This document shows positions 1 through 64,000 of a stretch of 64,000 nucleotides of DNA, in pieces. Location: contig JAZTXY010000086.1 in assembly GCA_045636665.1 (NCBI GenBank), forward strand, positions 2,974-66,973, written 5' to 3'. The notes beneath the pieces were generated by a model that did not search any database, was not told where the DNA came from, and saw only the letters and a list, made by a program, of their open reading frames with translations. This stretch comes from Eubacteriales bacterium (GTDB lineage: Bacteria; Bacillota; Clostridia; Oscillospirales; CAG-382). The position numbers and the translations under genes are program-made. The stretch's first letter is position 1; the number at the start of each line of letters is the position of its first letter.

Positions 1-2
1 AC

Positions 3-3000
3 GTTTTCGAGTATCAGTTCGAGATATCCGCACAGTTCCGTGACAAGATCACCGCAAAGGCGACCGATGTTTCCGGTTTGACATCCATGCTTACAGAAAC
101 TAATCATATCTTGGTTTTGGATACCGAATCTCCTATGCTCAACGTAGGATATGAATTTACCGAAAACCATAATATGGGCGCTATCATCTATTCCGATAAT
201 GACGTCAAAGTAATGTTTGAGATCAAGGAAGATAACTTTGACATCAGAAATACGGATAAGGGCCCCGTATTCATGATTGGCGAAAAGGTGACAGAGCTTG
301 TTTGGGCATATGATGATAAGCAAGACGTTTGGAAAGCAGAGTATGCGCTCTCGGGTGACGGCACTTATGCTTTGTCCTTGACGTTTGCGGATGCGTCCGA
401 AAACGAAATGGAGCAATATACAAAGACGGTCATCATCGACAGCGTTGATCCTGTTATCAATTGCATTTATGACATAACCGATCCTGTTAGAGATAATATT
501 TTCGACACCTCGCGCGTTGCAACCTTTACCATTACCGAAAGCAATTTCAATGCGCAAAACGTTGCTTTGACCGTAATTGCGAAGGATGTCGCAAAAGCTA
601 AAGTGGACATTTCTTCTAAGCGTTATGAAGAATACGTCAAGAACCCCGAGAATTGGACGGAAGACGATGGCGTTTGGACTTTAAAGTCAGAAGGTATGAA
701 GTTTGATATCGATGCAATTTATTCTATCGAGCTTGAATACACCGATCTCGCAAGCAATGCGGCTATTCCTTACAGCGAAGATTTCGCAATCGATCAGACC
801 GACCCCGAAAATATTAAGATTGAGTATTCTTCCAATCTTAAGTTCTGGGAAAAGGTTCTCGAAATGGTAACCTTTGGTTATTACTCCTATAACGAAGAAG
901 TGACTGTAACCGTGACGGCTGATGACGTAACCTCCGGTGTAGATCATTTCGAATGGACCTATACCAAGGAAGAAGGCGCAAGCGACATAAATGCCGCAGA
1001 GCTTGGCGATAGGATCGAAGCGGAACACGTTGTTTACAGCGACGACGGCAAGACTGCAACAGCCACCTTTACAATTCCTGCAAATATAAGGGGCTATGTT
1101 TCTGCAAAAGTAACCGATAAAGCAGGAAATTCAAGTGAAGTATCTGATTCTACAAGAATCAACGTTGTAGATACAATTGAGCCTACAAGAAAAATCGAGT
1201 TCAGCGAAGCGATTGTTTACGATAGAGCAACAATGAATGCTGTTGAAAGCTACGTTGAGGGCGATGACGTAATTCTTTATTATAATGAAAAAGCTACGGT
1301 AACAATCACCATTAACGAAGCTAACTTCTATTCCGAGGACGTAATTGTTACATTGACCAAGGTGGGCGAAGCAGATATCACCCCCGAGGTTACTTGGAAC
1401 GACAAAGAAGATGACGAGCACGTTGGTATGTTTACCATTACCGAAGAGGGCGATTATTTCGTAAAGATTGCGTATAAAGACCGTTCGGATAACGCAATGA
1501 AAGAATACACCTCGCAGGAAATTCATATCGACAAAACCGCACCTGTTATTTCGGTTGAATATTTTTCTGATGCGAATGCGCAGAACGATAAGTACTACAA
1601 GGAAGACCGCATTGCTACTATTACCGTTGTAGATCACAACTTCCTTGCGGATTTCGTTGAAATCGAGGTTACCGCTGTTGATCTGGGCAACGAGAGTGGT
1701 GACGCAGAAGCTATATGTAAGGCATTTGAAGTCGCGTTGAAGAACCGTGATAATTGGACTCACGACGGCGACGTTCATACTGCGGAAATCCCGTTCTCGG
1801 AGGATGCACAGTATGACTTTAAGATCAACTGCAAGGATATTGTCGGCAATGCGGCCGATACATACGAAGCAGATGCGTTCGTAGTTGACCATACTGCGCC
1901 CGTTGGGTTGAATATCGAATATAGTAAGCCTATCGTTAATCGAATTCTTGAAGCTATTACGTTCGGCTTCTATAAATCCGAGGTAACTGTAACCCTGACG
2001 GCTGACGACGTAACCTCGGGTGTGGATTATTTCGAATGGACCTACACCAAGGAAAAAGGCGCAAGCGACAAAAATGCCGCAGAGCTTGGCGGTAGGATTG
2101 ACGCAGAACACGTTGTTTACAGCAACGACGGCAAGACTGCAACTGCCACCTTTACAATTCCTGCAAATGTAAGGGGCTATATTTCTGCTAAAGTAACCGA
2201 TAAAGCGGGCAATCCCGCCGGCAAGACCGATGAAAATAACATTGCGATCGTGGTAGACGACCTTGCTCCCAACATTAAGGTTGAATATTCCTCTAAAACG
2301 GGAGTAGCAAACGACACCTATTATAACGATGACGTAACTGCTGCAATCACCATCACTGAAGCAAACTTCTTTGAGGGCGTAGAAGCAAAAGAAAGCTCTG
2401 ATGGCGTTGCGTTCGTAATTCATGATGTCGGAATTAAACTTACCGAAACTGACAATGAGGGTAATGTTACCGTTTATGAGTATCTGCCCGAAGGTTCTGC
2501 TCAAAAATACGAAGGTGCGATACCTAAGTATATCACCTGGACCGATAAGGGCGATGACCACTCCTTCGAAATCGTTTATGCGAAGGATGCCGACTACGTT
2601 TTGGAAATCGAATATACCGATCTTTCCACTAACGCAGCAGAAACTAACAAATCCAAGGTAATCACCGTTGATAAAATCGCTCCCATTGTAGACGTTAAGT
2701 ACGGTAACGAAACCGTTATTCATACTATCGATGGAAGAGATTACTTCAATGCTATTCAGACAGCTACCATCACCGTTGTGGAACATAACTTCCGAGCATC
2801 CGATTTCGTAGCTACTGTTGAAGCAAAGAACATTCTCGGTGAAGCAGTTACCACGGAAAACTTCAAAACGACCCTGTCGACCGATTCCAACTGGACTCAC
2901 GACGGCGACGTTCATACTGCAGAAATCACCTTCTCGGCTGATGCAAACTATACGTTCGATTACGTATTGAAGGACCTTGCTATTAATGATGCTGCCGAGT

Positions 3001-4892
3001 ATGAAACCGATCTCTTTACAGTTGACACAACAGTGCCCGAAACGCTTACGATTACCTATAGCGACAGCGTTCCCGATGCTTCCGGATACTACAACGATCA
3101 AGTGACTGTAACCGTTACCGCAGAGGACGAGACCGCGGGTGTCTACTACTTCGTTTACAGCTACATCAAGGGCAATGACGTAAGTGACGTTAACGCCGAG
3201 CTTATCGATGAAATAATCAGCGATGCAAACGGCAGAATCAAGCGCGAAGGCAAGAAGTCTATTGCAAGCTTTACGATTCCCAAATTGCTTCTTGACGATG
3301 ATAACCAGTTCAACGGTACGGTTGAATTTACAGCATTTGACCGAGCAGAGAACTACAGCAATATGCAGGACGATAAGGTGATCGTCGTCGATAACATCAA
3401 GCCTACAGCAACGGTTACATATAACGAGCCGGTGCAGAATGTAAACGGAATTTCCTACTATGCAGGAAATATCGATGCTAAGATCGTTATTAACGAAGCG
3501 AATTTCTTTAGTAAAGACGTAGTAGTAACCGTAACCAAGGACGGTGAAAAATATCCTGTAGACGTTAAGTGGAGCGATAACAGTGTTGACGTTCACACCG
3601 GAACGTTCACCTTGACCGAGGACGGTGATTATATCGTAACGGTTGAATACAAGGACCGCTCTGATAACCGAATGGATAAGTACACGTCCAACCGCCTCAC
3701 GCTGGACACCAAGGCGCCTACTGTAAACGCATCCAATATAAAGAACAATACTGCAAATAAGGATGAAAAGTACGGATTTTCTATCACGGCAAACGATATT
3801 AATCTCGATGCTACCACCTTTAAGCCTGTATTGAACGCTATTGTAAGAGGCGATGACGGCAGTTACGAGATCAAGACTATATCTCTTGGCGATATGAATA
3901 CCGTTGAGGAGGGTAGAACCTATACCTTTACGGTTGACAATTTAGTCGAGGATGCAGTTTACACTCTCGTTTGTACGCTTAAGGATATGTCCGGTAACGA
4001 GTGTACAAAGATAATTCTTGACGATAAGGCGTCCTATGATGAGGTGCGTTTCTCGATCAACAGAAACGGCTCTACGTTTGCTGTCGATAAAGATACCGAT
4101 GACCTTGTAAATCAGTACTACGTTTACAGCGTAGGCAAGGACGTGATCATCGAAGAAATCAACGTTGATCCGATTGAAGAGTACGTTGTTAAGCTTAACG
4201 GCGAAGCACTTAAAGAGGGCACCGACTATACCACCACCTTGTCCAACAAGGATGGCGAATGGAGCAAGCGTACTTACGTAATCTCTAAGAATCTCTTTGA
4301 ATCCGAGGGTGAGTACAAGATCGTTGTTGAGTCCACCGATAAAGCGGGAAGTTCTGCATACAGCGACGTTAAAAACCTTAACGTATCCTTCGTCGTAGAC
4401 CAAACCGCGCCGATGATTACCATCAGCGGACTTGAAAACGGCGGACGTTATCAGATCGAGGAACAGGTTGTAACCATCATTCCTACTGATAACGATGGCA
4501 GACTCTACAGCATCAAAGTAATCGTTCTTAATTCTGAAGGCGAGCCGCTTAAGGATGCCTCCGGCAATGACATCAGTGTAAGATTTGAAATGTCCGGCGA
4601 AGAATTCCTTGCCTATTTGGCCGAAAATGACGGTAAGGTTACATTTACCGTACCCGAAGGACTCGAAAATCAGGTTCAGATTGTTTGCGCTGACTATACG
4701 CTCAATGCAGGCGGCACCTTTAACGAGTTAAATGAGACGTTTACCAAGGTAACCGTATCTCAAAGCCAGTGGATCATTTTCTACGCAAATAAGCCGTTGT
4801 TCTACGGAACAATTGCTGGAATCGTTCTTTTGATCGGTGGCATTATTGCTCTGATCGTCTTTAAAAAGAAAAAGAACGCAGCAAAGAAGTAA
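3..4892 (+). CDS. Giant repetitive cell-surface protein (5' end upstream of window). It has at least 11 Ig-like/beta-sandwich modules, a C-terminal TM anchor and a basic tail.
   Basis: Frame 3 is open from nt 3 (VFEYQFEISAQFRDKITAKATDVSG...), so the ORF-track TTG at 78 is internal. Module-boundary motifs recur: DSVDPVI, DQTDPENI, DTIEPTR, DKTAPVI, DHTAPVG, DDLAPNI, DKIAPIV, DTTVPET, DNIKPTA, DTKAPTV, DQTAPMI. The C-terminal hydrophobic stretch LFYGTIAGIVLLIGGIIALIVF is followed by KKKKNAAKK. Stop TAA is at 4890-4892. Confidence 0.8.
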   Translation, partial: VFEYQFEISAQFRDKITAKATDVSGLTSMLTETNHILVLDTESPMLNVGYEFTENHNMGAIIYSDNDVKVMFEIKEDNFDIRNTDKGPVFMIGEKVTELVWAYDDKQDVWKAEYALSGDGTYALSLTFADASENEMEQYTKTVIIDSVDPVINCIYDITDPVRDNIFDTSRVATFTITESNFNAQNVALTVIAKDVAKAKVDISSKRYEEYVKNPENWTEDDGVWTLKSEGMKFDIDAIYSIELEYTDLASNAAIPYSEDFAIDQTDPENIKIEYSSNLKFWEKVLEMVTFGYYSYNEEVTVTVTADDVTSGVDHFEWTYTKEEGASDINAAELGDRIEAEHVVYSDDGKTATATFTIPANIRGYVSAKVTDKAGNSSEVSDSTRINVVDTIEPTRKIEFSEAIVYDRATMNAVESYVEGDDVILYYNEKATVTITINEANFYSEDVIVTLTKVGEADITPEVTWNDKEDDEHVGMFTITEEGDYFVKIAYKDRSDNAMKEYTSQEIHIDKTAPVISVEYFSDANAQNDKYYKEDRIATITVVDHNFLADFVEIEVTAVDLGNESGDAEAICKAFEVALKNRDNWTHDGDVHTAEIPFSEDAQYDFKINCKDIVGNAADTYEADAFVVDHTAPVGLNIEYSKPIVNRILEAITFGFYKSEVTVTLTADDVTSGVDYFEWTYTKEKGASDKNAAELGGRIDAEHVVYSNDGKTATATFTIPANVRGYISAKVTDKAGNPAGKTDENNIAIVVDDLAPNIKVEYSSKTGVANDTYYNDDVTAAITITEANFFEGVEAKESSDGVAFVIHDVGIKLTETDNEGNVTVYEYLPEGSAQKYEGAIPKYITWTDKGDDHSFEIVYAKDADYVLEIEYTDLSTNAAETNKSKVITVDKIAPIVDVKYGNETVIHTIDGRDYFNAIQTATITVVEHNFRASDFVATVEAKNILGEAVTTENFKTTLSTDSNWTHDGDVHTAEITFSADANYTFDYVLKDLAINDAAEYETDLFTVDTTVPETLTITYSDSVPDASGYYNDQVTVTVTAEDETAGVYYFVYSYIKGNDVSDVNAELIDEIISDANGRIKREGKKSIASFTIPKLLLDDDNQFNGTVEFTAFDRAENYSNMQDDKVIVVDNIKPTATVTYNEPVQNVNGISYYAGNIDAKIVINEANFFSKDVVVTVTKDGEKYPVDVKWSDNSVDVHTGTFTLTEDGDYIVTVEYKDRSDNRMDKYTSNRLTLDTKAPTVNASNIKNNTANKDEKYGFSITANDINLDATTFKPVLNAIVRGDDGSYEIKTISLGDMNTVEEGRTYTFTVDNLVEDAVYTLVCTLKDMSGNECTKIILDDKASYDEVRFSINRNGSTFAVDKDTDDLVNQYYVYSVGKDVIIEEINVDPIEEYVVKLNGEALKEGTDYTTTLSNKDGEWSKRTYVISKNLFESEGEYKIVVESTDKAGSSAYSDVKNLNVSFVVDQTAPMITISGLENGGRYQIEEQVVTIIPTDNDGRLYSIKVIVLNSEGEPLKDASGNDISVRFEMSGEEFLAYLAENDGKVTFTVPEGLENQVQIVCADYTLNAGGTFNELNETFTKVTVSQSQWIIFYANKPLFYGTIAGIVLLIGGIIALIVFKKKKNAAKK
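900..1130 (+). repeat. Copy 1 of a 231-nt intragenic direct repeat (encodes VTVTVTADDVTSGVDHFEWTYTKEEGASD...AKVTDKAGN)
   Basis: Hand alignment against 1983-2213 gives about 20 mismatches in 231 nt. The offset is 1083 nt, exactly 361 codons. Confidence 0.85.
1983..2213 (+). repeat. Copy 2 of the 231-nt intragenic direct repeat (VTVTLTADDVTSGVDYFEWTYTKEKGASD...AKVTDKAGN)
   Basis: See copy 1. A third, diverged copy (VTVTVTAEDETAGVYYFVYSYIKGNDVSD) follows one supermodule later. Confidence 0.85.
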
Positions 4893-4912
4893 AAAGAAGC
4901 AATTCTGAATAA

Positions 4913-4946
4913 ATCCCCAACCGTCATGTAAATGGCGGTTGGGGAT
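4913..4946 (+). terminator. GC-rich hairpin after the giant surface-protein gene (weak or partial terminator)
   Basis: 11-bp perfect stem atccccaaccg / cggttggggat (4913-4923 and 4936-4946) with a 12-nt loop. No clear U-tract follows (aaccctt). Confidence 0.35.
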
Positions 4947-5010
4947 AACCCTTAAAATAAGGAAGAAAACAGGATTCAGTATTAAACGTCTCCAAAGAAA
5001 AGGATGAAAA

Positions 5011-5721
5011 ATGGTAGAAATATTTGTATGCGACGATGACATAAACATAACTGAATTCTTAAAATTCTTTATTATGAAGCACTTTGGGGACGAATATAAA
5101 GTTGTCGCGATGAATTGTTGCCGAGATCTGATAGGCATGATCGAATTTAACGAGCGAATCCCCGATATTTTAATAATGGACATCAATTTAAAGGACGGAA
5201 ACGGCATTGAGACCATTAAGCATCTGCAAAGGATGCATCCGACCCTTAAGGTTATTTATTTGACAGGCATAATCAATTATGCCACTGCTATTTTTGAAAC
5301 CAATCCTGCTTATTTTTTAGTAAAGCCAATAAACGAAAATCTTTTGATCGATGCGATCAGAAAGGTAAGCAGGGACATTGAATACGACAAATCTGACTCC
5401 ATTGTCGTCAAGACAAACGGGTCTGAAATATTATTAACCAGAAGAGATATAGTTTATGTGGAAAGCCGCGGACGCAAGCTGATATTGCATACGCTTGACG
5501 GCAAGATGATTGAAACTTATGAAAAAATGGACGATATTCAGCAACGGCTCGGTGCGCCGTTCGTTCGAAGCCATAAAAGTTTTCTCATTAATATGAAGCA
5601 TATCGTAGAAAGAACAAGCAGGGATTTTTATTTATCAAACGGCACCGTTTTGCCGATAAGCAAGACAAATTTCAAAGAGGCTAGGATCAAGTTTATATCA
5701 TATCTTGGAGAGGAAAAATGA
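5011..5721 (+). CDS. LytTR/AlgR-family response regulator (receiver + LytTR DNA-binding domain)
   Basis: Receiver context DILIMDINLKDGNGIE. The C-terminal LytTR signature is IVYVESRGRKLILHT...FVRSHKSFLINMKHI. There is a 4-nt ATGA overlap with the downstream kinase gene. Confidence 0.85.
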   Translation: MVEIFVCDDDINITEFLKFFIMKHFGDEYKVVAMNCCRDLIGMIEFNERIPDILIMDINLKDGNGIETIKHLQRMHPTLKVIYLTGIINYATAIFETNPAYFLVKPINENLLIDAIRKVSRDIEYDKSDSIVVKTNGSEILLTRRDIVYVESRGRKLILHTLDGKMIETYEKMDDIQQRLGAPFVRSHKSFLINMKHIVERTSRDFYLSNGTVLPISKTNFKEARIKFISYLGEEK

Positions 5722-7025
5722 GTCCGCTTTTATATGAGATAGTTGTGTATTTTATCGAGTCATTGATATCAGGGATTTTCTTGATTAATGTGCTTGAGGA
5801 GAAGTACTGTAAAGCGATTCACGCAGCGATATGGTGTGCTATTACGGCGGTATCGATTCTTTGTACCGAACCGTTCACACTGCCGCGACTCGGTTTGATT
5901 GCATTTTCGGAGCTTATCTATGCTTGCTTTATGTTTAAAGATAGGCTAAGAAAAAGAATCGGCGCGTTTTTCATCAAGGAACTGTTTCTGATTGCCGCCT
6001 ATGTAATCTCTTTTGCGGTGTGCTCGTTACTTATAGTTGGTCACGGAACGCACTATGTATACGACGGTTGCGAAGACTGTATTTGCCGTTTACTGTATTT
6101 GTTGATTTTCTCCGTTTTGACCTCGATTGTATTTCAATTCACAAAGCAAAAAAAGGGCACGAGGCTTCACCGGGTTGTCATAATGCAACTTCTCATAGGA
6201 TTGGGTGAAGCCACCGCTATTCTTGCTGTGGCGGTTGCATCAAACGGAACGATCACCTCAAAGAACTCTTGTTTTATCATCATAGCTACCGCTTGTATGG
6301 TAGTCGGAAATATTTTTATGGGGATGCTTGTTCCCTATTTACTTCGCAAGATTACGCTGTCAGCTAATTTAGATTACATCAAAAATCTCAGCGTTATGGA
6401 TTATAAATATTATGAAATGTCGGTTGCAAATAACAACAAGCTACGTTCTATTAAACACGACGTTTCAAATCACATACAAACGGCCTATTCGCTTTTCAGT
6501 AACGGAGAAACACAAAGGGGCATTGAGCTTATCAATGAATTGCGAACACGTTATGCCACTGTTGATCAGATGGTGTTTTGCAACAATCCCGTTGTAAACA
6601 TAATCCTCGCCAACAAAAAGAGCGAGGCTGAGGAAAAAAACATTGAAATGTGGATAAACGTAAAGGAAAACCCTGATTGCGCTTGGATTACCGATTTTGA
6701 TCTATCCACTGTTATTTGTAATTTGCTGGACAACGCTATCAGCGGTTGCATTTTCAGTGAGCAATCGCATCCGAGAATAAGCGTTGAAATACTAAGAAAG
6801 AATCGATATTTGGTTATAAAGGTACTCAATTCGTGTAAGGTGGGTATGAATATCGAAAGTACGGATAGGCTTGAAACTACAAAGGAAAATGGCGTTGTTC
6901 ACGGTTTGGGAATGCCGATTATTGCGAGCATTGCCCAAAAATATCGGGGCGATTTTGCGGTTTCTGCACAAAACGGAATATTTACCGCAACAGTTGCGAT
7001 GGCGATAAAGGAAGCCCGGATTTAA
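5718..7025 (+). CDS. Membrane sensor histidine kinase, AgrC/ComD-like (HPK10-type, GHKL ATPase)
   Basis: About 6 N-terminal hydrophobic helices. H-box RSIKHDVSNHIQT, N-box ICNLLDNAISG, G-box HGLGMPIIASIAQKY. Translationally coupled to the LytTR regulator. Confidence 0.8.
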   Translation: MSPLLYEIVVYFIESLISGIFLINVLEEKYCKAIHAAIWCAITAVSILCTEPFTLPRLGLIAFSELIYACFMFKDRLRKRIGAFFIKELFLIAAYVISFAVCSLLIVGHGTHYVYDGCEDCICRLLYLLIFSVLTSIVFQFTKQKKGTRLHRVVIMQLLIGLGEATAILAVAVASNGTITSKNSCFIIIATACMVVGNIFMGMLVPYLLRKITLSANLDYIKNLSVMDYKYYEMSVANNNKLRSIKHDVSNHIQTAYSLFSNGETQRGIELINELRTRYATVDQMVFCNNPVVNIILANKKSEAEEKNIEMWINVKENPDCAWITDFDLSTVICNLLDNAISGCIFSEQSHPRISVEILRKNRYLVIKVLNSCKVGMNIESTDRLETTKENGVVHGLGMPIIASIAQKYRGDFAVSAQNGIFTATVAMAIKEARI

Positions 7026-7147
7026 GTAACAAACAGGTGCTTGCCGACAATATGGTATTTAACAAACTAACAAGGAAAAACGCGACATAGTATTTAAAAT
7101 CAAAGACAAATGTTTTGCGGATAAAAAATTCAATAGAGGTGCGATGT

Positions 7148-8893
7148 ATGAACATCAATCAAGTATGGCCCGAATGGAACGAGGATTGCGTCCTTGGCGA
7201 GGGCTCGTTTGGTAAGGTTTACAGAGCGAAAAGAATGGAATACGGCGGAAGAGCTTTTTATTCCGCTATTAAGGTGATTTCGGTTCCGAAAAATCAGCAG
7301 GAAATCAAATTTGCCCGTTCTCAGGGTATGGATGATCAGGCGATATATAATTATTTTCGCGGCTTGGTAGATAACCTGCTTAACGAAATTACCCTGATGG
7401 ATAATTTAAAGGGTGCTAAGAATATCGTCGGTATCGAAGATTATAAAATCATCGAGCGAGAGGGAGAGATAGGCTGGGATATATTTATCCGTATGGAGTT
7501 GCTAACGCCGTTTGACAGCTTTATCTCTAATCCTGAATTTTCTCAGCTCGACGTTATAAGGTTGGGTGTTGATATTTGTACCGCGCTTGAGGTGTGTGAG
7601 CAAAACTTTATCGTTCACCGAGATATCAAGCCTGACAATATATTTATTTCCCGTTTTGGTGAATATAAGCTCGGCGATTTCGGTATTGCCAGAAAGTTAG
7701 AAACGACGCAGGCGAATCTCTCGCGCAAGGGTACGCTGAATTATATGGCACCGGAGGTCTACAAAAGCGAGGCATATAGCTCTAATGTGGATATTTATTC
7801 CTTGGGATTGGTGTTGTATACGCTATTGAATAATAACAGAATTGCGTTCCTTCCGCCTTATCCTCAACAAATAACCTACAAAGACAACGAGGAAGCATTG
7901 ACGAAGAGGCTGTCCGGTGAGCTGTTGACGCTCCCGTGTAATGCGAGCGCTTCTCTTGGTGCAGCAATCCTCAAAGCTTGTGCATACAGCCCGCAGGACC
8001 GTTATCAAACCGCTACAGAGTTCAAGAATGCGCTGATTACCGAATGGAACGTTTTGATTCAGTCGGGAGAGAATCGAGAGATTCAATCGGATTCGATGCG
8101 TTTCAGTGGTAATATGGATCAGAGACTGCAAAGCACGACCAATGATATGAATGCAAATGGAAGAGTTGTGGTTGACGAATATGTTCAAGGAACGACGGTG
8201 CTCGACCCAATGTACGGCGCGTACACGTCGGAACAGTTGCCCCCACAAAGTAATGTAATTGGCATTCCCGATACCTATTCTACTGCAAAATCGAGCAAAG
8301 GGTGCCGAATTTTTGCATGGCTGCTGTCACTTGTTGTTTGTGTTCTCGGTATTGTGCTGTTGTTTGACGGCGGAGACACTGCATTAGAATTATCGGTCGC
8401 CTTGTCATTGACAGGGCTTGGCTTGATCGTGATTATTGCCGACAGATGTAAGCTTGCGGTCGGTATTTCGGCTGTTTCGTTGTCACTTGTGTATATCGTC
8501 AGCGGACTGAACGCATTGTTTAGCGGTATGCAGGAATTGATTCCGCAAGCAATCGTTTTTATACTTTCCGGATCGTTGATGCTGTTCGGCGGCATAGTTA
8601 TTGTATCTCAGCGAGAGGTAAGGTTCGGAGGTGCATTAAGCTTATACGCTCTTATCGTCGAGTGGGTATATTACTTATATCGAATGATAAACGATGACTT
8701 TTATATTGAAGCGTGGCATATCTTTTATGGCGTCGCGGCTGTTGCGGTATTTGTATGGGCATATGGCTACAACAGCGCGTATAAACCCAAGGGAATAAAA
8801 AAGGTGTTGCATATCGCGGCTTACATATTGGCGGCTGTTGTGGCAATACAAGCAATTGTGTACCTGGTACGCCAATGTTCCGTTATTTTTTAA
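7148..8893 (+). CDS. Hanks-type Ser/Thr protein kinase with a C-terminal polytopic (about 7 TM) membrane domain
   Basis: Kinase motifs: G-loop GEGSFGKVYRA, AIKVI lysine, HRDIKPDNIF catalytic loop, DFGIA, YMAPEV. The C-terminal third (from about nt 8303) is seven hydrophobic segments. ATG 7148 sits 6 nt after agaggtg and is preferred over the ORF-track TTG 7115. Confidence 0.9.
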   Translation: MNINQVWPEWNEDCVLGEGSFGKVYRAKRMEYGGRAFYSAIKVISVPKNQQEIKFARSQGMDDQAIYNYFRGLVDNLLNEITLMDNLKGAKNIVGIEDYKIIEREGEIGWDIFIRMELLTPFDSFISNPEFSQLDVIRLGVDICTALEVCEQNFIVHRDIKPDNIFISRFGEYKLGDFGIARKLETTQANLSRKGTLNYMAPEVYKSEAYSSNVDIYSLGLVLYTLLNNNRIAFLPPYPQQITYKDNEEALTKRLSGELLTLPCNASASLGAAILKACAYSPQDRYQTATEFKNALITEWNVLIQSGENREIQSDSMRFSGNMDQRLQSTTNDMNANGRVVVDEYVQGTTVLDPMYGAYTSEQLPPQSNVIGIPDTYSTAKSSKGCRIFAWLLSLVVCVLGIVLLFDGGDTALELSVALSLTGLGLIVIIADRCKLAVGISAVSLSLVYIVSGLNALFSGMQELIPQAIVFILSGSLMLFGGIVIVSQREVRFGGALSLYALIVEWVYYLYRMINDDFYIEAWHIFYGVAAVAVFVWAYGYNSAYKPKGIKKVLHIAAYILAAVVAIQAIVYLVRQCSVIF

Positions 8894-8911
8894 TCGAGGA
8901 ATGAAACGGTT

Positions 8912-9679
8912 ATGACTTTTACGATAAATGCCGCTTGCGGCTCATTTATAGGTATGGGCCGCGGCAATAATGAGGATAATTTTTTCTTTAATAAAAAGCA
9001 TCTTCAAATCCCCAACAAGGGAATGAAAAATCCTATAAAATGCAGCAATGTCACTGATGACCCGGTCGTTTTTGCCGTTTTTGACGGTATGGGCGGAGAG
9101 AGTAAGGGCGAAGAAGCGGCTTGCTTATCGGCAGAGATTTTCGGCTCCGAATACAAAAAGCTTGAAGAGCTTGCAGTTTCGGGAAAAGCGTTTATGTACG
9201 AATGCTGTGAGAACGCTAATGCTGCGGTAAATCAGCTGAGACGCGATATGCAGCTTTCAGCGATTGGCAGTACCGTGGCGGCTGTATATTTATCTCAGGA
9301 TGATATTGTCGCTTGTAATATTGGTGACAGCAAGATATTCAGAATAAGAAGCAAGCAAATGATTCAAATTTCCGAGGATCATACCGACGAAAAAATTATG
9401 TCAGCTATCGGAATCAAAAAAAAGCCCGTTTTGCTTCAGTATATCGGTATTCCCGATACCGAAATGGCGATAGAACCCTACGTTTCGAAGGGTGTGCTTG
9501 AATCGGGAGATATATATGTTTTGTGCTCCGACGGCATAACAGATGTTATCGAGGCCTCCGAAATGTATAAAATTATCGGCGACCTTGATGCGGACGAGGC
9601 GGTAAGACAGCTTTTGACCGAGGTCGAGCGAAGAAACGGTGCAGATAATGCAACTGCGATCGTAATAAAGATAGCTTAA
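8912..9679 (+). CDS. PP2C/PPM-family Ser/Thr phosphatase
   Basis: Motifs FAVFDGMGGESKGEEAA, IGDSKIF, LCSDGITDV, GADNATAIVI. Starts 18 nt after the kinase gene. Confidence 0.88.
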   Translation: MTFTINAACGSFIGMGRGNNEDNFFFNKKHLQIPNKGMKNPIKCSNVTDDPVVFAVFDGMGGESKGEEAACLSAEIFGSEYKKLEELAVSGKAFMYECCENANAAVNQLRRDMQLSAIGSTVAAVYLSQDDIVACNIGDSKIFRIRSKQMIQISEDHTDEKIMSAIGIKKKPVLLQYIGIPDTEMAIEPYVSKGVLESGDIYVLCSDGITDVIEASEMYKIIGDLDADEAVRQLLTEVERRNGADNATAIVIKIA

Positions 9680-9694
9680 TAAGGAGAGTGCTTT

Positions 9695-10933
9695 ATGGCT
9701 ATGCAGATAGATCAGGATCTAGTCCTTAAATTAAAAAAAATCGTTACTGCGGAATTACCTTTGAGTCAGCTGAGCGACGAACAGCTGACGATAGAAATCG
9801 AGAATATAGTCGAGGAACAAACCCGTGGACAGTATTTGTCCATCCAGACCAGAGTTAACCTTGTTCAGCAGGTATATAGCTCGATTCGCGGCTTCGGATT
9901 GCTGGATTCGATTATCAGTGATGATACGATCACCGAGGTTATGATCAACGGTCCGGACAATATATTTATTGAAAAATCCGGTAAGCTGACAAAGCTCAAT
10001 ATGAATTTTGAGAGTCAACGAAGACTTGAGGATATCATTCAAAGGATCGTTGGTATGGCCGGCAGAGAGGTAAACCAAGCAAATCCTATTTGTGATACCC
10101 GTTTGCCCGATGGATCGCGTGTTAACGTTGTGTTGCCGCCGATTTCTTTGTGCGGACCTATTCTTACTATCCGTAAGTTTTCTAAGAATCCGATGACCGT
10201 TGAAAAACTTATTGAATACGGCTCGATTACAAGGGAAATTGCCGATAAACTTGAATTGCTTGTTAAAGCAAAATACAACATTTTTATCAGTGGTGGTACC
10301 GGTTCGGGTAAAACCACGTTTCTCAATGCGCTGTCCAACTATATTCCGAAGGACGAGCGTGTTATCACCATCGAGGACTCTGCGGAGCTTCAGATCACCG
10401 GCGTCGAAAACCTTGTAAGCCTTGAAACGAGAAATGCCAATGCATCCGGCGCGGGCGAAATTTCTATACGAGAGCTTATCAAGTCTTCGCTCCGTATGCG
10501 TCCCGAAAGAATCGTTGTCGGCGAAGTACGTGGAGGTGAAGCGTTGGATATGCTTCAGGCGATGAACACAGGTCATGACGGCTCACTGTCCACCGGCCAC
10601 GCAAACTCCACTGAAGATATGCTCAGCCGTCTTGAAACAATGGTGCTTCAGGGTGCATCAGGCTTGCCGTTGGAAGCGATCCGACATCAAATAGGCTCGG
10701 CAATAGATATTATAATTCACCTTTCGCGTTTGAGAGACAAGTCAAGAAAGACTATGGAGATCACAGAGGTAGTCGGTTACAAGGACGGTCAGATCATTCT
10801 TAACCCGTTATATGTTTTCCAAGAGGATGAAAACTCCACTTTGGAGAAGGTATCCGGTGGCTTGGTCAGAACCGAGAATCCCTTGAAAAACGATTTCAAA
10901 CTGAAACTGTCGGGAATCAAGACCAAGATATAA
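9695..10933 (+). CDS. tadA: CpaF/TadA-family Tad pilus secretion ATPase
   Basis: Walker A GGTGSGKTT, Walker B/Asp box RVITIEDSAEL, RPERIVVGEVRGGEALDMLQAMNTGHDGSLSTGHANS. RBS aaggaga lies 7 nt upstream. Confidence 0.92.
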   Translation: MAMQIDQDLVLKLKKIVTAELPLSQLSDEQLTIEIENIVEEQTRGQYLSIQTRVNLVQQVYSSIRGFGLLDSIISDDTITEVMINGPDNIFIEKSGKLTKLNMNFESQRRLEDIIQRIVGMAGREVNQANPICDTRLPDGSRVNVVLPPISLCGPILTIRKFSKNPMTVEKLIEYGSITREIADKLELLVKAKYNIFISGGTGSGKTTFLNALSNYIPKDERVITIEDSAELQITGVENLVSLETRNANASGAGEISIRELIKSSLRMRPERIVVGEVRGGEALDMLQAMNTGHDGSLSTGHANSTEDMLSRLETMVLQGASGLPLEAIRHQIGSAIDIIIHLSRLRDKSRKTMEITEVVGYKDGQIILNPLYVFQEDENSTLEKVSGGLVRTENPLKNDFKLKLSGIKTKI

Positions 10934-11069
10934 GGTTGTTTTTTACATTATACGGTCGAATTTTATCGAATTGGTTGTTTAACGAGAGCATATATTATTA
11001 TATTATTATGATAAAGATATGCATATATAGGTATGAAAGTTAGCGCATATATAGAAAGGAAGAGAACAT

Positions 11070-12125
11070 ATGAAAATTAAGCTTGCGATGCTGGAAAGCG
11101 ATCCTTCGTATCTTCGCCGTGTTGTTCCTATGTTCAACAGCAAGTACGCCGAGGAGCTTGAGATATATTCTTTTACGGATGTAGATGCCGCGATGTCTTG
11201 CTTGGAAGAAAAAAAGATCGACGTGTTCCTGGCAAGTGACAGTTTCAAAATAGATTTTGCTCAAATTCCCAAACGATGCGGGTTTGCATATATGGTCGAG
11301 AGTCTTGATATCAACTCTATTGACAATAGAAAGGCGATTTGTAAATTCCAAAAGGGTGAGCTGATCTACAAGCAGATCTTGAGCATCTATTCAGAGCACG
11401 TGCCCAATATCTCGGGGATCCCATCGAATCAGAACGGTATGATGAAGACCATCGCGTTTTGTTCTCCCTGCGGAGGAGTTGGAACCTCTACTGCTGCTGC
11501 AGCTTGTGCCATTGCATTGGCTAATGCAGGTCAAAGAGTCCTCTATCTGAACGGAGAAATCTATGGCGATGCGGATGTTTTCTTCAGCTGTGACGGACAA
11601 TTTGATTTCAGCGACGTTATTTACGCGGTAAAGAGCAATAAGACAAATAGAGCAATGAAATTGCAGAGCACGGTTAAGCAAGACCAGACTGGAGTTTACT
11701 ATTACTCTTCCGTAAGGGTGCCGTTGGATATTATGGAAATGAGTCCGGACGATTATATGACGCTTCAAAACGAGCTTAGGTCGTTGGGTTGCTATGATTA
11801 CGTTGTTATGGATGTTGAATTTCCGAAAACACAATCTGCATTCAAGCTTTTTGAGTGCTGTAATTCCATCGTCGTCGTTAGTGATGCTTCCGAAATTTCC
11901 GAAGCGAAGATAAATAAGGCGATTCGAGGAATCCAGATTCTTGACGGACAATCGGATTTTGCGATTCAGCCCAGAATGTGGCTTTTGAAAAACAGAGCGA
12001 CTGTAAACGAGCTTTCACAAACCGAACTTCGTATACTCGGTGCGTTTCCAACGTATGAATCGGTTTCTTCCGCTCGTATGGCAAAGCAACTTTCCTTGTC
12101 CGACGTATTCAACCAGTTAATGTAA
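11070..12125 (+). CDS. tadZ: TadZ/CpaE-like protein: receiver-like N-domain plus an atypical MinD/ParA ATPase domain
   Basis: The N-terminal CheY-like fold lacks an obvious acidic pocket. The P-loop reads CSPCGGVGTSTAAAAC, a deviant Walker A without the lysine, as in TadZ-type proteins. It sits between tadA and tadB. Confidence 0.7.
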   Translation: MKIKLAMLESDPSYLRRVVPMFNSKYAEELEIYSFTDVDAAMSCLEEKKIDVFLASDSFKIDFAQIPKRCGFAYMVESLDINSIDNRKAICKFQKGELIYKQILSIYSEHVPNISGIPSNQNGMMKTIAFCSPCGGVGTSTAAAACAIALANAGQRVLYLNGEIYGDADVFFSCDGQFDFSDVIYAVKSNKTNRAMKLQSTVKQDQTGVYYYSSVRVPLDIMEMSPDDYMTLQNELRSLGCYDYVVMDVEFPKTQSAFKLFECCNSIVVVSDASEISEAKINKAIRGIQILDGQSDFAIQPRMWLLKNRATVNELSQTELRILGAFPTYESVSSARMAKQLSLSDVFNQLM

Positions 12126-12142
12126 AAGGGATGTGAAATTCA

Positions 12143-12997
12143 ATGAGTAAAAAGAAGAAAGCCCATACAGAGTCGTTGTATGAGGTTTCGGGCACTAACC
12201 GAAAGATGATAAACTACAAGGTTTATCGTATGACAGCCAATGAAAAAGCATTGTACCTCATCTTGGCGTTCGTCATCGGCGCGGCTGTTGCATACCTGTT
12301 CTACGGCGGCATTGGAAAAGATGAGCACGGCAATGCAACGGTTGTTACATATGTTTGCGATATTGTAATCATGACCATCGTCGGATTAGCGGCGGCAAAG
12401 CTGTTTATGCCGATTCGCAAGGAGCGGATCATTGCAGAGCGAAAGAAAAAACTGAGAAGTCAGTTTATAGACCTGCTCGATTCCTTGGCAACTTCTATTT
12501 CTTCGGGTAAAAACGTTCCCAATGCATTTATGGCCGCACGCGAGGATTTGCTCGTTCAGTATCAACCGGACGCGTTCATTGTTCAAGAGGTCGATAACAT
12601 AATCAGCGGCATACAGAATAATATCGACGTAGGTAGTATGCTGTTGAACTTCGGTGAAAGAAGCGGAATTCAAGATATCAGAACCTTCGGCAGAGTTTTT
12701 GAAACGGCATATTCAAAGGGCGCAAACCTAAAGGAAGTGATCCGCAACAGCCATGTGATACTTTCTAACAAGTGTGAAATAGAAGCGGAGATAGAAACGA
12801 AGGTTGCTTCAAATAAAAATGAGCAGAACATTATGATTGTCATGCCCGTAATTTTGATTTTGATGATCAAAATGGCCGGTTCTGATTTTGCTGCAAATTT
12901 CACTACACCTACCGGAATTGTTTGTACGACAATCGCGGTCGGCGCGTTCGTTATAGCATATTTGATTGGCAGAAAAATTTTGAATATCGAGGTGTAG
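12143..12997 (+). CDS. tadB: TadB-like type II secretion system F-family inner-membrane platform protein
   Basis: Has the T2SSF-like soluble helical domain flanked by TM helices, and lies immediately upstream of a paralogous gene (the typical tadB-tadC pair). Confidence 0.75.
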   Translation: MSKKKKAHTESLYEVSGTNRKMINYKVYRMTANEKALYLILAFVIGAAVAYLFYGGIGKDEHGNATVVTYVCDIVIMTIVGLAAAKLFMPIRKERIIAERKKKLRSQFIDLLDSLATSISSGKNVPNAFMAAREDLLVQYQPDAFIVQEVDNIISGIQNNIDVGSMLLNFGERSGIQDIRTFGRVFETAYSKGANLKEVIRNSHVILSNKCEIEAEIETKVASNKNEQNIMIVMPVILILMIKMAGSDFAANFTTPTGIVCTTIAVGAFVIAYLIGRKILNIEV

Positions 12998-13000
12998 GTT

Positions 13001-13879
13001 GTGGAGTTGATTTTAAATATTGTTATTTTGACTCTGTCGCTTTTCTCGGGTCTTTCGTTCGTGTTTTTGCTTCTAACCTCCGGTGAATTTGAAGAATACA
13101 TAAAACCGCTTAATAAAAAGACCTTTATGATGTCTGAAATTTACGGTGCAGGTTTTAAGTTTATGAAGCTGTTTAGATTTGAGTTCAAAAACAGAAGTGC
13201 AAACCAGCTTCGTGAAAAAACAGTGATTCTGTACGGCGAAAGATATGCGGATTATTATATGCGTGTTTTTTACGCTCAAAAAATCAGCATTATATATCTT
13301 TTCTTCACTATAGGCTGCGGTCTTTGTGCCTTGGCAGAGGGCACGGACAAGCTTTTGCTTTTGGCTGTTGTACTTGTTGTATGCGGCACTTTGTACTATT
13401 ATTTCCAGACGTTGCCGGCTACCCTGGTTAAGCAAAGAAGCATTCGTTTTATGGACGAATTCCCCAACGCTGTGTCCACGATTGCGCTTTTGGTTAATTC
13501 CGGTATGATTCTTCGCGAAGCATGGAGCGAGGTTGCTATGTCTTCCGAAACGGAATTGTATATGGAAATGCGTAGAGTGACCGAAGACATAGATAACGGT
13601 ATTGCGGAAGCGGATGCTCTATACAGCTTTGGAAACCGCTGTGTTACACCCGAAATCAAAAAATTCACCGCGCTTATTGTTCAGGGCCTTGAGAAGGGCA
13701 GTCGAGATCTCGCGTCTGCTCTTAGAAACCAGACCGATGAAATGTGGCAGTTAAAAAAGCAAAACACTCTTAAACGCGGAGAACTCGCTTCCGGTAAGCT
13801 GATGATTCCGCTTATGATTATGTTTGTCGGTATCCTTGTAATGGTAATGGGACCGATAATGACTAACTTGGGTCTTTAA
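13001..13879 (+). CDS. tadC: TadC-like type II secretion system F-family platform protein
   Basis: GTG start 3 nt after the tadB stop. Same TM-helical-TM architecture as the preceding gene. Confidence 0.75.
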   Translation: MELILNIVILTLSLFSGLSFVFLLLTSGEFEEYIKPLNKKTFMMSEIYGAGFKFMKLFRFEFKNRSANQLREKTVILYGERYADYYMRVFYAQKISIIYLFFTIGCGLCALAEGTDKLLLLAVVLVVCGTLYYYFQTLPATLVKQRSIRFMDEFPNAVSTIALLVNSGMILREAWSEVAMSSETELYMEMRRVTEDIDNGIAEADALYSFGNRCVTPEIKKFTALIVQGLEKGSRDLASALRNQTDEMWQLKKQNTLKRGELASGKLMIPLMIMFVGILVMVMGPIMTNLGL

Positions 13880-13931
13880 GAGAGATCTCTTTAAGATAAA
13901 TAAACAAACAATATTTTGGAGGTATACAAAA

Positions 13932-14150
13932 ATGTCTAAACTGGCTACTAAACTTTGCATCAAGGGACTTCAGGCGAGGATGAAGTTGAGAAAACTTTGG
14001 AAAAACGAAAGTGGTGAGGCGAACATCATCGCTATCATTCTTGTTCTTGCTATCGTCATTGCACTTGCTATTATCTTTAGAACTCAGTTAACAAATTTGT
14101 TTAACAAGATTTGGGGTTCTTTGTTCGAAGACGTAGATAACGTAATTTAA
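13932..14150 (+). CDS. flp: Flp-type (type IVc) prepilin, atypical mature N-terminus
   Basis: 72 aa. A charged leader ends in KNESG and is followed by the hydrophobic helix EANIIAIILVLAIVIALAIIF. A strong RBS ggagg lies 8 nt upstream. Located between tadC and the prepilin peptidase. Confidence 0.7.
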   Translation: MSKLATKLCIKGLQARMKLRKLWKNESGEANIIAIILVLAIVIALAIIFRTQLTNLFNKIWGSLFEDVDNVI

Positions 14151-14162
14151 GCAGAAAAGCTT

Positions 14163-14196
14163 GACCTGCCGCTGTATTAAAATACAGCGGCAGGTC
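14163..14196 (+). terminator. Perfect 14-bp GC-rich hairpin just after the pilin gene (candidate partial terminator/attenuator or mRNA stabiliser)
   Basis: gacctgccgctgta / tacagcggcaggtc with loop ttaaaa. No U-tract follows. Confidence 0.4.
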
Positions 14197-14224
14197 GGCA
14201 ATCAAATTTAGGGAGATATACCCA

Positions 14225-14902
14225 ATGCATTATTTGTTGTTTTTATTGATTGCCGCCCTTTCGACCTTGTTGGTTGTTTATGTTTCTTCTTTTATGGGCG
14301 TGATCAACATTGGAAAATTCAATATTTATAAACCTTGTGAAGAGAAAATAACACCCTATAAGGGTAAATCTTTAACTTTGCTTATAATAATCTGCTTTGC
14401 ATGCTTTTTTGCAGCTCAGATTTCTTTATATATTAACACCTCGATTATAAATCTTATAAAGCTGTTCGGATTGGCTGTTATTGTTATAAGCGCCGGCATT
14501 ATTGACTCGAAGAGAAGGATCATTCCTAATTTATTGATTATTAGCGGCTTGGTTTTTCGCATCGCCATTTATATTTACGAGATAGTGGGACCAACAGACG
14601 ATTTAATGACAGTTTTAACCAATGATCTTATTGGTTTTGCAATTGGCTTTGTGTTTCTCGCTGTGGTATCCTTGCTTTCAAAAGGCGCACTTGGATTCGG
14701 TGATGCAAAGCTATTTGGTATCATCGGGTTGGTAAGCGGATCGTTTTGCACCTACAGTACGTTGTTTGTGAGCTTAGTGATTTCCGCCGTTGTCTCTCTT
14801 ATCAATATTTCTCGAAAGAAAATGGGACGCAAAGATGCATTCCCATTTGGACCTTGCATCGCAGTAGGTTATATGTTCGTTGTATTTTTAACCAGTTATT
14901 AG
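14225..14902 (+). CDS. tadV: A24-family prepilin peptidase, TadV/CpaA type (no N-terminal Cys-rich domain)
   Basis: Polytopic membrane protein carrying the two aspartyl motifs GIIDSKRRIIPN and ALGFGDAKLF. Confidence 0.85.
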   Translation: MHYLLFLLIAALSTLLVVYVSSFMGVINIGKFNIYKPCEEKITPYKGKSLTLLIIICFACFFAAQISLYINTSIINLIKLFGLAVIVISAGIIDSKRRIIPNLLIISGLVFRIAIYIYEIVGPTDDLMTVLTNDLIGFAIGFVFLAVVSLLSKGALGFGDAKLFGIIGLVSGSFCTYSTLFVSLVISAVVSLINISRKKMGRKDAFPFGPCIAVGYMFVVFLTSY

Positions 14903-14921
14903 AAACGGAGCGTTGAACGGA

Positions 14922-16274
14922 ATGAAAAACAATAAAGTATTAATTATCATAGGCATTATTCTTCTTAATATTTTGGTTGTTTATATGATTGGCCAAAGCT
15001 TGATGGGCAAAACAAGTCAGTATGATTTGACTCTTTCCGAGGCGCGCTCTTTGTCCGAGCAGGAGTTGTGTTCTAAATCGATTGCGAAATATAATGAAGC
15101 GATTATGTTAAAGGACACGCTTGATGTTCGTATCGAGATGATCGGTGTTTACGAAAAAGGGATCGATATTGGTGAATTTACTAATATTTATGACATTGTT
15201 ACATCCGTAACCTCTATTGTGGATGCCTATCGACAAGAACCGCGCGCGTATGAAGCTGCTTGTGAGATGTTTTTGAAATATGATAAATTCGAAGAATGCG
15301 CCAACGTCTTAATGAAAGCGAGAGATCTTCTTGTTACCTCCGATAGAATTGAGGAGCTTCGTAGCCAGGTAAGATATCAGTACACGAAATATTTTGCAAT
15401 GTATACCGAGGTGCTTCCCGTTTTTGACGGTATGTATACCGTCAAGACTGAATATGAGTACACATTCCTTAACGATCAGGGAGCCCCTGATTTTGATGGC
15501 ACCTTTGTCGAAGCTTCTTCCTTTTCTGAAGGCTACGCATTCGTTAAAGGGTCCCATCCCGACGGCACTGACCGATGCATCATAATTAATAAGGCGGGTG
15601 AACGCCAGGCATATCTTAACGGCGTAGAAACGTCTTCCGGCGTAGGACGTGCTAAAAATGCCGAGGGTAGTGACGTTCTCTTGCTTGCATGCAAGGTTGG
15701 CGATAGATATAAATACTTTGATATCAACGGCAAGGAAACTTTCGGCGATTATGCGTTTGCAGGCAGATTTAGAAACAATGTTGCTGCTGTTATGGAATCT
15801 GAGGGCAATTGGAAGCTCATTGACGGAACCGGTAAAGCAATAACCGATGTAACGTTTTCCGACGTGGTGCTTAATGAGTTTGATGAATGTGCAGCAAAGG
15901 GATTTATCTTTGCCAAGGTGGGAGATAAATACTACATATACGATTTGAACGCCAAAAGAATAGGCGACTTTGCTTGCGACGGTGCAAAGGCGTTTGTTGA
16001 TGATTACGCTGCGTTTAAGATAGGGGATCAATGGGGTTTTGTAGGAACAGACGGAGAGATCCTCATCGAGCCACAGTATGAAGATGCGAAGTCTTTCTCA
16101 AACAGTATGGGTGCTGTAAAAACCGGCGCAGGATGGGTATTTATTAATCCTAAAAACGAAATTGTTATTCAAGAAATTTTTGAAGATGTTGACTATCTTA
16201 ACGACAAGGGGATCTGCTTCGTAAAGACCGGAGGATATTGGTCTTATTTGAAGATGTATTATACCGGAAAATAA
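14922..16274 (+). CDS. Membrane-anchored protein with a helical (TPR-like) region and WG/KWG beta-propeller-type repeats
   Basis: N-terminal TM helix VLIIIGIILLNILVVYMIG. Repeats of the type GYAFVKGS..., WKLIDGTGK, WGFVGTDGEILIEPQYEDAKSF, GWVFINPKNEIVI. The ORF-track start is TTG 14913, but ATG 14922 is more plausible. Confidence 0.6.
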   Translation: MKNNKVLIIIGIILLNILVVYMIGQSLMGKTSQYDLTLSEARSLSEQELCSKSIAKYNEAIMLKDTLDVRIEMIGVYEKGIDIGEFTNIYDIVTSVTSIVDAYRQEPRAYEAACEMFLKYDKFEECANVLMKARDLLVTSDRIEELRSQVRYQYTKYFAMYTEVLPVFDGMYTVKTEYEYTFLNDQGAPDFDGTFVEASSFSEGYAFVKGSHPDGTDRCIIINKAGERQAYLNGVETSSGVGRAKNAEGSDVLLLACKVGDRYKYFDINGKETFGDYAFAGRFRNNVAAVMESEGNWKLIDGTGKAITDVTFSDVVLNEFDECAAKGFIFAKVGDKYYIYDLNAKRIGDFACDGAKAFVDDYAAFKIGDQWGFVGTDGEILIEPQYEDAKSFSNSMGAVKTGAGWVFINPKNEIVIQEIFEDVDYLNDKGICFVKTGGYWSYLKMYYTGK

Positions 16275-16290
16275 TGTGAGGTGATACAGT

Positions 16291-17673
16291 TTGAAAAACA
16301 AGAGAGAAAGCGGCGAGGTTGTAGTTGAGGCCTCTATCGTAGTTACACTTGTTATGATTATTATTACAGTTATGCTGTATGTCGGTATGATTCTGTATCA
16401 GCAGACGCTCGTGTCTGTAATGGCAAACCAAACTGCCGCCAATATTTCCCAGGTGTACAGCAATAACCTCAAAGATCCATTTACCGGTTATGTCGACGCA
16501 GAGCGGGTGTATCAGTCTATTACATACGGTAATATGAAGACGGATGCATATATATCGGTTGTCGAGCAAAAGGCTAACGTATTTGCGCAGTATCGCTTAA
16601 AATCCTCGAAAATTTTGGCTAACGGAAATACATCAGTTGACGTACAGATTGTAAAGAAACCGAACGAGCTGTTAAAAAGCCAGATCGTAGTTACTATCAG
16701 AGATCATTACGATATGCCTTTGGTGGGTATGTTTGGCGTGTCGGGTTTAGTGGAGTTTTCTTCTTCAGGTCGCGCTGACTGTGTTGACGTTTTAGAGTAT
16801 GTCAACGGCGTTGAAGCAATTGGAGATCCTGAGGATTCTAATCTTGTCTTTTTGCCGGATACAAAAAGCTGTATGGTTACTTTTGTGCCCGATAGCGATA
16901 AGCCGGGCGATTTTACTGTTGAAACGGTTTTGAAGGGGCATTCGATTATGTCCTCGAATAAGTATACTCACTGTGTGATGCCTGCAGAACCTCAGAAGGG
17001 CGATTTGGAGTTTGCAGGTTGGTATACTGCGGATGGAAGACCTCTTACAGGTACAACGCAGATTGAAGAGAATGTTACTGTTTACGGTAGATGGAAATGC
17101 CAAGTAACGTTTATTATGAACGATAACGGAGCAACCGTTAACGGAAAAGATAAAGATATTATGAAGGTAGTATACGGAAACAGAGCTACTTTTCCGATAC
17201 CTAAGCGTTCCGGATATAGGTTCGCCGGTTGGTTTGACGCTCAAGGAAATTCCTATGTTTCAAACGACACTCGTATTACCCAAAATGTTACCTTGTATGC
17301 AAAATGGGAGTGCCTCCATCCGAGCCGATATGAAGAACGGACCGGAACCGTATGCACCGGCGGAACTATCAAGTATAAATGTGCTCAATGCAACGTCGAA
17401 TTGGGCACAGGATACTATACGGGCAATCATGACAATTGGTATAAGTGTTCACAGCGCCACACGATAAAGATTTTTAACGGTAAAAACGCCTCTGGTGGAT
17501 GCGGTGGATACCACGAACGCGGACAATGGTGCGCCACTTGTGGAGTTACGCATTCTCAAGTGTATTATTATCATGTCGTATGTGCGAATTGCGGAGCAAA
17601 AAGCGGCGGTTGGTGGTGCGGAAATACGCACTGTTCCTATACTATTTACCGTCGTCCGTCCCACCCTTGTTGA
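16291..17673 (+). CDS. TadE-like pseudopilin fused to two Flg_new (Listeria-Bacteroides) repeats and a Cys-rich C-terminal module
   Basis: N-terminus KRESG/EVVVEASIVVTLVMIIITV, with Glu at +5 after the Gly. Repeats: LEFAGWYTADGRPLTGTTQIEENVTVYGRW and YRFAGWFDAQGNSYVSNDTRITQNVTLYAKW. The last 120 aa (from TGC at 17311) hold 13 Cys including CAQC, CATC and CANC. TTG start 7 nt after gtgaggtga. Confidence 0.7.
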   Translation: MKNKRESGEVVVEASIVVTLVMIIITVMLYVGMILYQQTLVSVMANQTAANISQVYSNNLKDPFTGYVDAERVYQSITYGNMKTDAYISVVEQKANVFAQYRLKSSKILANGNTSVDVQIVKKPNELLKSQIVVTIRDHYDMPLVGMFGVSGLVEFSSSGRADCVDVLEYVNGVEAIGDPEDSNLVFLPDTKSCMVTFVPDSDKPGDFTVETVLKGHSIMSSNKYTHCVMPAEPQKGDLEFAGWYTADGRPLTGTTQIEENVTVYGRWKCQVTFIMNDNGATVNGKDKDIMKVVYGNRATFPIPKRSGYRFAGWFDAQGNSYVSNDTRITQNVTLYAKWECLHPSRYEERTGTVCTGGTIKYKCAQCNVELGTGYYTGNHDNWYKCSQRHTIKIFNGKNASGGCGGYHERGQWCATCGVTHSQVYYYHVVCANCGAKSGGWWCGNTHCSYTIYRRPSHPC

Positions 17674-17725
17674 TAATGTGTGCTTTGCAGTTAGTTCATT
17701 TTTTAGTATTTAAAGAGGTTATGCC

Positions 17726-18403
17726 ATGAAAAAGGCGTATATAGTTGCAATTGTTGTAATTGTATTGGGCATAGTAATTACCGCTGTATCGATGTCCTTT
17801 GAATTTAACGATTCGGAAGAAATCGAAGATAAAAATGAGTTATTAAAGTGTTTGACGGTAACAGAGGTTAAGCAGTTTATAGATAACCATAAGGTGGCAA
17901 ACTATGTTTTAAATGACGACGATTGTTTTATTAATGACATTTCGGTTCTCGGTTCGGAATGTGTTTCTAATTTCATTTTTGACGGCGAGGCAGTATCGCA
18001 AATTAAGGTTGAGTATACATTGTTCCAAGATGCTTTCGAGGGTTTGTCCGACGAGGAAATGGAAAACTATGATTTTTCTCAGTATAAGTTCAGCGAAGAG
18101 CATAAAAAGCTTATAAGCGATGCATTCCATAACATAAAAACAGAGTTTGAGAGCTTCGTGGGTTGTACGATTTCGCAGTATGATGTGATTCCTACGCAAG
18201 TTGGTGTTTCTTACGAGGATAGCGATGATCGGTTCTATCAAGGGCACTTGGTAAGAGAGTATTCTGTTCGCGATAGAAATGGCGTGTTATGGCTTTTGAG
18301 ATATAAAGCTGCGTACGGAACGGCACATGCTACATTGATAAAAGTTGTTGACGACTCTGGATACGATGGTTTTATGCCTATTGTAGATTTGACAAAGTCG
18401 TAG
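17726..18403 (+). CDS. Bitopic membrane protein of unknown function, paralogue of 22272-22982
   Basis: N-terminal TM helix YIVAIVVIVLGIVITAV followed by an acidic extracytoplasmic domain. By eye, it shares blocks with the 22272 product (VLGSECVSNFIFDGEAV vs ILGEDAVITYYFDKQGN; YSVRDRNGVLWLLRY vs FSIRDKEGYFWKLSV). Confidence 0.5.
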   Translation: MKKAYIVAIVVIVLGIVITAVSMSFEFNDSEEIEDKNELLKCLTVTEVKQFIDNHKVANYVLNDDDCFINDISVLGSECVSNFIFDGEAVSQIKVEYTLFQDAFEGLSDEEMENYDFSQYKFSEEHKKLISDAFHNIKTEFESFVGCTISQYDVIPTQVGVSYEDSDDRFYQGHLVREYSVRDRNGVLWLLRYKAAYGTAHATLIKVVDDSGYDGFMPIVDLTKS

Positions 18404-18431
18404 AAAAGACTTCCTTGGGAAGGTGATAGAA

Positions 18432-20171
18432 ATGAAGAGAATACAACAAGAACGAGGCGTAATTACAGTTCTTATTTCTTTGCTGTTGGTTGGTATACTG
18501 TCTGTCGGCACTTTGGCAATTGAAGCAGGAAGATATCAAGCAGCAAAGACACAATTGGCTGAATCTAACATTAGCGCTTCGACATCAATGATTGCGGCGT
18601 ATAATCCTGATTTATATGCTCGATACGGATTGTTGGCGATTGACAATGAACGGTTTGCCCCCGAAAGAGCGATAGATTACCTCAATTTTAATGCTGATCA
18701 GGCATTCGGTTATCAAGGAAACAGAGTGTCGAGGTCATACGTAGTTGATTCCGTTGAATTAATGGGATTATACAATCTCACATATCCCTCTGTTATGAAG
18801 AGACAAATCCTTTCTCGAGCAAAATATCATGTTGTTCCAAAGGATTATGCGTTGAATATTTATACGATGGATGCGTTTTTGGCAGACTTCCAAAACAAAT
18901 GTCAATACGTAGCACAGCAACTTTTGCCGGTTGCGAGCGGTGCGGCTGATGCGGGCAGCTTGTCTGACATTCCGGAAGAGATGCAAACTGCTTTAACGGC
19001 GTTGTACGAGACCTACATAACGTTGAAGCAGTATGATGATGATTGCGATATAACTTTGAACGGTCCCACCGTGGCGTTACTCCCCAGTGTAACAGGAACT
19101 GTTAGAAACGATGCACCTTTAGAAGATATTGCGGACATTAATACAGTTCTTAATGACGCTATAACCGTATTGGGGGGCACGGGTTCTTCACTCAGCTATA
19201 ATAACGGAACAGTTACAGATGAAATTGATGTAAATGTCTCAGTTTCTTTTGTTTCTGATATTAAAGACAAACTAAAGTACGTGTCTTCTGCTGCAAATCT
19301 TCAGTCCGATGCAAAAGAACTTGCCGAAAAAACAAGAACTTTGGCTCAGCGTTTAAATGCGGCGATTAATATGCTTGCTTCCGATAAGGAAGAAAGTATT
19401 TTGCTTAATTCTTACATAGCGGAATATTTTTCTAACCGTAATTACCGCATCAACACATATTCGGCTCCCGAAAGGGGAACTGTAATAAACGGCTCTTTGG
19501 ACAACGCAACCTTTGCATCCGCTTGCGTAGAATATGTTTTTGGCGGTGATGCAAGCGAAAGAGCAAATCAAGAGGCTACATACGCTTATATGCAGGCAAT
19601 CAGACTAATTAACAATCTTTATGCGGTTATGAGCGATTCGGCAAGTTTCAACGCTTATAACACATATGTGGTTGCGGCGCATTTGGCATGGGCGAATTTT
19701 GAGAGTATTGTCGATATGGAATTGCTGTCCTCGTACAATATTTCGGTTCCGTTTAATAAGAATAAAATGATTCTTCCTATTAATTCCGTAGAAAGTGTAG
19801 TCGGTGCGTTTTCATCGCACAATACGGCTGATGCGTTAAAGGCACTTGGATATTACAGCGAGGAGAAGACAACATTCATTGTTCCGGGTTCTAACTCATT
19901 TTCCTATAAAGATTCTTTATCCTTCGCTTTGTGGTTTGTGCCAAATTCCGAAAAACTGTTGCGAGTTGCAGACCTTGTTCAATTGGAAATGAGATATCGC
20001 GAGCAACATATTGAAAATAAATCAGCCATGTTTCTTATGAGTGAGCAAAATACGTATTGCAGAATTAAATGCATCGGCAAGTTCAGTCCGTTGCTTCCTA
20101 TACTTGCTTTAGATTCCGGCAATTCTGCGAAAGGAATCACGATTCAGACCATTAAGTATGCCGGTTATTAA
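18432..20171 (+). CDS. TadG-like large pseudopilin / pilus-assembly protein (Tad N-terminal motif)
   Basis: N-terminus QQERG/VITVLISLLLVGILSVGTLAIEAGRY resembles the TadE/G-like signature. About 580 aa of extracytoplasmic domain. ATG 18432 sits 8 nt after gggaagg. Confidence 0.6.
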   Translation: MKRIQQERGVITVLISLLLVGILSVGTLAIEAGRYQAAKTQLAESNISASTSMIAAYNPDLYARYGLLAIDNERFAPERAIDYLNFNADQAFGYQGNRVSRSYVVDSVELMGLYNLTYPSVMKRQILSRAKYHVVPKDYALNIYTMDAFLADFQNKCQYVAQQLLPVASGAADAGSLSDIPEEMQTALTALYETYITLKQYDDDCDITLNGPTVALLPSVTGTVRNDAPLEDIADINTVLNDAITVLGGTGSSLSYNNGTVTDEIDVNVSVSFVSDIKDKLKYVSSAANLQSDAKELAEKTRTLAQRLNAAINMLASDKEESILLNSYIAEYFSNRNYRINTYSAPERGTVINGSLDNATFASACVEYVFGGDASERANQEATYAYMQAIRLINNLYAVMSDSASFNAYNTYVVAAHLAWANFESIVDMELLSSYNISVPFNKNKMILPINSVESVVGAFSSHNTADALKALGYYSEEKTTFIVPGSNSFSYKDSLSFALWFVPNSEKLLRVADLVQLEMRYREQHIENKSAMFLMSEQNTYCRIKCIGKFSPLLPILALDSGNSAKGITIQTIKYAGY

Positions 20172-20183
20172 AGGATGGTAGTT

Positions 20184-22253
20184 ATGAAAAAAAGAGAGCA
20201 AGGCATTCTTACGGTTGAGGCGTCTATCGTTTTGACGCTAATGCTGTTTTTCATATTGTTTTTGTTTAGCTTTGGCCGTGTATACCGCGCACAGAATTTA
20301 GTCAGCCACGCATCGTTGCAATCAGCGGATGCAATAGCATTGGAATCTTATTTGAGAGAAACTGCTCTTCGGTCGGATGCCGAGAAAATCTCGTATCTTG
20401 CTTCGTACATTACGGAATCTACCGCAATCAGTGCCGACGGGCTCGAAAGTCTTAGGTCTGCAAATCTTCCCAAAATAGCAAAGGAAAAATTTATATCCGC
20501 GATCGCAAGCTCGGAAGCCGAGGCTGATAAAAAGCTAAAAAGTATGGGCGTGAAGGATGGACTTGCGGGGATTGATTTTTCCGAGTGTAAAATGGATCTT
20601 GGAAGTGATGACGTAATTGTCGCAATTACATATACACTTGAAATGCAATTTCCTGTTTTTGGTTTTGATGACATAACCGTTACCAAGGTTGCGAAGGCCA
20701 AAACGTTTGGCGAAATATTGTTCGAGGTTTCTACTCGACCCAACAACCCCGGATGGGGATCCACAAGCGGCGACGATAAGGTTACGCACGGTTCTTCCGT
20801 AGTGATCACCGCAACGCCTAATTACGGATATAAATTTGTCAGTTGGAATGACGGTGTGACCGATAATCCCAGAACCGTTACCGTAACCGATGCGCATCAG
20901 TACGTTGCAATTTTCGAAAAGGATCAGTTCGGTGTCAATTTAGGAAAAACGGTTACTTACGATGCAAGCTGTGCCGGAATCGAGCATATAAATTACGGCA
21001 CCGTTACGGGCGCAGGGAATTATGCGTATATGGACAACGCGACCATAACTGCAGTTCCCGAAGCAAATTACACCTTTGTCGGTTGGGATGATAATGGTGA
21101 TGGGATTGCGGATAACACAAGTCCTACAAGAATGATTACCATAGATAAGACGTATAATTTTAAGGCAATTTTCAAACCCGTCACTTATAAAGTTACCGTA
21201 AAATCGAATGATAACTCATACGGCAGTGCGCAAGCTTTTCAAGGAATAAAAAAAGGCGACACTATTGAAGCTGAGTATGGTAGCAGAGTTCAGCTTATAG
21301 CTACGACAAAAGATTCGGTAAGATATCTTTTCAGTAAGTGGAGTAACAACAACACGCAACCATCTGCAACGGTAATAGTAGAGGGAGATGTTGCGTATGA
21401 GGCAATTTTCATAACAAATACATATACCGTTACGTTTTATAACGGTGGTTCGGCGGTTTTCACTACAAACGTAATTCGCGGCAGTTCCGTTAACGGGTCG
21501 AAATCTGTCATCGCATCAAATATGCCCTCTATTCCGGTGAGAAACGGTGCAATATTTGATAAATGGACGTATAGCGGAGGCACCTTTACTGCAACGACCG
21601 TAGTTAATAGCGACCTAAACGTATATGCTTCTTGGAAGTACAACGTTATTCTTGATGCAAACGGCGGTTCTATTTGGAGCGCGCCGAGCAAGACTTTTAG
21701 TATCCCTGACGGCGGTATCTTTGATTTTTCGGCATATATACCCAGCAGAAACGGCTTTGCATTTAACGGTTGGTACTGTGACGGTATTAAATACGCTGAC
21801 AACAGAACTATTAATTCAGCCGCAACTGTTGTCGCATCATGGACATGCAAGCATAGGTATGACAATGGTGTGACAATGTACGAGCCTATTTCCGGTACGA
21901 GCGTAGGATGCAAGAACAGCGCGATTACGTACAGATGCGCGGGTTGTTTTGATGAGTATGTTGTGCAGGGTGAAGGCGCTTGCGTTTTCAAAGGCTGGTG
22001 CGGCACTTGGCATCCGTGTAGTTGGTATACTTATTGCACTTCCGGCTCTACTCATACTTGGAATGGTTACTCTTGTATAACTTGTATTTACTGTGGCCAA
22101 TGCGAGAATCCGGTGTATCGCAAGAGTGGAGGCAAGGATATATATGTTTCTTATTATGCATATTGTAAGACTCACAACGGACATCTTTTGTGGAATCCTG
22201 CAATAAACGCCTTTGAGGAGCGAGTAAAAAAATCAGCATGGCCTCATTCGTAG
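20184..22253 (+). CDS. TadE-like pseudopilin fused to about 6 InlB-B/Flg_new-type repeats and a Cys-rich C-terminal module (paralogue of 16291-17673)
   Basis: N-terminus KREQG/ILTVEASIVLTLMLFFILF. Repeats include YKFVSWNDGVTDNPRTVTV, YTFVGWDDNGDG, YLFSKWSNNNTQ, AIFDKWTYSGG and FAFNGWYCDGIKY. The 135-aa Cys-rich tail starts at TGC 21846 and includes CAGC, CITC and CGQC. Confidence 0.7.
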   Translation: MKKREQGILTVEASIVLTLMLFFILFLFSFGRVYRAQNLVSHASLQSADAIALESYLRETALRSDAEKISYLASYITESTAISADGLESLRSANLPKIAKEKFISAIASSEAEADKKLKSMGVKDGLAGIDFSECKMDLGSDDVIVAITYTLEMQFPVFGFDDITVTKVAKAKTFGEILFEVSTRPNNPGWGSTSGDDKVTHGSSVVITATPNYGYKFVSWNDGVTDNPRTVTVTDAHQYVAIFEKDQFGVNLGKTVTYDASCAGIEHINYGTVTGAGNYAYMDNATITAVPEANYTFVGWDDNGDGIADNTSPTRMITIDKTYNFKAIFKPVTYKVTVKSNDNSYGSAQAFQGIKKGDTIEAEYGSRVQLIATTKDSVRYLFSKWSNNNTQPSATVIVEGDVAYEAIFITNTYTVTFYNGGSAVFTTNVIRGSSVNGSKSVIASNMPSIPVRNGAIFDKWTYSGGTFTATTVVNSDLNVYASWKYNVILDANGGSIWSAPSKTFSIPDGGIFDFSAYIPSRNGFAFNGWYCDGIKYADNRTINSAATVVASWTCKHRYDNGVTMYEPISGTSVGCKNSAITYRCAGCFDEYVVQGEGACVFKGWCGTWHPCSWYTYCTSGSTHTWNGYSCITCIYCGQCENPVYRKSGGKDIYVSYYAYCKTHNGHLLWNPAINAFEERVKKSAWPHS

Positions 22254-22271
22254 GTCGTTATTGGAGGATCT

Positions 22272-22982
22272 ATGAAAAAAAGGAGTATTAATATTATTGC
22301 AATACTTGTCGCGGTGTTGGTTATAGCAATAGCGATTGTTATTATAGTATCATTAGGTCAAGATTCTACCGATTCGTCAGAATCGTCATATACGGCTCAT
22401 GGCCGACAAGATGACTATTTGGGCTTTGCTGCGCTTAGCTTAAATTCGGTTGGCGAGTTTAACGAGTTCGCTAAGAAGGGCGAGTACGAGTGTTTCTTGG
22501 CTTCGGATGGGTCTGGCGGATCTATATATGGAGTTCCGATTCTTGGAGAAGATGCTGTTATAACATATTATTTCGACAAACAGGGAAACACGACTGATTT
22601 TCAAGCATTTTATTATCTTAATGCCGATGTTTCGGCGGTAGAAAATTTTAGCGTAAAGCCCTTGACGACACAAGAGTTAGCCGACGGTATAAACGGTGCA
22701 GTTGCACAGTTTTGCACAATGTTTGAATATAACATCGTGCCCACGCTTTATTTGTCGAATACAGACGGAACGTTTGTTGAGGTAGAAGACGATTCCGCTT
22801 TTCAACGTATCGCGGAAGGCGGTTCAAGTTTGACGTTCAGCATCAGAGACAAGGAAGGATATTTTTGGAAGTTATCAGTATCAGCTACAGGTGAATTGAT
22901 ATCTGCCAATATCAGTAAGTATTTTGATAAAGAAAAAACCAAGAATTATGTTGCAAATATCTCACTATATGAAGAGGGGTAA
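22272..22982 (+). CDS. Bitopic membrane protein, paralogue of 17726-18403
   Basis: N-terminal TM helix INIIAILVAVLVIAIAIVIIV. Same size and same position (directly after a Cys-tailed pseudopilin gene) as its paralogue. Confidence 0.5.
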   Translation: MKKRSINIIAILVAVLVIAIAIVIIVSLGQDSTDSSESSYTAHGRQDDYLGFAALSLNSVGEFNEFAKKGEYECFLASDGSGGSIYGVPILGEDAVITYYFDKQGNTTDFQAFYYLNADVSAVENFSVKPLTTQELADGINGAVAQFCTMFEYNIVPTLYLSNTDGTFVEVEDDSAFQRIAEGGSSLTFSIRDKEGYFWKLSVSATGELISANISKYFDKEKTKNYVANISLYEEG

Positions 22983-22987
22983 CGTAT

Positions 22988-24712
22988 ATGACTTTTACTT
23001 ATGAAAATCAAGGCGCGATCACATATTTGGTGTGTGAGCTTGAGCCGAGCGAACAGTTGGACGGCTTGACCTTAGGGATGCTTACCAACAATCACATTTC
23101 GGGTTTTGCGCCCGTGCTGTATACCGAAATGAACGGTCAGAGATATTTGAAATATAATATTTCTGCAAAGGTTACAGCGGAACAATTCTTTAGCGGTGCG
23201 ATGAACAAGCAAAGAGCGCTGACAGCCTTTCGAAACATTCTTAGTGCAATCTGCTCTGCAGACGATTATATGATCGATCTTAACAGCTTCGTTGTCGATT
23301 CCGATCATATCTATTTGAACGTTTCAAGCTGTGAAACCGCCATGATCTGCGTTCCTGTAATTACCGATAAGGATATTAATGCAGAGGTAGCCGCGTTGTT
23401 CAAGAAGATTATGTTTTCCACGCAGTTTGACAACAGCGAGGACGTATCCTATATTACTCAGCTGATTACATACGTTAACAGCGGCGCGTCGTTTACAGTG
23501 TACGGATTAAATGATTTGGTAACAAATCTTCAATCAGGAAGAGTCGATGCACCTCAGACAGCGCCTCAGGCGGTTCCCTCGGTCGTTCCTCAAGCGGCGC
23601 CTCAGCCGGCGCAACAGGCGGCTTCTGCACCTGCTGTGCAGCAGATTCCGGTTCAGCCCGTTCAACAGTCTGCGCCTCCTGCTTCCCCGTTTGATTCAAC
23701 TATTTCTATTGACGATATGCCTGCAATGATGGCTAAAAAGCAACAAACTCAGCCGTCTGCGCAGATCCCCGTAACACCTATTAAGCCTGCACCTCAACCT
23801 CAGGTTGTACCGCAGGGCAATATGGTTCCTCCGATTCAACCCGCGGCACAGGGTAAACCTCCGGTACAGAGCTTCGGCGCTCCTATTCAACCGAAGCCCC
23901 AGCAACCCGTGGTTCCTCCTCAGCCGTCTGCACCTAAGGGACCCAGCTTTGCAATTCCCGGTCAACCCTCGGGTGTAGGTAACGTTCCCGTTCCGCCCGC
24001 ACCTCCTGCCGCTCAAAAGAAGCAAGCTGCAAAGGCAGAGCCTTCGGGCGAAAAGAAAATGTCTTTGTTTGGTCTTCTCGCGCATTACAGTAAGGAAAAT
24101 GCCGAGCTGTATAAGAAGCAAAAGGAAGAAGGAAAAGCAAAGAAAGCCGCCGCTAATTCACAACCTATACAAAAGCCTATTAACGGTCCCGGACAAATAC
24201 CCGGACAAATGCCTGGACAAATGCCCGGACAAATGCCCGGTCAGCCGCCTATAAGCTCTTCGCCTACGGGCACTCCCGTGCAACAGCAGTACGCGCAGCC
24301 GCAGTTCCAGCCTCCCGTTCGACCCGTTCCCGTGCAGAACAGCTTTAACGAAACAACCGTGCTGAGCCCCTCGATGATGGGCGGGGAAACAACGGTTCTC
24401 AGTGCTGATGCGGGCAGACCTAATCCTACACTGACTCGCATTAAAACAGGCGAGAGAATCAGCATTAACAAGCCTGTATTCCGTATAGGCAAGGAAAAGA
24501 GCTATGTGGACTACTTTATCGGCGACAACACTGCCATTAGCCGCAGTCATGCGAACGTTCACACCGATAACGGTGAATACTTTATAGAAGACACCAACTC
24601 TACCAATCACACCTACGTAAACGGAAAATTGATCAACAGCAACGAAAAGGTGAAGCTTGTAAGCGGCGATAAGATTCGCCTTGCAAACGAGGATTTTACT
24701 TTCTCAATTTAA
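22988..24712 (+). CDS. Cytoplasmic FHA-domain protein: conserved N-domain, about 270-aa Pro/Gln-rich linker, C-terminal FHA domain
   Basis: C-terminal FHA signature FRIGKEKSYVDYFIGDNTAISRSHANVH...STNHTYVNG. No TM helix. The N-terminal domain of about 175 aa resembles that of the 33422 product. Confidence 0.8.
   Translation: MTFTYENQGAITYLVCELEPSEQLDGLTLGMLTNNHISGFAPVLYTEMNGQRYLKYNISAKVTAEQFFSGAMNKQRALTAFRNILSAICSADDYMIDLNSFVVDSDHIYLNVSSCETAMICVPVITDKDINAEVAALFKKIMFSTQFDNSEDVSYITQLITYVNSGASFTVYGLNDLVTNLQSGRVDAPQTAPQAVPSVVPQAAPQPAQQAASAPAVQQIPVQPVQQSAPPASPFDSTISIDDMPAMMAKKQQTQPSAQIPVTPIKPAPQPQVVPQGNMVPPIQPAAQGKPPVQSFGAPIQPKPQQPVVPPQPSAPKGPSFAIPGQPSGVGNVPVPPAPPAAQKKQAAKAEPSGEKKMSLFGLLAHYSKENAELYKKQKEEGKAKKAAANSQPIQKPINGPGQIPGQMPGQMPGQMPGQPPISSSPTGTPVQQQYAQPQFQPPVRPVPVQNSFNETTVLSPSMMGGETTVLSADAGRPNPTLTRIKTGERISINKPVFRIGKEKSYVDYFIGDNTAISRSHANVHTDNGEYFIEDTNSTNHTYVNGKLINSNEKVKLVSGDKIRLANEDFTFSI
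24188..24245 (+). repeat. In-frame 12-bp tandem repeat (cccggacaaatg, about 4.8 copies) encoding PGQ(I/M)PGQMPGQMPGQMPGQ
   Basis: Read directly from 24188-24245, inside the Pro/Gln-rich linker of the FHA protein. Confidence 0.8.
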
Positions 24713-24786
24713 GGATTGCTTATTACAAGTATAATGACGAAAAAAGCGGTATATGATAGAATTTTTCATATGAAAGGGTGATATTA

Positions 24787-27700
24787 TTGGTAGTTAATCT
24801 TATTAAAGCGAAACAGCTTTTTAGCTTAACCCTTCCTGATAAGATCAAGGGGCAGTATTGGCTATCTGACTTTGATGATGCGGGCGAATACAGAAAGCTC
24901 ATAAGTATTGAAGCGGTAGACGGTAAGTGGGTCGTTAAAAGCAACAAGTGTGTATCGGTTCTTGATGCCCAAAACAAAGTGGTTGCTCAGGCTGTAATTG
25001 AGCCGATGAGCTTTTTGAGCATTAAATATTATAATTCTGATGAGCGCATTATTCTTTATGCAGAGGCGCTTGAGCAGTCAAGACAAAGCTTCTCCAAAAT
25101 AGTAATGCTTGAACCGGGCACTTTAACGATTGGACGTAACAACAGCAATAATTTGTTTTTTGCAAATAAATTTGTTTCGGGAAATCATGCCCAACTTACC
25201 TTCGACGGTAACAATTGGGCAATTTATGACCGACAGAGCACCAACGGTACCTACGTAAATGGATACCGTGTGGAGGCGACGAATCTTTGCCCCGGCGATA
25301 TGATCTATATAATGGGTTTGAAAATCGTTATCGGTAGCAATTATTTTGCAATTAATAACCCTGACGGATTGCTTACATTGCAAGCAAATAATCTTGCCAA
25401 TTATCATCCGCAGATTGTTGAGCATATCGAACGAGAATATGAAACACCTGAGGACAAACACTTTTTCAGATCTCCCCGTTTCTATCGCGAGATCGAGCAT
25501 GCGGTTATAAAGATAGATCCGCCGCCTCAAATTCAAAAGCAGGAAACAGTTCCTCTTGCGTTGATGCTCGGACCGTCTATCACGATGGGTATGACCTCTA
25601 TGAGCACTGCGATACTCTCGGTTTCCAACGTTATAAATAACGGCGGAGATATTTCACAAGCGCTGCCGACTCTTTTGATGTCGGTCAGTATGCTTTTGGG
25701 TACAGTGCTGTGGCCTGTTCTCACTAAAAAATACGAGAAGAAGCAAAGAATTAAGAACGAACAGAAGCGCCAAAAAAAGTATCTTGCTTATTTGGACGAG
25801 GTCAGAGATGAGATAAAACAAAAGTGCAAGGAGCAAAGTGATATCCTGGCAGAGAATTTTGTTGATCCCAACGAGTGTGCTTCCCGCATATATGAGGAAA
25901 AAGCAAATTTATGGGAAAGAACAAACACGCATAGCGATTTTCTCAGTCTTCGATTGGGTTTGGGCGATCTTCCTCTTGATGCTGAGGTTACTTGCCCCGA
26001 AAAGAAGTTCACTATGGACGAGGATAATTTGCAAGATGCGATGCTTTCATTAGGCAATGAGCCCAAGGTTCTCAAAAACGTGCCTATCAGCATTTCTTTG
26101 ATTGAAGATTTTATTTCGGGTGTATACGGAGAAAAGTCGGAAATCGTTAATTTCATCAAAATGCTTCTTTTGCAGATTGTAACGCTTCATAGCTACGATG
26201 AGCTAAAGGTGGTTTTGATTGCCGATAATTCTACCGGGTGTTGGGATTTTGCGAGATTTATTCCTCATTTTTGGGATGATGAAAAGAAAATGCGTTTTAT
26301 CGCCACCACTCCGGATGAGGTAAAAGAGTTATCTGCATACATAGAAAACAACATACTTAGCCGCGGAGATAAGGAAAACCGAGATTTTTCTGAATTTTCG
26401 CCCTATTACGTGATCGTTGTAGCTGACAAGGCGCTTTCCGAGAGCAGTGAAGCTTTGGGACAACTTTTGAAATTCAAGGGCAACAGTGGCTGCAGCTTAA
26501 TCTATGGGGCAGGCGAATTGAAGGATCTGCCTAAAGAAGTATCCTCGGTTATGTATGTCGGCGGCAACAAGTCCTGCATTTTCGACAGAGCAGACACGTC
26601 CGGTAATACTATTCCGTTTATTCCCGATACGGTCAACGAGAGCGTTATTGACAACATAGCCGAAAAGCTCGCAAATATCGAGCTCGACCTTGCGGGTCAG
26701 CGCTTTGCGTTGCCTAATATGATCACTTTTATGGAAATGTTCAACGTCGGTAAGATCGAGCACTTGAATTGCTTGACACGTTGGAAGGAAAATAATCCCA
26801 CAAAGACGTTGCAAACTCCTGTCGGTGTAGATTCTTACGGCGGAACGTTTTCTTTGGACCTTCACGAAAAATTCCACGGTCCTCACGGCTTGGTAGCAGG
26901 TATGACCGGTTCGGGTAAGTCTGAATTTATAATAACGTATATTCTGTCTCTCGCGGTTAACTATCATCCCGATGAAGTAGCCTTTATCTTAATCGACTAC
27001 AAAGGCGGCGGTTTGACAGGTGCGTTCGAAGATGATGAGCGCGGTATCAAGCTTCCTCACCTTGCAGGTACGATCACAAACCTTGATGGTGCGGCAGTTA
27101 AGAGATCGCTTATCTCGATACAAAGCGAGCTTCGCCGCCGTCAGGCGATATTCAACGAGGCCCGTAAGATATCCAACGAGGGCACGATGGATATTTACAA
27201 GTATCAACAGCTCTACCGCGATAAGGTGGTTTCTGAGCCGCTTCCGCATTTGTTTATTATTTCGGACGAATTTGCCGAGCTTAAAACACAACAGCCCGAA
27301 TTTATGGAACAGCTTATCAGTGCGGCTCGTATCGGCCGAAGCCTTGGCGTTCACTTGATACTCGCGACGCAGAAGCCTAGTGGTGTAGTTGACGATCAGA
27401 TTTGGAGTAACAGTAAATTCAGGGTTTGTCTTAAGGTTCAGGAAAAGGCGGATAGCCAGGATATGATCAAGTGCCCCGATGCTGCAGAGCTTTCGCAAAC
27501 AGGCCGCTTTTATTTACAAGTTGGCTTTAACGAATTGTTTGCATTGGGTCAATCCGCTTGGTGCGGTGCTGAATACATACCTACAGATACAGTTGAAAAG
27601 TCTGTTGATAACAGCATTCAGATCGTTGATACTCTCGGCCACGTTCTTATGAACGTTAAGCCTGCCAAGAAGGTTACAAATACAGGAAAAAAAGTAAAGC

Positions 27701-29370
27701 AGATCGTTTCTATCGTCAAATATCTGTCGGATCTCGCGAACGAAGAAAGTATTTCCGTTCGTCCGCTTTGGTTGCCTCCTATCGCGGCGCGTATTTTTGT
27801 AGATGAGCTTGAGGAAAAGTACGGTACAACCTCTAAGGGTACCACGCTCTGCCCTGTTGTCGGTGAATATGACGATCCGTTCAATCAAAAGCAGGGCGTC
27901 TTGACTGTTCCGTTTTCTGCAGAGGGCAACTGCCTCGTGTATGGTGCTACCGGTAATGGTAAAACCACAATGCTCACTACAATTGCATATTCGCTAATTA
28001 AAAATCATACAGCGGACGAGCTTAACCTTTACATTATGGACTATGGCTCAGAAACGTTGAAGGTTTTCGAAAAAGCTCCTCAGGTGGGCGGCTTTATGGC
28101 TTCCTCGGACACGGAAAAGACTATTAACTTCTTCAAAATGCTACACAAAGAGATTGAATACCGTAAGAATCTTTTCTCCGAATACGGCGGCGATTATGCG
28201 GGTTATTGCAAGAACAGCGGCAAGACAATTCCCAATATAGTTGTTCTTATCAATAATTACGCCGGCTTTGCAGAGCAGTATGAGGACCTGATCGAGTCGT
28301 TTGCTCTATTGACAAGAGACGGCGTAAAGTACGGCATTTACTTTGTTGTGACAGCAAGTAATACCAATGCTATCCGTTACGTTATTGCTCAGAACTTTAA
28401 AATGACGATGACTATGCAGCTTAATGACGAATCCGATTATGCTGTAGTTGTCGGCAAAACCGACGGATTGGTTCCCTCAAAGTATAAAGGCAGAGGCCTT
28501 GTTGCCCTTGACAGAGTGTATGAGTTCCAAACCGCAAATTGTAGCGATGCAGAAGATACGTTTGATTTCCTTAGCCGTTATTGTGCGGGACTTAGGGAAA
28601 AGGCAACGTCTTTTGCAAGAAGGATACCCATTCTTCCCAATATTGTTAAGCTTGCCGATGTAGAAAGCAATCTGTCGGATCTTAAGAGCGTTCCTGTTGG
28701 TATCGGCAAAAAATCGCTCAATGCAGCAACCTGCAATATATTCGGCAAAGTTGCGATTCCCGTGGCTGCTCAAGAAATACATCAGACTGCAAGCTTTATG
28801 GAAGAGTGGCTCACGGTGCTTAGCAAGCTGACGAGAGTTGTTTACGTTGACGCTGAGCAAATTCTTAATGCGGATAAGATTTCAGGCGCAGAGCTTGTAA
28901 GTGATAGCTATGAGGCATACGTTCATACGTTGTTTGCCGAAATGGTGAACCGTAACAACACGTATAAAGAGGCTAATCTCGACGTAGAGTCGCTTGAATC
29001 CTTTGAACGCAGAGTTATCGTTCTTGTCGGTTACAAGAGATTTTTCAGCAAGCTAACACCGGACGGTCAGGAAAAGATGCGTCTTGTCCTCTTGAAGGCA
29101 GAATCGATCTACAAGCTTCACTTTGTTATTGTAGATGCAGTTTCCGATTTTGGATCCTACAATTATGACGACTGGTTTAAGCGTCAAATCACGGGTGCGG
29201 ACGGAATTTGGGTCGGCGACGGAATTGCGGATCAGTATATGCTCAAGATAAACAAGATTACAAACGAGCTGTATGAGGAAATCGGCGACGAATACGGTTA
29301 CGTGCTTAACAGAAACAAGCCTACGCTCGTGAAGTTGCTTTCTTCTGTGGAGGAGGATGAAGAGTCGTGA
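24787..29370 (+). CDS. essC: EssC/YukB-like FtsK/SpoIIIE-family T7SS ATPase with an N-terminal FHA domain
   Basis: FHA motif LTIGRNN...VSGNHAQL...STNGTYVNG. Two TM helices follow (LALMLGPSITMGMT..., LPTLLMSVSMLLGTVLWPVL). P-loops GMTGSGKSEF (with FIISDEFAELK Walker B) and GATGNGKTTM, plus a degenerate third domain. Start is TTG 24787, 6 nt after aagggtg; the ORF-track GTG 24778 is an alternative. Confidence 0.9.
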   Translation: MVVNLIKAKQLFSLTLPDKIKGQYWLSDFDDAGEYRKLISIEAVDGKWVVKSNKCVSVLDAQNKVVAQAVIEPMSFLSIKYYNSDERIILYAEALEQSRQSFSKIVMLEPGTLTIGRNNSNNLFFANKFVSGNHAQLTFDGNNWAIYDRQSTNGTYVNGYRVEATNLCPGDMIYIMGLKIVIGSNYFAINNPDGLLTLQANNLANYHPQIVEHIEREYETPEDKHFFRSPRFYREIEHAVIKIDPPPQIQKQETVPLALMLGPSITMGMTSMSTAILSVSNVINNGGDISQALPTLLMSVSMLLGTVLWPVLTKKYEKKQRIKNEQKRQKKYLAYLDEVRDEIKQKCKEQSDILAENFVDPNECASRIYEEKANLWERTNTHSDFLSLRLGLGDLPLDAEVTCPEKKFTMDEDNLQDAMLSLGNEPKVLKNVPISISLIEDFISGVYGEKSEIVNFIKMLLLQIVTLHSYDELKVVLIADNSTGCWDFARFIPHFWDDEKKMRFIATTPDEVKELSAYIENNILSRGDKENRDFSEFSPYYVIVVADKALSESSEALGQLLKFKGNSGCSLIYGAGELKDLPKEVSSVMYVGGNKSCIFDRADTSGNTIPFIPDTVNESVIDNIAEKLANIELDLAGQRFALPNMITFMEMFNVGKIEHLNCLTRWKENNPTKTLQTPVGVDSYGGTFSLDLHEKFHGPHGLVAGMTGSGKSEFIITYILSLAVNYHPDEVAFILIDYKGGGLTGAFEDDERGIKLPHLAGTITNLDGAAVKRSLISIQSELRRRQAIFNEARKISNEGTMDIYKYQQLYRDKVVSEPLPHLFIISDEFAELKTQQPEFMEQLISAARIGRSLGVHLILATQKPSGVVDDQIWSNSKFRVCLKVQEKADSQDMIKCPDAAELSQTGRFYLQVGFNELFALGQSAWCGAEYIPTDTVEKSVDNSIQIVDTLGHVLMNVKPAKKVTNTGKKVKQIVSIVKYLSDLANEESISVRPLWLPPIAARIFVDELEEKYGTTSKGTTLCPVVGEYDDPFNQKQGVLTVPFSAEGNCLVYGATGNGKTTMLTTIAYSLIKNHTADELNLYIMDYGSETLKVFEKAPQVGGFMASSDTEKTINFFKMLHKEIEYRKNLFSEYGGDYAGYCKNSGKTIPNIVVLINNYAGFAEQYEDLIESFALLTRDGVKYGIYFVVTASNTNAIRYVIAQNFKMTMTMQLNDESDYAVVVGKTDGLVPSKYKGRGLVALDRVYEFQTANCSDAEDTFDFLSRYCAGLREKATSFARRIPILPNIVKLADVESNLSDLKSVPVGIGKKSLNAATCNIFGKVAIPVAAQEIHQTASFMEEWLTVLSKLTRVVYVDAEQILNADKISGAELVSDSYEAYVHTLFAEMVNRNNTYKEANLDVESLESFERRVIVLVGYKRFFSKLTPDGQEKMRLVLLKAESIYKLHFVIVDAVSDFGSYNYDDWFKRQITGADGIWVGDGIADQYMLKINKITNELYEEIGDEYGYVLNRNKPTLVKLLSSVEEDEES

Positions 29371-29618
29371 AAAAGGTATTAGTTGAGGTATATGTGCCTG
29401 TTATTGATGCTCGATATGACGTCTTCGTTCCGAGCACGTCACAAGTATCTGAAATTTTAGAGCTTTTGAAAAAAGCAGTTGCAGAGCTTTCGGGCGGACG
29501 TTTTACTCCGTCAAGTGAAACTGCACTGTGCTACCGCGAAAGCGGAGCAATCATCAACGTTAACATGACGGTTTGTGAGCTGGGTATACACAACGGCTCA
29601 AAGCTCATGTTGATATAA
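29367..29618 (+). CDS. esaB: YukD/EsaB-family ubiquitin-like (beta-grasp) T7SS protein
   Basis: 83 aa. KVLVEVYVPVIDARYDVFVPSTSQVSEILELL...GSKLMLI fits the YukD pattern. GTGA overlap with the essC stop, and RBS gaggagga upstream. Confidence 0.8.
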   Translation: MKKVLVEVYVPVIDARYDVFVPSTSQVSEILELLKKAVAELSGGRFTPSSETALCYRESGAIINVNMTVCELGIHNGSKLMLI

Positions 29619-29638
29619 AAAATAAGGAGGTCATGAAA

Positions 29639-29941
29639 ATGGCAAGAAACATCGAGGTAACACCCGAACAATTGGAATCTACAGCCGGAAGAATCGAGGG
29701 TTTAGCTGCTGATTACAAAACACAGTATGATCAGCTTTACAGCGAAACCAATGCGATGGCTTCTACTTGGAACGGTAAGGACAATTTGGCATTTACCGAT
29801 CAGATCGCAGGCTTCAAGGATGACTTTGAAAAGATGCATAATCTTATGATTCAGTATGCTGATTTTCTCAGAAAGAGCGCGAAAGCATACCGTGACACTC
29901 AGGATACTGTAGTTGCTGAAGCAAAGAAGTTGGTAAACTAA
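29639..29941 (+). CDS. esxA: WXG100-family protein (EsxA-like)
   Basis: About 100 aa, helix-turn-helix length, W-N-G motif (MASTWNGKDNLAF). RBS aaggagg lies 8 nt upstream of ATG 29639; the ORF-track ATG 29633 is only 2 nt from the RBS. Confidence 0.85.
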   Translation: MARNIEVTPEQLESTAGRIEGLAADYKTQYDQLYSETNAMASTWNGKDNLAFTDQIAGFKDDFEKMHNLMIQYADFLRKSAKAYRDTQDTVVAEAKKLVN

Positions 29942-29958
29942 TAGGGAGGAAATGAAAA

Positions 29959-30258
29959 ATGGCTGATAGCATTAAGATTTCAACACAGGTTCTTACAGAT
30001 ACTGCTCAAAAGGTCCGTAACTGCAATAATGCAATGGACGCAAAGCTTGCAGATATCAATAAAAATATGAATGATCTGGAAGCAACCTGGAAAAGCGATG
30101 CAGCAAATGACATTCGTGCTGCTATGAACGCACTCAAACCTAAGTTTGAACAATACAAGAATGTAATCGAATCCTACGCAAAGTTCCTCGTAAATACTGC
30201 TCAGAGCTACGAATCTACCGAAAGTGCTGTGCAGACTAACGCAAGCGCATTCAAATAA
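29959..30258 (+). CDS. WXG100-superfamily partner protein (EsxB-like; WKS instead of WXG)
   Basis: 99 aa with the same helical-hairpin length. The central motif is LEATWKSDAAN. The C-terminal YESTE gives a YxxxE pattern. RBS gggagga upstream. Confidence 0.7.
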   Translation: MADSIKISTQVLTDTAQKVRNCNNAMDAKLADINKNMNDLEATWKSDAANDIRAAMNALKPKFEQYKNVIESYAKFLVNTAQSYESTESAVQTNASAFK

Positions 30259-30271
30259 TGTTATGTTTTGT

Positions 30272-30296
30272 AGGTGGGTGTACAGAACACCCACCT
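30272..30296 (+). terminator. Short GC-rich hairpin after the WXG100 pair (possible partial terminator)
   Basis: aggtgggtg / cacccacct with 7-nt loop tacagaa. No U-tract. Confidence 0.3.
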
Positions 30297-30413
30297 GCCT
30301 AAAATTGAAAACAATGGGCGAGAAGGCCTTTTATATAAGTCTTGTTTAAGCGAGAAAGCATAATAAAACATACGATTGTAGTATTTTAGAATTTTAAAAT
30401 TTGAGGTGAAGAA

Positions 30414-32735
30414 ATGAAAAACTTCAAACGCGCATTATGTATGGTCTTGTCTTTGTTTTTTGTGTTACAACTGTTTGTCGGATGTTCTTCCGAGCAGACG
30501 GACGAAACCATCTATTTGACAAAAGGCGAGTTTTTTGCTTACTTTGTATACGAAAATGAGATGTCCTCAGAAAAGTATACAGCAGAAGAAATTTTTAACT
30601 CCTATGACGGTGCTATAGAAGCAGATGTAATTGTGGAGTGGGGATATCTTCCTGAAGAATTAGCGAAAAATGATTTAGAAGATCCTGTGACCAAAGAAAT
30701 TGTGGTAATGGCTTGTGCGAACTCGACTTTCGAATTGAAGAAGGGTAACACTGCCGATATTAAGGATGCGGGCTTATTGGAGAATCCGCAACTTATTGCC
30801 GATGCCTATGCCAGTGGATTTTTTGAACTGGAAAACGGGTATTTTGACGGTGCAGAAAAAATGTCCTTTGCTGATTGCGAAAAGGTGATGGAGAAGGCGA
30901 AGGAGTATATGGCCGGTTTCCATTACGAAGCAAACAAGGAAATCACAGAAATTGCTGAAGGGGTGCTCGAACAGGACACCACCGACTATAAAGAGGGCGA
31001 TATTGTTATCGAAATTATTCCGGCGGATGCACAGGAAGAGAAATCGATTGCCAGCACAGGAAATGCAGAGCTAAAACCTTCGACAATGGCATCGGTTGAT
31101 TCTGTTGAGAAATCTACGATTAATTTAGCGAATGGGGCTCCTGATTTGGGTTTGGGAAACCAAGGTACTGGTTTGCCCACACAGACACCTAAAGGGTTTA
31201 TCGCTACTATTGCCAAAAAAACTTTCGAAAAACAATTGGGTAATCCCAAACTTGGTGACGTCGTTGTAGTAAAGGCGTTCGAAATCATTGGTCAGCCTAT
31301 AACTCAAACCGGTGAGGTTATGGGCATTCTGATGGAGAAAAAGTTGATTGGAGATAAGTACACTTGCATCTTTGAATATCCTGCAAGTTTTGAACAAGCG
31401 GTTGAAAAGAAAAATGTGAAGCAGGGCAATGGTTCTGGTATTGATAAGGCAACCTTTGTAGAAGAAAAAACCGAGGTAGCGGGATGGTCATTAGAGTTTG
31501 ACGTGACCGGAAGTTCCATTAAAGTATCTGCTAAAAAAGACTTCAAGTCCTACGAAACCGGAAGAAAACAGGATTGGCAGAATGCTACAAAAACTGTTAC
31601 GGCAACTGCAGACCTGGAAATGAGCAATTTCAATCTTGACGTAAAAAATCTAAAGAGTTTTGCGAATAAAAAGGGTACTGGATTCATCAAGGTTACTTGC
31701 GATACAAATACAGGATTTTCACTAAGCCAAAGCTTGCGGTATACACCGGACAGTAATAGGAATGGCAAGTTCCCATCCAACTGGAGCAATTCAAGGTGGA
31801 CAGATTCGGACGCTAAGGGCGCAAAAACTATCAAGATTGCAAGATTTAGCCCGACACTATATGGTGTGGTCACCATTGATGTGTATGTTTACATGCTGAT
31901 TACAGTGGACGGAAAAGTATCGTTCACAACGTCTATTGATGATGGCGGTGTAATGATCAGCGCTAAAGAGGGAAAGATCAGCACCCAAAAATTGGGCAAA
32001 AAGACTTCGGAATTTAGTGCCAACGTCAATTTGCGTACGCGCTTTGGTGTAGAAGCATCTTTAAAGATTTTTACTTTTATTAAGGTTGTTACTTACGATG
32101 TAGGCGCAAATTTGGATTTGCACGCTCAAGTAGATCTGTACTACGAAGATGTTTTAAGCAAGTCTGGTGTGTATGCGGATGAAGAGGGCCTTAACGAATA
32201 CAAGGAAGATGATGGAAAATTCAGTTATTGTATCGACGCTATGTTGGAACTTAGTGTCAGCGGTGAAATGAAGTCATCCGGTGTCAAGATGATCCTAGAC
32301 TATGTGAATAAGGGTAGTAGCCTTGACTTTGAACACAAAATTTGGAGTGCAGGGCTCCATTTCGAAAACGGTGCTTTTATTGATAAGTGTACTCACGGCG
32401 ACGAAAACGAGGAAGAAAAACTGGAAGAAACTGATGACGACGTAGAGTTAAGTGCGTACAAAATCTCCATGTGCGACAACACGTGTGTCGAAGTGTTGTT
32501 AAAGGCGATTCCTTCCGAAACGGCAAATCTGATGGATTCCAAAAATTCTATCACCGTAAAGAGTAAGAACAATAAAGTTGTAAAGGCCACATATAATAAA
32601 AAACGCAAAGCAATTATCTTAGAAGCTGCAGGCGAAGGTAGTACAGAAATCGTAATTACTGCCAAGAAGGGTCACCTTTGGTGGAAGAAGACGGCTACTC
32701 AAGAAATTTCTGTTACTGTAACTTCTTCAAATTGA
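30414..32735 (+). CDS. Large lipoprotein of unknown function with a C-terminal Big_2-like Ig domain
   Basis: Signal peptide plus lipobox LFVGC/SSEQ. The C-terminal ITVKSKNNKVVKATYNKKRKAIILEAAGEGSTEIVITAKKG resembles Big_2. The central beta-rich region was not recognised. Confidence 0.6.
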   Translation: MKNFKRALCMVLSLFFVLQLFVGCSSEQTDETIYLTKGEFFAYFVYENEMSSEKYTAEEIFNSYDGAIEADVIVEWGYLPEELAKNDLEDPVTKEIVVMACANSTFELKKGNTADIKDAGLLENPQLIADAYASGFFELENGYFDGAEKMSFADCEKVMEKAKEYMAGFHYEANKEITEIAEGVLEQDTTDYKEGDIVIEIIPADAQEEKSIASTGNAELKPSTMASVDSVEKSTINLANGAPDLGLGNQGTGLPTQTPKGFIATIAKKTFEKQLGNPKLGDVVVVKAFEIIGQPITQTGEVMGILMEKKLIGDKYTCIFEYPASFEQAVEKKNVKQGNGSGIDKATFVEEKTEVAGWSLEFDVTGSSIKVSAKKDFKSYETGRKQDWQNATKTVTATADLEMSNFNLDVKNLKSFANKKGTGFIKVTCDTNTGFSLSQSLRYTPDSNRNGKFPSNWSNSRWTDSDAKGAKTIKIARFSPTLYGVVTIDVYVYMLITVDGKVSFTTSIDDGGVMISAKEGKISTQKLGKKTSEFSANVNLRTRFGVEASLKIFTFIKVVTYDVGANLDLHAQVDLYYEDVLSKSGVYADEEGLNEYKEDDGKFSYCIDAMLELSVSGEMKSSGVKMILDYVNKGSSLDFEHKIWSAGLHFENGAFIDKCTHGDENEEEKLEETDDDVELSAYKISMCDNTCVEVLLKAIPSETANLMDSKNSITVKSKNNKVVKATYNKKRKAIILEAAGEGSTEIVITAKKGHLWWKKTATQEISVTVTSSN

Positions 32736-32772
32736 ACAGTAAGCAATACTGATTTCATCACACCTAATTAAG

Positions 32773-32792
32773 TTGCAATAATTCAATTGCAA
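32773..32792. repeat. Inverted repeat TTGCAAT-N6-ATTGCAA upstream of the third WXG-like gene (operator or small hairpin)
   Basis: 7-bp perfect arms at 32773-32779 and 32786-32792. Confidence 0.3.
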
Positions 32793-32825
32793 AATTTAAT
32801 TTGTGCTATTAGAGGAGGTGTTCCT

Positions 32826-33419
32826 ATGGCTATAAACGTGAGTGCAGCAAACAACCAAGCAAATCAGTTGAATGACAATGTTTCCAAATTGTTTGATGCA
32901 AAAAAGCAAATGCAAGTATACAGAGCTTCGCTTTCTGCTAATTGGCAGGGCAAGGAAGTTACTTATATATTAGATGCTATTGATAAGGTTATTTGGGATA
33001 TTGACAGCGCCATAAGAAGCTTAGAGTCTTTGAGCAATGACATAAAGTCCGTTGCCGCGCAGATCAAACGCGAAGAGGATGAGGCTGCAGCGCGCGCTGC
33101 AGCAGAACAACGCGCCGCAGAACAACGTTCGGTGGCAAGTCACAGTGCTGCGGCAAACGCTACGGTAGCACAAACAACGCAGGCAAGCTCCGCTAAACAG
33201 CAAAAAATCAATGCGGCACAAAGCGCTTACGATAACGCAAAGAAAGAATTAGACAAATTATACGATCAAAGGGATAAGCTTAATGATAAAATCAGCAAAG
33301 CCAACATTTTCAAAAAACTTACCTATTTAGATGATTCAACTGCTTTAGAAAAAGCTATAAATGCGGCAGAAGACAACGTTAAAAAGGCACAAAATGCATT
33401 AAAGGCGGCTAAGAAATAA
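32826..33419 (+). CDS. WXG100-like N-domain fused to an Ala/Gln-rich segment and a coiled-coil C-terminal extension
   Basis: SLSANWQGKEVTYILD carries a W-Q-G motif at the usual position of about 40 aa. An AAARAAAEQRAAEQR low-complexity stretch and a heptad-like K/A/D-rich tail follow. ATG 32826 sits 8 nt after gaggagg; the ORF-track TTG 32787 was rejected. Confidence 0.65.
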   Translation: MAINVSAANNQANQLNDNVSKLFDAKKQMQVYRASLSANWQGKEVTYILDAIDKVIWDIDSAIRSLESLSNDIKSVAAQIKREEDEAAARAAAEQRAAEQRSVASHSAAANATVAQTTQASSAKQQKINAAQSAYDNAKKELDKLYDQRDKLNDKISKANIFKKLTYLDDSTALEKAINAAEDNVKKAQNALKAAKK

Positions 33420-33421
33420 CT

Positions 33422-34585
33422 ATGAGTAAGTTTAAGATAGAGCGTGATGCCGGTCAGAGCTTCTTAGTTATCCAAGGGCAAAAGGGTCAACAAATCAGCG
33501 AACGGGAATATTATGCGATAAGCACAGGTCAGATTCCCGGTTTGTTGCGCGCCAATCTTGTTCGTAAAGGTAACACGTTTAAGCTGGTCTATAATATTTC
33601 CGGTTGCATTTCGCTAAGAGAATTTTTGCTTAATCCGTTGAATAAGCAATCTTTTGCAACTTTGCTGAATAACATACTCAATAATCTCAAGGCGTTGCAG
33701 AGAGCGTATTATAACTATCAGTTTATTCTGATGGATATGAATGCCGCAATGGTCAACCCGGCCTCGCAGCAGGTGAGTTTTGTGTACGTTCCCATAACCT
33801 TTTATGAAAGCGGCACAAACCTTAAGGAGTTTTTGCTTAGTATTATTCAGTGCTGTTCGTTTGCACCCGGTGAAAATACGGAATATGTTAGAGAATACAT
33901 AAGAATTCTTAACACGGGTATCAATTTTTCGGTGTTCGATCTTGAGGAGTATATCAAAAGGATACAGCTTGAAAACCGTGCTAATGACCAAGTGAAAAAG
34001 TGCTCCCGTTGCGGTACGTTGATTCAACCGAATGTAAACTTTTGTTCATCGTGCGGAATGAAGCTATCGGGGATTACTCTTGATAGCGCCTATGGCACCT
34101 ACGATCCTGCAAAGGTCGTTATAAGACCGAAGCAACAATCCGAACCGGTGCAACAGCCTATGCGTATGCAGCCTACGCAAGAATCGGGAATGAGCAATGT
34201 GAACGGAGCAAACGGAAACCGTTATTCCGAAACGGTTTCGCACAGTATTTCCGGTATCCCTCAATCCGAACCGATTATGCAGAACCCGAAAAATGCATAT
34301 ATTACACGTTGCAGAACCGGAGAGCGTATTGCAATCATGTCGTCTCAGCTACGTGTTGGCAAGGATCCGCACAACTGTGAATATTGTATTGCCGATAATT
34401 CTGCAATCAGCAGATGCCATGTAGTCATCAAGCACATGAACGGAAAATGGTATATTAACGATTTGAATTCCACTAACAAAACTTATATCAGCGATAGAGC
34501 GATACCCCCTTATACGGATATCGAGCTGTTTGACGGTTTGAGTATTAAATTAGCAAATGAGAACTTTATTTTCAATTTGTATTGA
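33422..34585 (+). CDS. Cytoplasmic FHA-domain protein with a central zinc ribbon; paralogue of 22988-24712
   Basis: Zinc ribbon CSRCGTLIQPNVNFCSSCG. C-terminal FHA motif LRVGKDPHNCEYCIADNSAISRCHVVI...STNKTYISD. The N-domain aligns by eye with the 22988 product (KLVYNISGCISLREFL vs LKYNISAKVTAEQFF; VSFVYVPI vs AMICVPV). Confidence 0.8.
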   Translation: MSKFKIERDAGQSFLVIQGQKGQQISEREYYAISTGQIPGLLRANLVRKGNTFKLVYNISGCISLREFLLNPLNKQSFATLLNNILNNLKALQRAYYNYQFILMDMNAAMVNPASQQVSFVYVPITFYESGTNLKEFLLSIIQCCSFAPGENTEYVREYIRILNTGINFSVFDLEEYIKRIQLENRANDQVKKCSRCGTLIQPNVNFCSSCGMKLSGITLDSAYGTYDPAKVVIRPKQQSEPVQQPMRMQPTQESGMSNVNGANGNRYSETVSHSISGIPQSEPIMQNPKNAYITRCRTGERIAIMSSQLRVGKDPHNCEYCIADNSAISRCHVVIKHMNGKWYINDLNSTNKTYISDRAIPPYTDIELFDGLSIKLANENFIFNLY

Positions 34586-34600
34586 TTAGGAGATGGTATT

Positions 34601-34894
34601 ATGTATCCTGAGTTTATAGCAATTTACGTTATGCTGGCGGTAGTGATTGTTTTGCTGTTTGTGGCAATATTCTTCTTGCTTAAGCTGTTGAAGAATGGGC
34701 CTTCAAAGAGCGGTTCATACGTAGATATGCAACAAAATAACGCTTATTACGGTCAGCAGTATCAGCAACAGTATCAACAACCGTATCAGCAACAGTATCA
34801 GCAGCAATCGGGCGGTGTGGTTTTCTGTAAGCACTGTGCCACACAGTTTGATGCATCACAGGCGTATTGTCCTCAGTGCGGAACAAGAAGATGA
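34601..34894 (+). CDS. Small bitopic membrane protein: TM helix, Gln/Tyr-rich repeat, C-terminal zinc ribbon
   Basis: TM helix FIAIYVMLAVVIVLLFVAIFFLL. QQYQQQYQQPYQQQYQQQ is encoded by a 12-bp tandem repeat at about 34754-34808. Zinc ribbon CKHCATQFDASQAYCPQCG. Confidence 0.6.
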   Translation: MYPEFIAIYVMLAVVIVLLFVAIFFLLKLLKNGPSKSGSYVDMQQNNAYYGQQYQQQYQQPYQQQYQQQSGGVVFCKHCATQFDASQAYCPQCGTRR

Positions 34895-34926
34895 GCAGCA
34901 ATACTCTTTTTAGGAGGTGATACCGG

Positions 34927-43682: not shown

Positions 43683-43760
43683 GCGTGTTATTTTGTGTTT
43701 TATGTTTTTGGGGCTAATTCTTGGGGTCCCCGAAAACAGTTATGTTTTTGGGGAGTAAAA

Positions 43761-45287
43761 TTAATCTCTAAAGACGCCGATTTTAAGCTTTTCAAGCTGA
43801 ATATCGGTGCAGTTACCTGCGCAGAAGAAGGCAATGCCCGTCGCACCTGCCTTACGGCATTCCTCGACCTGCTTTGTCGATTCGATAACGGGAAGCTTGT
43901 TATACATCGGGGAAATACCCGAAATGTTGGGCGCTTCGCCGTAGTTTTTAACCATATAACCAACCTCGTTGCCGACGTCCTCGGCAATGTTAAGGTAAGC
44001 CATCGGGTAGATAGCATCAAGCCAACCCTGCTTTACCCAATATTGCCAATTCTGGCATTTAAGGTTGATTGCCTCAACGGGGTCCCCGAAAACTGCGGTC
44101 GAAAGCACAATGTCGCGTCCGTTTTTGCGGTATTCAAGAATAAGCTCGCGAACCGATTTAACGTATTCCGTAACCTTTTCTGCGCGCCAGTTAAGGAATT
44201 TCTTCCATTCGTCACAATTTGTGTCGGGAATATCGTCAAGCACGATACCCGTATCCTTCAAGAAATCCGCCTTGGTGGTTTTTTCAAAGCCTGCCGAGCG
44301 GTCAACGCCGTGAATTACGGGATAGCGTATATAGTCAAGCTGGAATCCGTCAAAATCGTAATTGTCGAGAATCTCCTTAACCATTCCCAAAAGGAATTCA
44401 CGAACCTCGCCAAGCGCAGGGTTGAGGAAATAGAAATTATCGAACGCGTCGTGCAAAATTCCGCCGTCCTTACGTCTTGCCATCCATTCGGGGTGGATTT
44501 CCGCCATAGGACATCCGTGACCCTCGACACCGAAGAAGAAATCCTCGAACCAGCAATGTATCTTCACGTCGTTTTTCTTACAAACACGGATGAACGAATC
44601 GATAACGTCAAAGCCGTCTTTATAATAGGGGCGAATGGGAAGATAATCGTGTACGCACTTTTGCGCGTTTGCATAGCCCTCGTAATTCGTTTCGATAAGG
44701 ATAAGGTTAAAGCCCGCGTTCTTTAATTTGGTAACTGTCGCTTCAACCTCGGCATCACTCTTTTCGTGGGGGCGGTGCCAAACTGCGCGGATTTCGCCCT
44801 TTACCGAAGCGGCGGTGTAATAATAAGCCTCCTCGCAAAGCGCGTTCGCTGTGCAGTAATCTCCGCCGTCCTTTGCAGCAACCGCCTGCATAAGAAGTTC
44901 CTCTGCCTTTTGCTTGTCAAAGCTCGAGCCTTCCGCAACGCGTTCGCGGATTCTGTTGTTGATTTTGTAAATATTGTTTTCGGTTTCGATCTGTTTTGCG
45001 GTATCGTCGATTTCTGCGATAAAAATACCGTTTGCTTCATCGATTTCGGCTCTTGCGCCGACGCAAAGATTTTCCGCCAAAAAGACCGATGCGGCGCCGT
45101 GGCCCGAAACGACAAAGCCGTCCTTGGGAATAATATTGTTATTCTTGCCGCAGCTTATAACGCGTCCGTCAAGCACGCAGGCTTCAAATCCGTAGGAATT
45201 GGTTTTCGTGTTACCGCTGCCGTTGTAAATAATAAGCTCGTCTGCACCGCGCTCGCGGTTGTAACCCGAAATGGCAAAAGTTTTCAT
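43761..45287 (-). CDS. Glycoside-hydrolase-like family 10 (GHL10/DUF187, YngK-like) protein with an extra N-terminal domain
   Basis: RAVWHRPHEKS..., HCWFEDFFFG and FDGFQLDYIRYP are typical of GHL10 TIM-barrel proteins. Confidence 0.65.
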   Translation of the reverse strand: MKTFAISGYNRERGADELIIYNGSGNTKTNSYGFEACVLDGRVISCGKNNNIIPKDGFVVSGHGAASVFLAENLCVGARAEIDEANGIFIAEIDDTAKQIETENNIYKINNRIRERVAEGSSFDKQKAEELLMQAVAAKDGGDYCTANALCEEAYYYTAASVKGEIRAVWHRPHEKSDAEVEATVTKLKNAGFNLILIETNYEGYANAQKCVHDYLPIRPYYKDGFDVIDSFIRVCKKNDVKIHCWFEDFFFGVEGHGCPMAEIHPEWMARRKDGGILHDAFDNFYFLNPALGEVREFLLGMVKEILDNYDFDGFQLDYIRYPVIHGVDRSAGFEKTTKADFLKDTGIVLDDIPDTNCDEWKKFLNWRAEKVTEYVKSVRELILEYRKNGRDIVLSTAVFGDPVEAINLKCQNWQYWVKQGWLDAIYPMAYLNIAEDVGNEVGYMVKNYGEAPNISGISPMYNKLPVIESTKQVEECRKAGATGIAFFCAGNCTDIQLEKLKIGVFRD

Positions 45288-45345
45288 ATCCGCACCTCTG
45301 CTTTTTTCTTTTATTTTATCACAAACGCAAAAAATGTCAATGCTA

Positions 45346-45374
45346 TTTACAAATCGGGATTAAGGTGATATAAT
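45346..45374 (+). promoter_or_regulatory. SigA-type promoter with extended -10 for pnuC
   Basis: TTTACA (45346-45351), 17-nt spacer, TGaTATAAT (45366-45374). Confidence 0.5.
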
Positions 45375-45402
45375 TCGTTCAAATATGCTTTTCGGAGAAA
45401 AA

Positions 45403-46086
45403 ATGCTTAAGAAACTCAACTATTTCACAAAATTCGAAAAAATAATGTGGCTTTGCTCGGTTACGCTTATAACGACCTTCTTTTTCCTTTTTTCACAATC
45501 GGGCATTCTTTCGCTTGCCGCTTCGCTTATCGGCACAACCGCGCTTATCTTTTGCGCAAAGGGCAACCCGATAGGGCAGGGAATGATGATAATCTTCAGC
45601 ATCATCTACGGCATCATTTCCTATTCCTTTGAATATTACGGCGAAATGATAACCTATCTCGGAATGTCTGCGCCGATGGCGGTTTTTGCGCTTGTTTCTT
45701 GGTTAAGAAACCCCTATAAGGGCAAAAAGAGCGAGGTTACCGTCAACGACGTTAACAAAAAGGAGATAGCCGTTATTCTTCTCCTCTCCGTGGCGGTAAC
45801 GGTTGTTTTCTATTTCATTCTTAAGAAATTCGGCACTGCAAACCTTTTACCGAGCACCTTTTCGGTAACGACAAGCTTTATTGCCGTCTGCTTTTCGGCG
45901 CGCAGAAGCCCTTATTTTGCACTTGCATACGCAATCAACGATATCGTACTTATAATCCTTTGGACACTTGCCGCAATCAAGGATATTTCTTACGTTTCGG
46001 TCATCGTCTGCTTTGCGATGTTCCTTGTAAACGATACTTACAGCTTTATCAACTGGACACGAATGAAGAAAAAGCAAAGCGCATAA
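45403..46086 (+). CDS. pnuC: Nicotinamide riboside transporter PnuC-like
   Basis: About 227 aa, 7-TM, SWLRNPYKG loop. ATG 45403 follows ggag by 6 nt. The ORF-track ATG 45385 would lie only about 10 nt from the predicted -10 box. Confidence 0.6.
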   Translation: MLKKLNYFTKFEKIMWLCSVTLITTFFFLFSQSGILSLAASLIGTTALIFCAKGNPIGQGMMIIFSIIYGIISYSFEYYGEMITYLGMSAPMAVFALVSWLRNPYKGKKSEVTVNDVNKKEIAVILLLSVAVTVVFYFILKKFGTANLLPSTFSVTTSFIAVCFSARRSPYFALAYAINDIVLIILWTLAAIKDISYVSVIVCFAMFLVNDTYSFINWTRMKKKQSA

Positions 46087-46094
46087 TCCCCCCA

Positions 46095-46123
46095 TTGACA
46101 AAGCCTTTGAAAAGTTTTATAAT
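46095..46123 (+). promoter_or_regulatory. Perfect-consensus SigA promoter, 8 nt after the pnuC stop
   Basis: TTGACA (46095-46100), exactly 17 nt, TATAAT (46118-46123). Confidence 0.65.
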
Positions 46124-46158
46124 GAAAACGGAATAATAAGAAAGAAGGTGTGATTCCG

Positions 46159-46218
46159 ATGGGCCATATTGTCGAACCCGTAGCACTCGTTACTATGGCT
46201 TTGAAGGTCTGCCGTTAA
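46159..46218 (+). CDS. 19-aa small ORF (MGHIVEPVALVTMALKVCR) inside a promoter-to-terminator micro-unit. It could equally be a non-coding sRNA or leader.
   Basis: RBS gaaggtg lies 8 nt upstream of ATG 46159. Stop TAA is at 46216-46218. Consensus promoter upstream and intrinsic terminator 44 nt downstream. Confidence 0.3.
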   Translation: MGHIVEPVALVTMALKVCR

Positions 46219-46261
46219 CCGCGCTTTCTGTTTGACCGATATGCATATAGCGCTCTTTTCG

Positions 46262-46315
46262 AACTCCTTCATCGCCTTTTAGGTATTGAAGGAGTTTTTT
46301 GCTTTTATTTCTTTT
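46262..46315 (+). terminator. Intrinsic terminator ending the micro-unit
   Basis: 10-bp stem aactccttca / tgaaggagtt (46262-46271 and 46287-46296), then ttttgcttttatttctttt. Confidence 0.65.
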
Positions 46316-46508
46316 GAATACGGTTGCTAGAAAACGAACAAAAAATTTTCAACTTTTTTTAAATTTTTTATAGACATTTTTCTTTCTGCCGACATGTTTA
46401 TAGTAGAAGGGTAAATAATGACCAAAGCTACTTTGTCGGAGGTGATACCAATGGTTTTTAACGGTTTTAAACCGTCATCCATCATTTAAAGCAGAAAGAA
46501 GGTAAAAA

Positions 46509-49500
46509 ATGTTATTAAAATTTACGTTTAAACACAAAAAATTTATTTCGTTCTTACTGATTCTTTGCACCGTATTTTCGATGTGCAGTCAGCTTTTAAC
46601 TGTTTTTGCCGTTGACGGCAGTGGTTTGGTAGAAAGCGCCGAAAAGGGTAACATTTCAGATTATTCAGAACTAAACGATATCGGCTTATCCGAAACAGAA
46701 GCTATTAAACCAAACGATGCTTTGCTTACCATAGATCATCCAAGTATTGCAAAAGAAAGCATGATTTCAAAATACGTAAATGCGGAAGCTTTTAATAAAG
46801 CTTCGCACATAGAACGTCTTCATTCAGAAGAAGACCTTAACACATACGTGTTTTTGAACGCTAACGGTACCAAAAGCATCTACTATATGGATGAAAACGT
46901 TAAGTACGTCGATAAAAACGGTGACGTTAAGGAAAAGGATATTTCGTTGGTAAGTAAGTCTGACGGTTACGGTATTGCCCGTAATGAGTTTGATCTACAT
47001 ATACCCATCTCTGCGACCACGGGAATAAGTATGTCCTATAACGGATATGAGGTAAAAATCACTCCCCAATCGACAGCGAGAACAGCTCCCGCCCGTCAGG
47101 CTGGCGAAGCAGTCGTTTACGACGGATTTTTCGGAAGCGATACTGTTTTAAAATACACACCTATGCTTTCGGGTGTAAAAGAAGATATTATTTTAAACAA
47201 GTATATTCCCAATGCTTCGTTTAGTTTCATTCTTGAAACAGACGGCTTGGGGTTGTATTGTAACGAAAACGGATATTATCTCGCCGAGAGCGAATCTTCA
47301 AAAGCGGTATTGAACTTGGGTAAGGTGATAGTATACGATGCAGTCGGCAAGCCCGAATACGGCACTATGACCGTAAAAACGGTTTCGGATAAGCAAAAGT
47401 ATATTTTATCGCTGTCCGCACCCGAAGAATTTCTTGCCGATTCGACAACCGTTTATCCGGTAACAATCGACCCGAATCTTAAGATTTCGGATAACGAAAG
47501 CGGTGAGGGGGCTATTGAAGATACTGTTCTCTTTTCCGGCAGACCGACGAAGAATTACGGCGATTACAAATACCTTTCAATCGGTTATGTTGATTCGACA
47601 TACGGAGTAGGCAGAGTTGCCGTAAAATTACCGGGATTGTATAACAGTGCAGACTATAATGCGATAACTGCATCGAATATATCGTCCGTTAAGTTTTACT
47701 GTTGGGACACTACAGGCAACAGTGCACAGATGGTTAATTTATATGCGATAACAAGTGCAGCTTGGAATGAAAATACGGTAACCTACGGAGATGCGGTAAC
47801 CTATTCTACCGAAGATAACTGGCACAAGAGTATGCCAAGCGGAGCTTGGACAGACTTTGACATAACAACACTGGTAAAAGGTTGGAAAAATGGTTATTAT
47901 TCATCCGATAAGGGCTTTATACTTGTCAACTCCAACGAAACCTCAGCATCATACAAAAAAGCTCCGTATTCTTCAGAAGCTACAACCACTACCTACAGAC
48001 CTTACGTGGTGATGAATTATGCTCCGAGTAATTCACACGATATAACCAACGGAGGCGTAACTGTCGAGATTGAAGAAGGCGAAACCTGTTATTTGACCGC
48101 TACGAATCCTTATAGTATTCCGTTTACTTGGACGTCATCAGACTCTGCAATCGCAACTGTTTCCAATACAGGTATGCTTACCGCGCATAAAGCAGGAAAA
48201 GTTACGATTACCGCAAGCTTTTTTCAAAATGGCGCTACGCTTAGCACCAGTTGTACGGTATACGTGTATTTCGATGTTGACGCATTTTATATTAAAAACA
48301 TTTATTCTGAACTCTATCTGAAAGCTAAAAACAGTTCTATTAAAGATTTAACAAAGGTTAATCAATATGCGAAATATGACAGCAATGGCAGTGCAGCGGA
48401 TGAAAAATATGAGATACATCAGCTTTGGCGCATAAATCATTTGCACAACGGCATATACAGCATTCGACCATTGTATAAGCTTGATATGGCTCTTCATATA
48501 ACCGGCACGTCCGCGGATGTTTTTACCGTCGGTAATATTGACACTTTGGATCATGTTCCGCTTTCTGCTCAATGGGAAATATCTTGGAACGGAAGTAATT
48601 ACTTGATAAAGAATGTCAGCACCGGCAAAACGTTGCAGATGGCTAATGGCAACACAACACTGAGCGCAAATGCAACCGTGGGTTCATATACGGGAAGTGC
48701 TTGGCAAAAATGGGCGTTGGTTAGAGAGGATAGTGCGCCAGAGGGGGTTGCTGCATATAACGCCACAACCGGCAGCAGTTACTCTAGTAATGGGATACCT
48801 TCAAAAGCAATCGTTATAGGCGAAACAAAAACGCTTAATGACTTGAACTTAGTAGTTGTGTCATATCAAACTATTTCTCCAGGAAATCTTGTAAGATGGT
48901 CAACGAACAACTCGACAGTAGCTTCGGTTTCCTCCAACGGAACCGTTACCGCAAATTCCTGCGGAACGGCGACAATTAAAGCTTCTTACAACGGCAAAGA
49001 GATTTCTTATGAGCTGTATGTAATTCCGTTTGCGGACGGCACGTACTTCTTCAAGAACAAAGACACCGAAAAGTATATGCAGCCTGATGACAACGGCGAT
49101 TCTCATATAGAAAACCACACATTGGACGGAACCGATGAACAAAAATGGATTTTCGAATCGCTTGGTAATGGATATTACAAGATAGTTTCATTAGAAAGTG
49201 GATTGGCGCTATCTGTTCCGGCAGGTTATGAAACTTCTTCAGGGATAAACATCATTCAAGAGACTTACCTTGGATATGATCGTCAGCAGTGGGAGTTCGT
49301 CGAAGTTTCCGAAGGCGAATATAAAATACGAGCTCGCTCTTCTCCGGGTTTTCTTGTATTATGCGCTTCCGATACATCAAGCGATGCTCAAATCAAACAA
49401 AATGTATATGTGAGCGACAATGATTATCTCGATGAATGGCAACCGATTCGCATGCTGCCGACAAATGGTCACGAGTTAGATTATGACGCGGTGGCTTGGG

Positions 49501-50240
49501 CAGGCATTCCTTCGGACAACAACAACTGTTATGCATATGCTATCAATAATCAAGTTGAAGAGCCAACAGGAAATACCATATGGTTTAAACAACAACCAGG
49601 TGAGTACTACAACAAGCATAACGGAAACGATAGTGATATACCGGAAAGTTTTCAAAAACCAGCAAGTGTTATTGTTAGTTCTGTTCAAAGTGATTTTAGC
49701 AAATACAATGAAGTTAACCAAACATCATGTACATTTGCTTCAATTGGACGATATGAAATATGTCCCGTTGGAACATATAAAGTTGCATTGGTAGTTTCGA
49801 ATGATGACTATCATTGGTACAGACAGGACTCGGATGGATTTTGGTCTCATAAGAGAGGAACTTCGTCAGTTAAAAGGACAGATGAATCAGGTGACCTCAT
49901 AATTGATCCTATGCTCGCAGACAGAGATAATTATACAACTTTTGTCGGATATTTTTCCGTAAAACCTTGGAATAATATGTACCACTCATCTAAATCAAAT
50001 GAATTTGTACAGAGTTTTAATTTAACTACGACCATTAGTGACGAACTTTTGTCTAAAGTTAAAATTGGAATGTCTTATAATGATGTAGTTAAACTGTTGC
50101 CGCACAAAGGAATTGATATAGGAAGTGGTACGATAATTCAGAAATACCTATCAACTTCTGGCTTTTTGTATATATTTGAATATACAAGTTATGAGTCTGA
50201 ATTTGTAGTTTCAAAAATAAGAATCGAGGGTAAGTCATGA
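46509..50240 (+). CDS. Secreted 1243-aa multidomain protein: DNRLRE-like beta-sandwich, Big_2 domains, two ricin-type beta-trefoil lectin modules, a Cys/His-containing putative enzymatic domain and a small C-terminal BamE/SmpA-like domain
   Basis: Signal peptide FISFLLILCTVFSMCSQLLTVFA. The DNRLRE-like region is EDTVLFSGRPTKNYGDYKYLSIGY...VNLYAITSAAWNENTVTYGD. Big_2: ATVSNTGMLTAHKAGKVTITASF and ASVSSNGTVTANSCGTATIKASY. QxW motifs: HQLWRI, SAQWEI, WQKWAL, EQKWIF, RQQWEF. Also NNNCYAYAINN and DDYHWYRQDSDGFWSHKRG. Confidence 0.65.
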   Translation: MLLKFTFKHKKFISFLLILCTVFSMCSQLLTVFAVDGSGLVESAEKGNISDYSELNDIGLSETEAIKPNDALLTIDHPSIAKESMISKYVNAEAFNKASHIERLHSEEDLNTYVFLNANGTKSIYYMDENVKYVDKNGDVKEKDISLVSKSDGYGIARNEFDLHIPISATTGISMSYNGYEVKITPQSTARTAPARQAGEAVVYDGFFGSDTVLKYTPMLSGVKEDIILNKYIPNASFSFILETDGLGLYCNENGYYLAESESSKAVLNLGKVIVYDAVGKPEYGTMTVKTVSDKQKYILSLSAPEEFLADSTTVYPVTIDPNLKISDNESGEGAIEDTVLFSGRPTKNYGDYKYLSIGYVDSTYGVGRVAVKLPGLYNSADYNAITASNISSVKFYCWDTTGNSAQMVNLYAITSAAWNENTVTYGDAVTYSTEDNWHKSMPSGAWTDFDITTLVKGWKNGYYSSDKGFILVNSNETSASYKKAPYSSEATTTTYRPYVVMNYAPSNSHDITNGGVTVEIEEGETCYLTATNPYSIPFTWTSSDSAIATVSNTGMLTAHKAGKVTITASFFQNGATLSTSCTVYVYFDVDAFYIKNIYSELYLKAKNSSIKDLTKVNQYAKYDSNGSAADEKYEIHQLWRINHLHNGIYSIRPLYKLDMALHITGTSADVFTVGNIDTLDHVPLSAQWEISWNGSNYLIKNVSTGKTLQMANGNTTLSANATVGSYTGSAWQKWALVREDSAPEGVAAYNATTGSSYSSNGIPSKAIVIGETKTLNDLNLVVVSYQTISPGNLVRWSTNNSTVASVSSNGTVTANSCGTATIKASYNGKEISYELYVIPFADGTYFFKNKDTEKYMQPDDNGDSHIENHTLDGTDEQKWIFESLGNGYYKIVSLESGLALSVPAGYETSSGINIIQETYLGYDRQQWEFVEVSEGEYKIRARSSPGFLVLCASDTSSDAQIKQNVYVSDNDYLDEWQPIRMLPTNGHELDYDAVAWAGIPSDNNNCYAYAINNQVEEPTGNTIWFKQQPGEYYNKHNGNDSDIPESFQKPASVIVSSVQSDFSKYNEVNQTSCTFASIGRYEICPVGTYKVALVVSNDDYHWYRQDSDGFWSHKRGTSSVKRTDESGDLIIDPMLADRDNYTTFVGYFSVKPWNNMYHSSKSNEFVQSFNLTTTISDELLSKVKIGMSYNDVVKLLPHKGIDIGSGTIIQKYLSTSGFLYIFEYTSYESEFVVSKIRIEGKS

Positions 50241-50623
50241 CAAGAAAAACTTTAGTTGTTGCAGTTATCATATCTGTTTCAGTTATTGCTCTTGCCGCAA
50301 TAGGAATTTACTTTGTAACGAGTAATTCGGATATAGACAATTTAGATATAAACGATCCTACAACGTGGTATGAACCTACCCGATATGGCGGCATAGATGA
50401 AGATTTGGCGGAACGTATAAGTGTTGGAATGACTTTTTATGAAATCGCTGACATTCTCGGTAAACCGCAACGCGACGTAGGCTCCGGTGTGGTTATTATG
50501 GAATGGGAAATGAGATCCGGCAAAGTATTAAACGTGGCATTCCGTTTTGTTTCGAGCGGTACGAACACTGAAGCCGCTGATGATTTGGTTTCCTACTGCA
50601 TCGAAATCAAAGACCCTGAATAA
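50237..50623 (+). CDS. Small membrane-anchored protein whose ectodomain resembles the last domain of the 1243-aa protein
   Basis: ATGA overlap with the upstream stop. TM helix LVVAVIISVSVIALAAIGIYFV. ISVGMTFYEIADILGKPQRDVGSGVVIMEW resembles VKIGMSYNDVVKLLPHKGIDIGSGTIIQKY in the upstream protein. Confidence 0.55.
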   Translation: MTRKTLVVAVIISVSVIALAAIGIYFVTSNSDIDNLDINDPTTWYEPTRYGGIDEDLAERISVGMTFYEIADILGKPQRDVGSGVVIMEWEMRSGKVLNVAFRFVSSGTNTEAADDLVSYCIEIKDPE

Positions 50624-50628
50624 CGTGA

Positions 50629-50657
50629 AAAAGGAGGAACGCTTTGTTCCTCCTTTT
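50629..50657. terminator. Bidirectional intrinsic terminator (convergent with hpt)
   Basis: 12-bp stem aaaaggaggaac / gttcctcctttt with loop gcttt. Confidence 0.6.
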
Positions 50658-50666
50658 AAAATGCTT

Positions 50667-51224
50667 TTATTCCTCGGAATATTCGGCGATATAGGGGAGG
50701 TTGCGGTAAAATTCGCCGCAATCGAGTCCGTAGCCGATAACGAAATGGTCGGGAATGGTGAACAGCGCAAGGTCTGCTTTGAAGTCGACAAGACGTCTTG
50801 ACGGCTTATCGAGAAGGGTGATGACCTTAAGCGACAAGGGGTTGCGGGTAAGCAAAAGCTCGTAAACGTCCTTCAAGGTTCTGCCCGTGTCGATAATATC
50901 CTCAACGATAATAACGTGGTAATTGCTGATATCCTGATCAAGGTCCATTGTGATCTTAACAACGCCCGAGGAAACAGTGCCTTGATAATAGCTCTTTGCA
51001 CACATAAAACCGATCTCGCAAGGGACGGTCACGGCGCGCAAAAGGTCTGCCATAAACACGAAAGCACCCTTAAGAATGCTTACGAGAAGTATCGGTCTTC
51101 CGTCATAGGAATCGTCGATCATTTTGCCGGTATTTTTAATAGCCTGTGCGATTTCTTCTTCGGTAATAAGTATTCGGCTTATTCTGCCGTTAAAATCTTC
51201 GATATTTTTAATTTCTTTCATCAA
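50667..51224 (-). CDS. hpt: Hypoxanthine phosphoribosyltransferase
   Basis: PRPP-binding motif HVIIVEDIIDTGRTL; about 185 aa; typical Hpt N-terminus. Confidence 0.88.
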   Translation of the reverse strand: MMKEIKNIEDFNGRISRILITEEEIAQAIKNTGKMIDDSYDGRPILLVSILKGAFVFMADLLRAVTVPCEIGFMCAKSYYQGTVSSGVVKITMDLDQDISNYHVIIVEDIIDTGRTLKDVYELLLTRNPLSLKVITLLDKPSRRLVDFKADLALFTIPDHFVIGYGLDCGEFYRNLPYIAEYSEE

Positions 51225-51276
51225 AAAACTCCAAATAACAATAATATACGCTATTTTATCATAAATTTTTCGTATT

Positions 51277-53277
51277 TCAAGCGTTTTTCTTTATTTTCTT
51301 CAAAACAGTCGCACAGCGGTTGGGGAGATAACACATAAAGCCTATTCTGCCGTCAAGCTGTCTTTCGGCGGTATATTCATATTCGGTATCGACTCTGTTA
51401 AATCCGCCGAAGGCAACGTCGTCGGTCGTAAGCGCTACCCTGTAAACGCCTTCCTCCTCAACGGGCACAAAGTAACCGGTAAAGGATTTTTCGGGGTGGA
51501 AGTTAAAGGCGAAAACGTGGTCCTTTTCGGTATAAATTACCACCTTGTCGTTTTGACCTATCCATTGATTTTTGGGTGTCTTGGTCATAAGACGGCCGCT
51601 CTTTAAAAGCTTAAGCATTGCCTTGTCAAACCTATCAAGGTATTGATATTTAAGCATACCGTCATCGGCAAGACTCCACTGTCTGCGGCAGTAATGATAG
51701 CTCCAGCCGTTGCCCTCCCGCGGGAAATCGATCCATTCGGGATGCCCGAATTCGTTGCCCATAAAGTTCAAATATCCCTCGCCGACGGTCGACGCGGTAA
51801 TAAGGCGAAGCATTTTGTGAAGCGCAATGCCGCGATCGATAATATCGCTTCTGCTGCCGACGTTCATAAACCAATACATATCGGCATCGCAAAGACGGAA
51901 TATTATCGTTTTGTCGCCGACCAACGCTTGGTCGTGCGATTCGCAATATCCGATAGCCTTTTCGCCGATTCGGCGCGAGGTAAGCTCGTGCCAAAGCATA
52001 AACATATCCCAATCCTGATCGCGGTATTCCTTGATAAGCTTTATCCAAAGGTCGGGAATACCCATCGAAAGACGGTAATCAAACCCAATACCGCCGTCCT
52101 TTATCGGAATGCACATACCCGGCATACCCGACATATCCTCGGCAACCGTTATCGCGTTTTTATTAAGCGAGTGTATAAGCTCGTTTGCAAGCTGAAGATA
52201 GGTTACCGCCTCGGTATCGGTGTTCATCGAAAAATACATGCCGTAATTCGTGAAAGCACTTCCCAATCCGTGATCGTGATAAAGCATCGAGGTCACTCCG
52301 TCGAAGCGGAAGCCGTCAAAATGGAAAATTTCCATCCAATATTTAAGGTTTGAAAGCAGAAAATGCAAAACCTCGTTTTTGTCATAGTTAAAAAGCCTTG
52401 TATCCCACGCCTTGTGGTATCCGCGCTCACCCTCGTGGAAATACTGATAATGAGTGCCGTCGAAGTAATTAAGTCCGTCACCGCCGTTTTTGACAGCGTG
52501 GGAATGAACTACGTCCAAAAGCACCGTAATGCCCATATTATGCGCGGTGTTGATGAGCCTTTTAAGTCCGCTTGCGTGTCCGAAGCGTGAGCTTACCGCA
52601 AAAAAGTTCGAAACCTGATAACCGAACGAGCCGTAATAGGGATGCTCCATTATCGCCATTATCTGAATGGTGTTGTAGCCCGATTTTTTTATGCGCGGAA
52701 GAATATTTTCTCTAAACTCGTCAAACGTGCCGACCTTGCCTTCCTCCTGCGCCATACCGATATGGCATTCATAAATAAAGGGCGTTTTTTGCGGTTTGAA
52801 ATCTTCATCCGTCCATTCGAAGCCGTCGAAAAGAATATCGTCGACCTCGGCACAGAAATTATATGTAACGGGGTCTTGAACAACGCGCGTCGCATAGGCA
52901 GGAACGCGTCGCATAAATTCCTCGCCCCTTATGACGATGCATTGCACCTTTTGTCCGACCTTAAGCGTGTCCTTGCCGTCAAGATATATTTCAAAAACTC
53001 CGTTTTCAATGCGCGTCATCGGGTATGCCTTGCAATCCCAATTTGCAAAATCCCCCGTGAAATAAAGCTCGTCAGCGCCGGGCGCCCATTCACGGTACAC
53101 CCATCCGTTTTCCGTCGGATGTATGCCGAAATACTCATAACCGTTCGCAAAATCGGTCAAATCGGTATCTCCGCCGACAAGCTCGGCTCTTTTTGTGAGG
53201 TATGAATCATAGCGTGCCAAAAGGTCTTTTTCAAACGGTGCAAGATATGGATCTTTTTTGATAATTCCGAGTGCCAT
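51277..53277 (-). CDS. glgB: 1,4-alpha-glucan branching enzyme (GH13)
   Basis: GH13 motifs DVVHSH, GFRFDGVTSM, ITVAEDMSG, YCESHDQ; 666 aa. Confidence 0.85.
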   Translation of the reverse strand: MALGIIKKDPYLAPFEKDLLARYDSYLTKRAELVGGDTDLTDFANGYEYFGIHPTENGWVYREWAPGADELYFTGDFANWDCKAYPMTRIENGVFEIYLDGKDTLKVGQKVQCIVIRGEEFMRRVPAYATRVVQDPVTYNFCAEVDDILFDGFEWTDEDFKPQKTPFIYECHIGMAQEEGKVGTFDEFRENILPRIKKSGYNTIQIMAIMEHPYYGSFGYQVSNFFAVSSRFGHASGLKRLINTAHNMGITVLLDVVHSHAVKNGGDGLNYFDGTHYQYFHEGERGYHKAWDTRLFNYDKNEVLHFLLSNLKYWMEIFHFDGFRFDGVTSMLYHDHGLGSAFTNYGMYFSMNTDTEAVTYLQLANELIHSLNKNAITVAEDMSGMPGMCIPIKDGGIGFDYRLSMGIPDLWIKLIKEYRDQDWDMFMLWHELTSRRIGEKAIGYCESHDQALVGDKTIIFRLCDADMYWFMNVGSRSDIIDRGIALHKMLRLITASTVGEGYLNFMGNEFGHPEWIDFPREGNGWSYHYCRRQWSLADDGMLKYQYLDRFDKAMLKLLKSGRLMTKTPKNQWIGQNDKVVIYTEKDHVFAFNFHPEKSFTGYFVPVEEEGVYRVALTTDDVAFGGFNRVDTEYEYTAERQLDGRIGFMCYLPNRCATVLKKIKKNA

Positions 53278-53306
53278 AACAAAACCTCACTTGTTTATTT
53301 GCTTTT

Positions 53307-53335
53307 ATTATATAACACTTTTTTTAATTAATCAA
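53307..53335 (-). promoter_or_regulatory. SigA-type promoter for glgB
   Basis: On the minus strand: TTGATT, 17-nt spacer, TATAAT (plus-strand aatcaa 53330-53335 and attata 53307-53312). Confidence 0.55.
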
Positions 53336-53339
53336 GGGG

Positions 53340-53368
53340 TTGAAAAAGCGTTTATGAAATGGTACAAT
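53340..53368 (+). promoter_or_regulatory. SigA-type promoter (extended -10) for trmL, divergent from the glgB promoter
   Basis: TTGAAA (53340-53345), 17-nt spacer, TGgTACAAT (53360-53368). Confidence 0.5.
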
Positions 53369-53406
53369 AACAAAAACAAATAAGAACGTCTTTTGGTGAT
53401 GAAATT

Positions 53407-53904
53407 ATGATACATATCGTGCTTTACGAACCCGAAATACCGCAAAACACAGGCAACATATCGCGCACCTGCGCGGTAACGGGCTGTCATTTGCACCTTA
53501 TCGAGCCGCTTGGGTTCGAGCTGAGCGAGCGCACCATTCGTCGCGCAGGGCTTGATTATTGGCAGTATTTAACCGTTACTACCTATAAAAATTGGGACGA
53601 ATTTATTTCGAAAAACGAATCGGGCGAATTTTATTTCTGTTCGACCAAAGGGCAAAAATGCCATTCCGAGGTTGAATATCCCAACGATAAGGATATCTAT
53701 CTCGTTTTCGGCAAGGAATCCCACGGTTTGCCCGAGCCGTTGTTAGATAAAAATTACGAGCGTTGCATCCGTATCCCGATGCTCGGCTTTGTAAGGTCGC
53801 TAAACCTCTCAAACGCCGTCGCCGTCGTTGCCTACGAGGTGCTTCGTCAATTAAATTACCCCAGCCTTTCGGACGAAGGACATTTAACGGGAAGACCCGA
53901 TTAG
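53407..53904 (+). CDS. trmL: tRNA (cytidine/uridine-2'-O-)-methyltransferase TrmL (SpoU family)
   Basis: IHIVLYEPEIPQNTGNISRTC, LVFGKESHGLPE, SLNLSNAVAVVAYE. Confidence 0.8.
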   Translation: MIHIVLYEPEIPQNTGNISRTCAVTGCHLHLIEPLGFELSERTIRRAGLDYWQYLTVTTYKNWDEFISKNESGEFYFCSTKGQKCHSEVEYPNDKDIYLVFGKESHGLPEPLLDKNYERCIRIPMLGFVRSLNLSNAVAVVAYEVLRQLNYPSLSDEGHLTGRPD

Positions 53905-53914
53905 GAGTAAAAGT

Positions 53915-54445
53915 ATGTTCAACTTTTTCAAACCGAAAAAATTCGACCCCCAAAGGATAATTAAATCAAAGGATGCAAACGCGCTTTGCAAGCTTTCTTG
54001 CGACGATTTTACCGAGCTTTCAATCGCGCTGACGTACGATTATTACTATGAAATGCCGTTTGAATCGCTTAATTCGCATCAAAAAACGCTGTTTTTGTGT
54101 ATGACTGTCGAGGCATCTTGTCAAGCAGACGGTATTTTGTCGTTGCTCGAGGACGAAAATGTCTTTTTCGCCCTGCCCGAGGCGGTAGACGAGTTCTTGA
54201 AAATTTCTTCCCCGATAACCGCAAAAGAGCTTGATAAATTTATCGACCTTATGCCCAAAGGCACCTTTGAAAACCGCGTTATGCCCGAATACGATTGGTT
54301 TTCCGAAAATGCCCAACGGGAAGAGGCGGCAGAAAATATCGAAACGGCGATTTCCGATTATCCCGACGGACTCACGGGAGAACTGCTTTGGAAATATTTC
54401 GTGTCGGACATAACCCGCGCAAAATCGCTTCTGGACGTAATGTAA
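53915..54445 (+). CDS. Hypothetical cytoplasmic protein
   Basis: 176-aa ORF 10 nt after trmL, with a terminator downstream. No motif recognised with confidence. Confidence 0.4.
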   Translation: MFNFFKPKKFDPQRIIKSKDANALCKLSCDDFTELSIALTYDYYYEMPFESLNSHQKTLFLCMTVEASCQADGILSLLEDENVFFALPEAVDEFLKISSPITAKELDKFIDLMPKGTFENRVMPEYDWFSENAQREEAAENIETAISDYPDGLTGELLWKYFVSDITRAKSLLDVM

Positions 54446-54460
54446 TACCAAACAAAAACA

Positions 54461-54491
54461 AAAAGCAAGGATGAAATTCCTTGCTTTTTTT
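54461..54491. terminator. Bidirectional intrinsic terminator
   Basis: 11-bp stem aaaagcaagga / tccttgctttt with loop tgaaat, an A-run upstream and a T-run downstream. Confidence 0.7.
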
Positions 54492-54503
54492 ATTGGAGAT
54501 GGT

Positions 54504-55283
54504 TTAATCTTCTTTTTCGGTAATAACCAATTCAATTCCAAGCTCGTCAAACTGAACCAAGTCCTCTTCAAGTGCATCCCAATCGGTTATTATTGTACTA
54601 AGTCGGTTTGCAGGACAAATGCTTATAATAGAATCAATGCCTATTTTTTCGGTGGGATATAGTCCTATTGCCTTTCTGGAACTGTCAATGACCGCGTTCC
54701 AAAAGCTTATCGCTTGGGATTTTTGTATTGATAGACCAAATTTGGCAGATATTGCCGCGGACGTCAAAAAGCATTTGTCAAAACGAAGCTTTTTGATTGT
54801 TTCGATTGCGAATGCATCGTAACAATTACCCTTATTATCCATTTCACCGCCGAGCAGAATTACGGAAACATTTTGCTTTTTTCGCAATTCTTCTGCGATA
54901 ATAATAGAATTTGTAACAACACGTATTTTTAAGTCTTCGGGTATATTTTGTGCCATCAAAAAGCCAACGGATGCAGAAGTGATAAATACCACGTCGTGAT
55001 CATTTATCATCGAAACCGCTTTTTTTGCAATCGTCAGATAATTAAGCTTAACTTCCGTAAAATCCTTGCAGGTAACGTTCGAGGGCTTCCCTGAGCCAAT
55101 TTGACGAACGGCTATCGCGCCGCCGTGGGTACGTTTTAAAAGTCCTTTTTCTTCCAAAATTCTTAAATCGCGTTTTGCCGAGTCGTACCCGACGCAGAAT
55201 TTGCGCTGTATTTCGGAAGTGCTTATACTGCCCTTTGTTTCCAAAATTTCAAGTATTTTCTGATGTCGTTCTTCGATAAACAT
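54504..55283 (-). CDS. DeoR/GlpR-family transcriptional repressor
   Basis: N-terminal wHTH (RHQKILEILETKGSISTSEIQRKFCVGYDSAKRDLRILEEKGLLKRTHGGA) plus a DeoR C-terminal sensor domain. Confidence 0.85.
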   Translation of the reverse strand: MFIEERHQKILEILETKGSISTSEIQRKFCVGYDSAKRDLRILEEKGLLKRTHGGAIAVRQIGSGKPSNVTCKDFTEVKLNYLTIAKKAVSMINDHDVVFITSASVGFLMAQNIPEDLKIRVVTNSIIIAEELRKKQNVSVILLGGEMDNKGNCYDAFAIETIKKLRFDKCFLTSAAISAKFGLSIQKSQAISFWNAVIDSSRKAIGLYPTEKIGIDSIISICPANRLSTIITDWDALEEDLVQFDELGIELVITEKED

Positions 55284-55357
55284 ACTAGGTTTCCTTTCAT
55301 ATTAGTCAAAACGGTTTCGTGTCGACCCGTTCCCGTTCCCGCCCATATGATAACACT

Positions 55358-55392
55358 TTTGTTCACGTTTGTCAAGTGCAATCGTGAACAAA
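55358..55392. repeat. 10-bp inverted repeat (tttgttcacg / cgtgaacaaa, 15-nt spacer) between cdd and the DeoR gene. It could be a terminator hairpin or an operator.
   Basis: Read directly from the sequence. No U-tract on either strand. Confidence 0.3.
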
Positions 55393-55452
55393 CAGGAACT
55401 TGTTTTAACGAATGTTAACGGTTTTGTTGCGAAGTAACCTTTCTTATATTTA

Positions 55453-55866
55453 TTATTCACACATAACCGGTTCCCAAGCGAAGGGCAAGAGGTCGCGGGC
55501 AGTGACTTTAATCAGCTTTCCGTTTTCGTCGTTGACGATAACCTTTATGTCGGGGCAATATTCAAACATCATCTGTCTGCAGTTGCCGCAAGGCGGAATA
55601 ACAGAATTAAGGTGTTTATCGTGTACGGCGACAATGGTGTCAAACTCTCTTTCGCCTGCGGATATGGCGATGCCTATAGTTATGTATTCCGCACAGGAGC
55701 CGTGAATACCGTCGCAATTCCCACCCTTATAAATGTTGCCGTTTTTGCAAAGCAAAGCGCAACCGACCGTGTGGTTGTAAACCCCGTCATCAAAGTTTTG
55801 TTTTAAAACCTCTAAGCCAATTTCGATAAGCCTTTTGTCGGTTTCGGTTATTTCGTATCTTGTCAT
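55453..55866 (-). CDS. cdd: Cytidine deaminase-like zinc deaminase (short homotetrameric type)
   Basis: Zinc-ligand motifs HGSCAEYITIG and PPCGNCRQMMFE; 137 aa. Confidence 0.65.
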   Translation of the reverse strand: MTRYEITETDKRLIEIGLEVLKQNFDDGVYNHTVGCALLCKNGNIYKGGNCDGIHGSCAEYITIGIAISAGEREFDTIVAVHDKHLNSVIPPCGNCRQMMFEYCPDIKVIVNDENGKLIKVTARDLLPFAWEPVMCE

Positions 55867-56645
55867 TATTTTTCACCTATATTTTCATTATAAAACCAAT
55901 TCTCTAAAAGCATATCCTTTAGAGATGTGAATTTACATTCGCACAACCGCTCGCAAAGGCGCAAGACCTCGTCATTTTCATAATTTTTAACTTCATATCT
56001 TTTGATTCCGCCGTGTAAACGGAATAAAAACACTATCTTTCCATCGACAAAATACTCGTTCCAATATTCGAGCTTTAGCGTTTTTGTAATAAAATCCTCC
56101 CAAATCAATGCTTTGTCCTTCGGAAACATCACCGTATAGTTATCTCCGTCGCGCTCCACATCAATTCCATACTTTGTCAAACTCAAAACCGACTCGTCGA
56201 TTCCCATAACATAGGAATAACACGGCTTTGTATCTTCCTTTGCAAACTCATACAAATACGGCTGTATTTGGGGATAGGTCAACTCATCGGGAATAGTATC
56301 GAACAAAGCGATTTCTTTAATTTCGCTATCGATAGGTATATCGCCAAGCTCGGTTACTTTTGCAAAGAAAAGCATTCCGTATGTCTTTTCACAGTCTTTC
56401 TCGACACAATAAACGGTAAGCGGAATAATATTAAACTCTTTTGCACCCGTTTCTTCGATCAATTCACGCTCTGCGGTTTCTTCGATCGCTTCATTAATTT
56501 CGCGATGACCGCCGGGTATTTCCCAGGTGGTTCTTCGCTTATGTTTGCAGAATATCCATTTGTGACCGTATTTTGCGCATATAACCGCGAATTTCAACAT
56601 CTCGTCAGATATTTCTTTTACGTTCGGAAACGATACAGTAAGCAT
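55866..56645 (-). CDS. NUDIX hydrolase with an additional C-terminal domain
   Basis: Nudix box GGHREINEAIEETAERELIEETG. Confidence 0.75.
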   Translation of the reverse strand: MLTVSFPNVKEISDEMLKFAVICAKYGHKWIFCKHKRRTTWEIPGGHREINEAIEETAERELIEETGAKEFNIIPLTVYCVEKDCEKTYGMLFFAKVTELGDIPIDSEIKEIALFDTIPDELTYPQIQPYLYEFAKEDTKPCYSYVMGIDESVLSLTKYGIDVERDGDNYTVMFPKDKALIWEDFITKTLKLEYWNEYFVDGKIVFLFRLHGGIKRYEVKNYENDEVLRLCERLCECKFTSLKDMLLENWFYNENIGEK

Positions 56646-56647
56646 TT

Positions 56648-57700
56648 TTATTCCTCAAATTCTATTTTTTTCAAATCGCTCCAAAGCGTTTCCGCCTCGG
56701 CGGCAATCGCTTTTTTGTTTTTCGCACCGATAGGTTCGAAAATCGAAATCGTCAGCTTGGAGTTTTTCTTTTTCCATTTCCCGACGACCTTGCCGTCGAG
56801 CAAAATTGCCGGCATAACTATGCCTGCAAGGTTGAAAATCTTACGCAAATGCTCTTGCGGAAGATAAAGACTTTCCTTTTTTTGATATCCAAGCATTAAT
56901 TGGTCGAAGCCCGCAAGGAAAATGCATTTAGGAATATTGTTATCGTAGGTCTTGGCGTTTTCAATGTAAAAATATGTTTTTCCATCTATGGTTGTGCTTT
57001 CAATCGGCAAAAGCGAAATCCATTTTTTGACATCCGATTGCTTTGCACCGAGGAAATACATAGCGTCGTGTATTGTTGCAGGAGCGATATTTGTAAAATA
57101 ACGGCGGGCAATTTCAAGCTGTGCGTCTTCGTCTTTCATCGGCACAAACTCGGGGGAGATGCAATACGCCTTTTTCTCCTGAACGACGTAATTCATAAAT
57201 CCGCGTTTGCAAAGCTCGCAAATTCCGCCTCCCCAAGGATCGAAAACGCAGCTTTCCTCAGCGTGAGACATACCTTGCTCTCGGCAAATATTTTTAAGCT
57301 CGTCGCGCGTTTTTTCGCCGCTTTTCAAAGATTTAAGAATGACCTCTGACAGATATTTTTGACGTTCGGGCGAGAGTGCCCATTTGTCGCGTTGATTCCA
57401 AAAGGTATATCCGTTCCATTCGTTTCTTCGGTAATCGTTCCCGTTGTTACAACGTATGAAAAGCGGGAGATCCTTTTCCGAAAAAACGTGAACAGTGCTA
57501 CGCACAGTCCAATTTTTAACAAGACCGTCCTTAACGGTTGTCTCATCAAAATCATAACATCGTATTTTAAGCGAATGCATCGCGTTGCTCAGAAACTGCG
57601 ATTGCACACCGCAAAGGTCGCGCACGACGGTTTCTTTATCGCCCTTTTGTATCAAATATTGATTTGTTAATTGCCGTATTTTTATTTCTTCAATCGTCAT
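56648..57700 (-). CDS. Winged-helix DNA-binding domain protein (DUF1006/YcaQ-like)
   Basis: About 350 aa with general YcaQ-like organisation. ATG at 57700 follows ggag. The ORF-track extension to 57808 has no RBS. Confidence 0.5.
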   Translation of the reverse strand: MTIEEIKIRQLTNQYLIQKGDKETVVRDLCGVQSQFLSNAMHSLKIRCYDFDETTVKDGLVKNWTVRSTVHVFSEKDLPLFIRCNNGNDYRRNEWNGYTFWNQRDKWALSPERQKYLSEVILKSLKSGEKTRDELKNICREQGMSHAEESCVFDPWGGGICELCKRGFMNYVVQEKKAYCISPEFVPMKDEDAQLEIARRYFTNIAPATIHDAMYFLGAKQSDVKKWISLLPIESTTIDGKTYFYIENAKTYDNNIPKCIFLAGFDQLMLGYQKKESLYLPQEHLRKIFNLAGIVMPAILLDGKVVGKWKKKNSKLTISIFEPIGAKNKKAIAAEAETLWSDLKKIEFEE

Positions 57701-57789
57701 AAGCAGACTCCGATAAAATATACGTTTAATTATACAACGCGAACAAACGTTTGTCAATGCGGAATGTTTTAAAAACGCCAAATCCACTA

Positions 57790-57818
57790 TTGACAAATTC
57801 AAAATCAAGTGTTATAGT
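57790..57818 (+). promoter_or_regulatory. SigA-type promoter (extended -10) for the YtrA-like operon
   Basis: TTGACA (57790-57795), 17-nt spacer, TGtTATAGT (57810-57818). Confidence 0.6.
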
Positions 57819-57827
57819 ACAGACAGA

Positions 57828-57850
57828 ACAGATAATACAGATAATACAGA
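57828..57850 (+). repeat. Tandem ACAGATAAT repeats (2.5 copies) between the promoter and RBS of the GntR gene (candidate operator)
   Basis: acagataat at 57828-57836 and 57837-57845, then acaga. Additional ACAGA units lie just upstream. Confidence 0.35.
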
Positions 57851-57866
57851 TGAGAGGAGAGGGAAA

Positions 57867-58229
57867 ATGCCGAAAGGGTTGTTTGGAAAGCGCGACGTTT
57901 ATATTGAAGTTGCGGAAAAATACGAAAACTACATCCGTTTGGGCGTATTGCGCGACGGCGACAAGCTGCCGAGCGTTCGCACCGCGGCGGCAGAGCTTGG
58001 CGTTAACCCCAACACGGTGCAAAAGGCGTACGTTCTTCTCGAAGAGAAGGGCTTGATTTGTTCATTGCCCAAAAAAGGCGCGTTTGTAACCTTTTCGGGC
58101 AATGCTTCGGGCAATATTTCCGATACGCGCAGGGCAAACGCGGTAAAGACTGTGCACGAGCTTAAGGAGCAGGGCATTACCCTTGACGAGCTAAACGAAA
58201 TAATCAGGGAGGTATTTACGAATGATTGA
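57867..58229 (+). CDS. GntR-family (YtrA-subfamily) transcriptional regulator
   Basis: LPSVRTAAAELGVNPNTVQKAYVLLEEKGLI wHTH. Short (120 aa) and followed by ABC genes. Confidence 0.85.
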   Translation: MPKGLFGKRDVYIEVAEKYENYIRLGVLRDGDKLPSVRTAAAELGVNPNTVQKAYVLLEEKGLICSLPKKGAFVTFSGNASGNISDTRRANAVKTVHELKEQGITLDELNEIIREVFTND

Positions 58230-59100
58230 AATCAAAGGTCTTTCGCATTCTTTTGACAAAAAGTGCGTTTTGAAAGATATAAACCTTTCGGTCCCCGATG
58301 GCACGATTTTGGGCGTTGTCGGAATCAACGGCGCAGGCAAATCGACGTTTTTGCGTTTGCTTTCGGGTGTTTACGAAACCGAAAATACGGTGCTTTATGA
58401 CGGCAAAAGCCCTATGAGTGCAGAAACGAGGAAGGATATATTCTTCCTGCCTGACGATCCTTTTTACACGGGCGCACCGACCCCGAAAAAGCTTTTTGAG
58501 TTTTACCGTACCTTCTATCCCGAAATTGATATTTCCGTATTTGATTCGTTTCTTTCCGAATATAAGATCGACAAAAGGAAGAGTCTCCGCACCTTTTCAA
58601 AGGGCATGCGCAGACAGGTTTTTATTGCGGTCGCGCTTGCGGTGAAGCCGAAATATATGCTGCTTGACGAAACGTTTGACGGACTTGATCCGCTTTCGCG
58701 CAAGCTGTTCAAGGATGCGATAATCAAGCTTGTCGAGGAAGAAAACGCAACCGTTATCATCACAAGTCATTCGCTTCGTGAGCTTGAGGATTTTTGCGAC
58801 AAGTTTGTGCTTATCGATAACACTCAAATTAAAAGCGAGGGCGATATTGCCGACCACGTATCGCGGCTTTGCAAGTTTAATCTTGCGTTTATCTCGGATA
58901 TTTCAAGGGAAGCTTTTGACGGAATGCCGATAGTTTCGCTTGACATCAAGGGGCGTTTCGCTACGGCGGTGTTCGAGGGCGATGCCGATGAAATACGCGC
59001 GCGTCTTGAAACGCTTTCGCCTGCGGTCATCGACGAAATGCCGCTTGATTTTGAAGAAGCGTTTATTCACGACGTATTATCGGGAAGGGGGAAGAAATGA
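58222..59100 (+). CDS. ABC transporter ATP-binding protein
   Basis: Walker A GINGAGKST, signature-like FSKGMRRQ, Walker B MLLDETFDGLD. Overlaps its neighbours. Confidence 0.88.
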   Translation: MIEIKGLSHSFDKKCVLKDINLSVPDGTILGVVGINGAGKSTFLRLLSGVYETENTVLYDGKSPMSAETRKDIFFLPDDPFYTGAPTPKKLFEFYRTFYPEIDISVFDSFLSEYKIDKRKSLRTFSKGMRRQVFIAVALAVKPKYMLLDETFDGLDPLSRKLFKDAIIKLVEEENATVIITSHSLRELEDFCDKFVLIDNTQIKSEGDIADHVSRLCKFNLAFISDISREAFDGMPIVSLDIKGRFATAVFEGDADEIRARLETLSPAVIDEMPLDFEEAFIHDVLSGRGKK

Positions 59101-60209
59101 TGAAAAACAGCTTTGGCGGATATTTTAAAAGACTTTTAAAAGCAAATCTGCGCACGGTAATTCCCATCGCCATACTGGCGATGCTGATATTTATCCCCAT
59201 AACCTCAAGCTGGCAGAATCATCTGTTCTTTAAATATACCGAAAACGATCTCGGAACAATACAAAAATATTACTACGGAAGCACGCACGTCGATGCAATG
59301 CCCGAAAACGCAATCGAAGGCTTTGAGACCAATTTCAGTACTGCGGTCGCTGTGCTGATTTGTCTTTGCTGGGTTATGCCGATGGTAAGCTTTTATGCTT
59401 TCAAAAATCGGCGCAATATCGACATTTTTAATTCGCTTCCGTTAAGCCGAAGAAAAATTGCGCTTGCTCATTATTTGTCGGGACTTCTTACGGTGCTGAT
59501 TCCTGCCGCGCTTGCTTTTTTCGCCGAGGTTTTCGTTATAATCGGATATGGCGCGATTTCGCTTATCAATCTCGGGTGGCTTGCGTTTTACTTTGTCGCC
59601 TTAATGGTTATGGGTTGGCTTTACTATTCAATGAACGTTTTCGTTTTCAACGAGGCTAACCATATCTTCGACGGTACGGCGTTTATTATCGGTTGGAATC
59701 TTGTGTTCGCTTTCATATATTATTTTGCGAATCTTCCCGATCTTTTCGAGGACCTTTCTCTGCCGTGGGTTTATATTATGGATATCCTTGCGCGGATCGA
59801 GGGCGTTATCGAAACCACGACGTATCCTCTTGATTTTATCTTCAAATTTGAAACCACGGTTGCAATAACACTTTTCTGGATTGTGCTCGGATTGCTCTCG
59901 GTAGCGCTGTTCTTTTGGCGATGCAATAAAAAGAAAAGCGAACACGCAGGAGGCGTTTCGGATTCGATTTTTGGATACAGATTGCTCATTCCGCTTTATA
60001 TCTTTCCTCAAATCCTATACAGCCATATCGGATACAGCTATGTAGATATCACGGTCGTTGCGGTGTGGTTTGCACTGGCGTTTGCGGGCTATTCGGTCTG
60101 CCGACAAAGCTTTAAATTTAAGAGTTCCGATTATTGGACGATAGGTTGTATGGCATTTGTGACGGTAATTATAGCGATTACGAATTTTTTGCGGGAGCTG
60201 CATCATTAA
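59097..60209 (+). CDS. ABC-2-type polytopic membrane permease-like protein
   Basis: 370 aa with many TM helices. ATGA overlap with the ATPase gene. Confidence 0.6.
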   Translation: MMKNSFGGYFKRLLKANLRTVIPIAILAMLIFIPITSSWQNHLFFKYTENDLGTIQKYYYGSTHVDAMPENAIEGFETNFSTAVAVLICLCWVMPMVSFYAFKNRRNIDIFNSLPLSRRKIALAHYLSGLLTVLIPAALAFFAEVFVIIGYGAISLINLGWLAFYFVALMVMGWLYYSMNVFVFNEANHIFDGTAFIIGWNLVFAFIYYFANLPDLFEDLSLPWVYIMDILARIEGVIETTTYPLDFIFKFETTVAITLFWIVLGLLSVALFFWRCNKKKSEHAGGVSDSIFGYRLLIPLYIFPQILYSHIGYSYVDITVVAVWFALAFAGYSVCRQSFKFKSSDYWTIGCMAFVTVIIAITNFLRELHH

Positions 60210-60216
60210 AAAAGCT

Positions 60217-60249
60217 AAAAGCCCTTCCTTTTCGGGAAGGGCTTTTTTA
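60217..60249 (+). terminator. Intrinsic terminator of the YtrA-like operon
   Basis: Stem aaaagcccttcc / ggaagggctttt with loop ttttcg, then a T-run. Confidence 0.75.
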
Positions 60250-60262
60250 TCGCAAAACACTA

Positions 60263-60291
60263 TTTACTTTTGTTTATTAATGTGATATAAT
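60263..60291 (+). promoter_or_regulatory. Candidate SigA promoter (extended -10) for the metallophosphoesterase gene
   Basis: TTTACT (60263-60268), 17-nt spacer, TGaTATAAT (60283-60291). Confidence 0.45.
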
Positions 60292-60326
60292 TCGTGTGAA
60301 AAAAGATAGTTCAAGGAGGCATTTCC

Positions 60327-62027
60327 GTGTTTACGTTAGCAAAAAGATTTTGCGCGGTAGCGCTTTCGGCGTTTTTCGTGCTTGGGATATTTCAGGGGGT
60401 GGGCATTGTGTCTGCAAATCAAGATAAAGCAACCGTTGAGATCAAATTCACAGGTGACGAGGCGAAGGTTGCGGGCTTTGCCCAATGCGAAATAACCGTT
60501 ACACCGAGCGCAAACGGCGCAAAAACCGGATATTACGTTATATATTATACCGACGGCAAGCAGGTGCTTGGCGATTACGATGAAGCAACCGCAATAAAAA
60601 TAAGCGGAAGCAAATCGGTCGGCGAAATCAGCGACGGAATGATGATTCCCCAAGGCGCAAAGGGTATTGCCGTTTTTGAAAGCAAAAGCTATTTTCTTAA
60701 CGAAACACCCGATATTAAGGATGCAATTGCGACTGCAGAAATTCCCTCGTCCAAGCGTACTCCCGATTTCGGCAAAAAGGAATTTTCCTTCGGTGCGCTT
60801 TCGGATACTCACATGAATTACGAACAGCACAACCGCGGTGCTTACGAAAAGCTTAAGACGGCGATGAACTTTATGGCCGATAAGGATATGGATATCGTCG
60901 TTATCGTCGGCGACGTTGTCGGTGACCGCGGTGAAAACCCCGACCTTGAAGCGCAGTATGAAAAGCATATCGAAATTATAAATAGCTCGGATTTCGATTT
61001 GAAAAACGTTTATGAAGCAACCGGCAACCACGGCAATACTGCTGCCGACGTCGGTCTTCACAGCAAGTATTTAAAGGGCGCAAACGAAGTTCATCCTTAC
61101 GAAAATTCGCCCTATTTCTACGTTGTTTTCGAGGGCAAAAACGGAAGCAGGGATAACGTTTTCATCTTTTTATCGCAGGAATTGAAGGCACCGGGCGACA
61201 GCGCAAAATACGATAACTTCTCGAAAAAGCAAATGGATTGGTTTGAAGGCGTGCTTTCTCAATACGGCGAAACCGCAAACGTTTTCATATCGTGTCACTC
61301 GCCCTTCCTTAACAACGGCGCTAAATTCGGCGCAGGCGACATCCCCAAGGGAACCTATAACGCTTGTATCGATTTCAAAGCTGCATTTCCCCAGAATATG
61401 CGCTTGAAGGCATTACTTGAGCAATATAAGGACGCGATAGTTATGTCGGGCCACACTCACGTTTCGTTCTATGAAAACGCGAACTATTCGAACGTAGGCG
61501 GCGAATTTGCCCACACAGTCCACGTCGGCTCGAACAGTCAGCCCGGCTCGTACGGAACCGGTACCTCGTTGCAACGAAGCTATGACGGAAGAAAATACGT
61601 AACCCCCGAATACGGCAGTGAGGGTTATACCGTTGACGTATATTCCGATTATATCGTCTATACGGGTTATAATTTCTCGACGGGCAAAAAGATACCCGAC
61701 GCCTGCTTTATGATTCCCACAAAGCAAACCGAGGAAATTCCTCCCGAAGAATCGAGCGAGCCTGAGGAATCGAGCCAACCCGAAGAATCGAGCCAACCCG
61801 AAGAATCGCAACCCACCGAATCGGAGGCCGTTTCGGAAAATGAATTCTCGACCGGTGAAAGCATCGAGGAAACAACTCTGCCCGAAAGCGAAGCAGAAGC
61901 TTCAAGCACTTCTTCCGACAGCGATGAAGGCGATGAAGGCGGAAGTAACGCTTGGATTTGGATAACCTCGGCAATCGTTTTGATAGCTGCCGCTTTGACG
62001 GTAATTATTATCCGCAAGAAAAAATAA
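60327..62027 (+). CDS. Secreted, C-terminally membrane-anchored calcineurin-like metallophosphoesterase
   Basis: Signal peptide ending VSA/NQ. Motifs GALSDTHMN, VIVGDVVGDRG, TGNHGN, MSGHTHV. An acidic PEESS linker is followed by the TM helix WIWITSAIVLIAAALTVIII and RKKK. GTG start 7 nt after aaggagg. Confidence 0.8.
   Translation: MFTLAKRFCAVALSAFFVLGIFQGVGIVSANQDKATVEIKFTGDEAKVAGFAQCEITVTPSANGAKTGYYVIYYTDGKQVLGDYDEATAIKISGSKSVGEISDGMMIPQGAKGIAVFESKSYFLNETPDIKDAIATAEIPSSKRTPDFGKKEFSFGALSDTHMNYEQHNRGAYEKLKTAMNFMADKDMDIVVIVGDVVGDRGENPDLEAQYEKHIEIINSSDFDLKNVYEATGNHGNTAADVGLHSKYLKGANEVHPYENSPYFYVVFEGKNGSRDNVFIFLSQELKAPGDSAKYDNFSKKQMDWFEGVLSQYGETANVFISCHSPFLNNGAKFGAGDIPKGTYNACIDFKAAFPQNMRLKALLEQYKDAIVMSGHTHVSFYENANYSNVGGEFAHTVHVGSNSQPGSYGTGTSLQRSYDGRKYVTPEYGSEGYTVDVYSDYIVYTGYNFSTGKKIPDACFMIPTKQTEEIPPEESSEPEESSQPEESSQPEESQPTESEAVSENEFSTGESIEETTLPESEAEASSTSSDSDEGDEGGSNAWIWITSAIVLIAAALTVIIIRKKK
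61743..61822 (+). repeat. In-frame 18-bp tandem repeat (cccgaagaatcgagccaa-like, about 4 copies) encoding PEESSEPEESSQPEESSQPEESQPTES
   Basis: Read directly from the sequence. Confidence 0.7.
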
Positions 62028-62043
62028 AATAAGACCGTAAATA

Positions 62044-62081
62044 AAACCGTTCGGACCTAAAAATCCGAACGGTTTGTTTTT
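62044..62081. terminator. Bidirectional intrinsic terminator (convergent with tspO)
   Basis: 12-bp stem aaaccgttcgga / tccgaacggttt with loop cctaaaaa, then gttttt. Confidence 0.7.
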
Positions 62082-62550
62082 AGTTAAGCCACCAAATTCC
62101 AAGATTCAAATAACCTGCAAAGGCAACCCAAACGAGATAGGGGATAAGCAAATATCCTGCCCACGAATCGATTTTTGAAAAGCGCTGATGTGTCAAAAGA
62201 ATCAACACCCAAAGAATAGCCAACCATACGAAAGCAAAAAGATATTCCTGCAGATTAAAGAATATTATCGGCCAAAAGAAGTTAAATAAAAGCTGTGCGC
62301 CATAGAACAAAAAAGCTTCCTTGCGCTTTTCGGCGGTCGTAACGGCAATCCAAACGCGGTAAAAGGCGATTCCCATAAGCAGGTAAAGAATACTCCAAGC
62401 AATAGGGAAAAGCCAAGCGGGCGGGGATAACGGCGGCTTGTTTACGGCTTCGAACATATCGGTCGAATCGCTCGTTATCCATCCTGCAAGCAAGCCGATG
62501 CCGAGCGGAATCGCAATTGATACAATCAGCTTTTTCCATTGAATTTTCAT
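62080..62550 (-). CDS. tspO: TspO/MBR-family tryptophan-rich sensory protein
   Basis: 156 aa, 5 TM, Trp-rich (PPAWLFPIAWSILYLLMGIA...WPIIFF...WLAILWVL). Confidence 0.8.
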   Translation of the reverse strand: MKIQWKKLIVSIAIPLGIGLLAGWITSDSTDMFEAVNKPPLSPPAWLFPIAWSILYLLMGIAFYRVWIAVTTAEKRKEAFLFYGAQLLFNFFWPIIFFNLQEYLFAFVWLAILWVLILLTHQRFSKIDSWAGYLLIPYLVWVAFAGYLNLGIWWLN

Positions 62551-62634
62551 AAAATAACACCTCGGGCTAATATATGAAGCGGTGACAAAAAATATACTGC
62601 CTGCGGTAGGACGCAGACAGTATAATGAAAATTT

Positions 62635-64000
62635 TTAATTGTAAAGCACCGCATCGATATTCCATTCGGCGATAAGATAAATGACGTAATCGGGCTTTTC
62701 GCTGTTGATAAGCCAATTGTCCCAACCGTAGCCCCACATACCGCGGTAAACGGTGCGGTTCATTCTTTCGGCAAGAATATCATACATCTGCGTCGAATAA
62801 GAGTCGCGCATTACAATGCAGTTGGGAAGCTTGCTGTTGCCCGTAACGATTGTGTTTTCATAAGTCATTTCGTCGCTGTAGGTAAGCGAAGTAGCCGAAT
62901 CGTATCGGTTAAACGCGGTAACCGATGCGGGAACCTTGTCCTTAAAGGTACGGTAATACGAATATTCCTTTATTTTGCTTTGCGACATTGCAAGGTAATA
63001 TGCCATATCGCCGCTGTTGTAAAAGCCCTCGTTCCAATTAAAATCGCTTTGAGGACGGGGTGCGGCTTCGGGGAATTTTTCGGAAATGTGGGTGAAAAGC
63101 GCGTTGTAAGCAACGTATGCACCGTAATCCGACCAGTGGCTGTCAAGCTTGTAGTAAAGCGGCATTTCGTCGTTTTTGTGCTCTGCGAAAATGCTCTTAA
63201 GGTTGATAACCGTTCCGCCGCCGCGCTCAATTGCCGCCATCGTCTTGTCGAGCTTGGTTTCGCCCGTTGCGGGCTTGTAGCTCGAGGGTACGAGCTCGGG
63301 ATAGGTGGTCATCGACGAGGGAACTATCATATAAATAATTTCGGCATTGGGATTTACTGCGCGAAGCGATTCAAGGTGAACCTTTACACGCGCGGAAAGT
63401 GTGTTAAGAATTCCGGCGGAGGGGACGTTTTGACCCTGAAAATCGGGAAGCATTTTTTGGAAGAAGAATTGGAAATCGCCGCCCGTAACGGTAGGCCACA
63501 TATCACTGCCCGGTGTGGTGGGCTTGATGGTATATTCCAGCGTTTCGCCGACCTGCTTTCCGTCGACGGTTTGGCTTATTTTAACGTCAACGTTCTTGCC
63601 GGTGCATTTAAGACGAAGTGAATACCAGCCGTGATAGGATTTGCTCGTTACAGTTTCGCCGTTTGCTTCGCCTGTAACGATTGCGCCCTCACTGCATCTG
63701 CCGACCAAGGCAAAATAGGGCTTTTCGGAGAAGCTTGCCGCTTCAAGCGAAATGCTTCCTTCTTCGTATTTGGTGGGAAGCTTGGTGACTTGCTTTGAGG
63801 GGGTAGTTGAGCTTTCGTTTTTAGATTCTTCCTTGGATTCATTGGAGTCCTCCTTGGATTCATCCTTAGACGCTTCTTTTGAGGTTTCCTTGGATTCTTC
63901 TCTGCTTTCGGCGGTTTCCGACGAAGCCGATTGCGAACCGTCTGTGCTTTGTGTTTCGGTTGCGTTATTCTCGCACGCGGCGAGGACTAATGTGCTGAAA
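62635..64000 (-). CDS. Lipoprotein with an AlgJ/AlgX-type (DHHW-like) SGNH-fold domain. The 5' end runs past the window end.
   Basis: The minus-strand frame is open from 63708 to 63999. Near the window edge it reads FSTLVLAAC/ENN (lipobox) followed by an E/S/K-rich linker, so the ORF-track TTG at 63708 is internal. KLDSHWSDYGAYVAYN is the family motif. Confidence 0.65.
   Translation of the reverse strand, partial: FSTLVLAACENNATETQSTDGSQSASSETAESREESKETSKEASKDESKEDSNESKEESKNESSTTPSKQVTKLPTKYEEGSISLEAASFSEKPYFALVGRCSEGAIVTGEANGETVTSKSYHGWYSLRLKCTGKNVDVKISQTVDGKQVGETLEYTIKPTTPGSDMWPTVTGGDFQFFFQKMLPDFQGQNVPSAGILNTLSARVKVHLESLRAVNPNAEIIYMIVPSSMTTYPELVPSSYKPATGETKLDKTMAAIERGGGTVINLKSIFAEHKNDEMPLYYKLDSHWSDYGAYVAYNALFTHISEKFPEAAPRPQSDFNWNEGFYNSGDMAYYLAMSQSKIKEYSYYRTFKDKVPASVTAFNRYDSATSLTYSDEMTYENTIVTGNSKLPNCIVMRDSYSTQMYDILAERMNRTVYRGMWGYGWDNWLINSEKPDYVIYLIAEWNIDAVLYN

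Follow-up and report, generated by a model that had tools for sequence, protein, structure and literature searches.

A second kinase/phosphatase pair and a shared TTVL motif suggest a threonine-phosphorylation switch in a combined Tad pilus and T7SSe-like gene cluster

In the actinobacterial proteins GarA and OdhI an ETTS phospho-acceptor motif located N-terminal to the protein's own FHA domain binds this domain and acts as a phospho-switch, and FHA domains reportedly read phosphothreonine (pThr) with selectivity for the residue at position +3. Threonine phosphorylation pathways also operate in the H1-T6SS of Pseudomonas aeruginosa (PpkA, PppA, Fha1) and in the T6SS of Agrobacterium tumefaciens (PpkA, TssL, Fha). 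Among type VII systems the closest described one is T7SSe, composed of TseA1, A2, B, C, D, F, H, I, J and K, with TseD as kinase, TseF as PPM phosphatase and TseJ as a DUF6382-FHA protein (Garrett, Higginson & Palmer 2024, Microlife 5:uqae013; PMC11217815). Regulation by threonine phosphorylation was proposed in that work for T7SSc, d, e, f and j, together with the T6SS analogy, and adjacency to Tad genes was reported only for T7SSg and T7SSh. Its Table S1 gives 0% conservation of the GR and SxxH motifs in T7SSb EssC, and it cites the binding of the T7SSb EssC FHA domains to the EssB pseudokinase without phosphorylation. Our literature search (TTVL with FHA, T7SSe follow-up, Tad with FHA and kinase) found nothing past Garrett et al. 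2024, and the TTVL motif presented below is not described in PMC11217815.

We have analyzed a stretch of 64,000 nucleotides from a Eubacteriales bacterium (contig JAZTXY010000086.1), hereafter the window, in which 31 genes between positions 1 and 38748 all run in one direction with gaps of 162 nt or less (Table 1). They make up a co-directional supercluster of ~37 kb with the order giant Ig protein, (LytTR two-component system), a kinase (D'), a phosphatase (F'), Tad genes, a TseJ-like protein (J1), the T7SSe core (TseC, B, A1, A2), a second TseJ-like protein (J2), TseK and substrates. The terminator scan found no strong terminator on the + strand before 38839, and the strong one at this position is the sole operon boundary provided by the scans; with this exception, scanning for consensus promoters and terminators gave results no better than those from shuffled sequence. 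The pair D'F' had been placed by the earlier note at the head of the cluster, a position that has to be corrected: the array extends 5' through an Agr-like two-component system, found also in locus L001 and absent from L088, L089 and L090, and then through the giant Ig-like gene. The frame of the latter is open from base 3, with the C-terminal 1604 aa within the window, and its product can be aligned over residues 1919-3507 of the corresponding protein in L088, which is 3517 aa long (54% identity), with weak Big_13/Big_3_3 matches and a C-terminal TM anchor at aa 1572-1598.

Table 1 Features of the supercluster, in nucleotide positions of the window unless given as aa.
Feature	Position	Strand	Basis
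Giant Ig-like surface protein, TseI-like, 3' part	1..4892	+	gene cut by the 5' edge of the window
LytTR response regulator	5011-5721	+	Pfam Response_reg + LytTR
GHKL histidine kinase	5718-7025	+	Pfam HATPase_c_5
Kinase D' (Hanks Ser/Thr kinase)	7148..8893	+	Pfam Pkinase + intact catalytic motifs
D' catalytic domain	aa 1-306		
D' disordered linker	aa 308-378		
D' seven TM helices	aa 384-580		
D' conserved island in juxtamembrane linker, NTTNDM..NGR.VVDEY.QGTTVL	8132..8209	+	orthologue conservation
D' GTTVL motif	8189-8203	+	inside the 8132..8209 island
Phosphatase F' (PPM/PP2C)	8912..9679	+	Pfam PP2C_2, PP2C
Tad pilus core	9695..14902	+	Pfam
TadA ATPase	9695-10933	+	T2SSE E 4.3e-60
TadZ	11070-12125	+	TadZ-like_ARD E 3.5e-46
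TadB	12143-12997	+	T2SSF
TadC	13001-13879	+	T2SSF
Flp pilin	13932-14150	+	72-aa Flp-like ORF
Prepilin peptidase	14225-14902	+	Peptidase_A24
Tad-associated secreted/pseudopilin-like genes	14913..22982	+	WG_beta_rep, Flg_new, p225, DUF5702, TadE-Flg_new, p236
J1, TseJ-like cytoplasmic protein	22988..24712	+	DUF6382 5.8e-20, FHA 1.5e-14
J1 ETTVL motifs	24350-24364 and 24386-24400	+	upstream of FHA
J1 FHA domain	24482-24682 (aa 499-565)	+	Pfam E 1.5e-14, 54.6 bits
EssC/TseC ATPase	24778..29370	+	TIGR03928 score 1037.7, cut-off 778.4
EssC FHA domain	25126-25311 (aa 117-178)	+	Pfam E 3.1e-16, 60.0 bits
YukD/TseB	29367-29618	+	Pfam YukD 5.8e-06
WXG100 TseA1	29633-29941	+	Pfam WXG100 6.6e-16
WXG100 TseA2	29959-30258	+	Pfam WXG100 2.1e-14
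773-aa membrane-anchored protein + 210-aa helical protein	30414..33419	+	family searches, synteny
J2, second TseJ-like protein	33422..34585	+	DUF6382 E 2.2e-11, Zn_Ribbon_1, FHA
J2 FHA domain	34352-34552 (aa 311-377)	+	Pfam E 1.7e-13, 51.3 bits
TseK-like protein, one TM helix + C-terminal zinc ribbon	34601..34894	+	TM prediction, weak zinc-ribbon matches
Candidate T7SS substrate (393 aa, C-terminal TM hairpin) + DUF4176 partner	34927..36391	+	DUF4176 E 1.8e-27

The ORF of D' has an ATG start with AGAGGTG just 5' of it. Pfam Pkinase matches its product with an E of 2.2e-37 (129.3 bits, cut-off 31.7) and the catalytic set is complete (GEGSFG Gly-loop, AIK with Lys42, alphaC Glu80, HRDIKPDN, DFG and APE) and invariant in the alignment of 58 orthologues, bearing out the previous description of an STPK with all catalytic motifs. 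Judged from these motifs D' is a catalytically intact membrane Ser/Thr kinase. The seven-helix tail of the protein (AF2 model with pLDDT 75.5) matched no Pfam family even at E<=10 and has only 17 representative relatives. F' is a member of the PPM/PP2C phosphatases, with Pfam matches to PP2C_2 (E 4.4e-13, 49.7 bits, cut-off 24) and PP2C (E 3.3e-10, 40.5 bits, cut-off 20.3) and the motifs RGNNED, DGMGG, GDS, SDG and DN in its translation; the solved relatives closest to it are tPphA, Stp1, PstP and PppA (6jkv). The spacings given in the earlier note are exact, 18 nt between D' and F' and 15 nt between F' and tadA, and both genes are probably co-transcribed with tadA. The best NCBIfam names, Stk1-family kinase for D' and Stp1/IreP phosphatase for F', could point to the PASTA housekeeping pair Stk1/PrkC and Stp1, found next to the cluster by coincidence. 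We have rejected this very improbable explanation, since the scores are far below the cut-offs (114.6 vs 450 and 116.7 vs 230), Pfam finds no PASTA domains in D', the 7-TM tail is unique to its few relatives and the synteny with tadA is invariant.

The order D'-F'-tadA was kept in all five contexts examined (the window, L001, L088, L089 and L090), where the genes are spaced by some 9-18 nt, and kinase/PPM/FHA modules appeared in 59 of 80 related loci. The possibility that D'F' is a relocated TseD/TseF was also rejected: D' reaches 35-51 bits in comparisons with 63 canonical kinases, compared to 244-678 bits for these kinases among themselves, F' scores 27-58 bits against the canonical phosphatases, and there are loci that carry both pairs. 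By sequence comparison D'F' is an additional pair of restricted, clade-specific distribution, whose kinase has seven TM helices and which is always located directly before tadA. In L088, L089 and L090 the canonical pair is found upstream of the giant Ig gene, that is, outside the equivalent of the window; the window is probably preceded by a canonical pair as well, and the T7SS might in fact be regulated by that pair. TseH, described as a small protein with one TM helix and an unstructured tail in the cytoplasm, is absent from the window, and the TseH-like proteins of the relatives are encoded after the canonical kinase and before the Ig gene, i.e. upstream of the window edge.

The Tad genes following F' comprise TadA, TadZ, TadB/TadC, Flp, prepilin peptidase and a TadE-like pseudopilin, with Flp1_like called at the equivalent position of the pilin in L001, L082 and L088. 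Each product of the Tad-associated genes begins with a TM or prepilin-like helix (TM prediction), and these genes are syntenic in Tad loci elsewhere. J1 starts 5 nt past the last of them and is separated from essC by 65 nt. The EssC N-terminus, with its FHA domain, is of TseC type, with 39% identity to the published TseC string (E 1e-21) and no match to the published TsfC, TsjC, TsiC and EssC fragments. The rest of the T7SSe set is represented by two WXG100 proteins, YukD, the DUF6382-FHA proteins and a TseK-like protein assigned by its TM helix and a sub-threshold zinc ribbon (Zn_Ribbon_1 E 0.0013, 18.9 bits, under the 25-bit cut-off), a layout that agrees with the description of TseK in PMC11217815. 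No Pfam or NCBIfam family was found for the 773-aa and 210-aa proteins; the latter (p210) precedes TseJ in other T7SSe loci (L002, L004, L063, L067 and L079). LXG/DUF4176 pairs occupy in L048 the position equivalent to the candidate substrate and its partner. Altogether, the secretion genes correspond to the T7SSe subtype.

Three canonical FHA domains had been described before in J1, EssC and J2. All three domains are indeed above the Pfam cut-off of 20.7 bits, but canonical applies only to that of EssC, which has the complete pThr-binding set as defined in PMC11217815 Table S1 (GR, SxxH, NG) in the form GR, SGNH and NG. At the same positions J1 has GK, SRSH and N-H and J2 has GK, SRCH and N-K, and all the ~91 relatives examined have G-K where the phosphate-binding G-R is expected. 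With Lys in place of the phosphate-contacting Arg, pThr binding by J1 and J2 is uncertain. J1, which shares 56% identity with the fragment published for TseJ, is organized as a pseudokinase-like DUF6382 (aa 5-163), a Pro/Gln linker, the two ETTVL and the FHA. An AF2 model of DUF6382 searched with Foldseek matched YukC (6z0f) and EssB (4ano), so in this model, built on two window sequences only (pLDDT 76.6, TM-score ~0.55), DUF6382 resembles the EssB/YukC pseudokinases in fold; a search of the PDB sequences with a profile built from 74 DUF6382 domains gave no match, even at E<=10. Both the fold and the missing Arg of the J-type FHA, together with the phospho-independent EssB-EssC binding cited for T7SSb, would fit FHA domains that are mere scaffolds, with DUF6382 bound constitutively to the EssC FHA and the pair D'F' signaling elsewhere (transcription, envelope homeostasis). 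We consider this unlikely, because the EssC FHA keeps here all three pThr motifs, unlike T7SSb EssC, conserved Thr motifs are found beside FHA domains, and the kinase, phosphatase and FHA genes are linked in most of the related loci.

These Thr motifs are of the form [G/E]TTVL. In D', TT[VI]L is kept in 99 of 116 orthologues while its flanks vary, with T349, T350 and L352 conserved in at least 90%, and the island is predicted to be disordered (pLDDT <50, AF2). Tandem [G/E]TTVL located 15-40 aa before the FHA were found in 45 of 97 J-like proteins, a set that takes in all the Tad-linked ones and the published TseJ; J2 has none. Furthermore, the TseH-like small TM protein that follows the canonical kinase carries 2-5 copies in its cytoplasmic tail, and all the + strand ORFs with at least two copies (88 loci) are J-like or TseH-like. 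The activation loop of most canonical kinases reads DTT[VC]LGT, indicating that the TTVL motif resembles an autophosphorylation site. A complementary distribution, in which a locus would have TTVL in the J linker or in the kinase activation loop but not in both, was rejected after TTCL loops had been included in the count, since Tad-linked loci have both. We propose [G/E]TTVL as a candidate phospho-docking site.

The earlier note had suggested a kinase/phosphatase/FHA circuit analogous to that of the T6SS. A threonine-phosphorylation circuit tied to the cluster is well supported at the sequence level by the conserved D'-F'-tadA order, the frequent modules and the shared Thr motif. The suggestion is not new as stated, since the regulation and the T6SS analogy were published in PMC11217815, and it has to be amended in that the pair is not TseD/TseF and two of the FHA lack the canonical Arg. 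What is new is the D'F' pair with the shared [G/E]TTVL motif, and the presence of TseJ/F/D/H/I with Tad where EssC is not nearby. Our preferred reading, to which we give a probability of roughly 55%, is that D'F' is a clade-specific pair whose phosphorylation of TTVL, read by FHA domains, switches the T7SS and/or the Tad pilus. We infer the TTVL phosphorylation, its FHA binding, the sensed signal and the output. D' would autophosphorylate Thr in its disordered juxtamembrane GTTVL and would also phosphorylate the ETTVL repeats of J1 just upstream of the FHA. The resulting pThr-x-x-Leu sites might be read by the FHA of J1, J2 and/or EssC, and recruitment or release of J1/J2, with their EssB-like pseudokinase domain, might make the assembly or activity of the T7SS and/or Tad machine dependent on the condition of the pilus or envelope, with F' resetting the switch.

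It is possible, though rather doubtful, that D'F' control only the Tad pilus, e.g. by phosphorylation of TadZ, TadA or J1, with the T7SSe under an upstream TseD/TseF. D'-F' always abuts tadA, J1-type proteins are always found directly after the Tad genes, and the unit D'F'-Tad-J1 is joined to T7SSe in the window and to a T7SSf-like set in L048/L088. In addition, TseJ/F/D/H/I modules occur in or beside Tad clusters without nearby EssC, indicating that the output may be the pilus and not secretion. However, TTVL motifs and FHA domains are both missing from the Tad core proteins of the window, FHA readers are limited to J1, EssC and J2, two of them in the T7SS block, and J1 is very close to essC. 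A tentative generalization, in our opinion not the probable outcome, is that TseJ, TseF, TseD, TseH and TseI plus the 7-TM kinase pair are a portable threonine-phosphorylation module that is not T7SS-specific, built around the giant surface Ig protein, in which FHA domains would read [G/E]TTVL as a phospho-code, and installed in Clostridia on Tad alone, T7SS alone or both. If true, where both are present contact through the pilus would trigger the release of T7SS toxins, and the module would be the Gram-positive equivalent of the phosphorylation pathway by which the T6SS senses contact.

The locus provides a testable handle on the post-translational switching of Gram-positive T7SS, having a kinase/phosphatase pair on the tad operon and one canonical FHA on the secretion ATPase, and bears on why T7SS loci so often adjoin Tad pilus genes. 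The Thr motif in a kinase, an FHA adaptor and a small membrane protein predicts phospho-sites, and the finding of five proposed T7SSe "core" components with Tad but without nearby EssC would change their assignment. The hosts belong to Clostridia that abound in gut and rumen (Oscillospiraceae, Lachnospiraceae), and for their ecology both adhesion and competition by LXG toxins are important.

Compared to the published T7SSe, the locus shares the two WXG100 proteins, YukD, the EssC FHA with pThr motifs, the DUF6382-FHA protein(s), the 1-TM zinc-ribbon protein, the TM-anchored C-terminal part of a giant Ig-like protein, and a kinase and PPM phosphatase in the cluster with the associated hypothesis of regulation by threonine phosphorylation. 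It differs in that D'/F' are not orthologues of TseD/TseF, in the TM helices of the kinase (seven in D', one plus a helical ectodomain in TseD), in the order D' then F', before tadA and 13 kb from TseJ/TseC, in the complete Tad operon nested in the cluster and in having two TseJ paralogues. Stk1/PrkC-Stp1 is similar only in that a Hanks kinase is next to a PPM phosphatase; D'F' is without PASTA, below the NCBIfam cut-offs, in the opposite gene order, anchored by 7 TM helices and always beside tadA. As for EssB/YukC-EssC of T7SSb, the DUF6382 model superposes on YukC/EssB and an FHA-bearing EssC is encoded next to it, but J1/J2 are soluble, without TM helix or extracellular domain and with their own FHA, and similarity does not extend to the sequence level (the profile search against the PDB was empty). 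GarA/OdhI have in common with J1 that Glu-Thr-Thr is found in a disordered stretch immediately before the FHA, and the NCBIfam OdhI model was the top weak match for the J1 FHA; here the motif is ETTVL and usually tandem, DUF6382 is added, the FHA has Lys for Arg, and the context is a pilus/secretion cluster instead of control of the TCA cycle. T6SS families (TssB/C, Hcp, VgrG, TssM/L) were absent from the Pfam matches of 51 window proteins. As in the T6SS pathways, a Hanks kinase of the membrane, a PP2C phosphatase and FHA readers are encoded together with a secretion machine, but the machine is another one, the host is Gram-positive and the FHA readers number three, with one forming part of the secretion ATPase. 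We regard the relation as analogy and not common descent.

The kinase with its catalytic motifs and the PP2C phosphatase that the earlier note had placed before tadA are real by Pfam, by translation and by an alignment of 58 orthologues, in which the GEGSFG, AIK, HRDIKPDN, DFG and APE motifs of the kinase (D') are all invariant. The ORF map also gives the same spacing, 18 nt between kinase and phosphatase (F') and 15 nt between phosphatase and tadA. Contrary to the earlier claim, the pair does not head the cluster, since a LytTR regulator, a GHKL histidine kinase and a giant Ig-like gene lie upstream. The nearest solved structures to F' are bacterial PPMs, the T6SS phosphatase PppA among them. 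In the AF2 model of D' (58 sequences, pLDDT 75.5) the kinase domain is followed by a disordered linker (aa 308-378) and by seven TM helices predicted with confidence; this 7-TM tail matched no Pfam family, and 1.84 billion proteins contained only 17 representatives of it when clustered at 50%. In the 122-nt gap 5' of the D' gene, the direct repeat ATrGTATTTAA is found twice, 35 nt apart (7052-7097).

Relatives of the giant Ig-like gene code for 2,867-3,808 aa and have two small membrane proteins and a canonical PP2C/kinase pair (the TseF/TseD type of T7SSe loci) ahead. An inverted repeat with 15-nt arms (4913-4946) lies directly 3' of the stop codon of this gene in the window. The Agr-like two-component genes that follow occur in the related locus L001 too, but L088, L089 and L090, syntenic in other respects, lack them; this distribution suggests that the regulatory genes were inserted recently.

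Features of the cluster (window positions unless a locus is named)
Feature	Position	Strand	Remarks
Giant Ig-like (TseI-like) gene, 3' 4.9 kb	1-4892	+	Frame open to the first base of the window
LytTR response regulator and GHKL histidine kinase (Agr-like)	5011-7025	+	Between giant Ig gene and D'
D' kinase	7148-8893	+	Best start ATG 7148, AGAGGTG ahead; Pfam Pkinase E 2.2e-37
F' phosphatase	8912-9679	+	Pfam PP2C_2, PP2C, SpoIIE; PPM metal-binding motifs present
Tad block	Downstream of the pair	+	TadA, TadZ, TadB, TadC, 72-aa Flp pilin, prepilin peptidase
Six secreted or pseudopilin-like genes	After Tad block, before J1	+	
J1, DUF6382-FHA	22988-24712	+	
EssC with FHA domain	24778-29370	+	Passes NCBIfam equivalog cut-off for Firmicute EssC
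YukD and two WXG100 genes, then two unknown proteins	After EssC	+	
J2, DUF6382-zinc-ribbon-FHA	33422-34585	+	
1-TM protein	After J2	+	Zinc-ribbon match weak, sub-threshold
Candidate T7SS substrate and DUF4176 partner	34927-36391	+	
TseH-like protein with ETTVL repeats	L088 9007-9528		Equivalents in L030, L043, L054, L056, L071

A full-text search for DUF6382 retrieved the work of Garrett, Higginson & Palmer 2024 (PMC11217815), in which T7SS subtypes c to j are defined. The T7SSe set described there comprises TseA1, TseA2, TseB (YukD), TseC (EssC), the membrane kinase TseD, the PPM phosphatase TseF, the small 1-TM TseH, the giant Ig protein TseI, the DUF6382-FHA protein TseJ and TseK (1-TM, zinc ribbon) (PMC11217815). 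The N-terminus of the window EssC had 39% identity (E 1e-21) with the TseC string in the supplement of that paper and had no match to its TsfC, TsjC, TsiC or S. aureus EssC strings, while J1 was 56% identical to its TseJ fragment. These two matches, to TseC and TseJ, indicate that the secretion block is a T7SSe. Control by Thr phosphorylation was explicitly proposed for these T7SSs, citing the T6SS precedent, and the pThr motifs of the TseC FHA domain are kept in 90-99% of cases (PMC11217815). The observation of the earlier note is real and biologically coherent; the candidate kinase/phosphatase/FHA switch that it suggested by analogy with the P. aeruginosa H1-T6SS was already published as a hypothesis in its general form (PMC11217815). 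Its three "canonical" FHA domains are indeed present, but only EssC has GR, SxxH and NG, J1 and J2 having G-K, S-R-S/C-H and N-H/K instead. G-K replaces G-R in all ~91 J-type FHA domains and is a conserved feature of this class. The non-canonical nature of two of the three domains is a point added by our analysis.

We scanned one genome per species with the TseJ alignment, obtaining 80 loci on which all the window proteins were placed by tblastn. The order J, PP2C, kinase was found in 59 of them, with Ig-like matches next in 50 of the 59, and was seen in Neobacillus, Ectobacillus, Clostridium, Lachnospiraceae, Oscillospiraceae and Solobacterium. Among themselves the canonical kinases score 244-678 bits, whereas the catalytic domain of D' reached 35-51 bits against them and 82 bits against M. 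tuberculosis PknB; F' gave 27-58 bits against the canonical phosphatase set and 63 bits against tPphA. The identification of the window pair with TseD/TseF was ruled out by these low scores, by the 7-TM architecture and by relatives that carry both pairs. Actually, L088, L089 and L090, with kinases 59-75% identical to D', each have both, in the order PP2C, 1-TM kinase, two small membrane proteins, Ig giant, 7-TM kinase, PP2C, TadA, TadZ, and the window and L001 share this layout with the LytTR two-component system added after the Ig gene. From the match of the layouts we infer that the canonical pair of the window sits just past its 5' edge, where the expected order is PP2C, 1-TM kinase, a small TM protein with TTVL repeats, another small membrane protein and the 5' portion of the Ig gene. 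D'F' itself is a second kinase/PPM pair (7-TM kinase), narrow in range and tied to the tad operon, another point added here.

A short Thr motif, [G/E]TTVL, recurs among these proteins. J1 has ETTVL twice, 15-40 aa ahead of its FHA domain, and the TseJ fragment of PMC11217815, where the motif is not mentioned, has GTTVL twice. In D', GTTVL lies in the disordered linker, where TT[VI]L is retained in 99 of 116 orthologues, the rest of the linker being variable, with conservation of at least 90% at T349, T350 and L352. Among the surveyed loci, the motif is found ahead of the FHA domain in 45 of 97 J-like ORFs, including all the Tad-linked ones, and the + strand ORFs with at least two copies are all J-like or TseH-like. 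The TseH-like small 1-TM protein found after the canonical kinase has 2-5 tandem ETTVL copies in its predicted cytoplasmic tail; none of the window Tad core proteins has TTVL. The activation loop of most canonical kinases reads DTT[VC]LGT, so that TTVL resembles what would be their own autophosphorylation site. The binding of pThr by FHA domains is selective for the residue at +3, which is Leu in pT-T-V-L, and in GarA and OdhI an ETTS motif beside the FHA domain is a phospho-switch. Because of this selectivity and this precedent, TTVL is put forward here as a phospho-acceptor and also an FHA-docking site, and this candidate phospho-docking motif is a further point added by the analysis.

The + strand gene array is unbroken from base 1 of the window to ~38.7 kb in the ORF map, with 31 of 31 genes co-directional and gaps of at most 162 nt. 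Consensus scans, with output not above shuffled controls, gave no strong terminator on the + strand from 4.5 to 38.8 kb and one with a 16-bp stem at 38839-38873. Co-transcription of the array is plausible judging from the sequence. The pilin gene flp (13932-14150) has, 13 nt 3' of it, a perfect 15-bp-stem hairpin (14163-14196) that might tune pilin stoichiometry as an attenuator or stabiliser. The candidate substrate (393 aa) is helical in its N-terminal part and has a TM hairpin at the C-terminus, and its gene overlaps the DUF4176 gene by 8 nt; both proteins are likely a T7SS substrate/partner pair. An orphan membrane protein (36403-36879) at the distal limit of the T7SS block has, of the prepilin peptidase domains, only the N-terminal zinc finger (A24_N); the true prepilin peptidase is encoded far away, at 14225. 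Positions 39000-64000 hold unrelated carbohydrate and housekeeping content (MatE exporter, GalT, GHL10 hydrolase, a 1243-aa RicinB/Big_2 surface protein, an amylase-like enzyme, a DeoR regulator, an AlkZ-like glycosylase and an AlgX-like protein).

In the mapped loci, J1-type J proteins come directly after Tad genes in every case, and upstream of the J-PP2C-kinase order 18 loci have two or more Tad genes. Some Tad clusters have the module and no EssC close by. The cultivable relative Anaerocolumna xylanovorans has it inside the Tad cluster (TadZ-TadA-J-PP2C-kinase-x-x-Ig-DUF5702), and in L091 it is at the head of a Tad cluster with housekeeping genes upstream. L087 and L092 have no EssC within 10 kb downstream of the Ig gene, and the visible sequence past this gene, 2.8 kb in Solobacterium (L061) and 0.4 kb in L045, contains unrelated genes. 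In L082, integrase and HTH genes flank the Tad operon upstream. Bacilli and L004 have EssC-YukD-WXG-WXG-x-J-PP2C-kinase-...-Ig at a locus without Tad genes. In the clade of the window, the D'F'-Tad-J1 unit is followed by T7SSe in the window and by a T7SSf-like set in L048/L088, with a second J (DUF6382-FHA), a TadZ-like AAA_31 ATPase, YukD, EssC with a weak FHA match, LXG and DUF4176. The module formed by J, F, D, H and I thus occurs with Tad alone, T7SS alone or both, and D'F' specifically follows tadA, which supports a functional link between phospho-module and cluster, the output of which may be the pilus, secretion or the coupling of both. The presence of T7SSe phospho-components also at Tad clusters without nearby EssC is an addition of this analysis.

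The T7SSf-like set (L048 10356-20747, on one contig with L088) lies directly 3' of a complete Tad cluster. Phage-type integrase genes flank Tad/phospho-module clusters in L082 (8465-9583), L084 (8419-9531, adjoining MobL/TraG-like conjugation genes) and L089 (4992-6113), which hints at carriage on mobile islands.

The DUF6382 sequence profile found nothing in the PDB. Besides many protein kinases, the AF2 model of the domain (two sequences, pLDDT 76.6, pTM 0.74) matched the T7SSb pseudokinases YukC/EssB (TM-score ~0.55) and, in its N-terminal domain, the TraF protein of an enterococcal T4SS. Given the YukC/EssB match, the J proteins are probably soluble EssB-like pseudokinase adaptors also bearing an FHA domain. 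The modelled pseudokinase-like fold would be common to J and YukC/EssB, J differing by being soluble and having its own FHA domain. Regarding the published subtypes, Tad adjacency is given for T7SSg and T7SSh only and Tad genes are stated not to occur at T7SSf loci (PMC11217815). The window differs from the T7SSe described there in having a kinase and phosphatase that are not TseD/TseF and a Tad operon in the cluster.

Follow-up and report, generated by a model that had tools for sequence, protein, structure and literature searches.

The window, meaning the whole 64,000-nucleotide stretch of DNA analysed here, contains two large pseudopilin genes, PP1 and PP2, in a locus that is embedded in a conserved array of Tad pilus and type VII secretion genes. 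Genes for TadA, TadZ, TadB, TadC, a Flp1_like protein and an A24 peptidase lie upstream of the PP1/PP2 region, so that both pseudopilins have the genomic setting characteristic of TadE-like pseudopilins, alongside TadA/B/C, Flp and an A24 prepilin peptidase. The kinase, phosphatase, FHA, EssC and WXG100 genes that make up the array around the pilus genes are likewise conserved, and in more than 20 species the Tad and type VII genes are intermingled, with kinase, phosphatase and FHA genes in common. A survey of clostridial Tad loci for the same module, as the preliminary description of the window had proposed, recovered it in 22 related loci from uncultured gut Clostridia, which form the comparison set; the gene order WG-repeat, PP1, partner, DUF5702, PP2, partner (not in every locus) and DUF6382-FHA is kept among them. 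The features of the window are:

16291..17673 (+): PP1, TadE-like pseudopilin 1, 460 aa, assigned by class III leader, Pfam and N-terminal homology to PP2
16864..17313 (+): PP1 stalk, two Flg_new (InlB B-repeat type) repeats, residues ~192-341, assigned by Pfam and FxxW signatures
17305..17673 (+): PP1 head, Cys/His-rich tail of type 1, residues ~339-460, assigned by composition and clustering
17726..18403 (+): partner 1, 225 aa, predicted N-in/C-out signal-anchor helix and extracytoplasmic alpha/beta domain
18423..20171 (+): DUF5702 protein with TadG-type N-terminus, 582 aa, assigned by Pfam DUF5702 (53 bits) and synteny
20184..22253 (+): PP2, TadE-family pseudopilin 2, 689 aa, assigned by its leader MKKREQG and a TadE Pfam match
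20724..21422 (+): PP2 scaffold stalk, three Flg_new_2 repeats, residues ~181-413, assigned by Pfam (Flg_new_2, 76 bits)
21423..21842 (+): PP2 distal stalk, two Flg_new repeats, residues ~414-553, assigned by BLASTP with the PP1 repeats
21840..22253 (+): PP2 head, Cys/His-rich tail of type 0, residues 553-689, assigned by conservation and profile search
22272..22982 (+): partner 2, 236 aa, predicted signal-anchor helix 6-29, acidic linker and alpha/beta ectodomain 44-223

The coordinates, motifs and spacings previously given for both gene pairs were all reproduced. Each pseudopilin begins with a class III signal, namely a charged leader ending in Gly, a Glu at position +5 and a hydrophobic helix. 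PP1 starts MKNKRESG/EVVVEAS (MKNKRESG followed by EVVVEASIVVTLV), with predicted cleavage after G8, and PP2 starts MKKREQG/ILTVEAS (MKKREQG followed by ILTVEASIVLTLM); the Gly and the Glu are invariant within the PP1 and PP2 families. PP2, for which 382 homologues were found, scores 31.3 bits against TadE (PF07811), above the Pfam cut-off of 22.9, while PP1 itself, at 15.7 bits, falls under that cut-off; a TadE match at E<=0.01 is present in 10 of 13 PP1 orthologues. The pilin domain extends to about residue 190 in PP1 and about residue 180 in PP2. In profile-profile comparison the first 55 residues of the two proteins align (hhalign probability 96.7%), and the similarity of the pilin domains is confined to these first ~55 residues. 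Pairwise BLASTP gives one alignment that covers the two Flg_new repeats and runs into the tail (E=7e-17) and another at the N-terminus (E=6e-4). The locus is not the duplicated two-gene module that it had been taken for; it comprises two different pseudopilin scaffolds, each with one member of a family of exchangeable cassettes. The gene between the two cassette-bearing pseudopilins, which holds this position in every locus that covers it, had been called TadG-like. Its DUF5702 assignment stands, but its match to the Tad N-terminal domain (PF13400) is weak, at 14.3 bits against a cut-off of 22.3 (E=0.053), and the protein is best regarded as a candidate third large pseudopilin.

Downstream of the pilin domain both proteins carry tandem beta-grasp repeats of the Flg_new/InlB B-repeat type (PF09479, PF18998), with Pfam scores above gathering thresholds: 59 bits for Flg_new over two stretches of PP1, and 76 bits for Flg_new_2 and 50 bits for Flg_new in PP2. 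FxxW signatures lie at residues 238 and 308 of PP1 and at 215, 295 and 380 of the PP2 scaffold stalk. The earlier count of two repeats in PP1 was correct, but PP2 has five and not "about six": its repeat region holds five xxxFxxW signatures, and another match falls within the tail. Foldseek hits for the PP2 stalk include the InlB B-repeat (InlB392), tandem beta-grasp (ubiquitin-like) repeats and the stalks of surface proteins. The AF2 model of PP2 (pLDDT 86) has a long N-terminal helix (6-63) followed by beta sheet, and overall it resembles a pilin at the N-terminus, continues into the repeat stalk and finishes with small hairpins that make up the tail (tail pLDDT 73-93). Pfam, AF2 and Foldseek together support the description of modular pseudopilins, in which the class III signal and the pilin domain are followed by a Flg_new stalk and, at the C-terminus, by a separate module. 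With Flg_new repeats and a Cys/His head placed after the pilin domain, these are modular pilins in the sense of Raynaud et al. 2021, who apply the term to a pilin module joined to a domain not particular to pilus biology and whose survey covered pilins of the IPR012902 type only, a type to which PP1 and PP2 do not belong (PMC8179133).

The C-terminal heads are distinguished by their composition. Cys and His make up 7.8% and 5.4% of the tails and 1.2% each of the rest of the same proteins; PP1 has 17 Cys in total and PP2 has 16, and the last 150 aa of PP1 alone hold 13 Cys and 8 His. Both tails contain the motifs CxxC, C[GN]xxH and CxxCxxC, and across the loci CxxC occurs in 38/38 tails and C[GN..]xxH in 35/38. 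The tails had been described as related Cys-rich modules, which is true of composition and motifs but not of sequence, since they belong to different types (normalised similarity 0.10). Within type 0, 10 Cys and 5 His are invariant. Type 1, to which the PP1 tail of the window belongs, also includes the PP1 tails of loci L002, L015, L017, L018 and L023 and the PP2 tails of L006 and L022. Searches of the head against Pfam, NCBIfam, PHROG and PDB gave no match and recognised no toxin or enzyme family; a type 0 profile found just five representatives among 1.84 billion proteins, all of them pseudopilins of the same system. In some relatives the place of the Cys-rich head is taken by a Big_2 or Ig_Eae tail. 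Because of its Cys/His composition and conservation, the head probably binds zinc, and the sequence suggests that 3-4 zinc sites, instead of disulfides, probably hold its fold.

The partner genes begin 52 nt after PP1 and 18 nt after PP2. Physical linkage alone could in principle account for the co-inheritance of head and partner. Each partner has a single N-terminal hydrophobic helix, with a K/R-rich start, ~22 hydrophobic residues and an acidic linker that is disordered in the AF2 model of partner 2 (pLDDT 81); a lipobox replaces the signal anchor in two partner orthologues. The two partners do resemble each other, as had been noted, with a significant pairwise alignment (BLASTP E=3e-6, 22% identity over 189 aa). 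Partner 1 matches no family in Pfam, NCBIfam, PHROG or PADLOC, and the model of partner 2, a protein with 16 homologues, has no structural relative in PDB and BFVD at E<=1e-3. A partner is the next gene after 34 of 37 Cys-rich tails and after none of 6 non-Cys tails (Fisher p=1.4e-5, phylogeny ignored). The second partner is optional among relatives, being present in 12 loci and absent from 9. Cys-rich PP2 tails with no partner adjoining or within the available flanks occur in L002, L007 and L012; L008, where the PP2 gene is interrupted, and L014, which ends ~1 kb past PP2, are uninformative in this respect. A partner HMM applied to the 64 kb window and the flanks of the 22 loci found copies beside tails only and no orphan genes, and orphan tail fragments were likewise absent from the window and the locus flanks.

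Head and partner types are closely matched. There are at least five types, shared by heads and partners alike, and tail clusters agree with partner clusters at an ARI of 0.93, a value reached by none of 5000 permutations over the 22 loci; the agreement of tail or partner type with the carrier pseudopilin (position) is ~0.09. When divergence of the DUF5702 protein is controlled for, tail and partner remain correlated (partial Mantel rho 0.41, p<=5e-4). In the window, partner 1 accompanies the type 1 head on PP1 and partner 2 the type 0 head on PP2, while type 0 is found on PP1 in L006 and L019 and type 1 on PP2 in L006 and L022. Exchange is seen between L006 and L019, which share ~95% DNA identity and differ by one clean replacement of the head/partner block: identity is ~40% from about codon 406 of PP2 through the last codon of partner 2, and 93-97% beyond. 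Similarly, PP1 and its L016 orthologue drop from ~90% to 40-50% identity at residue ~270, and identity of PP2 with L015 and L018 falls from residue ~445-475. The cassette therefore consists of the last 1-2 Flg_new repeats, the Cys/His tail of ~125 aa and the partner gene; the distal stalk of PP2 is its 5' part and the second repeat of PP1 likewise lies inside the exchangeable block, while the three Flg_new_2 repeats of the PP2 scaffold stalk are conserved together with their scaffold. Head, terminal repeats and partner gene are exchanged as one cassette, and either pseudopilin can carry a given type. Within types dN/dS is 0.07-0.18, and head and partner are therefore both under purifying selection. 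The architecture, the cassette boundaries and the tail/partner concordance are direct observations, and the concordance in 22 loci, with cassette replacement between near-identical genomes, bears out the earlier proposal of a dedicated partner for each module.

The pilus tip thus seems to be polymorphic, and each type of head to have a matching helper of its own. The most likely explanation, to which we assign a probability of about 0.5, is a polymorphic Tad tip head, probably zinc- and ligand-binding, that is served by a head-specific extracytoplasmic accessory protein. According to this model, PP1 and PP2 would both serve a Gram-positive Tad (Flp) pilus as minor pilins of the TadE type, distinct from one another, and together with the DUF5702/TadG-like protein would most likely form a filament-priming complex that ends up at the tip. 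The stalk of beta-grasp Flg_new repeats would project the Cys/His head, and the head would be the ligand-binding end that determines the target of the pilus; recombination swaps the entire cassette block in one step. The partner, presumably tethered at the outer face of the membrane by its signal anchor, or by a lipid anchor in some relatives, would bind its own type of head while the pseudopilin is still in the membrane, would likely fold, metal-load, hold or mask that head until the pseudopilin joins the pilus, and would itself stay outside the filament. We infer the tip location, the binding of zinc and ligand and the chaperone-like role, and the words "adhesin" and "chaperone" are used by analogy, because neither tail nor partner has a detectable relative of known function. 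Since the window holds two different cassettes, one tip may have two specificities; types 1 and 0 would fit the two alternative binding specificities suggested in the preliminary description. The placement of the pilus genes inside the kinase/phosphatase/FHA/EssC/WXG100 array similarly suggests that tip contact may serve type VII secretion.

A swappable head at the end of two minor pilins is a candidate for a discrete determinant of what the Tad pili of Gram-positive gut anaerobes bind. The matched, membrane-tethered partner would be the sign of a specific protein-protein interaction, and the reason for the adjacency of Tad and type VII genes was left open in a survey of type VII variants published in 2024. 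As zinc-stabilised binding modules, the heads would constitute a new extracellular domain family of strict anaerobes; as effectors, they would represent a new mode of delivery.

The latter case corresponds to a pilus-borne polymorphic toxin, in which an antibacterial or envelope-active head at the Tad tip would be paired with a cognate immunity protein at the outer face of the membrane. Such an arrangement would account for a conserved N-terminal delivery part with a variable C-terminus, a cognate downstream gene and block-wise recombination, all of which are found here, as well as for the restriction of the partner to Cys-rich tails and for its membrane-anchored ectodomain, the expected site of immunity to an envelope-acting toxin. 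The domains of polymorphic toxins are, however, usually common to several delivery systems, whereas the type 0 head occurs on these pseudopilins only, among 1.84 billion representatives, and the head matches no toxin or enzyme family. Its ~125 aa, with 3-4 presumed metal sites, leave little space for a catalytic fold; no orphan cassettes lie in the 64 kb window or the flanks of 22 loci; three Cys-rich tails have no partner nearby; and the tails that replace it in relatives are Ig domains of the adhesin type. Although the locus is joined to type VII secretion, a contact-dependent antagonism machine (PMC11217815), and although Myxococcus Tad pili function in contact-dependent killing (PMC12075869), we consider the toxin explanation unlikely. 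Equally tentative is a broader proposal, that a Tad tip with allelic identity or weapon cassettes (effector or recognition heads with immunity or recognition partners) forms, with the co-encoded type VII secretion system under kinase/FHA control, a machine for contact-dependent discrimination and attack in gut Clostridia; if true, it would be a Gram-positive counterpart of Myxococcus Kil/T3SS* with toxin/immunity-like logic in a pilin.

The concordance might instead reflect linkage without function, the partner being a generic, fast-evolving Tad assembly or envelope component that hitch-hikes with recombination at the pseudopilin 3' end. Co-inheritance of adjacent genes is expected, the upstream breakpoints vary inside conserved repeats as homologous recombination in repeats would have it, and the absence of the second-position partner from 9 loci indicates that it is not essential for every pseudopilin. 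Against this, the downstream breakpoint between L006 and L019 is the very end of the partner gene, with identity back in the next gene; concordance persists over deep divergence and across positions; one operon keeps two copies of different type; a partner never follows a non-Cys tail (0/6); and both parts are under purifying selection within type. We consider hitch-hiking improbable. Self or kin recognition, in which a head would be recognised by the matching partner on siblings, or the partner handed over, in order to gate adhesion or type VII attack, would draw on the several deep allelic types with matched pairs, the two independent pairs per genome, within-type purifying selection and the association with a contact-dependent secretion system and kinase/FHA signalling genes. 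It is nevertheless without precedent among Tad systems, and the ~190-residue ectodomain is predicted from its topology to lie under the cell wall of a monoderm, where a foreign tip could hardly reach it, which makes this explanation very improbable. Minor pilin C-terminal domains that bind a secreted protein of the same operon are known, as in type IVb pili, whose minor pilins CofB and TcpB bind CofJ and TcpF, respectively (PMC6048534, PMC9565799), and a tip-bound co-adhesin, released by signal peptide cleavage and docked on its cognate head, would also predict matched types. The hydrophobic stretch of ~22-25 residues has, however, no obvious signal-peptidase I site, and the lipobox in two orthologues points to membrane retention, so that a released partner seems most improbable of all.

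The head/partner cassette has parallels outside Tad pili. In phage tail-fibre tips (for example Mu/P1 S/U, T-even gp37/gp38) the receptor-binding C-terminus varies and is swapped together with the chaperone specific to it, which is encoded downstream; proteins and setting are unrelated to those described here, and the partner AF2 model has no significant match among viral proteins (BFVD). CdiA-CT/CdiI, Rhs-CT and type VIIb LXG toxins likewise combine a conserved N-terminus, a variable C-terminal module, a cognate downstream gene and block-wise exchange. The present cassettes differ in being carried by a pilin and in having no recognisable toxin domain; their head is restricted to one pseudopilin family, and no orphan cassettes are seen in the window and locus flanks. 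In PilV of IncI-type conjugative type IV pili, shufflon-selected C-termini set which cells the pilus binds (PMC9045228), and as in the present system a single minor pilin scaffold receives alternative C-terminal segments. PilV varies, however, through site-specific inversion in a single cell line, and no partner gene takes part, whereas the cassettes here are allelic, are exchanged between lineages and each include a cognate partner.

For the partners, a parallel in role and position only is found in the FimB-like proteins TfpX, TfpY and TfpZ of Pseudomonas aeruginosa, accessory proteins linked to pilin alleles (Qaderi et al. 2025; PMC11841053). These are also membrane-anchored, with an extracytoplasmic globular domain, are ~235-245 aa long and are encoded directly after the variable pilin allele; their variable domain is proposed to match the pilin, and they aid assembly, apparently interact with pilin and are undetected in pili (PMC11841053). 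TfpY-like proteins, which have three N-terminal TM helices and are able to cross-complement, go with the major pilin of the type IVa pili of Pseudomonadota, while the partners have a single TM helix or lipobox, and no relationship to TfpY-like proteins in sequence or fold was detected.

Among pilins, PilB and PilC of Streptococcus sanguinis carry a vWA and a lectin module, respectively (Raynaud et al. 2021; PMC8179133), and resemble the present proteins in fusing a pilin to a filament-presented module in a monoderm, with proposed tip exposure and diverse architectures. They are type IVa-like, with the IPR012902 motif, recognisable adhesion domains and no dedicated partner gene, in contrast to the TadE-type pilin module, undescribed Cys/His head and cognate partner found here. 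The adaptable Tad tips of Myxococcus xanthus are TadE/TadF/TadG-like heterotrimers of KilL, KilM and KilN (Herrou et al. 2025; PMC12075869). They share with the present system three minor pilins per tad locus, large ones with variable C-terminal modules, prediction of these modules at the pilus extremity, several tip variants and a tie to a secretion machine, by function to T3SS* in Kil and by gene linkage to type VII here. Kil variation consists of whole paralogous three-gene sets in a diderm, with the variable module on the TadG-like KilN, and the sections of the paper that were covered describe no cognate non-pilin partner gene for Kil tips; the present system has one per head, and has two TadE-like pilins with repeat stalks and Cys/His heads that vary by 3' cassette replacement.

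The module comprises two TadE-type pseudopilins (PP1 and PP2), each followed directly by the gene of a membrane-tethered protein (partner 1 and partner 2), together with a DUF5702 protein:

16291-17673, + strand: PP1, pseudopilin, 460 aa
17726-18403, + strand: partner 1, membrane-tethered protein, 225 aa
18423-20171, + strand: DUF5702 protein, 582 aa
20184-22253, + strand: PP2, pseudopilin, 689 aa
22272-22982, + strand: partner 2, membrane-tethered protein, 236 aa

Both pseudopilins open with a class III signal (MKNKRESG/EVVVEAS in PP1, MKKREQG/ILTVEAS in PP2), in agreement with the preliminary description, and the 52 and 18 nt that it placed between each pseudopilin and its partner were measured as such; the gaps from PP1 to partner 2 are, in order, 52, 19, 12 and 18 nt, with 5 nt before the next gene. 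PP2 scores 31.3 bits against the Pfam TadE family (curated cut-off 22.9) and also matches Flg_new_2 and Flg_new. PP1 reaches 59 bits for Flg_new and 15.7 bits, under the cut-off, for TadE, which is found at E<=0.01 in 10 of 13 PP1 orthologues. The many Flg_new repeats described for PP2 are present, but their number is not about six, as there are five xxxFxxW signatures and the sixth match lies inside the tail. Nearly all of the cysteines of PP1 (17) and PP2 (16) fall within the final ~130 residues, the Cys/His-rich module termed here the head. The mechanical PP2 reading frame begins at the ATG at 20175 (MVVMKKREQG); 20184 is the likely start, because most of the 112 listed pilin-type homologues have an MKK(R/K)EQG-type N-terminus.

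Upstream of the module lie genes for a Ser/Thr kinase, a PP2C phosphatase, TadA, TadZ, TadB, TadC, an Flp1_like pilin, an A24 prepilin peptidase and a WG-repeat membrane protein. Downstream are those for a DUF6382-FHA protein, an FHA-EssC ATPase, a YukD-like protein and two WXG100 proteins. The module thus stands among interleaved genes for a Tad pilus and for type VII secretion. Promoter-like and terminator-like sites occur at chance level in a scan of 13.8-25 kb; this result and the extreme shortness of the gaps are compatible with transcription as a single long unit.

The relationship between the two gene pairs proved to be more intricate than a duplication. The similarity noted earlier was borne out on alignment, both for PP1 and PP2 (BLASTP E=7e-17 across the Flg_new repeats into the beginning of the tail; E=6e-4 at the N-terminus) and for the partners (E=3e-6, 22% identity over 189 residues). 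More specifically, profile-profile comparison of the pilin domains aligns their first 55 residues only (probability 96.7%, E=4.6e-10), corresponding to the signal and first helix, and the two cassettes, each running from the final one or two Flg_new repeats through the head to the partner gene, differ in type (type 1 on PP1, type 0 on PP2; tail similarity 0.10, partner similarity 0.09). The claim of a duplicated two-gene module is therefore not sustained, and the same two results rule out a recent tandem duplication of the PP1 and PP2 modules. As judged from these alignments, the scaffolds are different pseudopilin families, as TadE is from TadF, and it is the cassette, not the whole gene pair, that occurs twice in the window, in copies of different types.

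Related loci were compared using 22 distinct loci (handles within L001-L023) from metagenome-assembled genomes of uncultured gut Clostridia, assigned to Acutalibacteraceae, Ca. Fimenecus, Ca. Avispirillum, Lachnospiraceae and Ruminococcus. When all pseudopilin tails (C-terminal 125 residues) and all partner ectodomains were clustered independently, tail and partner clusters agreed with an adjusted Rand index of 0.93 (0 of 5000 permutations as high), against ~0.09 for either set of clusters compared with position as PP1 or PP2. Type 0 cassettes are carried by PP2 in six loci including the window, and by PP1 in L006 and L019; type 1 cassettes are carried by PP1 in six loci including the window, and by PP2 in L006 and L022. 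The correlation between tail and partner holds when local phylogeny is controlled via DUF5702 (partial rho 0.41, p<=5e-4).

The loci L006 and L019 are revealing of the unit that is exchanged. They are near-identical, with dS of ~0.2-0.3 in most genes compared and dN of <=0.03 in TadB, TadC, PP1, partner 1 and DUF5702, while their PP2 tails (dN 0.76) and PP2 partners (dN 0.83) are unrelated. DNA identity is ~95% until PP2 codon ~406, the start of the fourth repeat, falls to ~40% across the tail and partner gene, and is 93-97% again exactly from the start of the next gene. Between the PP1 of the window and that of L016, identity drops from ~90% to 40-50% at residue ~270, and the tails share 3-27%, mostly <25%. 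Together these breakpoints delimit an exchangeable unit that begins with the final one or two Flg_new repeats, continues through the head and closes with the partner gene. From these sequence comparisons, a cassette with cognate pairing of head and partner can be proposed with high confidence. Within types, dN/dS is 0.07-0.18 for heads and partners alike, indicating purifying selection; positive selection as the source of diversity is unsupported by these values, and by the same measure the diversity is that of a shuffled set of old types rather than of rapid drift.

Gene order (WG-repeat protein, PP1, partner, DUF5702, PP2, partner where present, DUF6382-FHA) is the same in all loci covering these positions. 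The module is in this respect only partly constant: a PP1 partner is present wherever PP1 is covered, but a PP2 partner is found in 12 loci and missing from 9. Partners follow 34 of 37 Cys-rich tails versus 0 of 6 non-Cys ones (Fisher p=1.4e-5, uncorrected for phylogeny). The Cys-rich PP2 tails lacking a partner (L002, L007 and L012) show 27-34% identity to partnered types, and an HMM of all partners detected no further copies across the window and locus flanks. The non-Cys PP2 C-termini are those of L005, L009, L010, L011, L013 and L018, with a partner after none; L009, L011 and L018 form one related group, with a weak Ig_Eae match in L018, and several are Tyr-rich, ending in ..GGGYYDYY[IF]S.. 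(L005, L010) or ..GYYISKI.. (L009, L011).

PP2 has 382 homologues, in which the N-terminal ~70% is conserved and the C-termini are variable, mostly Cys-rich, some with Big_2, Ig_Eae or other tails. Among the 112 with an intact class III signal, the final 140 residues contain at least 7 Cys in 86 and <5 Cys in 21. The same database holds 3 detectable relatives of partner 1 and 16 of partner 2, all without a family assignment. Megablast of the region against plasmids gave no matches, and a scan of metagenome contigs with a PP2 N-domain profile gave 270 pattern matches, of which none was confirmed.

In the PP2 model (pLDDT 86) a long N-terminal helix (residues 6-63) leads into a small pilin domain of helices and beta-sheet extending to about residue 180, followed by five beta-rich repeats and a tail of short hairpins (pLDDT 73-93). 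Foldseek relates the stalk to tandem beta-grasp repeats, the InlB B-repeat and Gram-positive surface-protein stalks; this stalk dominates the whole-protein fold search, which is uninformative on the head. The tails contain 7.8% Cys and 5.4% His, compared with 1.2% each in the remainder of the proteins, and carry the motifs CxxC (38 of 38), C[GN..]xxH (35 of 38) and CxxCxxC (27 of 38), with ten Cys and five His invariant in type 0 heads. For strict anaerobes, the conservation of His beside Cys suggests three or four putative zinc sites in preference to disulfides. A heme-binding head was dropped as a candidate, the CxxCH motif being missing from those tail sequences that were read by eye. Among 1.84 billion proteins the type 0 head profile found five representatives, all pseudopilins of this Tad system; it has no relatives among PDB sequences, and searches of tails and partners against PDB sequences likewise gave no matches.

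In the partners a K/R-rich start is followed by ~22 hydrophobic residues and then by an acidic linker, a pattern that indicates an N-in/C-out topology. Partner 2 is modelled (pLDDT 81) with a signal-anchor helix at residues 6-29 and an alpha/beta ectodomain at 44-223, joined by a disordered acidic linker. Fold searches of PDB and BFVD with this model gave nothing at E<=1e-3; only weak resemblances, PsbP/Mog1/DcrB/LpqN-like and phage-lipoprotein-like, were seen and are not relied on. Pfam, NCBIfam, PHROGs and PADLOC returned nothing meaningful for the partners. A lipobox replaces the anchor helix in two orthologues, L023:5531-6193 (LVAC) and L016:7653-8201 (LLSGC). With either device the ectodomain would be tethered to the outer face of the membrane; the mode of tethering is interchangeable, the extracytoplasmic location being kept.

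Trimers of TadE/TadF/TadG-like proteins are predicted to cap Tad pili and expose variable modules (PMC12075869), and by analogy PP1, DUF5702 and PP2 probably form a priming tip complex. The repeat stalks would carry both heads, the presumed sites of ligand binding, clear of the tip. Each partner would serve as an accessory protein specific to its head, folding, metal-loading, holding or masking it on the outer side of the membrane before the pseudopilin departs. Such a mechanism has three precedents. Phage tail fibres carry a receptor-binding tip and its own chaperone as a cassette. The others are accessory proteins linked to pilin alleles, which help assembly without entering the pilus (PMC11841053), and modular pilins (PMC8179133).

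On these analogies, an adhesin-plus-accessory function of head and partner is given a probability of roughly 0.5. The layout perfectly fits a toxin head with an immunity partner, in a locus fused with type VII secretion genes. Against this, a recognisable toxin fold is absent from the head, the head is confined to these pilins, orphan cassettes are missing from the window and locus flanks, three of the heads are without a partner, and Ig-type adhesin domains take the place of the head in the alternative tails; the explanation is unlikely. An effector/immunity or identity system that is carried on the pilus and works together with type VII secretion is likewise unlikely. Concordance of head and partner might instead reflect pure linkage without function, but the exact downstream breakpoint, the retention of two unlike copies per operon and the absence of partners after non-Cys tails render this quite improbable. 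There is only a slight chance that head and partner are a self-recognition pair, and a slighter one that the partner is secreted and tip-bound in the manner of CofJ/TcpF, which membrane tethering disfavours.

Minor pilins of modular build, Tad tips that are adaptable, and Tad genes adjacent to type VII genes were known before. A literature search found no earlier description of TadE-type pilins that combine an Flg_new stalk with a Cys/His head, of heads exchanged as a cassette from one pilin scaffold to a different one, or of a cognate membrane-tethered partner for each head type.

The interleaved Tad/type VII array spans 7115-34585, with the kinase and PP2C genes upstream of tadA, and its type VII part matches the T7SSe-like component set of a 2024 survey in which Tad adjacency is given only for T7SSg and T7SSh (PMC11217815). 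Interleaving is kept in nearly all related loci with sufficient flank (L019 is an exception, within 10 kb), in two flavours, one T7SSe-like as in the window and the other T7SSf-like, with a second DUF6382-FHA protein, a ParA/TadZ-like ATPase, YukD and an EssC of only ~30% identity; a single WXG100 is present in L017, the sole T7SSf-like locus extending beyond EssC. At 30414-34585, after the WXG100 genes, are proteins of 773 and 210 aa without a family match (relatives of 802 aa in L018 and 160 aa in L001), and then a second DUF6382/zinc-ribbon/FHA protein (33422-34585); possible roles are as structural parts or as substrates of the type VII system.

The WG-repeat protein (14913-16274) is 453 aa long and combines a TM helix at its N-terminus with WG_beta_rep repeats. 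All loci examined encode it between the peptidase and PP1, at 48-72% identity, and it seems to be a constant part of this Tad variant. A perfect 15-bp stem with 9 G-C pairs and a loop of 4 (14163-14196) occupies the 74-nt gap between the Flp pilin gene (end 14150) and the prepilin peptidase gene (start 14225), and could be an attenuator or stabiliser setting the ratio of major pilin to machinery. Directly upstream of the kinase/Tad/type VII array, 78-7025 encodes a 1604-aa protein with weak Ig-like matches (Big_13, Big_3_3) and, after it, a LytTR response regulator and a GHKL histidine kinase, which may represent a regulatory input or a further surface protein.

What the first reader, a model, noticed from the sequence alone, without database searches (positions are those of the whole stretch)
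17311..22253. A shared extracytoplasmic Cys-rich (three CxxC) C-terminal module on both large pseudopilins
Seen: the last 120 aa of the 16291 product (nt 17311-17670) contain 13 Cys, including CAQC, CATC and CANC. The last 135 aa of the 20184 product (nt 21846-22250) contain a similar series (CAGC, CITC, CGQC) in a comparable order: an initial C-x(14-20)-C-x(7-8)-CxxC, and aromatic-rich spacers such as WWCGNTHC and WCGTWHPC. I do not recognise this module.

Inference: it is either a disulfide-knotted or a zinc-ribbon-like tip domain exposed on the pilus. CxxC pairs outside the cell are unusual and might bind metal or act in redox chemistry.
Basis: partly seen in the sequence, partly recalled or inferred. 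Interest (0 to 1): 0.6.

Follow-up and report, generated by a model that had tools for sequence, protein, structure and literature searches.

The report
Zinc-type Cys/His tip module on pilins
Two minor pilins of a gut Clostridia Tad pilus end in the same rare, unnamed Cys/His-rich domain, which most likely holds four zinc ions and forms an exchangeable binding head at the pilus tip.

Summary
Residues 341-460 of the 16291 product and 558-692 of the 20175/20184 product each hold 13 Cys and the quoted CxxC motifs.

The two tails are homologous, but only distantly. Direct BLASTP gives E 0.012. Bridging sequences and profile comparison settle the relationship.

In related loci the tail types are swapped between the two pilin backbones. 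One type IV pilin-like protein also carries the module. It is therefore one mobile C-terminal module.

Across 22 tails, 15 columns plus a C-terminal position are held by Cys or His. Two columns interchange Cys and His. The shortest tails contain exactly 16 Cys+His.

This fits four tetrahedral Zn(Cys/His)4 sites, not a disulfide knot. The genome shows no DsbB, VKOR or DsbA-like gene.

The AlphaFold model of tail A is confident and all-beta. Neither tail model matches a known fold globally; only zinc-ribbon hairpins match, locally and weakly.

No Pfam, NCBIfam or PDB family covers the module. Only about nine real clusters were found among 1.84 billion representative proteins.

The function is inferred: an exposed, variable adhesion or target-recognition head. 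Metal content is untested.

The parts
13932..14150 (+). Flp-type major pilin gene (context)
   Evidence: Translation. The syntenic genes in L001, L002, L011 and L012 hit PF16982 Flp1_like.
14225..14902 (+). Prepilin peptidase (Peptidase_A24), expected to process both pseudopilins (context)
   Evidence: ORF. The syntenic genes hit PF01478.
16291..17673 (+). Pseudopilin A, 460 aa, TTG start. It has a leader MKNKRESG followed by EVVVE(+5)ASIVV, a hydrophobic helix, a pilin body, two Flg_new repeats and the Cys/His tail.
   Evidence: TadE scores 15.7 bits, below the cut-off of 22.9. Flg_new scores 59 bits. The N-terminus is conserved in six orthologues.
16903..17304 (+). Two Listeria-Bacteroides (InlB B-repeat, Flg_new) repeats of A, read as a spacer or stalk before the tail
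   Evidence: PF09479, E 5e-16, two stretches, the best at residues 273-338.
17311..17430 (+). Tail A, unit 1 (residues 341-380): C341-x-H343 ... C355 ... C364xxC367 ... H380. It is a zinc-ribbon-like hairpin unit that also occurs as tandem repeats in other proteins.
   Evidence: The AF2 strands flank the CxxC turn.
17431..17670 (+). Tail A, cap (residues 381-460): C386xxxH390, C404xxxH408, the A-type insert C414xxC417..H421, H428xxC431xxC434, C443xxxH447, and terminal H458/C460
   Evidence: The AF2 model has pLDDT 85.2.
17726..18403 (+). Single-pass membrane partner protein following A, 225 aa, no family hit
   Evidence: It is a paralogue of the 22272 product and is conserved after A in all related loci.
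18423..20171 (+). TadG-like pseudopilin with DUF5702, 582 aa (context; third tip-complex candidate)
   Evidence: PF18960, E 2.5e-14, and a weak Tad N-terminal match.
20184..22253 (+). Pseudopilin B, 689 aa from the ATG at 20184 (the ORF is open from 20175). It has a leader MKKREQG followed by ILTVE(+5)ASIV, then Flg_new_2 and Flg_new repeats, then the Cys/His tail.
   Evidence: TadE scores 31.3 bits, above the cut-off of 22.9. Homologues start at MKKREQG.
20727..21845 (+). Repeat stalk of B (Flg_new_2 and Flg_new repeats); the boundaries are approximate
   Evidence: PF18998, E 1.8e-21, and PF09479, E 4e-13, with the last repeat at residues 489-554.
21846..21983 (+). Tail B, unit 1 (residues 558-603): C558-x-H560 ... 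C579 ... C588xxC591 ... C603
21984..22250 (+). Tail B, cap (residues 604-692): C609xxxH613, C621..H627, C634xxC637xxC640(xxC643), C664xxH667, and terminal H691
   Evidence: The AF2 model has pLDDT 69.6.
22272..22982 (+). Single-pass membrane partner protein following B, 236 aa
   Evidence: It is absent in L002, where the B orthologue also lacks the Cys/His tail.

Best explanation
The two tails are diverged copies of one previously unnamed, rare C-terminal module of about 100-150 aa. It is grafted onto TadE-type minor pilins of a monoderm (Clostridia) Tad pilus.

The module is a stack of small beta-hairpins. It is held together not by a hydrophobic core or by disulfides but, most likely, by four tetrahedral Zn(II) sites built from 16 conserved Cys/His positions. 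A-type tails carry an extra CxxC..H insert that may form a fifth site.

The module has two parts. The first is a zinc-ribbon-like unit (H, C, CxxC) that occurs elsewhere as tandem repeats. The second is a cap of CxxxH, [H/C]xxCxxC and CxxH knuckles.

The proposed path to the surface is inferred. After Sec export and cleavage by the prepilin peptidase, the N-terminal helices of A, B and the TadG-like protein form the pilus tip. The Flg_new repeats act as a stalk. The metal-scaffolded heads are exposed as variable binding (adhesion or target-recognition) surfaces.

Shown here: homology, ligand conservation, module swapping, a fold without a global match, and rarity. Inferred: zinc as the metal, the site count, tip exposure and the binding function.
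For: Homology and mobility:
- hhalign of the tail A profile against the tail B profile gives E 2.7e-5, colinear.
- The exhaustive HMM search found B-backbone pilins with A-type tails (P0013, P0014, P0016, P0019), an A-backbone pilin with a B-type tail (P0020), and a type IV pilin-like protein (P0022) whose tail matches both types.
- All looked-up relatives lie in syntenic Tad plus T7SS loci.

Metal ligands:
- 15 alignment columns are at least 60% Cys or His across 22 tails: 11 are fully occupied, 3 are occupied in 20-21 of 22, and the H447/H667 column has one Tyr.
- Column H380/C603 holds 6 C, 14 H and 2 D. Column H428/C634 holds 13 C and 9 H.
- Every tail also has a His or Cys within its last 14 residues (within the last 10 in 21 of 22).
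- The minimal tails P0006 and the second unit of P0018 each contain exactly 9 C + 7 H = 16.
- Cys totals range from 9 to 14 and are often odd.

No disulfide machinery: DsbB, VKOR and Thioredoxin_4 were not found in the genome, while the control genomes were positive.

Structure:
- The AF2 model of tail A has pLDDT 85.2 and is all-beta hairpins with the CxxC motifs at the turns.
- Foldseek finds no global match. It gives local matches of 30-43 aa at 2-4 A rmsd to zinc ribbons: NrdR, Rpa12, Mis18 yippee and phage zinc-ribbon proteins.
- The unit gives sub-threshold Pfam hits only to zinc ribbons or fingers.

Exchangeable head: five or more tail variants occur in different A/B combinations. One B orthologue has a different, non-Cys C-terminal domain.

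Precedent: modular minor pilins and variable Tad tip complexes are published (PMC6916266; PMC12075869).
Against: - No metal was measured and the model coordinates could not be inspected, so the site assignment is arithmetic, not geometry.
- All Foldseek matches have E > 0.09. All zinc-ribbon Pfam matches fail the curated criteria: scores are below the cut-offs except Zn_ribbon_TFIIS, which only equals its cut-off and has no qualifying domain.
- The tail B model has only moderate confidence (pLDDT 69.6).
- The genome is about 80% complete, so the absence of Dsb-type genes is not proof.
- The more divergent tails (L001B, L003B, L004A, L004B) fill only 11-12 of the 15 columns or fewer in the MAFFT alignment. 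Either the alignment or the ligand set shifts there.
Confidence: 0.55

Rival explanations
1. The module is a disulfide-knotted extracellular domain. The Cys form intramolecular disulfides that rigidify a small adhesin head, as in many secreted Cys-rich domains.
For: The location is extracytoplasmic and the Cys density is very high. Most Cys positions are conserved.
Against: - Two or three ligand columns interchange Cys with His, which a disulfide partner cannot tolerate.
- Seven or eight His are co-conserved with the Cys.
- Cys counts are odd in many tails (13, 9, 11).
- No DsbB, VKOR or DsbA-like gene is present in the genome.
- The relatives are obligately anaerobic gut Clostridia MAGs.
- The spacings are classic metal knuckles (CxxC, CxxxH).
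Confidence: 0.1
2. The module is chiefly an assembly or docking element rather than an adhesin. The metal-scaffolded heads of A and B bind each other, or bind the paralogous single-pass membrane proteins encoded directly downstream of each pilin. This would hold or chaperone the tip complex before the pilus extends.
For: - Each Cys-tailed pilin gene is followed by a paralogous bitopic protein in the five relatives' loci where this was looked at.
- In L002 the B orthologue lacks the Cys tail and also lacks the partner gene.
- Both tip pilins usually carry the module together.
Against: - The co-loss is a single case.
- Tail variants combine freely across loci, which is less expected for an obligate A-B heterodimer interface.
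- The module also occurs on a type IV pilin-like protein in a different locus.
- This reading does not exclude a binding head.
Confidence: 0.2
3. The CxxC/His sites are functional rather than structural. They would act in redox chemistry or electron transfer with iron (rubredoxin-like), or capture metal at the cell surface.
For: There are many CxxC motifs. There are weak sub-threshold hits to rubredoxin-like and Fe-S families.
Against: - There is no thioredoxin fold or family hit.
- The sites are mixed Cys/His with C-to-H interchange, which is typical of structural zinc.
- All 16 positions are needed to account for the fold of a domain with almost no hydrophobic core.
- No cofactor-maturation or redox partner genes lie in the locus.
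Confidence: 0.07

Closest known systems
Modular minor type IV pilins (Streptococcus sanguinis PilB with a vWA module and PilC with a lectin module; reviewed in Pelicic 2019, PMC6916266)
   Same: A pilin N-terminal module with a class III signal peptide carries a bulky C-terminal functional domain. The proteins are low-abundance tip subunits in a monoderm, and the grafted domain is thought to give binding specificity.
   Different: Here the machinery is Tad (type IVc) with TadE-type pilins. The grafted module is not a known adhesion domain but an unnamed Cys/His-rich domain, spaced from the pilin by InlB B-repeats. No binding has been shown.
Tad pilus Tip complexes with variable exposed domains (Myxococcus Kil system; Herrou et al. 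2025, PMC12075869)
   Same: TadE/F/G-like minor pilins are proposed to form an interchangeable tip that exposes variable domains. The pilus locus is functionally tied to a secretion system (a needleless T3SS there; a T7SS is adjacent here).
   Different: The host here is a monoderm. The tip domains are unrelated in sequence. The variation arises by swapping one Cys/His module between two pilin backbones. The Tad-T7SS functional link is untested; Garrett et al. 2024 (PMC11217815) also leave it open for T7SSg and T7SSh.
Zinc ribbons (for example NrdR N-terminus, Rpa12/TFIIS C-terminus, Mis18 yippee)
   Same: Beta-hairpins carry CxxC-type knuckles at the turns. Local Foldseek superpositions of 30-43 aa reach 2-4 A rmsd. 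There are sub-threshold Pfam hits.
   Different: All known examples are cytoplasmic or nuclear single-site domains. Here four or five sites are packed into about 110 aa outside the cell, with CxH, CxxxH and [H/C]xxCxxC knuckles. No global fold match was found and no family model reaches a qualifying hit.
Tandem 'H..C..CxxC' units of about 40 aa in Clostridia surface proteins (for example P0021, with a transglutaminase-like core and 4 units; the upstream part of P0022)
   Same: Unit 1 of both tails aligns with these repeats: HxYxExSRTGxxCTGGTIxYxCxxCG.
   Different: Those proteins repeat the unit alone. The pilin tails add the specific C-terminal cap. The repeats are themselves unnamed in Pfam.

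Membership tests
TadE/TadF-type minor pilin (PF07811) | N-terminal TadE-like hydrophobic segment scoring above the Pfam gathering threshold | tested here: met
   Protein B scores 31.3 bits against a cut-off of 22.9. Protein A scores only 15.7 bits, below the cut-off, so A is met only by motif and synteny.
TadE/TadF-type minor pilin (PF07811) | Class III signal peptide: a short charged leader ending in Gly, with Glu at +5 of the mature protein | tested here: met
   Read directly from the sequence. A has MKNKRESG followed by EVVVE. B has MKKREQG followed by ILTVE. Cleavage itself was not shown.
TadE/TadF-type minor pilin (PF07811) | Encoded in a tad locus with Flp pilin, prepilin peptidase, TadB/C, TadZ and the CpaF ATPase | tested here: met
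   Window ORFs and the Pfam labels of the syntenic loci L001, L002, L011 and L012.
Listeria-Bacteroides / InlB B-repeat (PF09479, PF18998) | Repeat profile match above the cut-off immediately upstream of the tail | tested here: met
   A: PF09479 at 59 bits. B: PF18998 at 76.3 bits and PF09479 at 49.6 bits.
Zinc ribbon (fold class; Pfam Zn_ribbon families) | Match to a curated zinc-ribbon family model above threshold | tested here: not met
   No Pfam or NCBIfam family hits the tails. The related tandem unit scores 25 bits against 28.1 for Zn_ribbon_SprT. It scores 21 against 21 for Zn_ribbon_TFIIS, but with no qualifying stretch.
Zinc ribbon (fold class; Pfam Zn_ribbon families) | Two metal knuckles at beta-hairpin turns superposable on solved zinc ribbons | tested here: inconclusive
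   There are local Foldseek matches to NrdR, Rpa12, Mis18 and phage zinc-ribbon proteins over 30-43 aa at 2-4 A rmsd, but all have E > 0.09. The coordinates could not be inspected.
Zinc ribbon (fold class; Pfam Zn_ribbon families) | Bound Zn(II) with four Cys/His ligands | not testable with these tools
   This needs ICP-MS or a structure. Indirect support comes from 16 conserved Cys/His positions and Cys-His interchange.
Disulfide-rich (knottin-like) extracellular domain | An even, invariant set of Cys with no tolerated substitution by non-Cys residues | tested here: not met
   Cys counts range from 9 to 14 and are often odd. Two columns mix Cys and His.
Thioredoxin-like CxxC oxidoreductase | Thioredoxin fold or family hit around a CxxC motif | tested here: not met
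   There are no thioredoxin-family hits. The predicted structure is all beta-hairpins without the alpha/beta thioredoxin fold.
Modular pilin (architecture class of Pelicic and co-workers) | A pilin module followed by a separate C-terminal domain that also occurs on other backbones | tested here: met
   The same tail type occurs on A-type, B-type and type IV (N_methyl) pilin backbones. One B orthologue carries a different C-terminal domain.

The most novel reading that the evidence does not exclude
The multi-zinc heads are the target-recognition determinants of a Tad pilus that works together with the adjacent T7SS in contact-dependent antagonism between gut bacteria. This would be a monoderm counterpart of the Myxococcus Kil pilus plus needleless T3SS. 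Shuffling of tail variants between the two tip pilins, together with their dedicated membrane partners, would set which neighbours are recognised. The domain itself would be a new extracellular four-zinc fold.
Probability: 0.15. Interest if true: 0.75.

Novelty: new variant of a known kind. Interest (0 to 1): 0.5.

Why it matters
Tad pili are a main colonisation device of gut Firmicutes and Actinobacteria, yet what their tips bind is almost unknown in monoderms. This module is a concrete, exchangeable tip head that is easy to express, being 100-140 aa.

If it holds four zinc ions outside the cell, it would be an unusual way for strict anaerobes lacking disulfide machinery to build a rigid extracellular domain. 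It would also be a new fold family.

The module is swapped between pilin backbones, and the locus is always fused to a T7SS toxin-secretion cluster. Together these make the open question of whether Tad pili and T7SS cooperate directly testable.

Tried and rejected
- Sequence searches of both tails against Pfam, NCBIfam and the PDB found nothing above noise.
- HMMs of each tail searched against the six-frame ORFs of the own genome found only their own gene. The module has no third copy in the genome.
- A unit-1 HMM did not detect the superficially similar 'H..ATCTEDG..CxxC' repeats of the dockerin protein on contig C31. I do not claim homology with those.
- P0017, a 4252-aa hit of the exhaustive search, has no Cys at all and was discarded as a spurious low-complexity match.
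- Foldseek against the PDB (both models) and BFVD (tail A model) gave no global match.
- I looked for a radical-SAM or thioredoxin gene in the window as a possible maturase. None is credible.
- I tried to verify my recollection that Clostridioides difficile PilJ carries a structural zinc site. The papers are not held, so I do not use this as evidence.
- Model coordinates are not exposed to the Python box, so Cys-Cys and Cys-His distances could not be measured.

Full report
**Setting**

The window between about 9.7 and 23 kb is a monoderm Tad (type IVc) pilus operon. Its genes, in order, are:
- a CpaF-like ATPase;
- a TadZ-like protein (11070-12125);
- TadB/C (12143-13879);
- an Flp-type pilin (13932-14150);
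- a prepilin peptidase (14225-14902);
- a WG-repeat protein (14913-16274);
- pseudopilin A (16291-17673);
- a 225-aa single-pass protein (17726-18403);
- a TadG-like DUF5702 protein (18423-20171);
- pseudopilin B (20175 or 20184 to 22253);
- a 236-aa single-pass protein (22272-22982).

FHA proteins and an EssC-type ATPase of a T7SS follow.

The same gene order recurs in metagenomic contigs and MAGs labelled Acetatifactor, Lachnospiraceae and Oscillospiraceae-like.

Both pseudopilins have a class III leader ending in Gly and a Glu at +5: MKNKRESG followed by EVVVE, and MKKREQG followed by ILTVE. B passes the TadE Pfam threshold. A does not (15.7 against 22.9 bits), but it has the motif and the syntenic position.

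Both proteins continue with InlB B-repeat domains (Flg_new, Flg_new_2) and end in the tails at issue.

**Observation**

One search confirms 13 Cys in nt 17311-17670 (120 aa) and 13 Cys in nt 21846-22250 (135 aa). It also confirms all six quoted CxxC motifs and both aromatic motifs. The remainder of each protein is Cys-poor. The enrichment is far beyond chance: P about 4e-6 even against an inflated background.

**Are the two tails one module?**

On the window sequences alone the case is thin. BLASTP gives E 0.012 over the first 28 residues, and each tail's HMM fails to find the other.

With orthologues, profile-profile alignment is colinear over 97 columns, with E 2.7e-5 and 74% probability.

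The exhaustive HMM search of 1.84 billion representative proteins with the combined profile returned only ten proteins at E <= 1e-3. One of these, P0017, is spurious because it contains no Cys.

The other nine settle the question:
- Four ~700-aa proteins have a B-type body (37-54% identity to B) but an A-type tail (E 1e-19 to 1e-39 to tail A, against 1e-3 to 1e-7 to tail B).
- P0020 has an A-type body (61% identity) and a B-type tail (E 2e-29).
- P0022 is a 997-aa protein with a type IV pilin N-methylation motif. Its tail matches both types about equally (5.5e-16 and 2.2e-18).
- P0018 duplicates the first unit.

The BLAST was run without composition correction, so those E-values are generous. 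The whole-library HMM E-values (1e-28 to 1e-7) do not depend on that choice.

Further tail variants occur in the syntenic loci L001, L003, L004, L011 and L012. In L002 the B orthologue has a different, Cys-poor C-terminus.

The module is therefore one family. It moves between pilin backbones and comes in at least five variants.

**Anatomy**

The first roughly 40 residues are a unit of the form (C-x-)H ... SRTG-x-x-C-x-GG-T-I-x-Y-x-C-x-x-C. In P0021 (a transglutaminase-like protein) this unit occurs four times in tandem. In P0018 and P0022 it occurs upstream of the tail.

The remainder is a cap with CxxxH, C..H, [H/C]xxCxxC and Cx(2-3)H knuckles.

Across 22 aligned tails, 15 columns are at least 60% Cys or His. 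They are listed here as A residue / B residue:

| Column (A/B) | Note |
|---|---|
| C341/C558 | |
| H343/H560 | |
| C355/C579 | |
| C364/C588 | |
| C367/C591 | |
| H380/C603 | 6 C, 14 H, 2 D |
| C386/C609 | |
| H390/H613 | |
| C404/C621 | |
| H408/H627 | |
| H428/C634 | 13 C, 9 H |
| C431/C637 | |
| C434/C640 | |
| C443/C664 | |
| H447/H667 | one Tyr (P0020) |

In addition, every tail has a His or a Cys within its last 14 residues, within the last 10 in 21 of 22 (for example PSHPC, WPHS, NGH, YRH, CPY). That makes 16 positions.

The two shortest tails, P0006 and the second unit of P0018, each contain exactly 9 Cys + 7 His = 16 in total. In P0006 all 15 ligand columns are filled, so every Cys and His of that tail sits at one of the 16 positions. 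C448 and C460 of protein A are not conserved.

A-type tails carry an insert (WC414xxC417xxTH421). The insert is missing in P0006, P0015, P0018, P0019, P0022 and all B-type tails.

**Zinc rather than disulfides**

This conclusion is an inference. It rests on five lines of evidence:
1. Cys and His interchange at two internal columns and at the C-terminal position. A metal ligand tolerates this; a disulfide partner does not.
2. Cys totals vary from 9 to 14 and are often odd, while occupancy of the ligand columns stays constant.
3. 16 equals 4 x 4.
4. The spacings are metal knuckles.
5. DsbB, VKOR and DsbA-like (Thioredoxin_4) genes were not detected in the 80%-complete genome, although the same searches hit the control genomes.

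A tentative assignment follows from the predicted hairpins:
- Site I: H343, C355, C364, C367.
- One site: C431, C434, C443, H447.
- Two sites drawn from C341, H380, C386, H390, C404, H408, H428 and H458.
- Possibly a fifth site in A from C414, C417, H421 and C448 or C460.

I could not check this assignment geometrically because the coordinates are not exposed.

**Structure**

With a 21-22 sequence alignment, AlphaFold2 gives a confident all-beta model for tail A (pLDDT 85.2, pTM 0.66). The model for tail B is moderate (pLDDT 69.6).

Foldseek against the PDB and BFVD finds no global match, with best E values of 0.9, 1.2 and 0.095. The low-rmsd local matches are dominated by zinc ribbons: NrdR, RNA polymerase I Rpa12, Mis18 yippee, XPA, and phage 'zinc-ribbon' and TFIIS-like proteins.

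The tandem unit gives Pfam hits almost exclusively to zinc ribbons and zinc fingers, none of them a qualifying match.

The module therefore works like a bundle of zinc ribbons. It is not a member of any curated zinc-ribbon family, and its overall arrangement has no solved counterpart.

**Distribution**

- No source names any member; they are 'hypothetical protein' at best.
- In the window's own GTDB family, only 1 of 164 species genomes has the module and 3 of 164 have the A-type pilin body. None of these is in the same genus.
- The locus is therefore patchy and probably moves horizontally.

**Function**

This section is inferred. The architecture of pilin helix, repeat stalk and terminal head matches the published 'modular pilin' and 'Tad Tip' concepts (PMC6916266; PMC12075869). 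The variability and shuffling of the head on a conserved metal skeleton fit a binding surface under diversifying pressure.

Each Cys-tailed pilin gene is followed by one of two paralogous single-pass proteins. In the one locus where B lacks the tail, the partner gene is also missing. This is a single case. It suggests a dedicated partner acting as a chaperone, holder or co-receptor, and I keep an assembly or docking role as the main rival explanation.

Adjacency of Tad loci to T7SS variants has been noted in the literature with the link left open (PMC11217815). Here the Tad-T7SS fusion is conserved in every related locus that could be read. That underlies the speculative contact-dependent-antagonism reading.

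**Verdict**

The module is a new, rare domain family on a known kind of protein (modular minor pilins). Its metal content and its ligand both remain to be measured.

Noticed in passing
L002:13866-16022 and the following gene at 16032: In this otherwise syntenic locus the B orthologue (P0012, 718 aa) has no Cys/His tail. It ends instead in a Big_2-like stretch plus another domain with 2 Cys. The small single-pass partner gene that follows B everywhere else is also absent. This is a possible co-loss of tail and partner.
   Followed up: partly
window 17726-18403 and 22272-22982: The two single-pass proteins downstream of pseudopilins A and B are distant paralogues (22% identity, E 3e-6). They have no family hit. 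They form a duplicated pilin-plus-partner gene pair flanking the TadG-like gene.
   Followed up: partly
own genome contig C31, + strand, ORF from about 3240 (472 codons; not in the window): This protein combines a dockerin, five or more tandem 'H..(A/P)TC(T/S)..G...C..C' units of about 35-40 aa, and Flg_new repeats. The units share the H-C-CxxC pattern, but the unit-1 HMM does not detect them and Pfam has no model for them.
   Followed up: partly
P0021 (MBQ1402487.1, Oscillospiraceae MAG): A transglutaminase-like core is followed by four tandem copies of the same ~40-aa unit that opens the pilin tails. The unit therefore also exists outside pilins.
   Followed up: partly
L010:497-7404: P0022, a 997-aa protein with an N_methyl type IV pilin motif, CarboxypepD_reg-like domains, several H..C..CxxC units and the complete module at its C-terminus, sits next to another giant N_methyl pilin of 1075 aa. 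The locus has no recognisable Tad genes, so the module is not restricted to Tad pili.
   Followed up: partly
window 20175-20184: The ORF of pseudopilin B is open from the ATG at 20175 (MVVMKKREQG). All orthologues start at the equivalent of 20184 (MKKREQG), so 20184 is the likelier start. Pseudopilin A uses a TTG start at 16291.
   Followed up: partly
window about 9.7-35 kb as a whole: The Tad-plus-T7SS cluster is patchy. The A-type pilin body is found in 3 of 164 species genomes of the window's GTDB family and in none of its own genus. This suggests horizontal movement of the whole cluster. No composition anomaly is visible (GC 0.40-0.45 throughout).
   Followed up: partly
window 33422-34585: A 387-aa product in the T7SS part carries 11 Cys with three CxxC motifs. 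It was not examined.
   Followed up: no

Follow-up and report, generated by a model that had tools for sequence, protein, structure and literature searches.

A probable type VII secretion locus of the T7SSe class in head-to-tail linkage with a Tad/Flp pilus operon, with two candidate pseudokinase-FHA adaptors, in an uncultured gut Clostridia lineage

The window (the whole stretch of DNA analysed, 64 kb) contains a kinase-phosphatase pair, a Tad/Flp pilus operon and a type VII secretion system (T7SS) core, together with two genes for DUF6382-FHA proteins, J1 and J2 (Table 1). The leftmost gene is open at the window edge, so that the size of its TseI-like product, more than 1630 aa, is a lower bound; the C-terminal TM helix spans residues 1577-1595 of the listed ORF (TM scan), and the protein has a 1788-aa homologue in L081, a stand-alone T7SSe locus (phmmer, E=1e-52). 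The LytTR/GHKL pair, which occupies the equivalent position in the relative L088, is probably the transcriptional input to the locus. PP2C-STK-TseI modules without any J, Tad or T7SS genes exist in L089 and L090, and the kinase module may thus have other functions.

Table 1. Coordinates of the genes, domains and motifs discussed (window numbering)
Feature	Position	Strand	Basis
TseI-like giant surface protein, >1630 aa, Ig-like repeats, C-terminal TM helix then KKKK	3-4892	+	weak Big_13, Big_3_3
LytTR response regulator	5011-5721	+	Pfam Response_reg, LytTR
GHKL histidine kinase, ~6 TM helices	5718-7025	+	Pfam HATPase_c_5, TM scan
Ser/Thr protein kinase (TseD-like): N-terminal Pkinase, QGTTVLDP at residue 360, then ~6 TM	7115-8893	+	Pfam Pkinase 2.2e-37
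PP2C/PPM phosphatase (TseF-like)	8912-9679	+	Pfam PP2C_2, PP2C, SpoIIE
Tad/Flp-type pilus operon, 12 genes	9695-22982	+	Pfam; gene order upstream of J1-type genes in relatives
TadA/CpaF ATPase	9695-10933	+	Pfam
TadZ	11070-12125	+	Pfam
TadB	12143-12997	+	Pfam
TadC	13001-13879	+	Pfam
Flp pilin	13932-14150	+	Flp ORF; Flp1_like annotated at equivalent position in L088
Prepilin peptidase	14225-14902	+	Pfam
WG-repeat protein	14913-16274	+	
Flg_new protein	16291-17673	+	
TM protein	17726-18403	+	
DUF5702	18423-20171	+	
TadE + Flg_new	20175-22253	+	
TM-anchored protein, 236 aa	22272-22982	+	
J1, Tad-module paralogue of DUF6382-FHA family, 574 aa	22988-24712	+	Pfam, AF2, Foldseek, motifs, synteny
J1 DUF6382, predicted pseudokinase fold, aa 1-185	22988-23542	+	
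J1 conserved helix KKMSLFGLLAHYSKENAELYKKQK in Pro/Gln-rich linker, aa 356-379	24053-24124	+	
J1 ETTVL motifs (two), aa 455-459 and 467-471	24350-24364, 24386-24400	+	
J1 FHA, aa 487-574, G501-K, S518-R-S-H, N540-H	24446-24709	+	
EssC/TseC ATPase, 1530 aa by listed GTG start	24778-29370	+	TIGR03928; Pfam FHA, FtsK_SpoIIIE x2
EssC FHA2, ~aa 106-188, G119-R, S136-G-N-H, N156-G	25093-25341	+	
YukD/EsaB-like ubiquitin-fold protein (TseB)	29367-29618	+	Pfam YukD 27.4 bits (cut-off 27)
TseA1, WXG100	29633-29941	+	Pfam WXG100 6.6e-16
TseA2, WXG100, not identical to TseA1	29959-30258	+	Pfam WXG100 2.1e-14
Lipoprotein, 773 aa, LFVGC lipobox	30414-32735	+	sequence, signal-peptide TM
Helical, coiled-coil protein, 210 aa, directly upstream of J2	32787-33419	+	sequence
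J2, TseJ orthologue, 387 aa	33422-34585	+	Pfam, AF2, FHA Foldseek matches, bits to L081 J, motif census
J2 DUF6382 domain, aa 1-187	33422-33982	+	
J2 zinc ribbon, aa 192-215	33995-34066	+	Pfam zinc-ribbon families
J2 disordered linker, aa 218-288, without TTVL motif		+	
J2 FHA, aa 290-387, G313-K, S330-R-C-H, N352-K	34289-34582	+	
TseK-like, 97 aa: N-terminal TM helix, Q/Y-rich stretch, C-terminal zinc ribbon	34601-34894	+	Pfam zinc-ribbon, TM scan
Helical protein, 393 aa, Gly/Ala/Val-rich hydrophobic C-terminus	34927-36108	+	TM scan
DUF4176 protein	36101-36391	+	Pfam
A24_N-domain membrane protein, 158 aa	36403-36879	+	Pfam, TM scan

The EssC ATPase scores 1037.7 bits against TIGR03928 (cut-off 778.4) and 2450 bits against its counterpart in L081, and its FHA2 domain, judged by sequence, keeps the canonical phosphothreonine-binding residues (GR / SxxH / NG). 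The lipoprotein slot after the WXG pair is conserved in T7SSe-type loci, where the counterparts contain Big_2; it holds homologues of 798, 828 and 783 aa in L081, L085 and L087 (phmmer E=1.8e-13 for L081). The coiled-coil protein is homologous to L085_194 (E=5e-57), and a gene of similar size fills the same slot in L081 and L087. The 97-aa protein, with the homologues L085_98 (E=2e-49) and L081_77 (E=1.4e-15), agrees with the published description of TseK (PMC11217815). The last three genes, also present in L085, form a probable substrate or accessory cassette.

Garrett, Higginson & Palmer (2024, PMC11217815) defined T7SSe, f and j via DUF6382-FHA "TsxJ" proteins, and the core components of these systems include TseJ, TsfJ and TsjJ. 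The other published T7SSe parts are two WXG100 proteins, a YukD-like protein, an FHA-EssC with a conserved pThr pocket, a kinase and a PPM phosphatase, and further TseH, the Ig-like TseI (signal peptide and C-terminal TM) and TseK (TM and Zn ribbon) (PMC11217815). Pfam, TM scan and phmmer yield candidates in the window for all of these except TseH, for which no similar gene was found inside the window; most lie outside the coordinates covered by the earlier note on this DNA. The architecture is therefore not "reduced", as that note had proposed, and neither is it new, being of the published T7SSe type; only "alternative", in the sense of a system without EssA, EssB and EsaA, holds. What we add is the pseudokinase-class fold of DUF6382, the identification of J1 as a Tad-operon paralogue, the distribution of the GETTVL motif and the canonical FHA2 pocket of EssC.

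[quoted passage not shown] PF19909 (DUF6382) matches residues 5-163 of J1 (72.0 bits) and 7-142 of J2 (44.2 bits), both above the gathering score of 26.7 bits, and PF00498 (FHA) matches both C-termini. Pairwise BLASTP aligns the N-domains at 21% identity over 180 aa (E=2e-7), recovering the blocks noted before (YNIS, MNK/LNK, NIL, CVPV/YVPI), and the FHA domains at 43% over 96 aa (E=2e-23). The reported Pro/Gln-rich linker of J1 (residues 186-455, Pro 21%, Gln 16%) and the zinc ribbon of J2 agree with composition count and Pfam. The closest sequence matches of the FHA domains are GarA and OdhI; TagH also appears among the matches to the FHA parts, and the Zn-ribbon plus FHA part of J2 aligns with Sulfolobus ArnA. 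In both proteins, as in 109 of 112 relatives, Lys replaces the phosphate-contacting Arg, so their pThr binding is uncertain.

A resemblance of the N-domain to the EssB/YukC pseudokinase had been suggested, and this is the case for the fold but not for the sequence. For J1 residues 1-190, AF2 run on 120 sequences yields a model with pLDDT 93.1 and pTM 0.88, and the five models are concordant. In a Foldseek search of the PDB, TraF-N (8cba) is the best match (E=5.9e-6), the Rv3910/MviN pseudokinase gives the highest TM-scores (TMq 0.63-0.67), and YukC (6z0f; E=3.6e-5, TMq 0.52) is followed by Pan3, PknI and PknB. The first 50 matches listed are almost all protein kinases or pseudokinases, the exceptions being TraF-N, itself published as an EssB/YukC structural homologue and sharing the layout beta5 / long helix / beta-hairpin / helical lobe, and the lipid kinase PI4KB. 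The secondary-structure order of the J2 model (pLDDT 79.7) is identical to that of J1. The likeness of the J1 N-domain is moderate (TM 0.5-0.67, RMSD 4.6-8 A, ~10% identity); no PDB entry matches DUF6382 by sequence in a profile search, Pfam gives no Pkinase or YukC match in J1 or J2, and neither a TM helix nor an ectodomain is present. The family consensus contains no recognisable Gly-loop, VAIK, HRD or DFG motif. On these models, DUF6382 appears to be a compact, catalytically dead kinase-like domain in the structural class of EssB/YukC, TraF-N and MviN. The modest TM scores, high RMSD and missing sequence-level support could point to a model artefact, but the very high confidence of concordant models, the same topology in the independent model of the 21%-identical J2 domain, the kinase-dominated match list and the protein-kinase matches obtained for TsfJ with Foldseek by Garrett et al. 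(PMC11217815) make this very improbable, as does the lack of catalytic motifs for the converse possibility of an active atypical kinase.

Consistent with the earlier note, no YukC/EssB, EssA or EsaA match was obtained from Pfam or NCBIfam among the ~50 window ORFs scanned, and no large polytopic protein was detected by TM scan in the 22-37 kb region; this absence applies to the 64-kb window, and the rest of the genome may carry essA/essB/esaA. The proposal was that both cytoplasmic FHA paralogues jointly substitute, structurally, for EsaA, EssA and EssB. Apart from the absence itself, this is favoured by the position of J1 and J2 on either side of the EssC block on the same strand (J1 ends 66 nt ahead of EssC), by the EssB-like fold and by the persistence of the two-J layout in L085, L087, L005, L007 and L012. 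J1 and J2 are soluble, however, and so cannot replace envelope-spanning functions; moreover, the locus has membrane and wall components of its own typical of T7SSe (the multi-TM kinase, PP2C phosphatase, Ig-like protein, TseK-like protein and lipoprotein), and the FHA proteins therefore do not stand in for every membrane accessory component. Three such proteins within the note's own range had been overlooked: TseK-like, the lipoprotein and the 236-aa TM-anchored protein. One J suffices in stand-alone T7SSe loci, and J1 orthologues reside in Tad operons, mostly without EssC. We therefore consider joint structural substitution clearly unlikely; substitution by the J proteins for the cytoplasmic role of EssB is a plausible hypothesis.

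The two paralogues, which the note had treated alike, are not equivalent. The J protein of L081, a locus with a single J and no Tad (EssC-YukD-WXG-WXG-Big2-212-J-PP2C-STK-TseH-160-TseI-TseK), scores 358 bits with J2 versus 154 bits with J1, identifying J2, by sequence, as the orthologue TseJ, a component of the T7SS proper. At least two Tad genes, in the order seen here, precede the J1-type gene in all 74 loci with enough upstream sequence, whereas among the 61 loci whose downstream sequence reaches at least 6 kb, EssC follows in 11, and PP2C and STK without EssC in 38. J1 is, on this gene order, the paralogue that normally ends Tad operons, and by ancestry it is part of the pilus module rather than of the secretion system. 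In the closest J1 clade, the cassette after J1 is T7SSe-like or T7SSf-like, the latter with a third J type and a TadZ-like ATPase, which suggests cassette exchange at that site.

Tad with J1 and T7SS with J2 could be independent neighbours, J1 being unrelated to secretion and the paralogy reflecting a common signalling toolkit. The predominance of Tad-J1-PP2C-STK loci without EssC, the existence of stand-alone T7SSe without Tad and the apparent cassette exchange are compatible with this view, and Garrett et al. left the Tad-T7SS adjacency in T7SSg and T7SSh unresolved (PMC11217815). Yet J2 of the composite clade no longer has the TTVL motifs, which are kept in J1 and the kinase, two different T7SS types occur at one place after J1, and Tad adjacency recurs in T7SSg and T7SSh, with a TadZ-like TsfV in T7SSf (PMC11217815); together these hint at functional coupling. 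We regard independence as a serious but doubtful alternative. The reading we favour, and consider fairly probable, is a T7SSe-class locus joined head-to-tail to a Tad/Flp operon, with J1 and J2 as soluble pseudokinase-FHA adaptors and phosphothreonine switching proposed for T7SS and Tad.

GETTVL occurs in 98 of the 112 full-length J1-type representatives, in at least two copies in 71, at a median distance of 37 aa upstream of the FHA domain. A motif scan restricts it in the window to J1 (twice) and the kinase; in L088 and L081, TM-anchored proteins encoded after the kinase carry tandem ANETTVLGG (x4) and TEVL/TTVL repeats. In the J2 census, 69 proteins lack TTVL and 47 have it; stand-alone TseJ carries the motif and J2 of this clade lost it, so the wiring here, itself a guess, departs from canonical T7SSe. 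These motifs also fit a purely regulatory role of the J proteins as phospho-switches of the GarA/OdhI or T6SS Fha/TagH type, in which DUF6382 is an effector or oligomerisation module without EssB-like scaffolding and the phosphorylated ETTVL binds its own FHA domain, turning the protein off or on. The J1 pair lies ~37 aa upstream of the FHA domain, an arrangement that matches the ETTS motif in GarA. The FHA domain has its best sequence matches in GarA and OdhI, PP2C and kinase are tightly linked, and ArnA, to which J2 aligns, is a phospho-regulated repressor of a type IV pilus-like machine. A pure switch leaves unexplained, however, both the membership of the N-domain in the EssB/TraF/MviN structural class and the functional-looking FHA pocket of EssC, and we consider it rather unlikely as the whole account. 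The switch and the adaptor reading are compatible with each other.

Under the adaptor reading, the membrane kinase would phosphorylate the Thr of T-x-V-L motifs in the J1 linker (two sites), its own juxtamembrane segment and, in relatives, single-pass TseH-like tails, and PP2C would strip the phosphate. The readers would be EssC, with its canonical FHA2 pocket, and J1 and J2, with their FHA domains of the Gly-Lys variant. The pseudokinase domain could dock on the ATPase as a platform, in the way that the pseudokinase domain of YukC contacts FHA2 of YukB in the cryo-EM structure of YukB-YukC-YukD. Phosphorylation would then switch T7SS assembly or activity and, via J1, the Tad machine. J2 would supply the cytoplasmic function of EssB in this limited sense only. 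The TseI-like and TseK-like proteins, the lipoprotein and the membrane domain of the kinase would take on the envelope-spanning roles of EsaA, EssA and the ectodomain of EssB.

Among known systems, T7SSe (PMC11217815) shares with the window two WXG100 proteins, a YukD-like protein, an EssC whose FHA domain has a conserved pThr pocket, a Ser/Thr kinase, a PPM phosphatase, a giant Ig-like protein with a C-terminal TM, a soluble DUF6382-FHA protein, a TM plus Zn-ribbon TseK and the lack of EssA, EssB and EsaA. Unlike T7SSe, the window has two DUF6382-FHA paralogues rather than one, a complete Tad operon that separates the kinase/phosphatase pair from EssC, ~6 TM helices in the kinase instead of one, no TseH-like gene, and a J2 without the GTTVL pair that stand-alone loci and the published TseJ fragment have. 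Neither Tad adjacency for T7SSe nor the term "pseudokinase" for DUF6382 is described in PMC11217815.

EssB/YukC of T7SSb, a membrane pseudokinase whose cryo-EM contact with EssC/YukB FHA2 provides a docking model for J, likewise folds into a compact kinase-like domain (~190-200 aa; 6z0f) that lacks catalytic motifs and is encoded beside FHA-bearing EssC and YukD. In contrast, J shows no sequence similarity to it and no PF10140 match, lacks a TM helix and extracellular domain, and has DUF6382 fused to its own FHA domain, and the EssC FHA keeps the pThr-binding residues missing in T7SSb. TraF-N of the pIP501 Gram-positive T4SS, a secretion-system pseudokinase scaffold, resembles the J1 domain in size and secondary-structure order, but TraF is bitopic, sits in the membrane and belongs to a conjugation system without an FHA partner. 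In mycobacteria, PknB phosphorylates the tail of the MviN pseudokinase, which recruits the FHA domain of FhaA; the logic of tail Thr, membrane kinase and FHA reader is alike, whereas in J1 pseudokinase, phospho-motif and FHA are fused in a single soluble polypeptide, and the J proteins are tied to Tad and T7SS, not to cell-wall or TCA-cycle control. The GarA/OdhI FHA switches are related to this mycobacterial module. The T6SS pathway of PpkA, PppA and Fha-TagH concerns, like Sulfolobus ArnA, different machines and phyla, and Fha, TagH and ArnA have no pseudokinase domain; nevertheless, the trio of kinase, PP2C and FHA protein gating assembly of a secretion or pilus machine is the same, an analogy with T6SS threonine phosphorylation that Garrett et al. 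also drew (PMC11217815).

From the left edge of the window to about 36.9 kb, Pfam, NCBIfam and hydropathy scans delineate a single array of co-oriented genes that includes those of a type VII secretion system (T7SS) and two DUF6382-FHA proteins, J1 (574 aa) and J2 (387 aa). The Tad operon of the array encodes TadA, TadZ, TadB, TadC, the Flp pilin, a prepilin peptidase, a WG-repeat protein, Flg_new proteins, and DUF5702 and TadE-like proteins. A 773-aa lipoprotein and then a 210-aa helical protein are encoded between the WXG100 pair and J2. The last three genes, a trio also found in the related locus L085, encode in turn a candidate effector of 393 aa, a DUF4176 protein and a membrane protein with an A24_N domain. 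The 393-aa protein is helical, with a hydrophobic, Gly/Ala/Val-rich C-terminus, and is possibly a membrane-active toxin; the 158-aa polytopic protein, in which prepilin peptidase A24 is represented by its N-terminal domain only, possibly provides immunity. The LytTR response regulator and the polytopic GHKL histidine kinase form an AgrA/AgrC-like pair. This pair, flanked by the genes of the TseI-like protein and the Ser/Thr kinase and kept in the related locus L088, may subject the Tad/T7SS array to peptide quorum sensing; a LytTR regulator, TsiN, is listed for T7SSi by Garrett, Higginson and Palmer (microLife 2024; PMC11217815). Farther downstream, a 1243-aa secreted-looking protein, behind which a 128-aa ORF follows, is unrelated to the T7SS array.

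Features of the window and of related loci (positions without a locus prefix refer to the window)
Feature	Position	Strand	Evidence or remark
TseI-like giant Ig-like protein	3-4892	+	Ig-like matches, C-terminal TM helix; open at window start
LytTR response regulator and GHKL histidine kinase	5011-7025	+	
Ser/Thr kinase	7115-8893	+	Pkinase match; multi-TM C-terminal half
PP2C phosphatase	8912-9679	+	PP2C match
Tad/Flp pilus operon, complete	9695-22982	+	Pfam
Flp pilin, 72 aa	13932-14150	+	
J1	22988-24712	+	
J1 linker island, aa 356-379	24053-24124	+	
J1 FHA Gly-Lys site	24488-24493	+	
EssC	24778-29370	+	TIGR03928, 1037.7 bits, above cut-off
YukD-like protein (TseB)	29367-29618	+	YukD match
WXG100 pair, non-identical	29633-29941 and 29959-30258	+	WXG100 matches
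J2	33422-34585	+	
J2 zinc ribbon	33995-34066	+	CxxC...CxxC
J2 FHA Gly-Lys site	34358-34363	+	
TseK-like 97-aa protein	34601-34894	+	TM helix, residues 8-26; zinc ribbon
Zinc ribbon of the 97-aa protein	34823-34888	+	CxxC...CxxC
Candidate T7SS substrate cassette	34927-36879	+	
1243-aa secreted-looking protein	46509-50240		Ricin-B lectin repeats, Big_2 domains, hyaluronate-lyase N-terminal beta domain
Alternative cassette after J1	L001:8292-15398		resembles T7SSf
Alternative cassette after J1	L002:11675-18735		resembles T7SSf
Alternative cassette after J1	L006:11726-18707		resembles T7SSf
Alternative cassette after J1	L010:11766-18655		resembles T7SSf
Stand-alone module	L089:7285-13645		PP2C, Ser/Thr kinase, 87-aa protein, TseI-like (1214 aa)
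Stand-alone module	L090:3929-10289		PP2C, Ser/Thr kinase, 87-aa protein, TseI-like (1214 aa)
Single-pass protein after kinase	L088:4132-4770		ANETTVLGG x4, in tandem
Single-pass protein after kinase	L081:13641-14312		run of TEVL/TEIL/TTVL

[quoted passage not shown] In BLASTP, which also reproduced the N-domain motif blocks noted earlier, the N-domains share 21% identity over 180 aa (E=2e-7) and the FHA domains 43% over 96 aa (E=2e-23). The reported Pro/Gln-rich linker belongs to J1 (21% Pro, 16% Gln) and the zinc ribbon to J2. When 1.84 billion representatives were searched with a family profile, 6041 cluster representatives matched at E<=1e-3. Embedded in the disordered linker of J1 is a conserved island, KKMSLFGLLAHYSKENAELYKKQK; an LLxHYxKEN-like motif occurs in 82 of 138 long J1-type representatives, and the island may act as a helix that binds a partner from the Tad or T7SS machinery. 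The zinc ribbon of J2 is similar to that of the 97-aa TM protein. The ribbon and FHA part of J2 also aligns (E about 1e-7) to Sulfolobus ArnA, a phospho-regulated regulator of the archaellum, itself a type IV pilus relative.

A full-text literature search for DUF6382 led to a single study, that of Garrett et al. 2024 (PMC11217815), which defined the classes T7SSc to T7SSj. [quoted passage not shown] Only T7SSe and T7SSg have a WXG pair, the EssC of T7SSg lacks FHA, and the pair together with an FHA-bearing EssC is found in T7SSe only (PMC11217815).

The assignment of the window locus to T7SSe rests on component content. Here, too, a YukD-like protein accompanies the WXG100 pair, and the Pfam FHA domain of EssC (FHA2, residues 117-178) retains the complete canonical phosphothreonine set (G119-R, S136-x-x-H, N156-G). 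There are two DUF6382-FHA proteins, of which J2 is the nearer to the J protein of the related locus L081. The counterparts of TseD and TseF are the kinase and PP2C located 14 kb upstream of EssC, with the Tad operon in between; unlike the published TseD, the window kinase has about six predicted TM helices within its C-terminal 200 residues. A second kinase type present in relatives (555-561 aa) is only distantly related to it (about 40-49 bits). The giant Ig-like protein, a homologue of the 1788-aa protein of L081, is a candidate TseI; its own N-terminus, with any signal peptide, lies beyond the window edge. TseK is represented by the 97-aa protein, with homologues L081_77 and L085_98. No TseH gene was recognized in the window; the TseH-like genes of relatives follow the kinase (L081_223, L088_212), and their equivalent would fall to the left of the window edge. 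Thus, the window holds a candidate for every T7SSe part except TseH.

The absence of EsaA, EssA and EssB reported previously holds for the window: among about 50 ORFs scanned across it, none matches a Pfam or NCBIfam model of EssB/YukC, EssA/YueC or EsaA/YueB, the proteins that accompany EssC in the T7SSb of S. aureus and B. subtilis. Given that the T7SSe candidates are complete but for TseH, this absence is a defining property of a known class and not a reduction peculiar to this locus. The proposal of a reduced or alternative T7SS accordingly survives in its second half: the system is an alternative one that lacks these three proteins within the window but has membrane and wall components of its own, mostly outside the interval considered in the earlier note. 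We rejected assignment to T7SSf or T7SSj, whose J proteins are membrane-anchored versions (PMC11217815), given the two WXG100 genes and the lack of TM helices in J1 and J2, unlike TsfJ; the fragment of TsjJ presented in Fig. S4 of that study (PMC11217815) is also hydrophobic-looking. The existing literature thus largely accounts for the finding. The variant encountered here is a Tad and T7SSe composite with two J paralogues; the portion of the supplement text of Garrett et al. 2024 (PMC11217815) available to us contains no Tad-related gene names.

The origins of the two paralogues become apparent from the relatives. A J1-type profile scan with one genome per species yielded 80 loci, in Lachnospiraceae, Acutalibacteraceae, Oscillospiraceae and relatives, in which ORFs were called and searched with all window proteins; the best genome match of the J1 N-domain is in an uncultured Acetatifactor MAG (82% identity). 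In all 74 loci with at least 3 kb of upstream sequence, the J1-type gene lies downstream of Tad-module genes, usually in the order TadZ-TadA-TadB-TadC-...-A24-WG-Flg-DUF5702-TadE-J1. Where at least 6 kb of downstream sequence is available (61 loci), EssC is present in only 11, a PP2C gene is found within 1.5 kb in 48, and 38 contain PP2C and the kinase without EssC, usually with a TseI-like giant gene next. Clostridial Tad operons that also encode PP2C, a giant Ig-like protein and a Ser/Thr kinase nearly all end in a J1-type gene. The Tad-type locus is also carried by the cultivable Anaerocolumna xylanovorans DSM 12503 (L054), and a T7SSe by a Neobacillus strain. A relative of J2 (44% identity) occurs in stand-alone T7SSe loci devoid of Tad genes, such as L081, with the order EssC-YukD-WXG-WXG-Big_2 protein-212 aa-J-PP2C-kinase-223 aa-160 aa-1788 aa-77 aa; its J protein scores 358 bits with J2 vs 154 bits with J1. 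On this evidence, J2 is TseJ, and J1 is the paralogue that belongs to Tad operons.

The composite layout J1-EssC-...-J2-TseK-like-effector-DUF4176 is kept in L085, L087, L003, L005, L007 and L012-14. In four other loci of the same J1 clade, J1 is followed by a different cassette, which resembles T7SSf. It encodes a DUF6382-FHA protein of a third, very divergent type, with a Q/N-rich linker and about 350-365 aa in length, along with a TadZ-like ATPase and an EssC that is likewise divergent (about 530 bits). Hence, different T7SS types occupy the same site downstream of Tad-J1. Housekeeping genes surround the modules of L089 and L090, and within 10 kb there is no gene of the DUF6382, Tad or T7SS kind, so that the kinase, the phosphatase and the giant Ig-like protein form an independent unit. 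Judging by gene content and order, these loci appear to be built from modules: a portable kinase/phosphatase/giant-surface-protein unit, a machine-specific J adaptor, and a Tad and/or T7SS machine. The presence of the kinase, phosphatase and giant-protein genes with Tad operons that end in J1-type genes suggests that some of the T7SSe components really form a portable signaling module common to pili and secretion systems. Two further schemes were dropped. That a single kinase/phosphatase pair serves both machines does not fit L088, which has a second PP2C-STK-TseH-like set upstream of the TseI-like gene; its equivalent would fall beyond the left window edge. For the idea that EssC always follows the TseI-like gene in Tad-only loci, the 10-kb flanks gave no evidence; in stand-alone T7SSe loci EssC is upstream of J, and there are PP2C-STK-TseI modules with no T7SS within 10 kb.

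J1 and the kinase share a short motif. Of 112 full-length J1-type representatives, 98 contain GETTVL and 71 contain it at least twice, at a median of 37 residues upstream of the FHA domain, and this conserved (G)ETTVL motif marks likely phospho-acceptor sites. Bacterial FHA domains usually prefer a hydrophobic residue at +3, which a pT-x-x-L ligand fits. In the window, T-T-V-L is confined to J1 (residues 456 and 468) and the kinase (QGTTVLDP at residue 360, in the juxtamembrane segment). Related repeats occur in single-pass proteins encoded after the kinase in L088 and L081; by their sequences, these proteins look like multivalent FHA landing pads, and they fit the published TseH. Stand-alone TseJ contains two GTTVL motifs, which are also seen in the published fragment of TseJ (PMC11217815). 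The TTVL motif is absent from 69 J2 relatives (about 41-77% identity), including the composite clade of the window. The FHA domains of J1 and J2 depart from the canonical set, with G-K, S-R-x-H, and N-H or N-K; lysine replaces the phosphate-binding arginine in 109 of 112 relatives, which suggests that the DUF6382-linked FHA domains may represent a different ligand or affinity class.

The earlier note also likened the N-domain to EssB/YukC, a resemblance that persists at the level of fold. An AlphaFold2 model of J1 residues 1-190, built from an alignment of 120 sequences from the DUF6382 profile search, has a pLDDT of 93.1 and a pTM of 0.88. In a Foldseek search of the PDB, it matched the N-domain of TraF of the pIP501 T4SS (8cba; E 5.9e-6, query TM 0.52), several chains of the Rv3910/MviN pseudokinase, including the complex with the FhaA FHA domain (1.8e-5 to 1.9e-4; 0.63-0.67), and B. 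subtilis YukC/EssB (6z0f; 3.6e-5; 0.52), followed by Pan3, PknI, PknB and eukaryotic kinases (2.4e-4 and weaker; 0.29-0.65). TraF-N was described in a 2026 paper as a structural homologue of EssB/YukC, in which about 195 residues likewise form five strands, a long helix, a beta-hairpin and a helical lobe. An independent full-length model of J2 (pLDDT 79.7) shows the same order of N-domain secondary structure elements as J1; its 50 listed Foldseek matches are FHA domains throughout, with no separate score for the N-domain, and the equivalence of the two N-domains follows from the Pfam match, BLASTP and this identical order. DUF6382 is thus predicted to adopt a pseudokinase fold of the EssB/TraF/MviN class: the family consensus has no recognizable Gly-loop, VAIK, HRD or DFG, and neither protein has a Pkinase Pfam match. 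No relationship at the sequence level was found. Neither J1 nor J2 matches PF10140 (YukC) or TIGR03926, hmmsearch of all PDB sequences with the DUF6382 profile gave no true match, EssB/YukC entries included, and phmmer of both proteins against the same set returned FHA matches or noise only. The relation to EssB is therefore one of fold; sequence membership, the TM helix and the extracellular domain of EssB/YukC have no counterpart in J1 and J2. "Protein kinase domain" Foldseek matches for TsfJ appear in a supplementary table of Garrett et al. 2024 (PMC11217815); in that study, TsxJ proteins are neither named pseudokinases nor compared with EssB.

In the mechanism that we propose, the kinase would place phosphothreonine on T-x-V-L motifs, PP2C would remove it, the FHA domains of EssC, J1 and J2 would read these marks, and the DUF6382 pseudokinase domain would serve as a docking surface on the ATPase. 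Envelope-spanning roles, one of which was suggested for TsdI/TseI by Garrett et al. 2024 (PMC11217815), would fall to the TseI-like and TseK-like proteins, the lipoprotein and the membrane domain of the kinase. J1 would play the part of J2 for the Tad ATPase or TadZ and, because it keeps the motif lost by J2, may also feed the T7SS in composite loci. A more sweeping synthesis, which we consider rather unlikely, would let DUF6382 stand in for EssB in the systems outside T7SSb: a pseudokinase/FHA docking unit would be ancestral to Bacillota T7SS, in T7SSe, f and j this unit would now be either soluble or anchored in another way, and under phospho-regulation, and the adaptor family, together with a T-x-V-L code written by one kinase/phosphatase module, would couple the Tad pilus and the T7SS into a single contact-dependent apparatus, with J1 supplying, in the composite clade, the motif that J2 lost.

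What appears to be new here is the predicted EssB/TraF/MviN-class fold of DUF6382, the apparent descent of J1 and some of the T7SSe components from Tad loci, and the putative T-x-V-L network. The distribution of J1-type genes sharpens the question of why, in gut Firmicutes, Tad genes recur beside variant T7SSs. What is known of T7SSe, f and j comes from comparative genomics alone; for their assembly without EssA, EssB and EsaA, the predicted fold offers a testable model of the cytoplasmic core, with the pseudokinase docked on EssC FHA2 under phosphothreonine control. [quoted passage not shown] By analogy with these systems, J2 plausibly provides the cytoplasmic function of EssB, under phospho-control.
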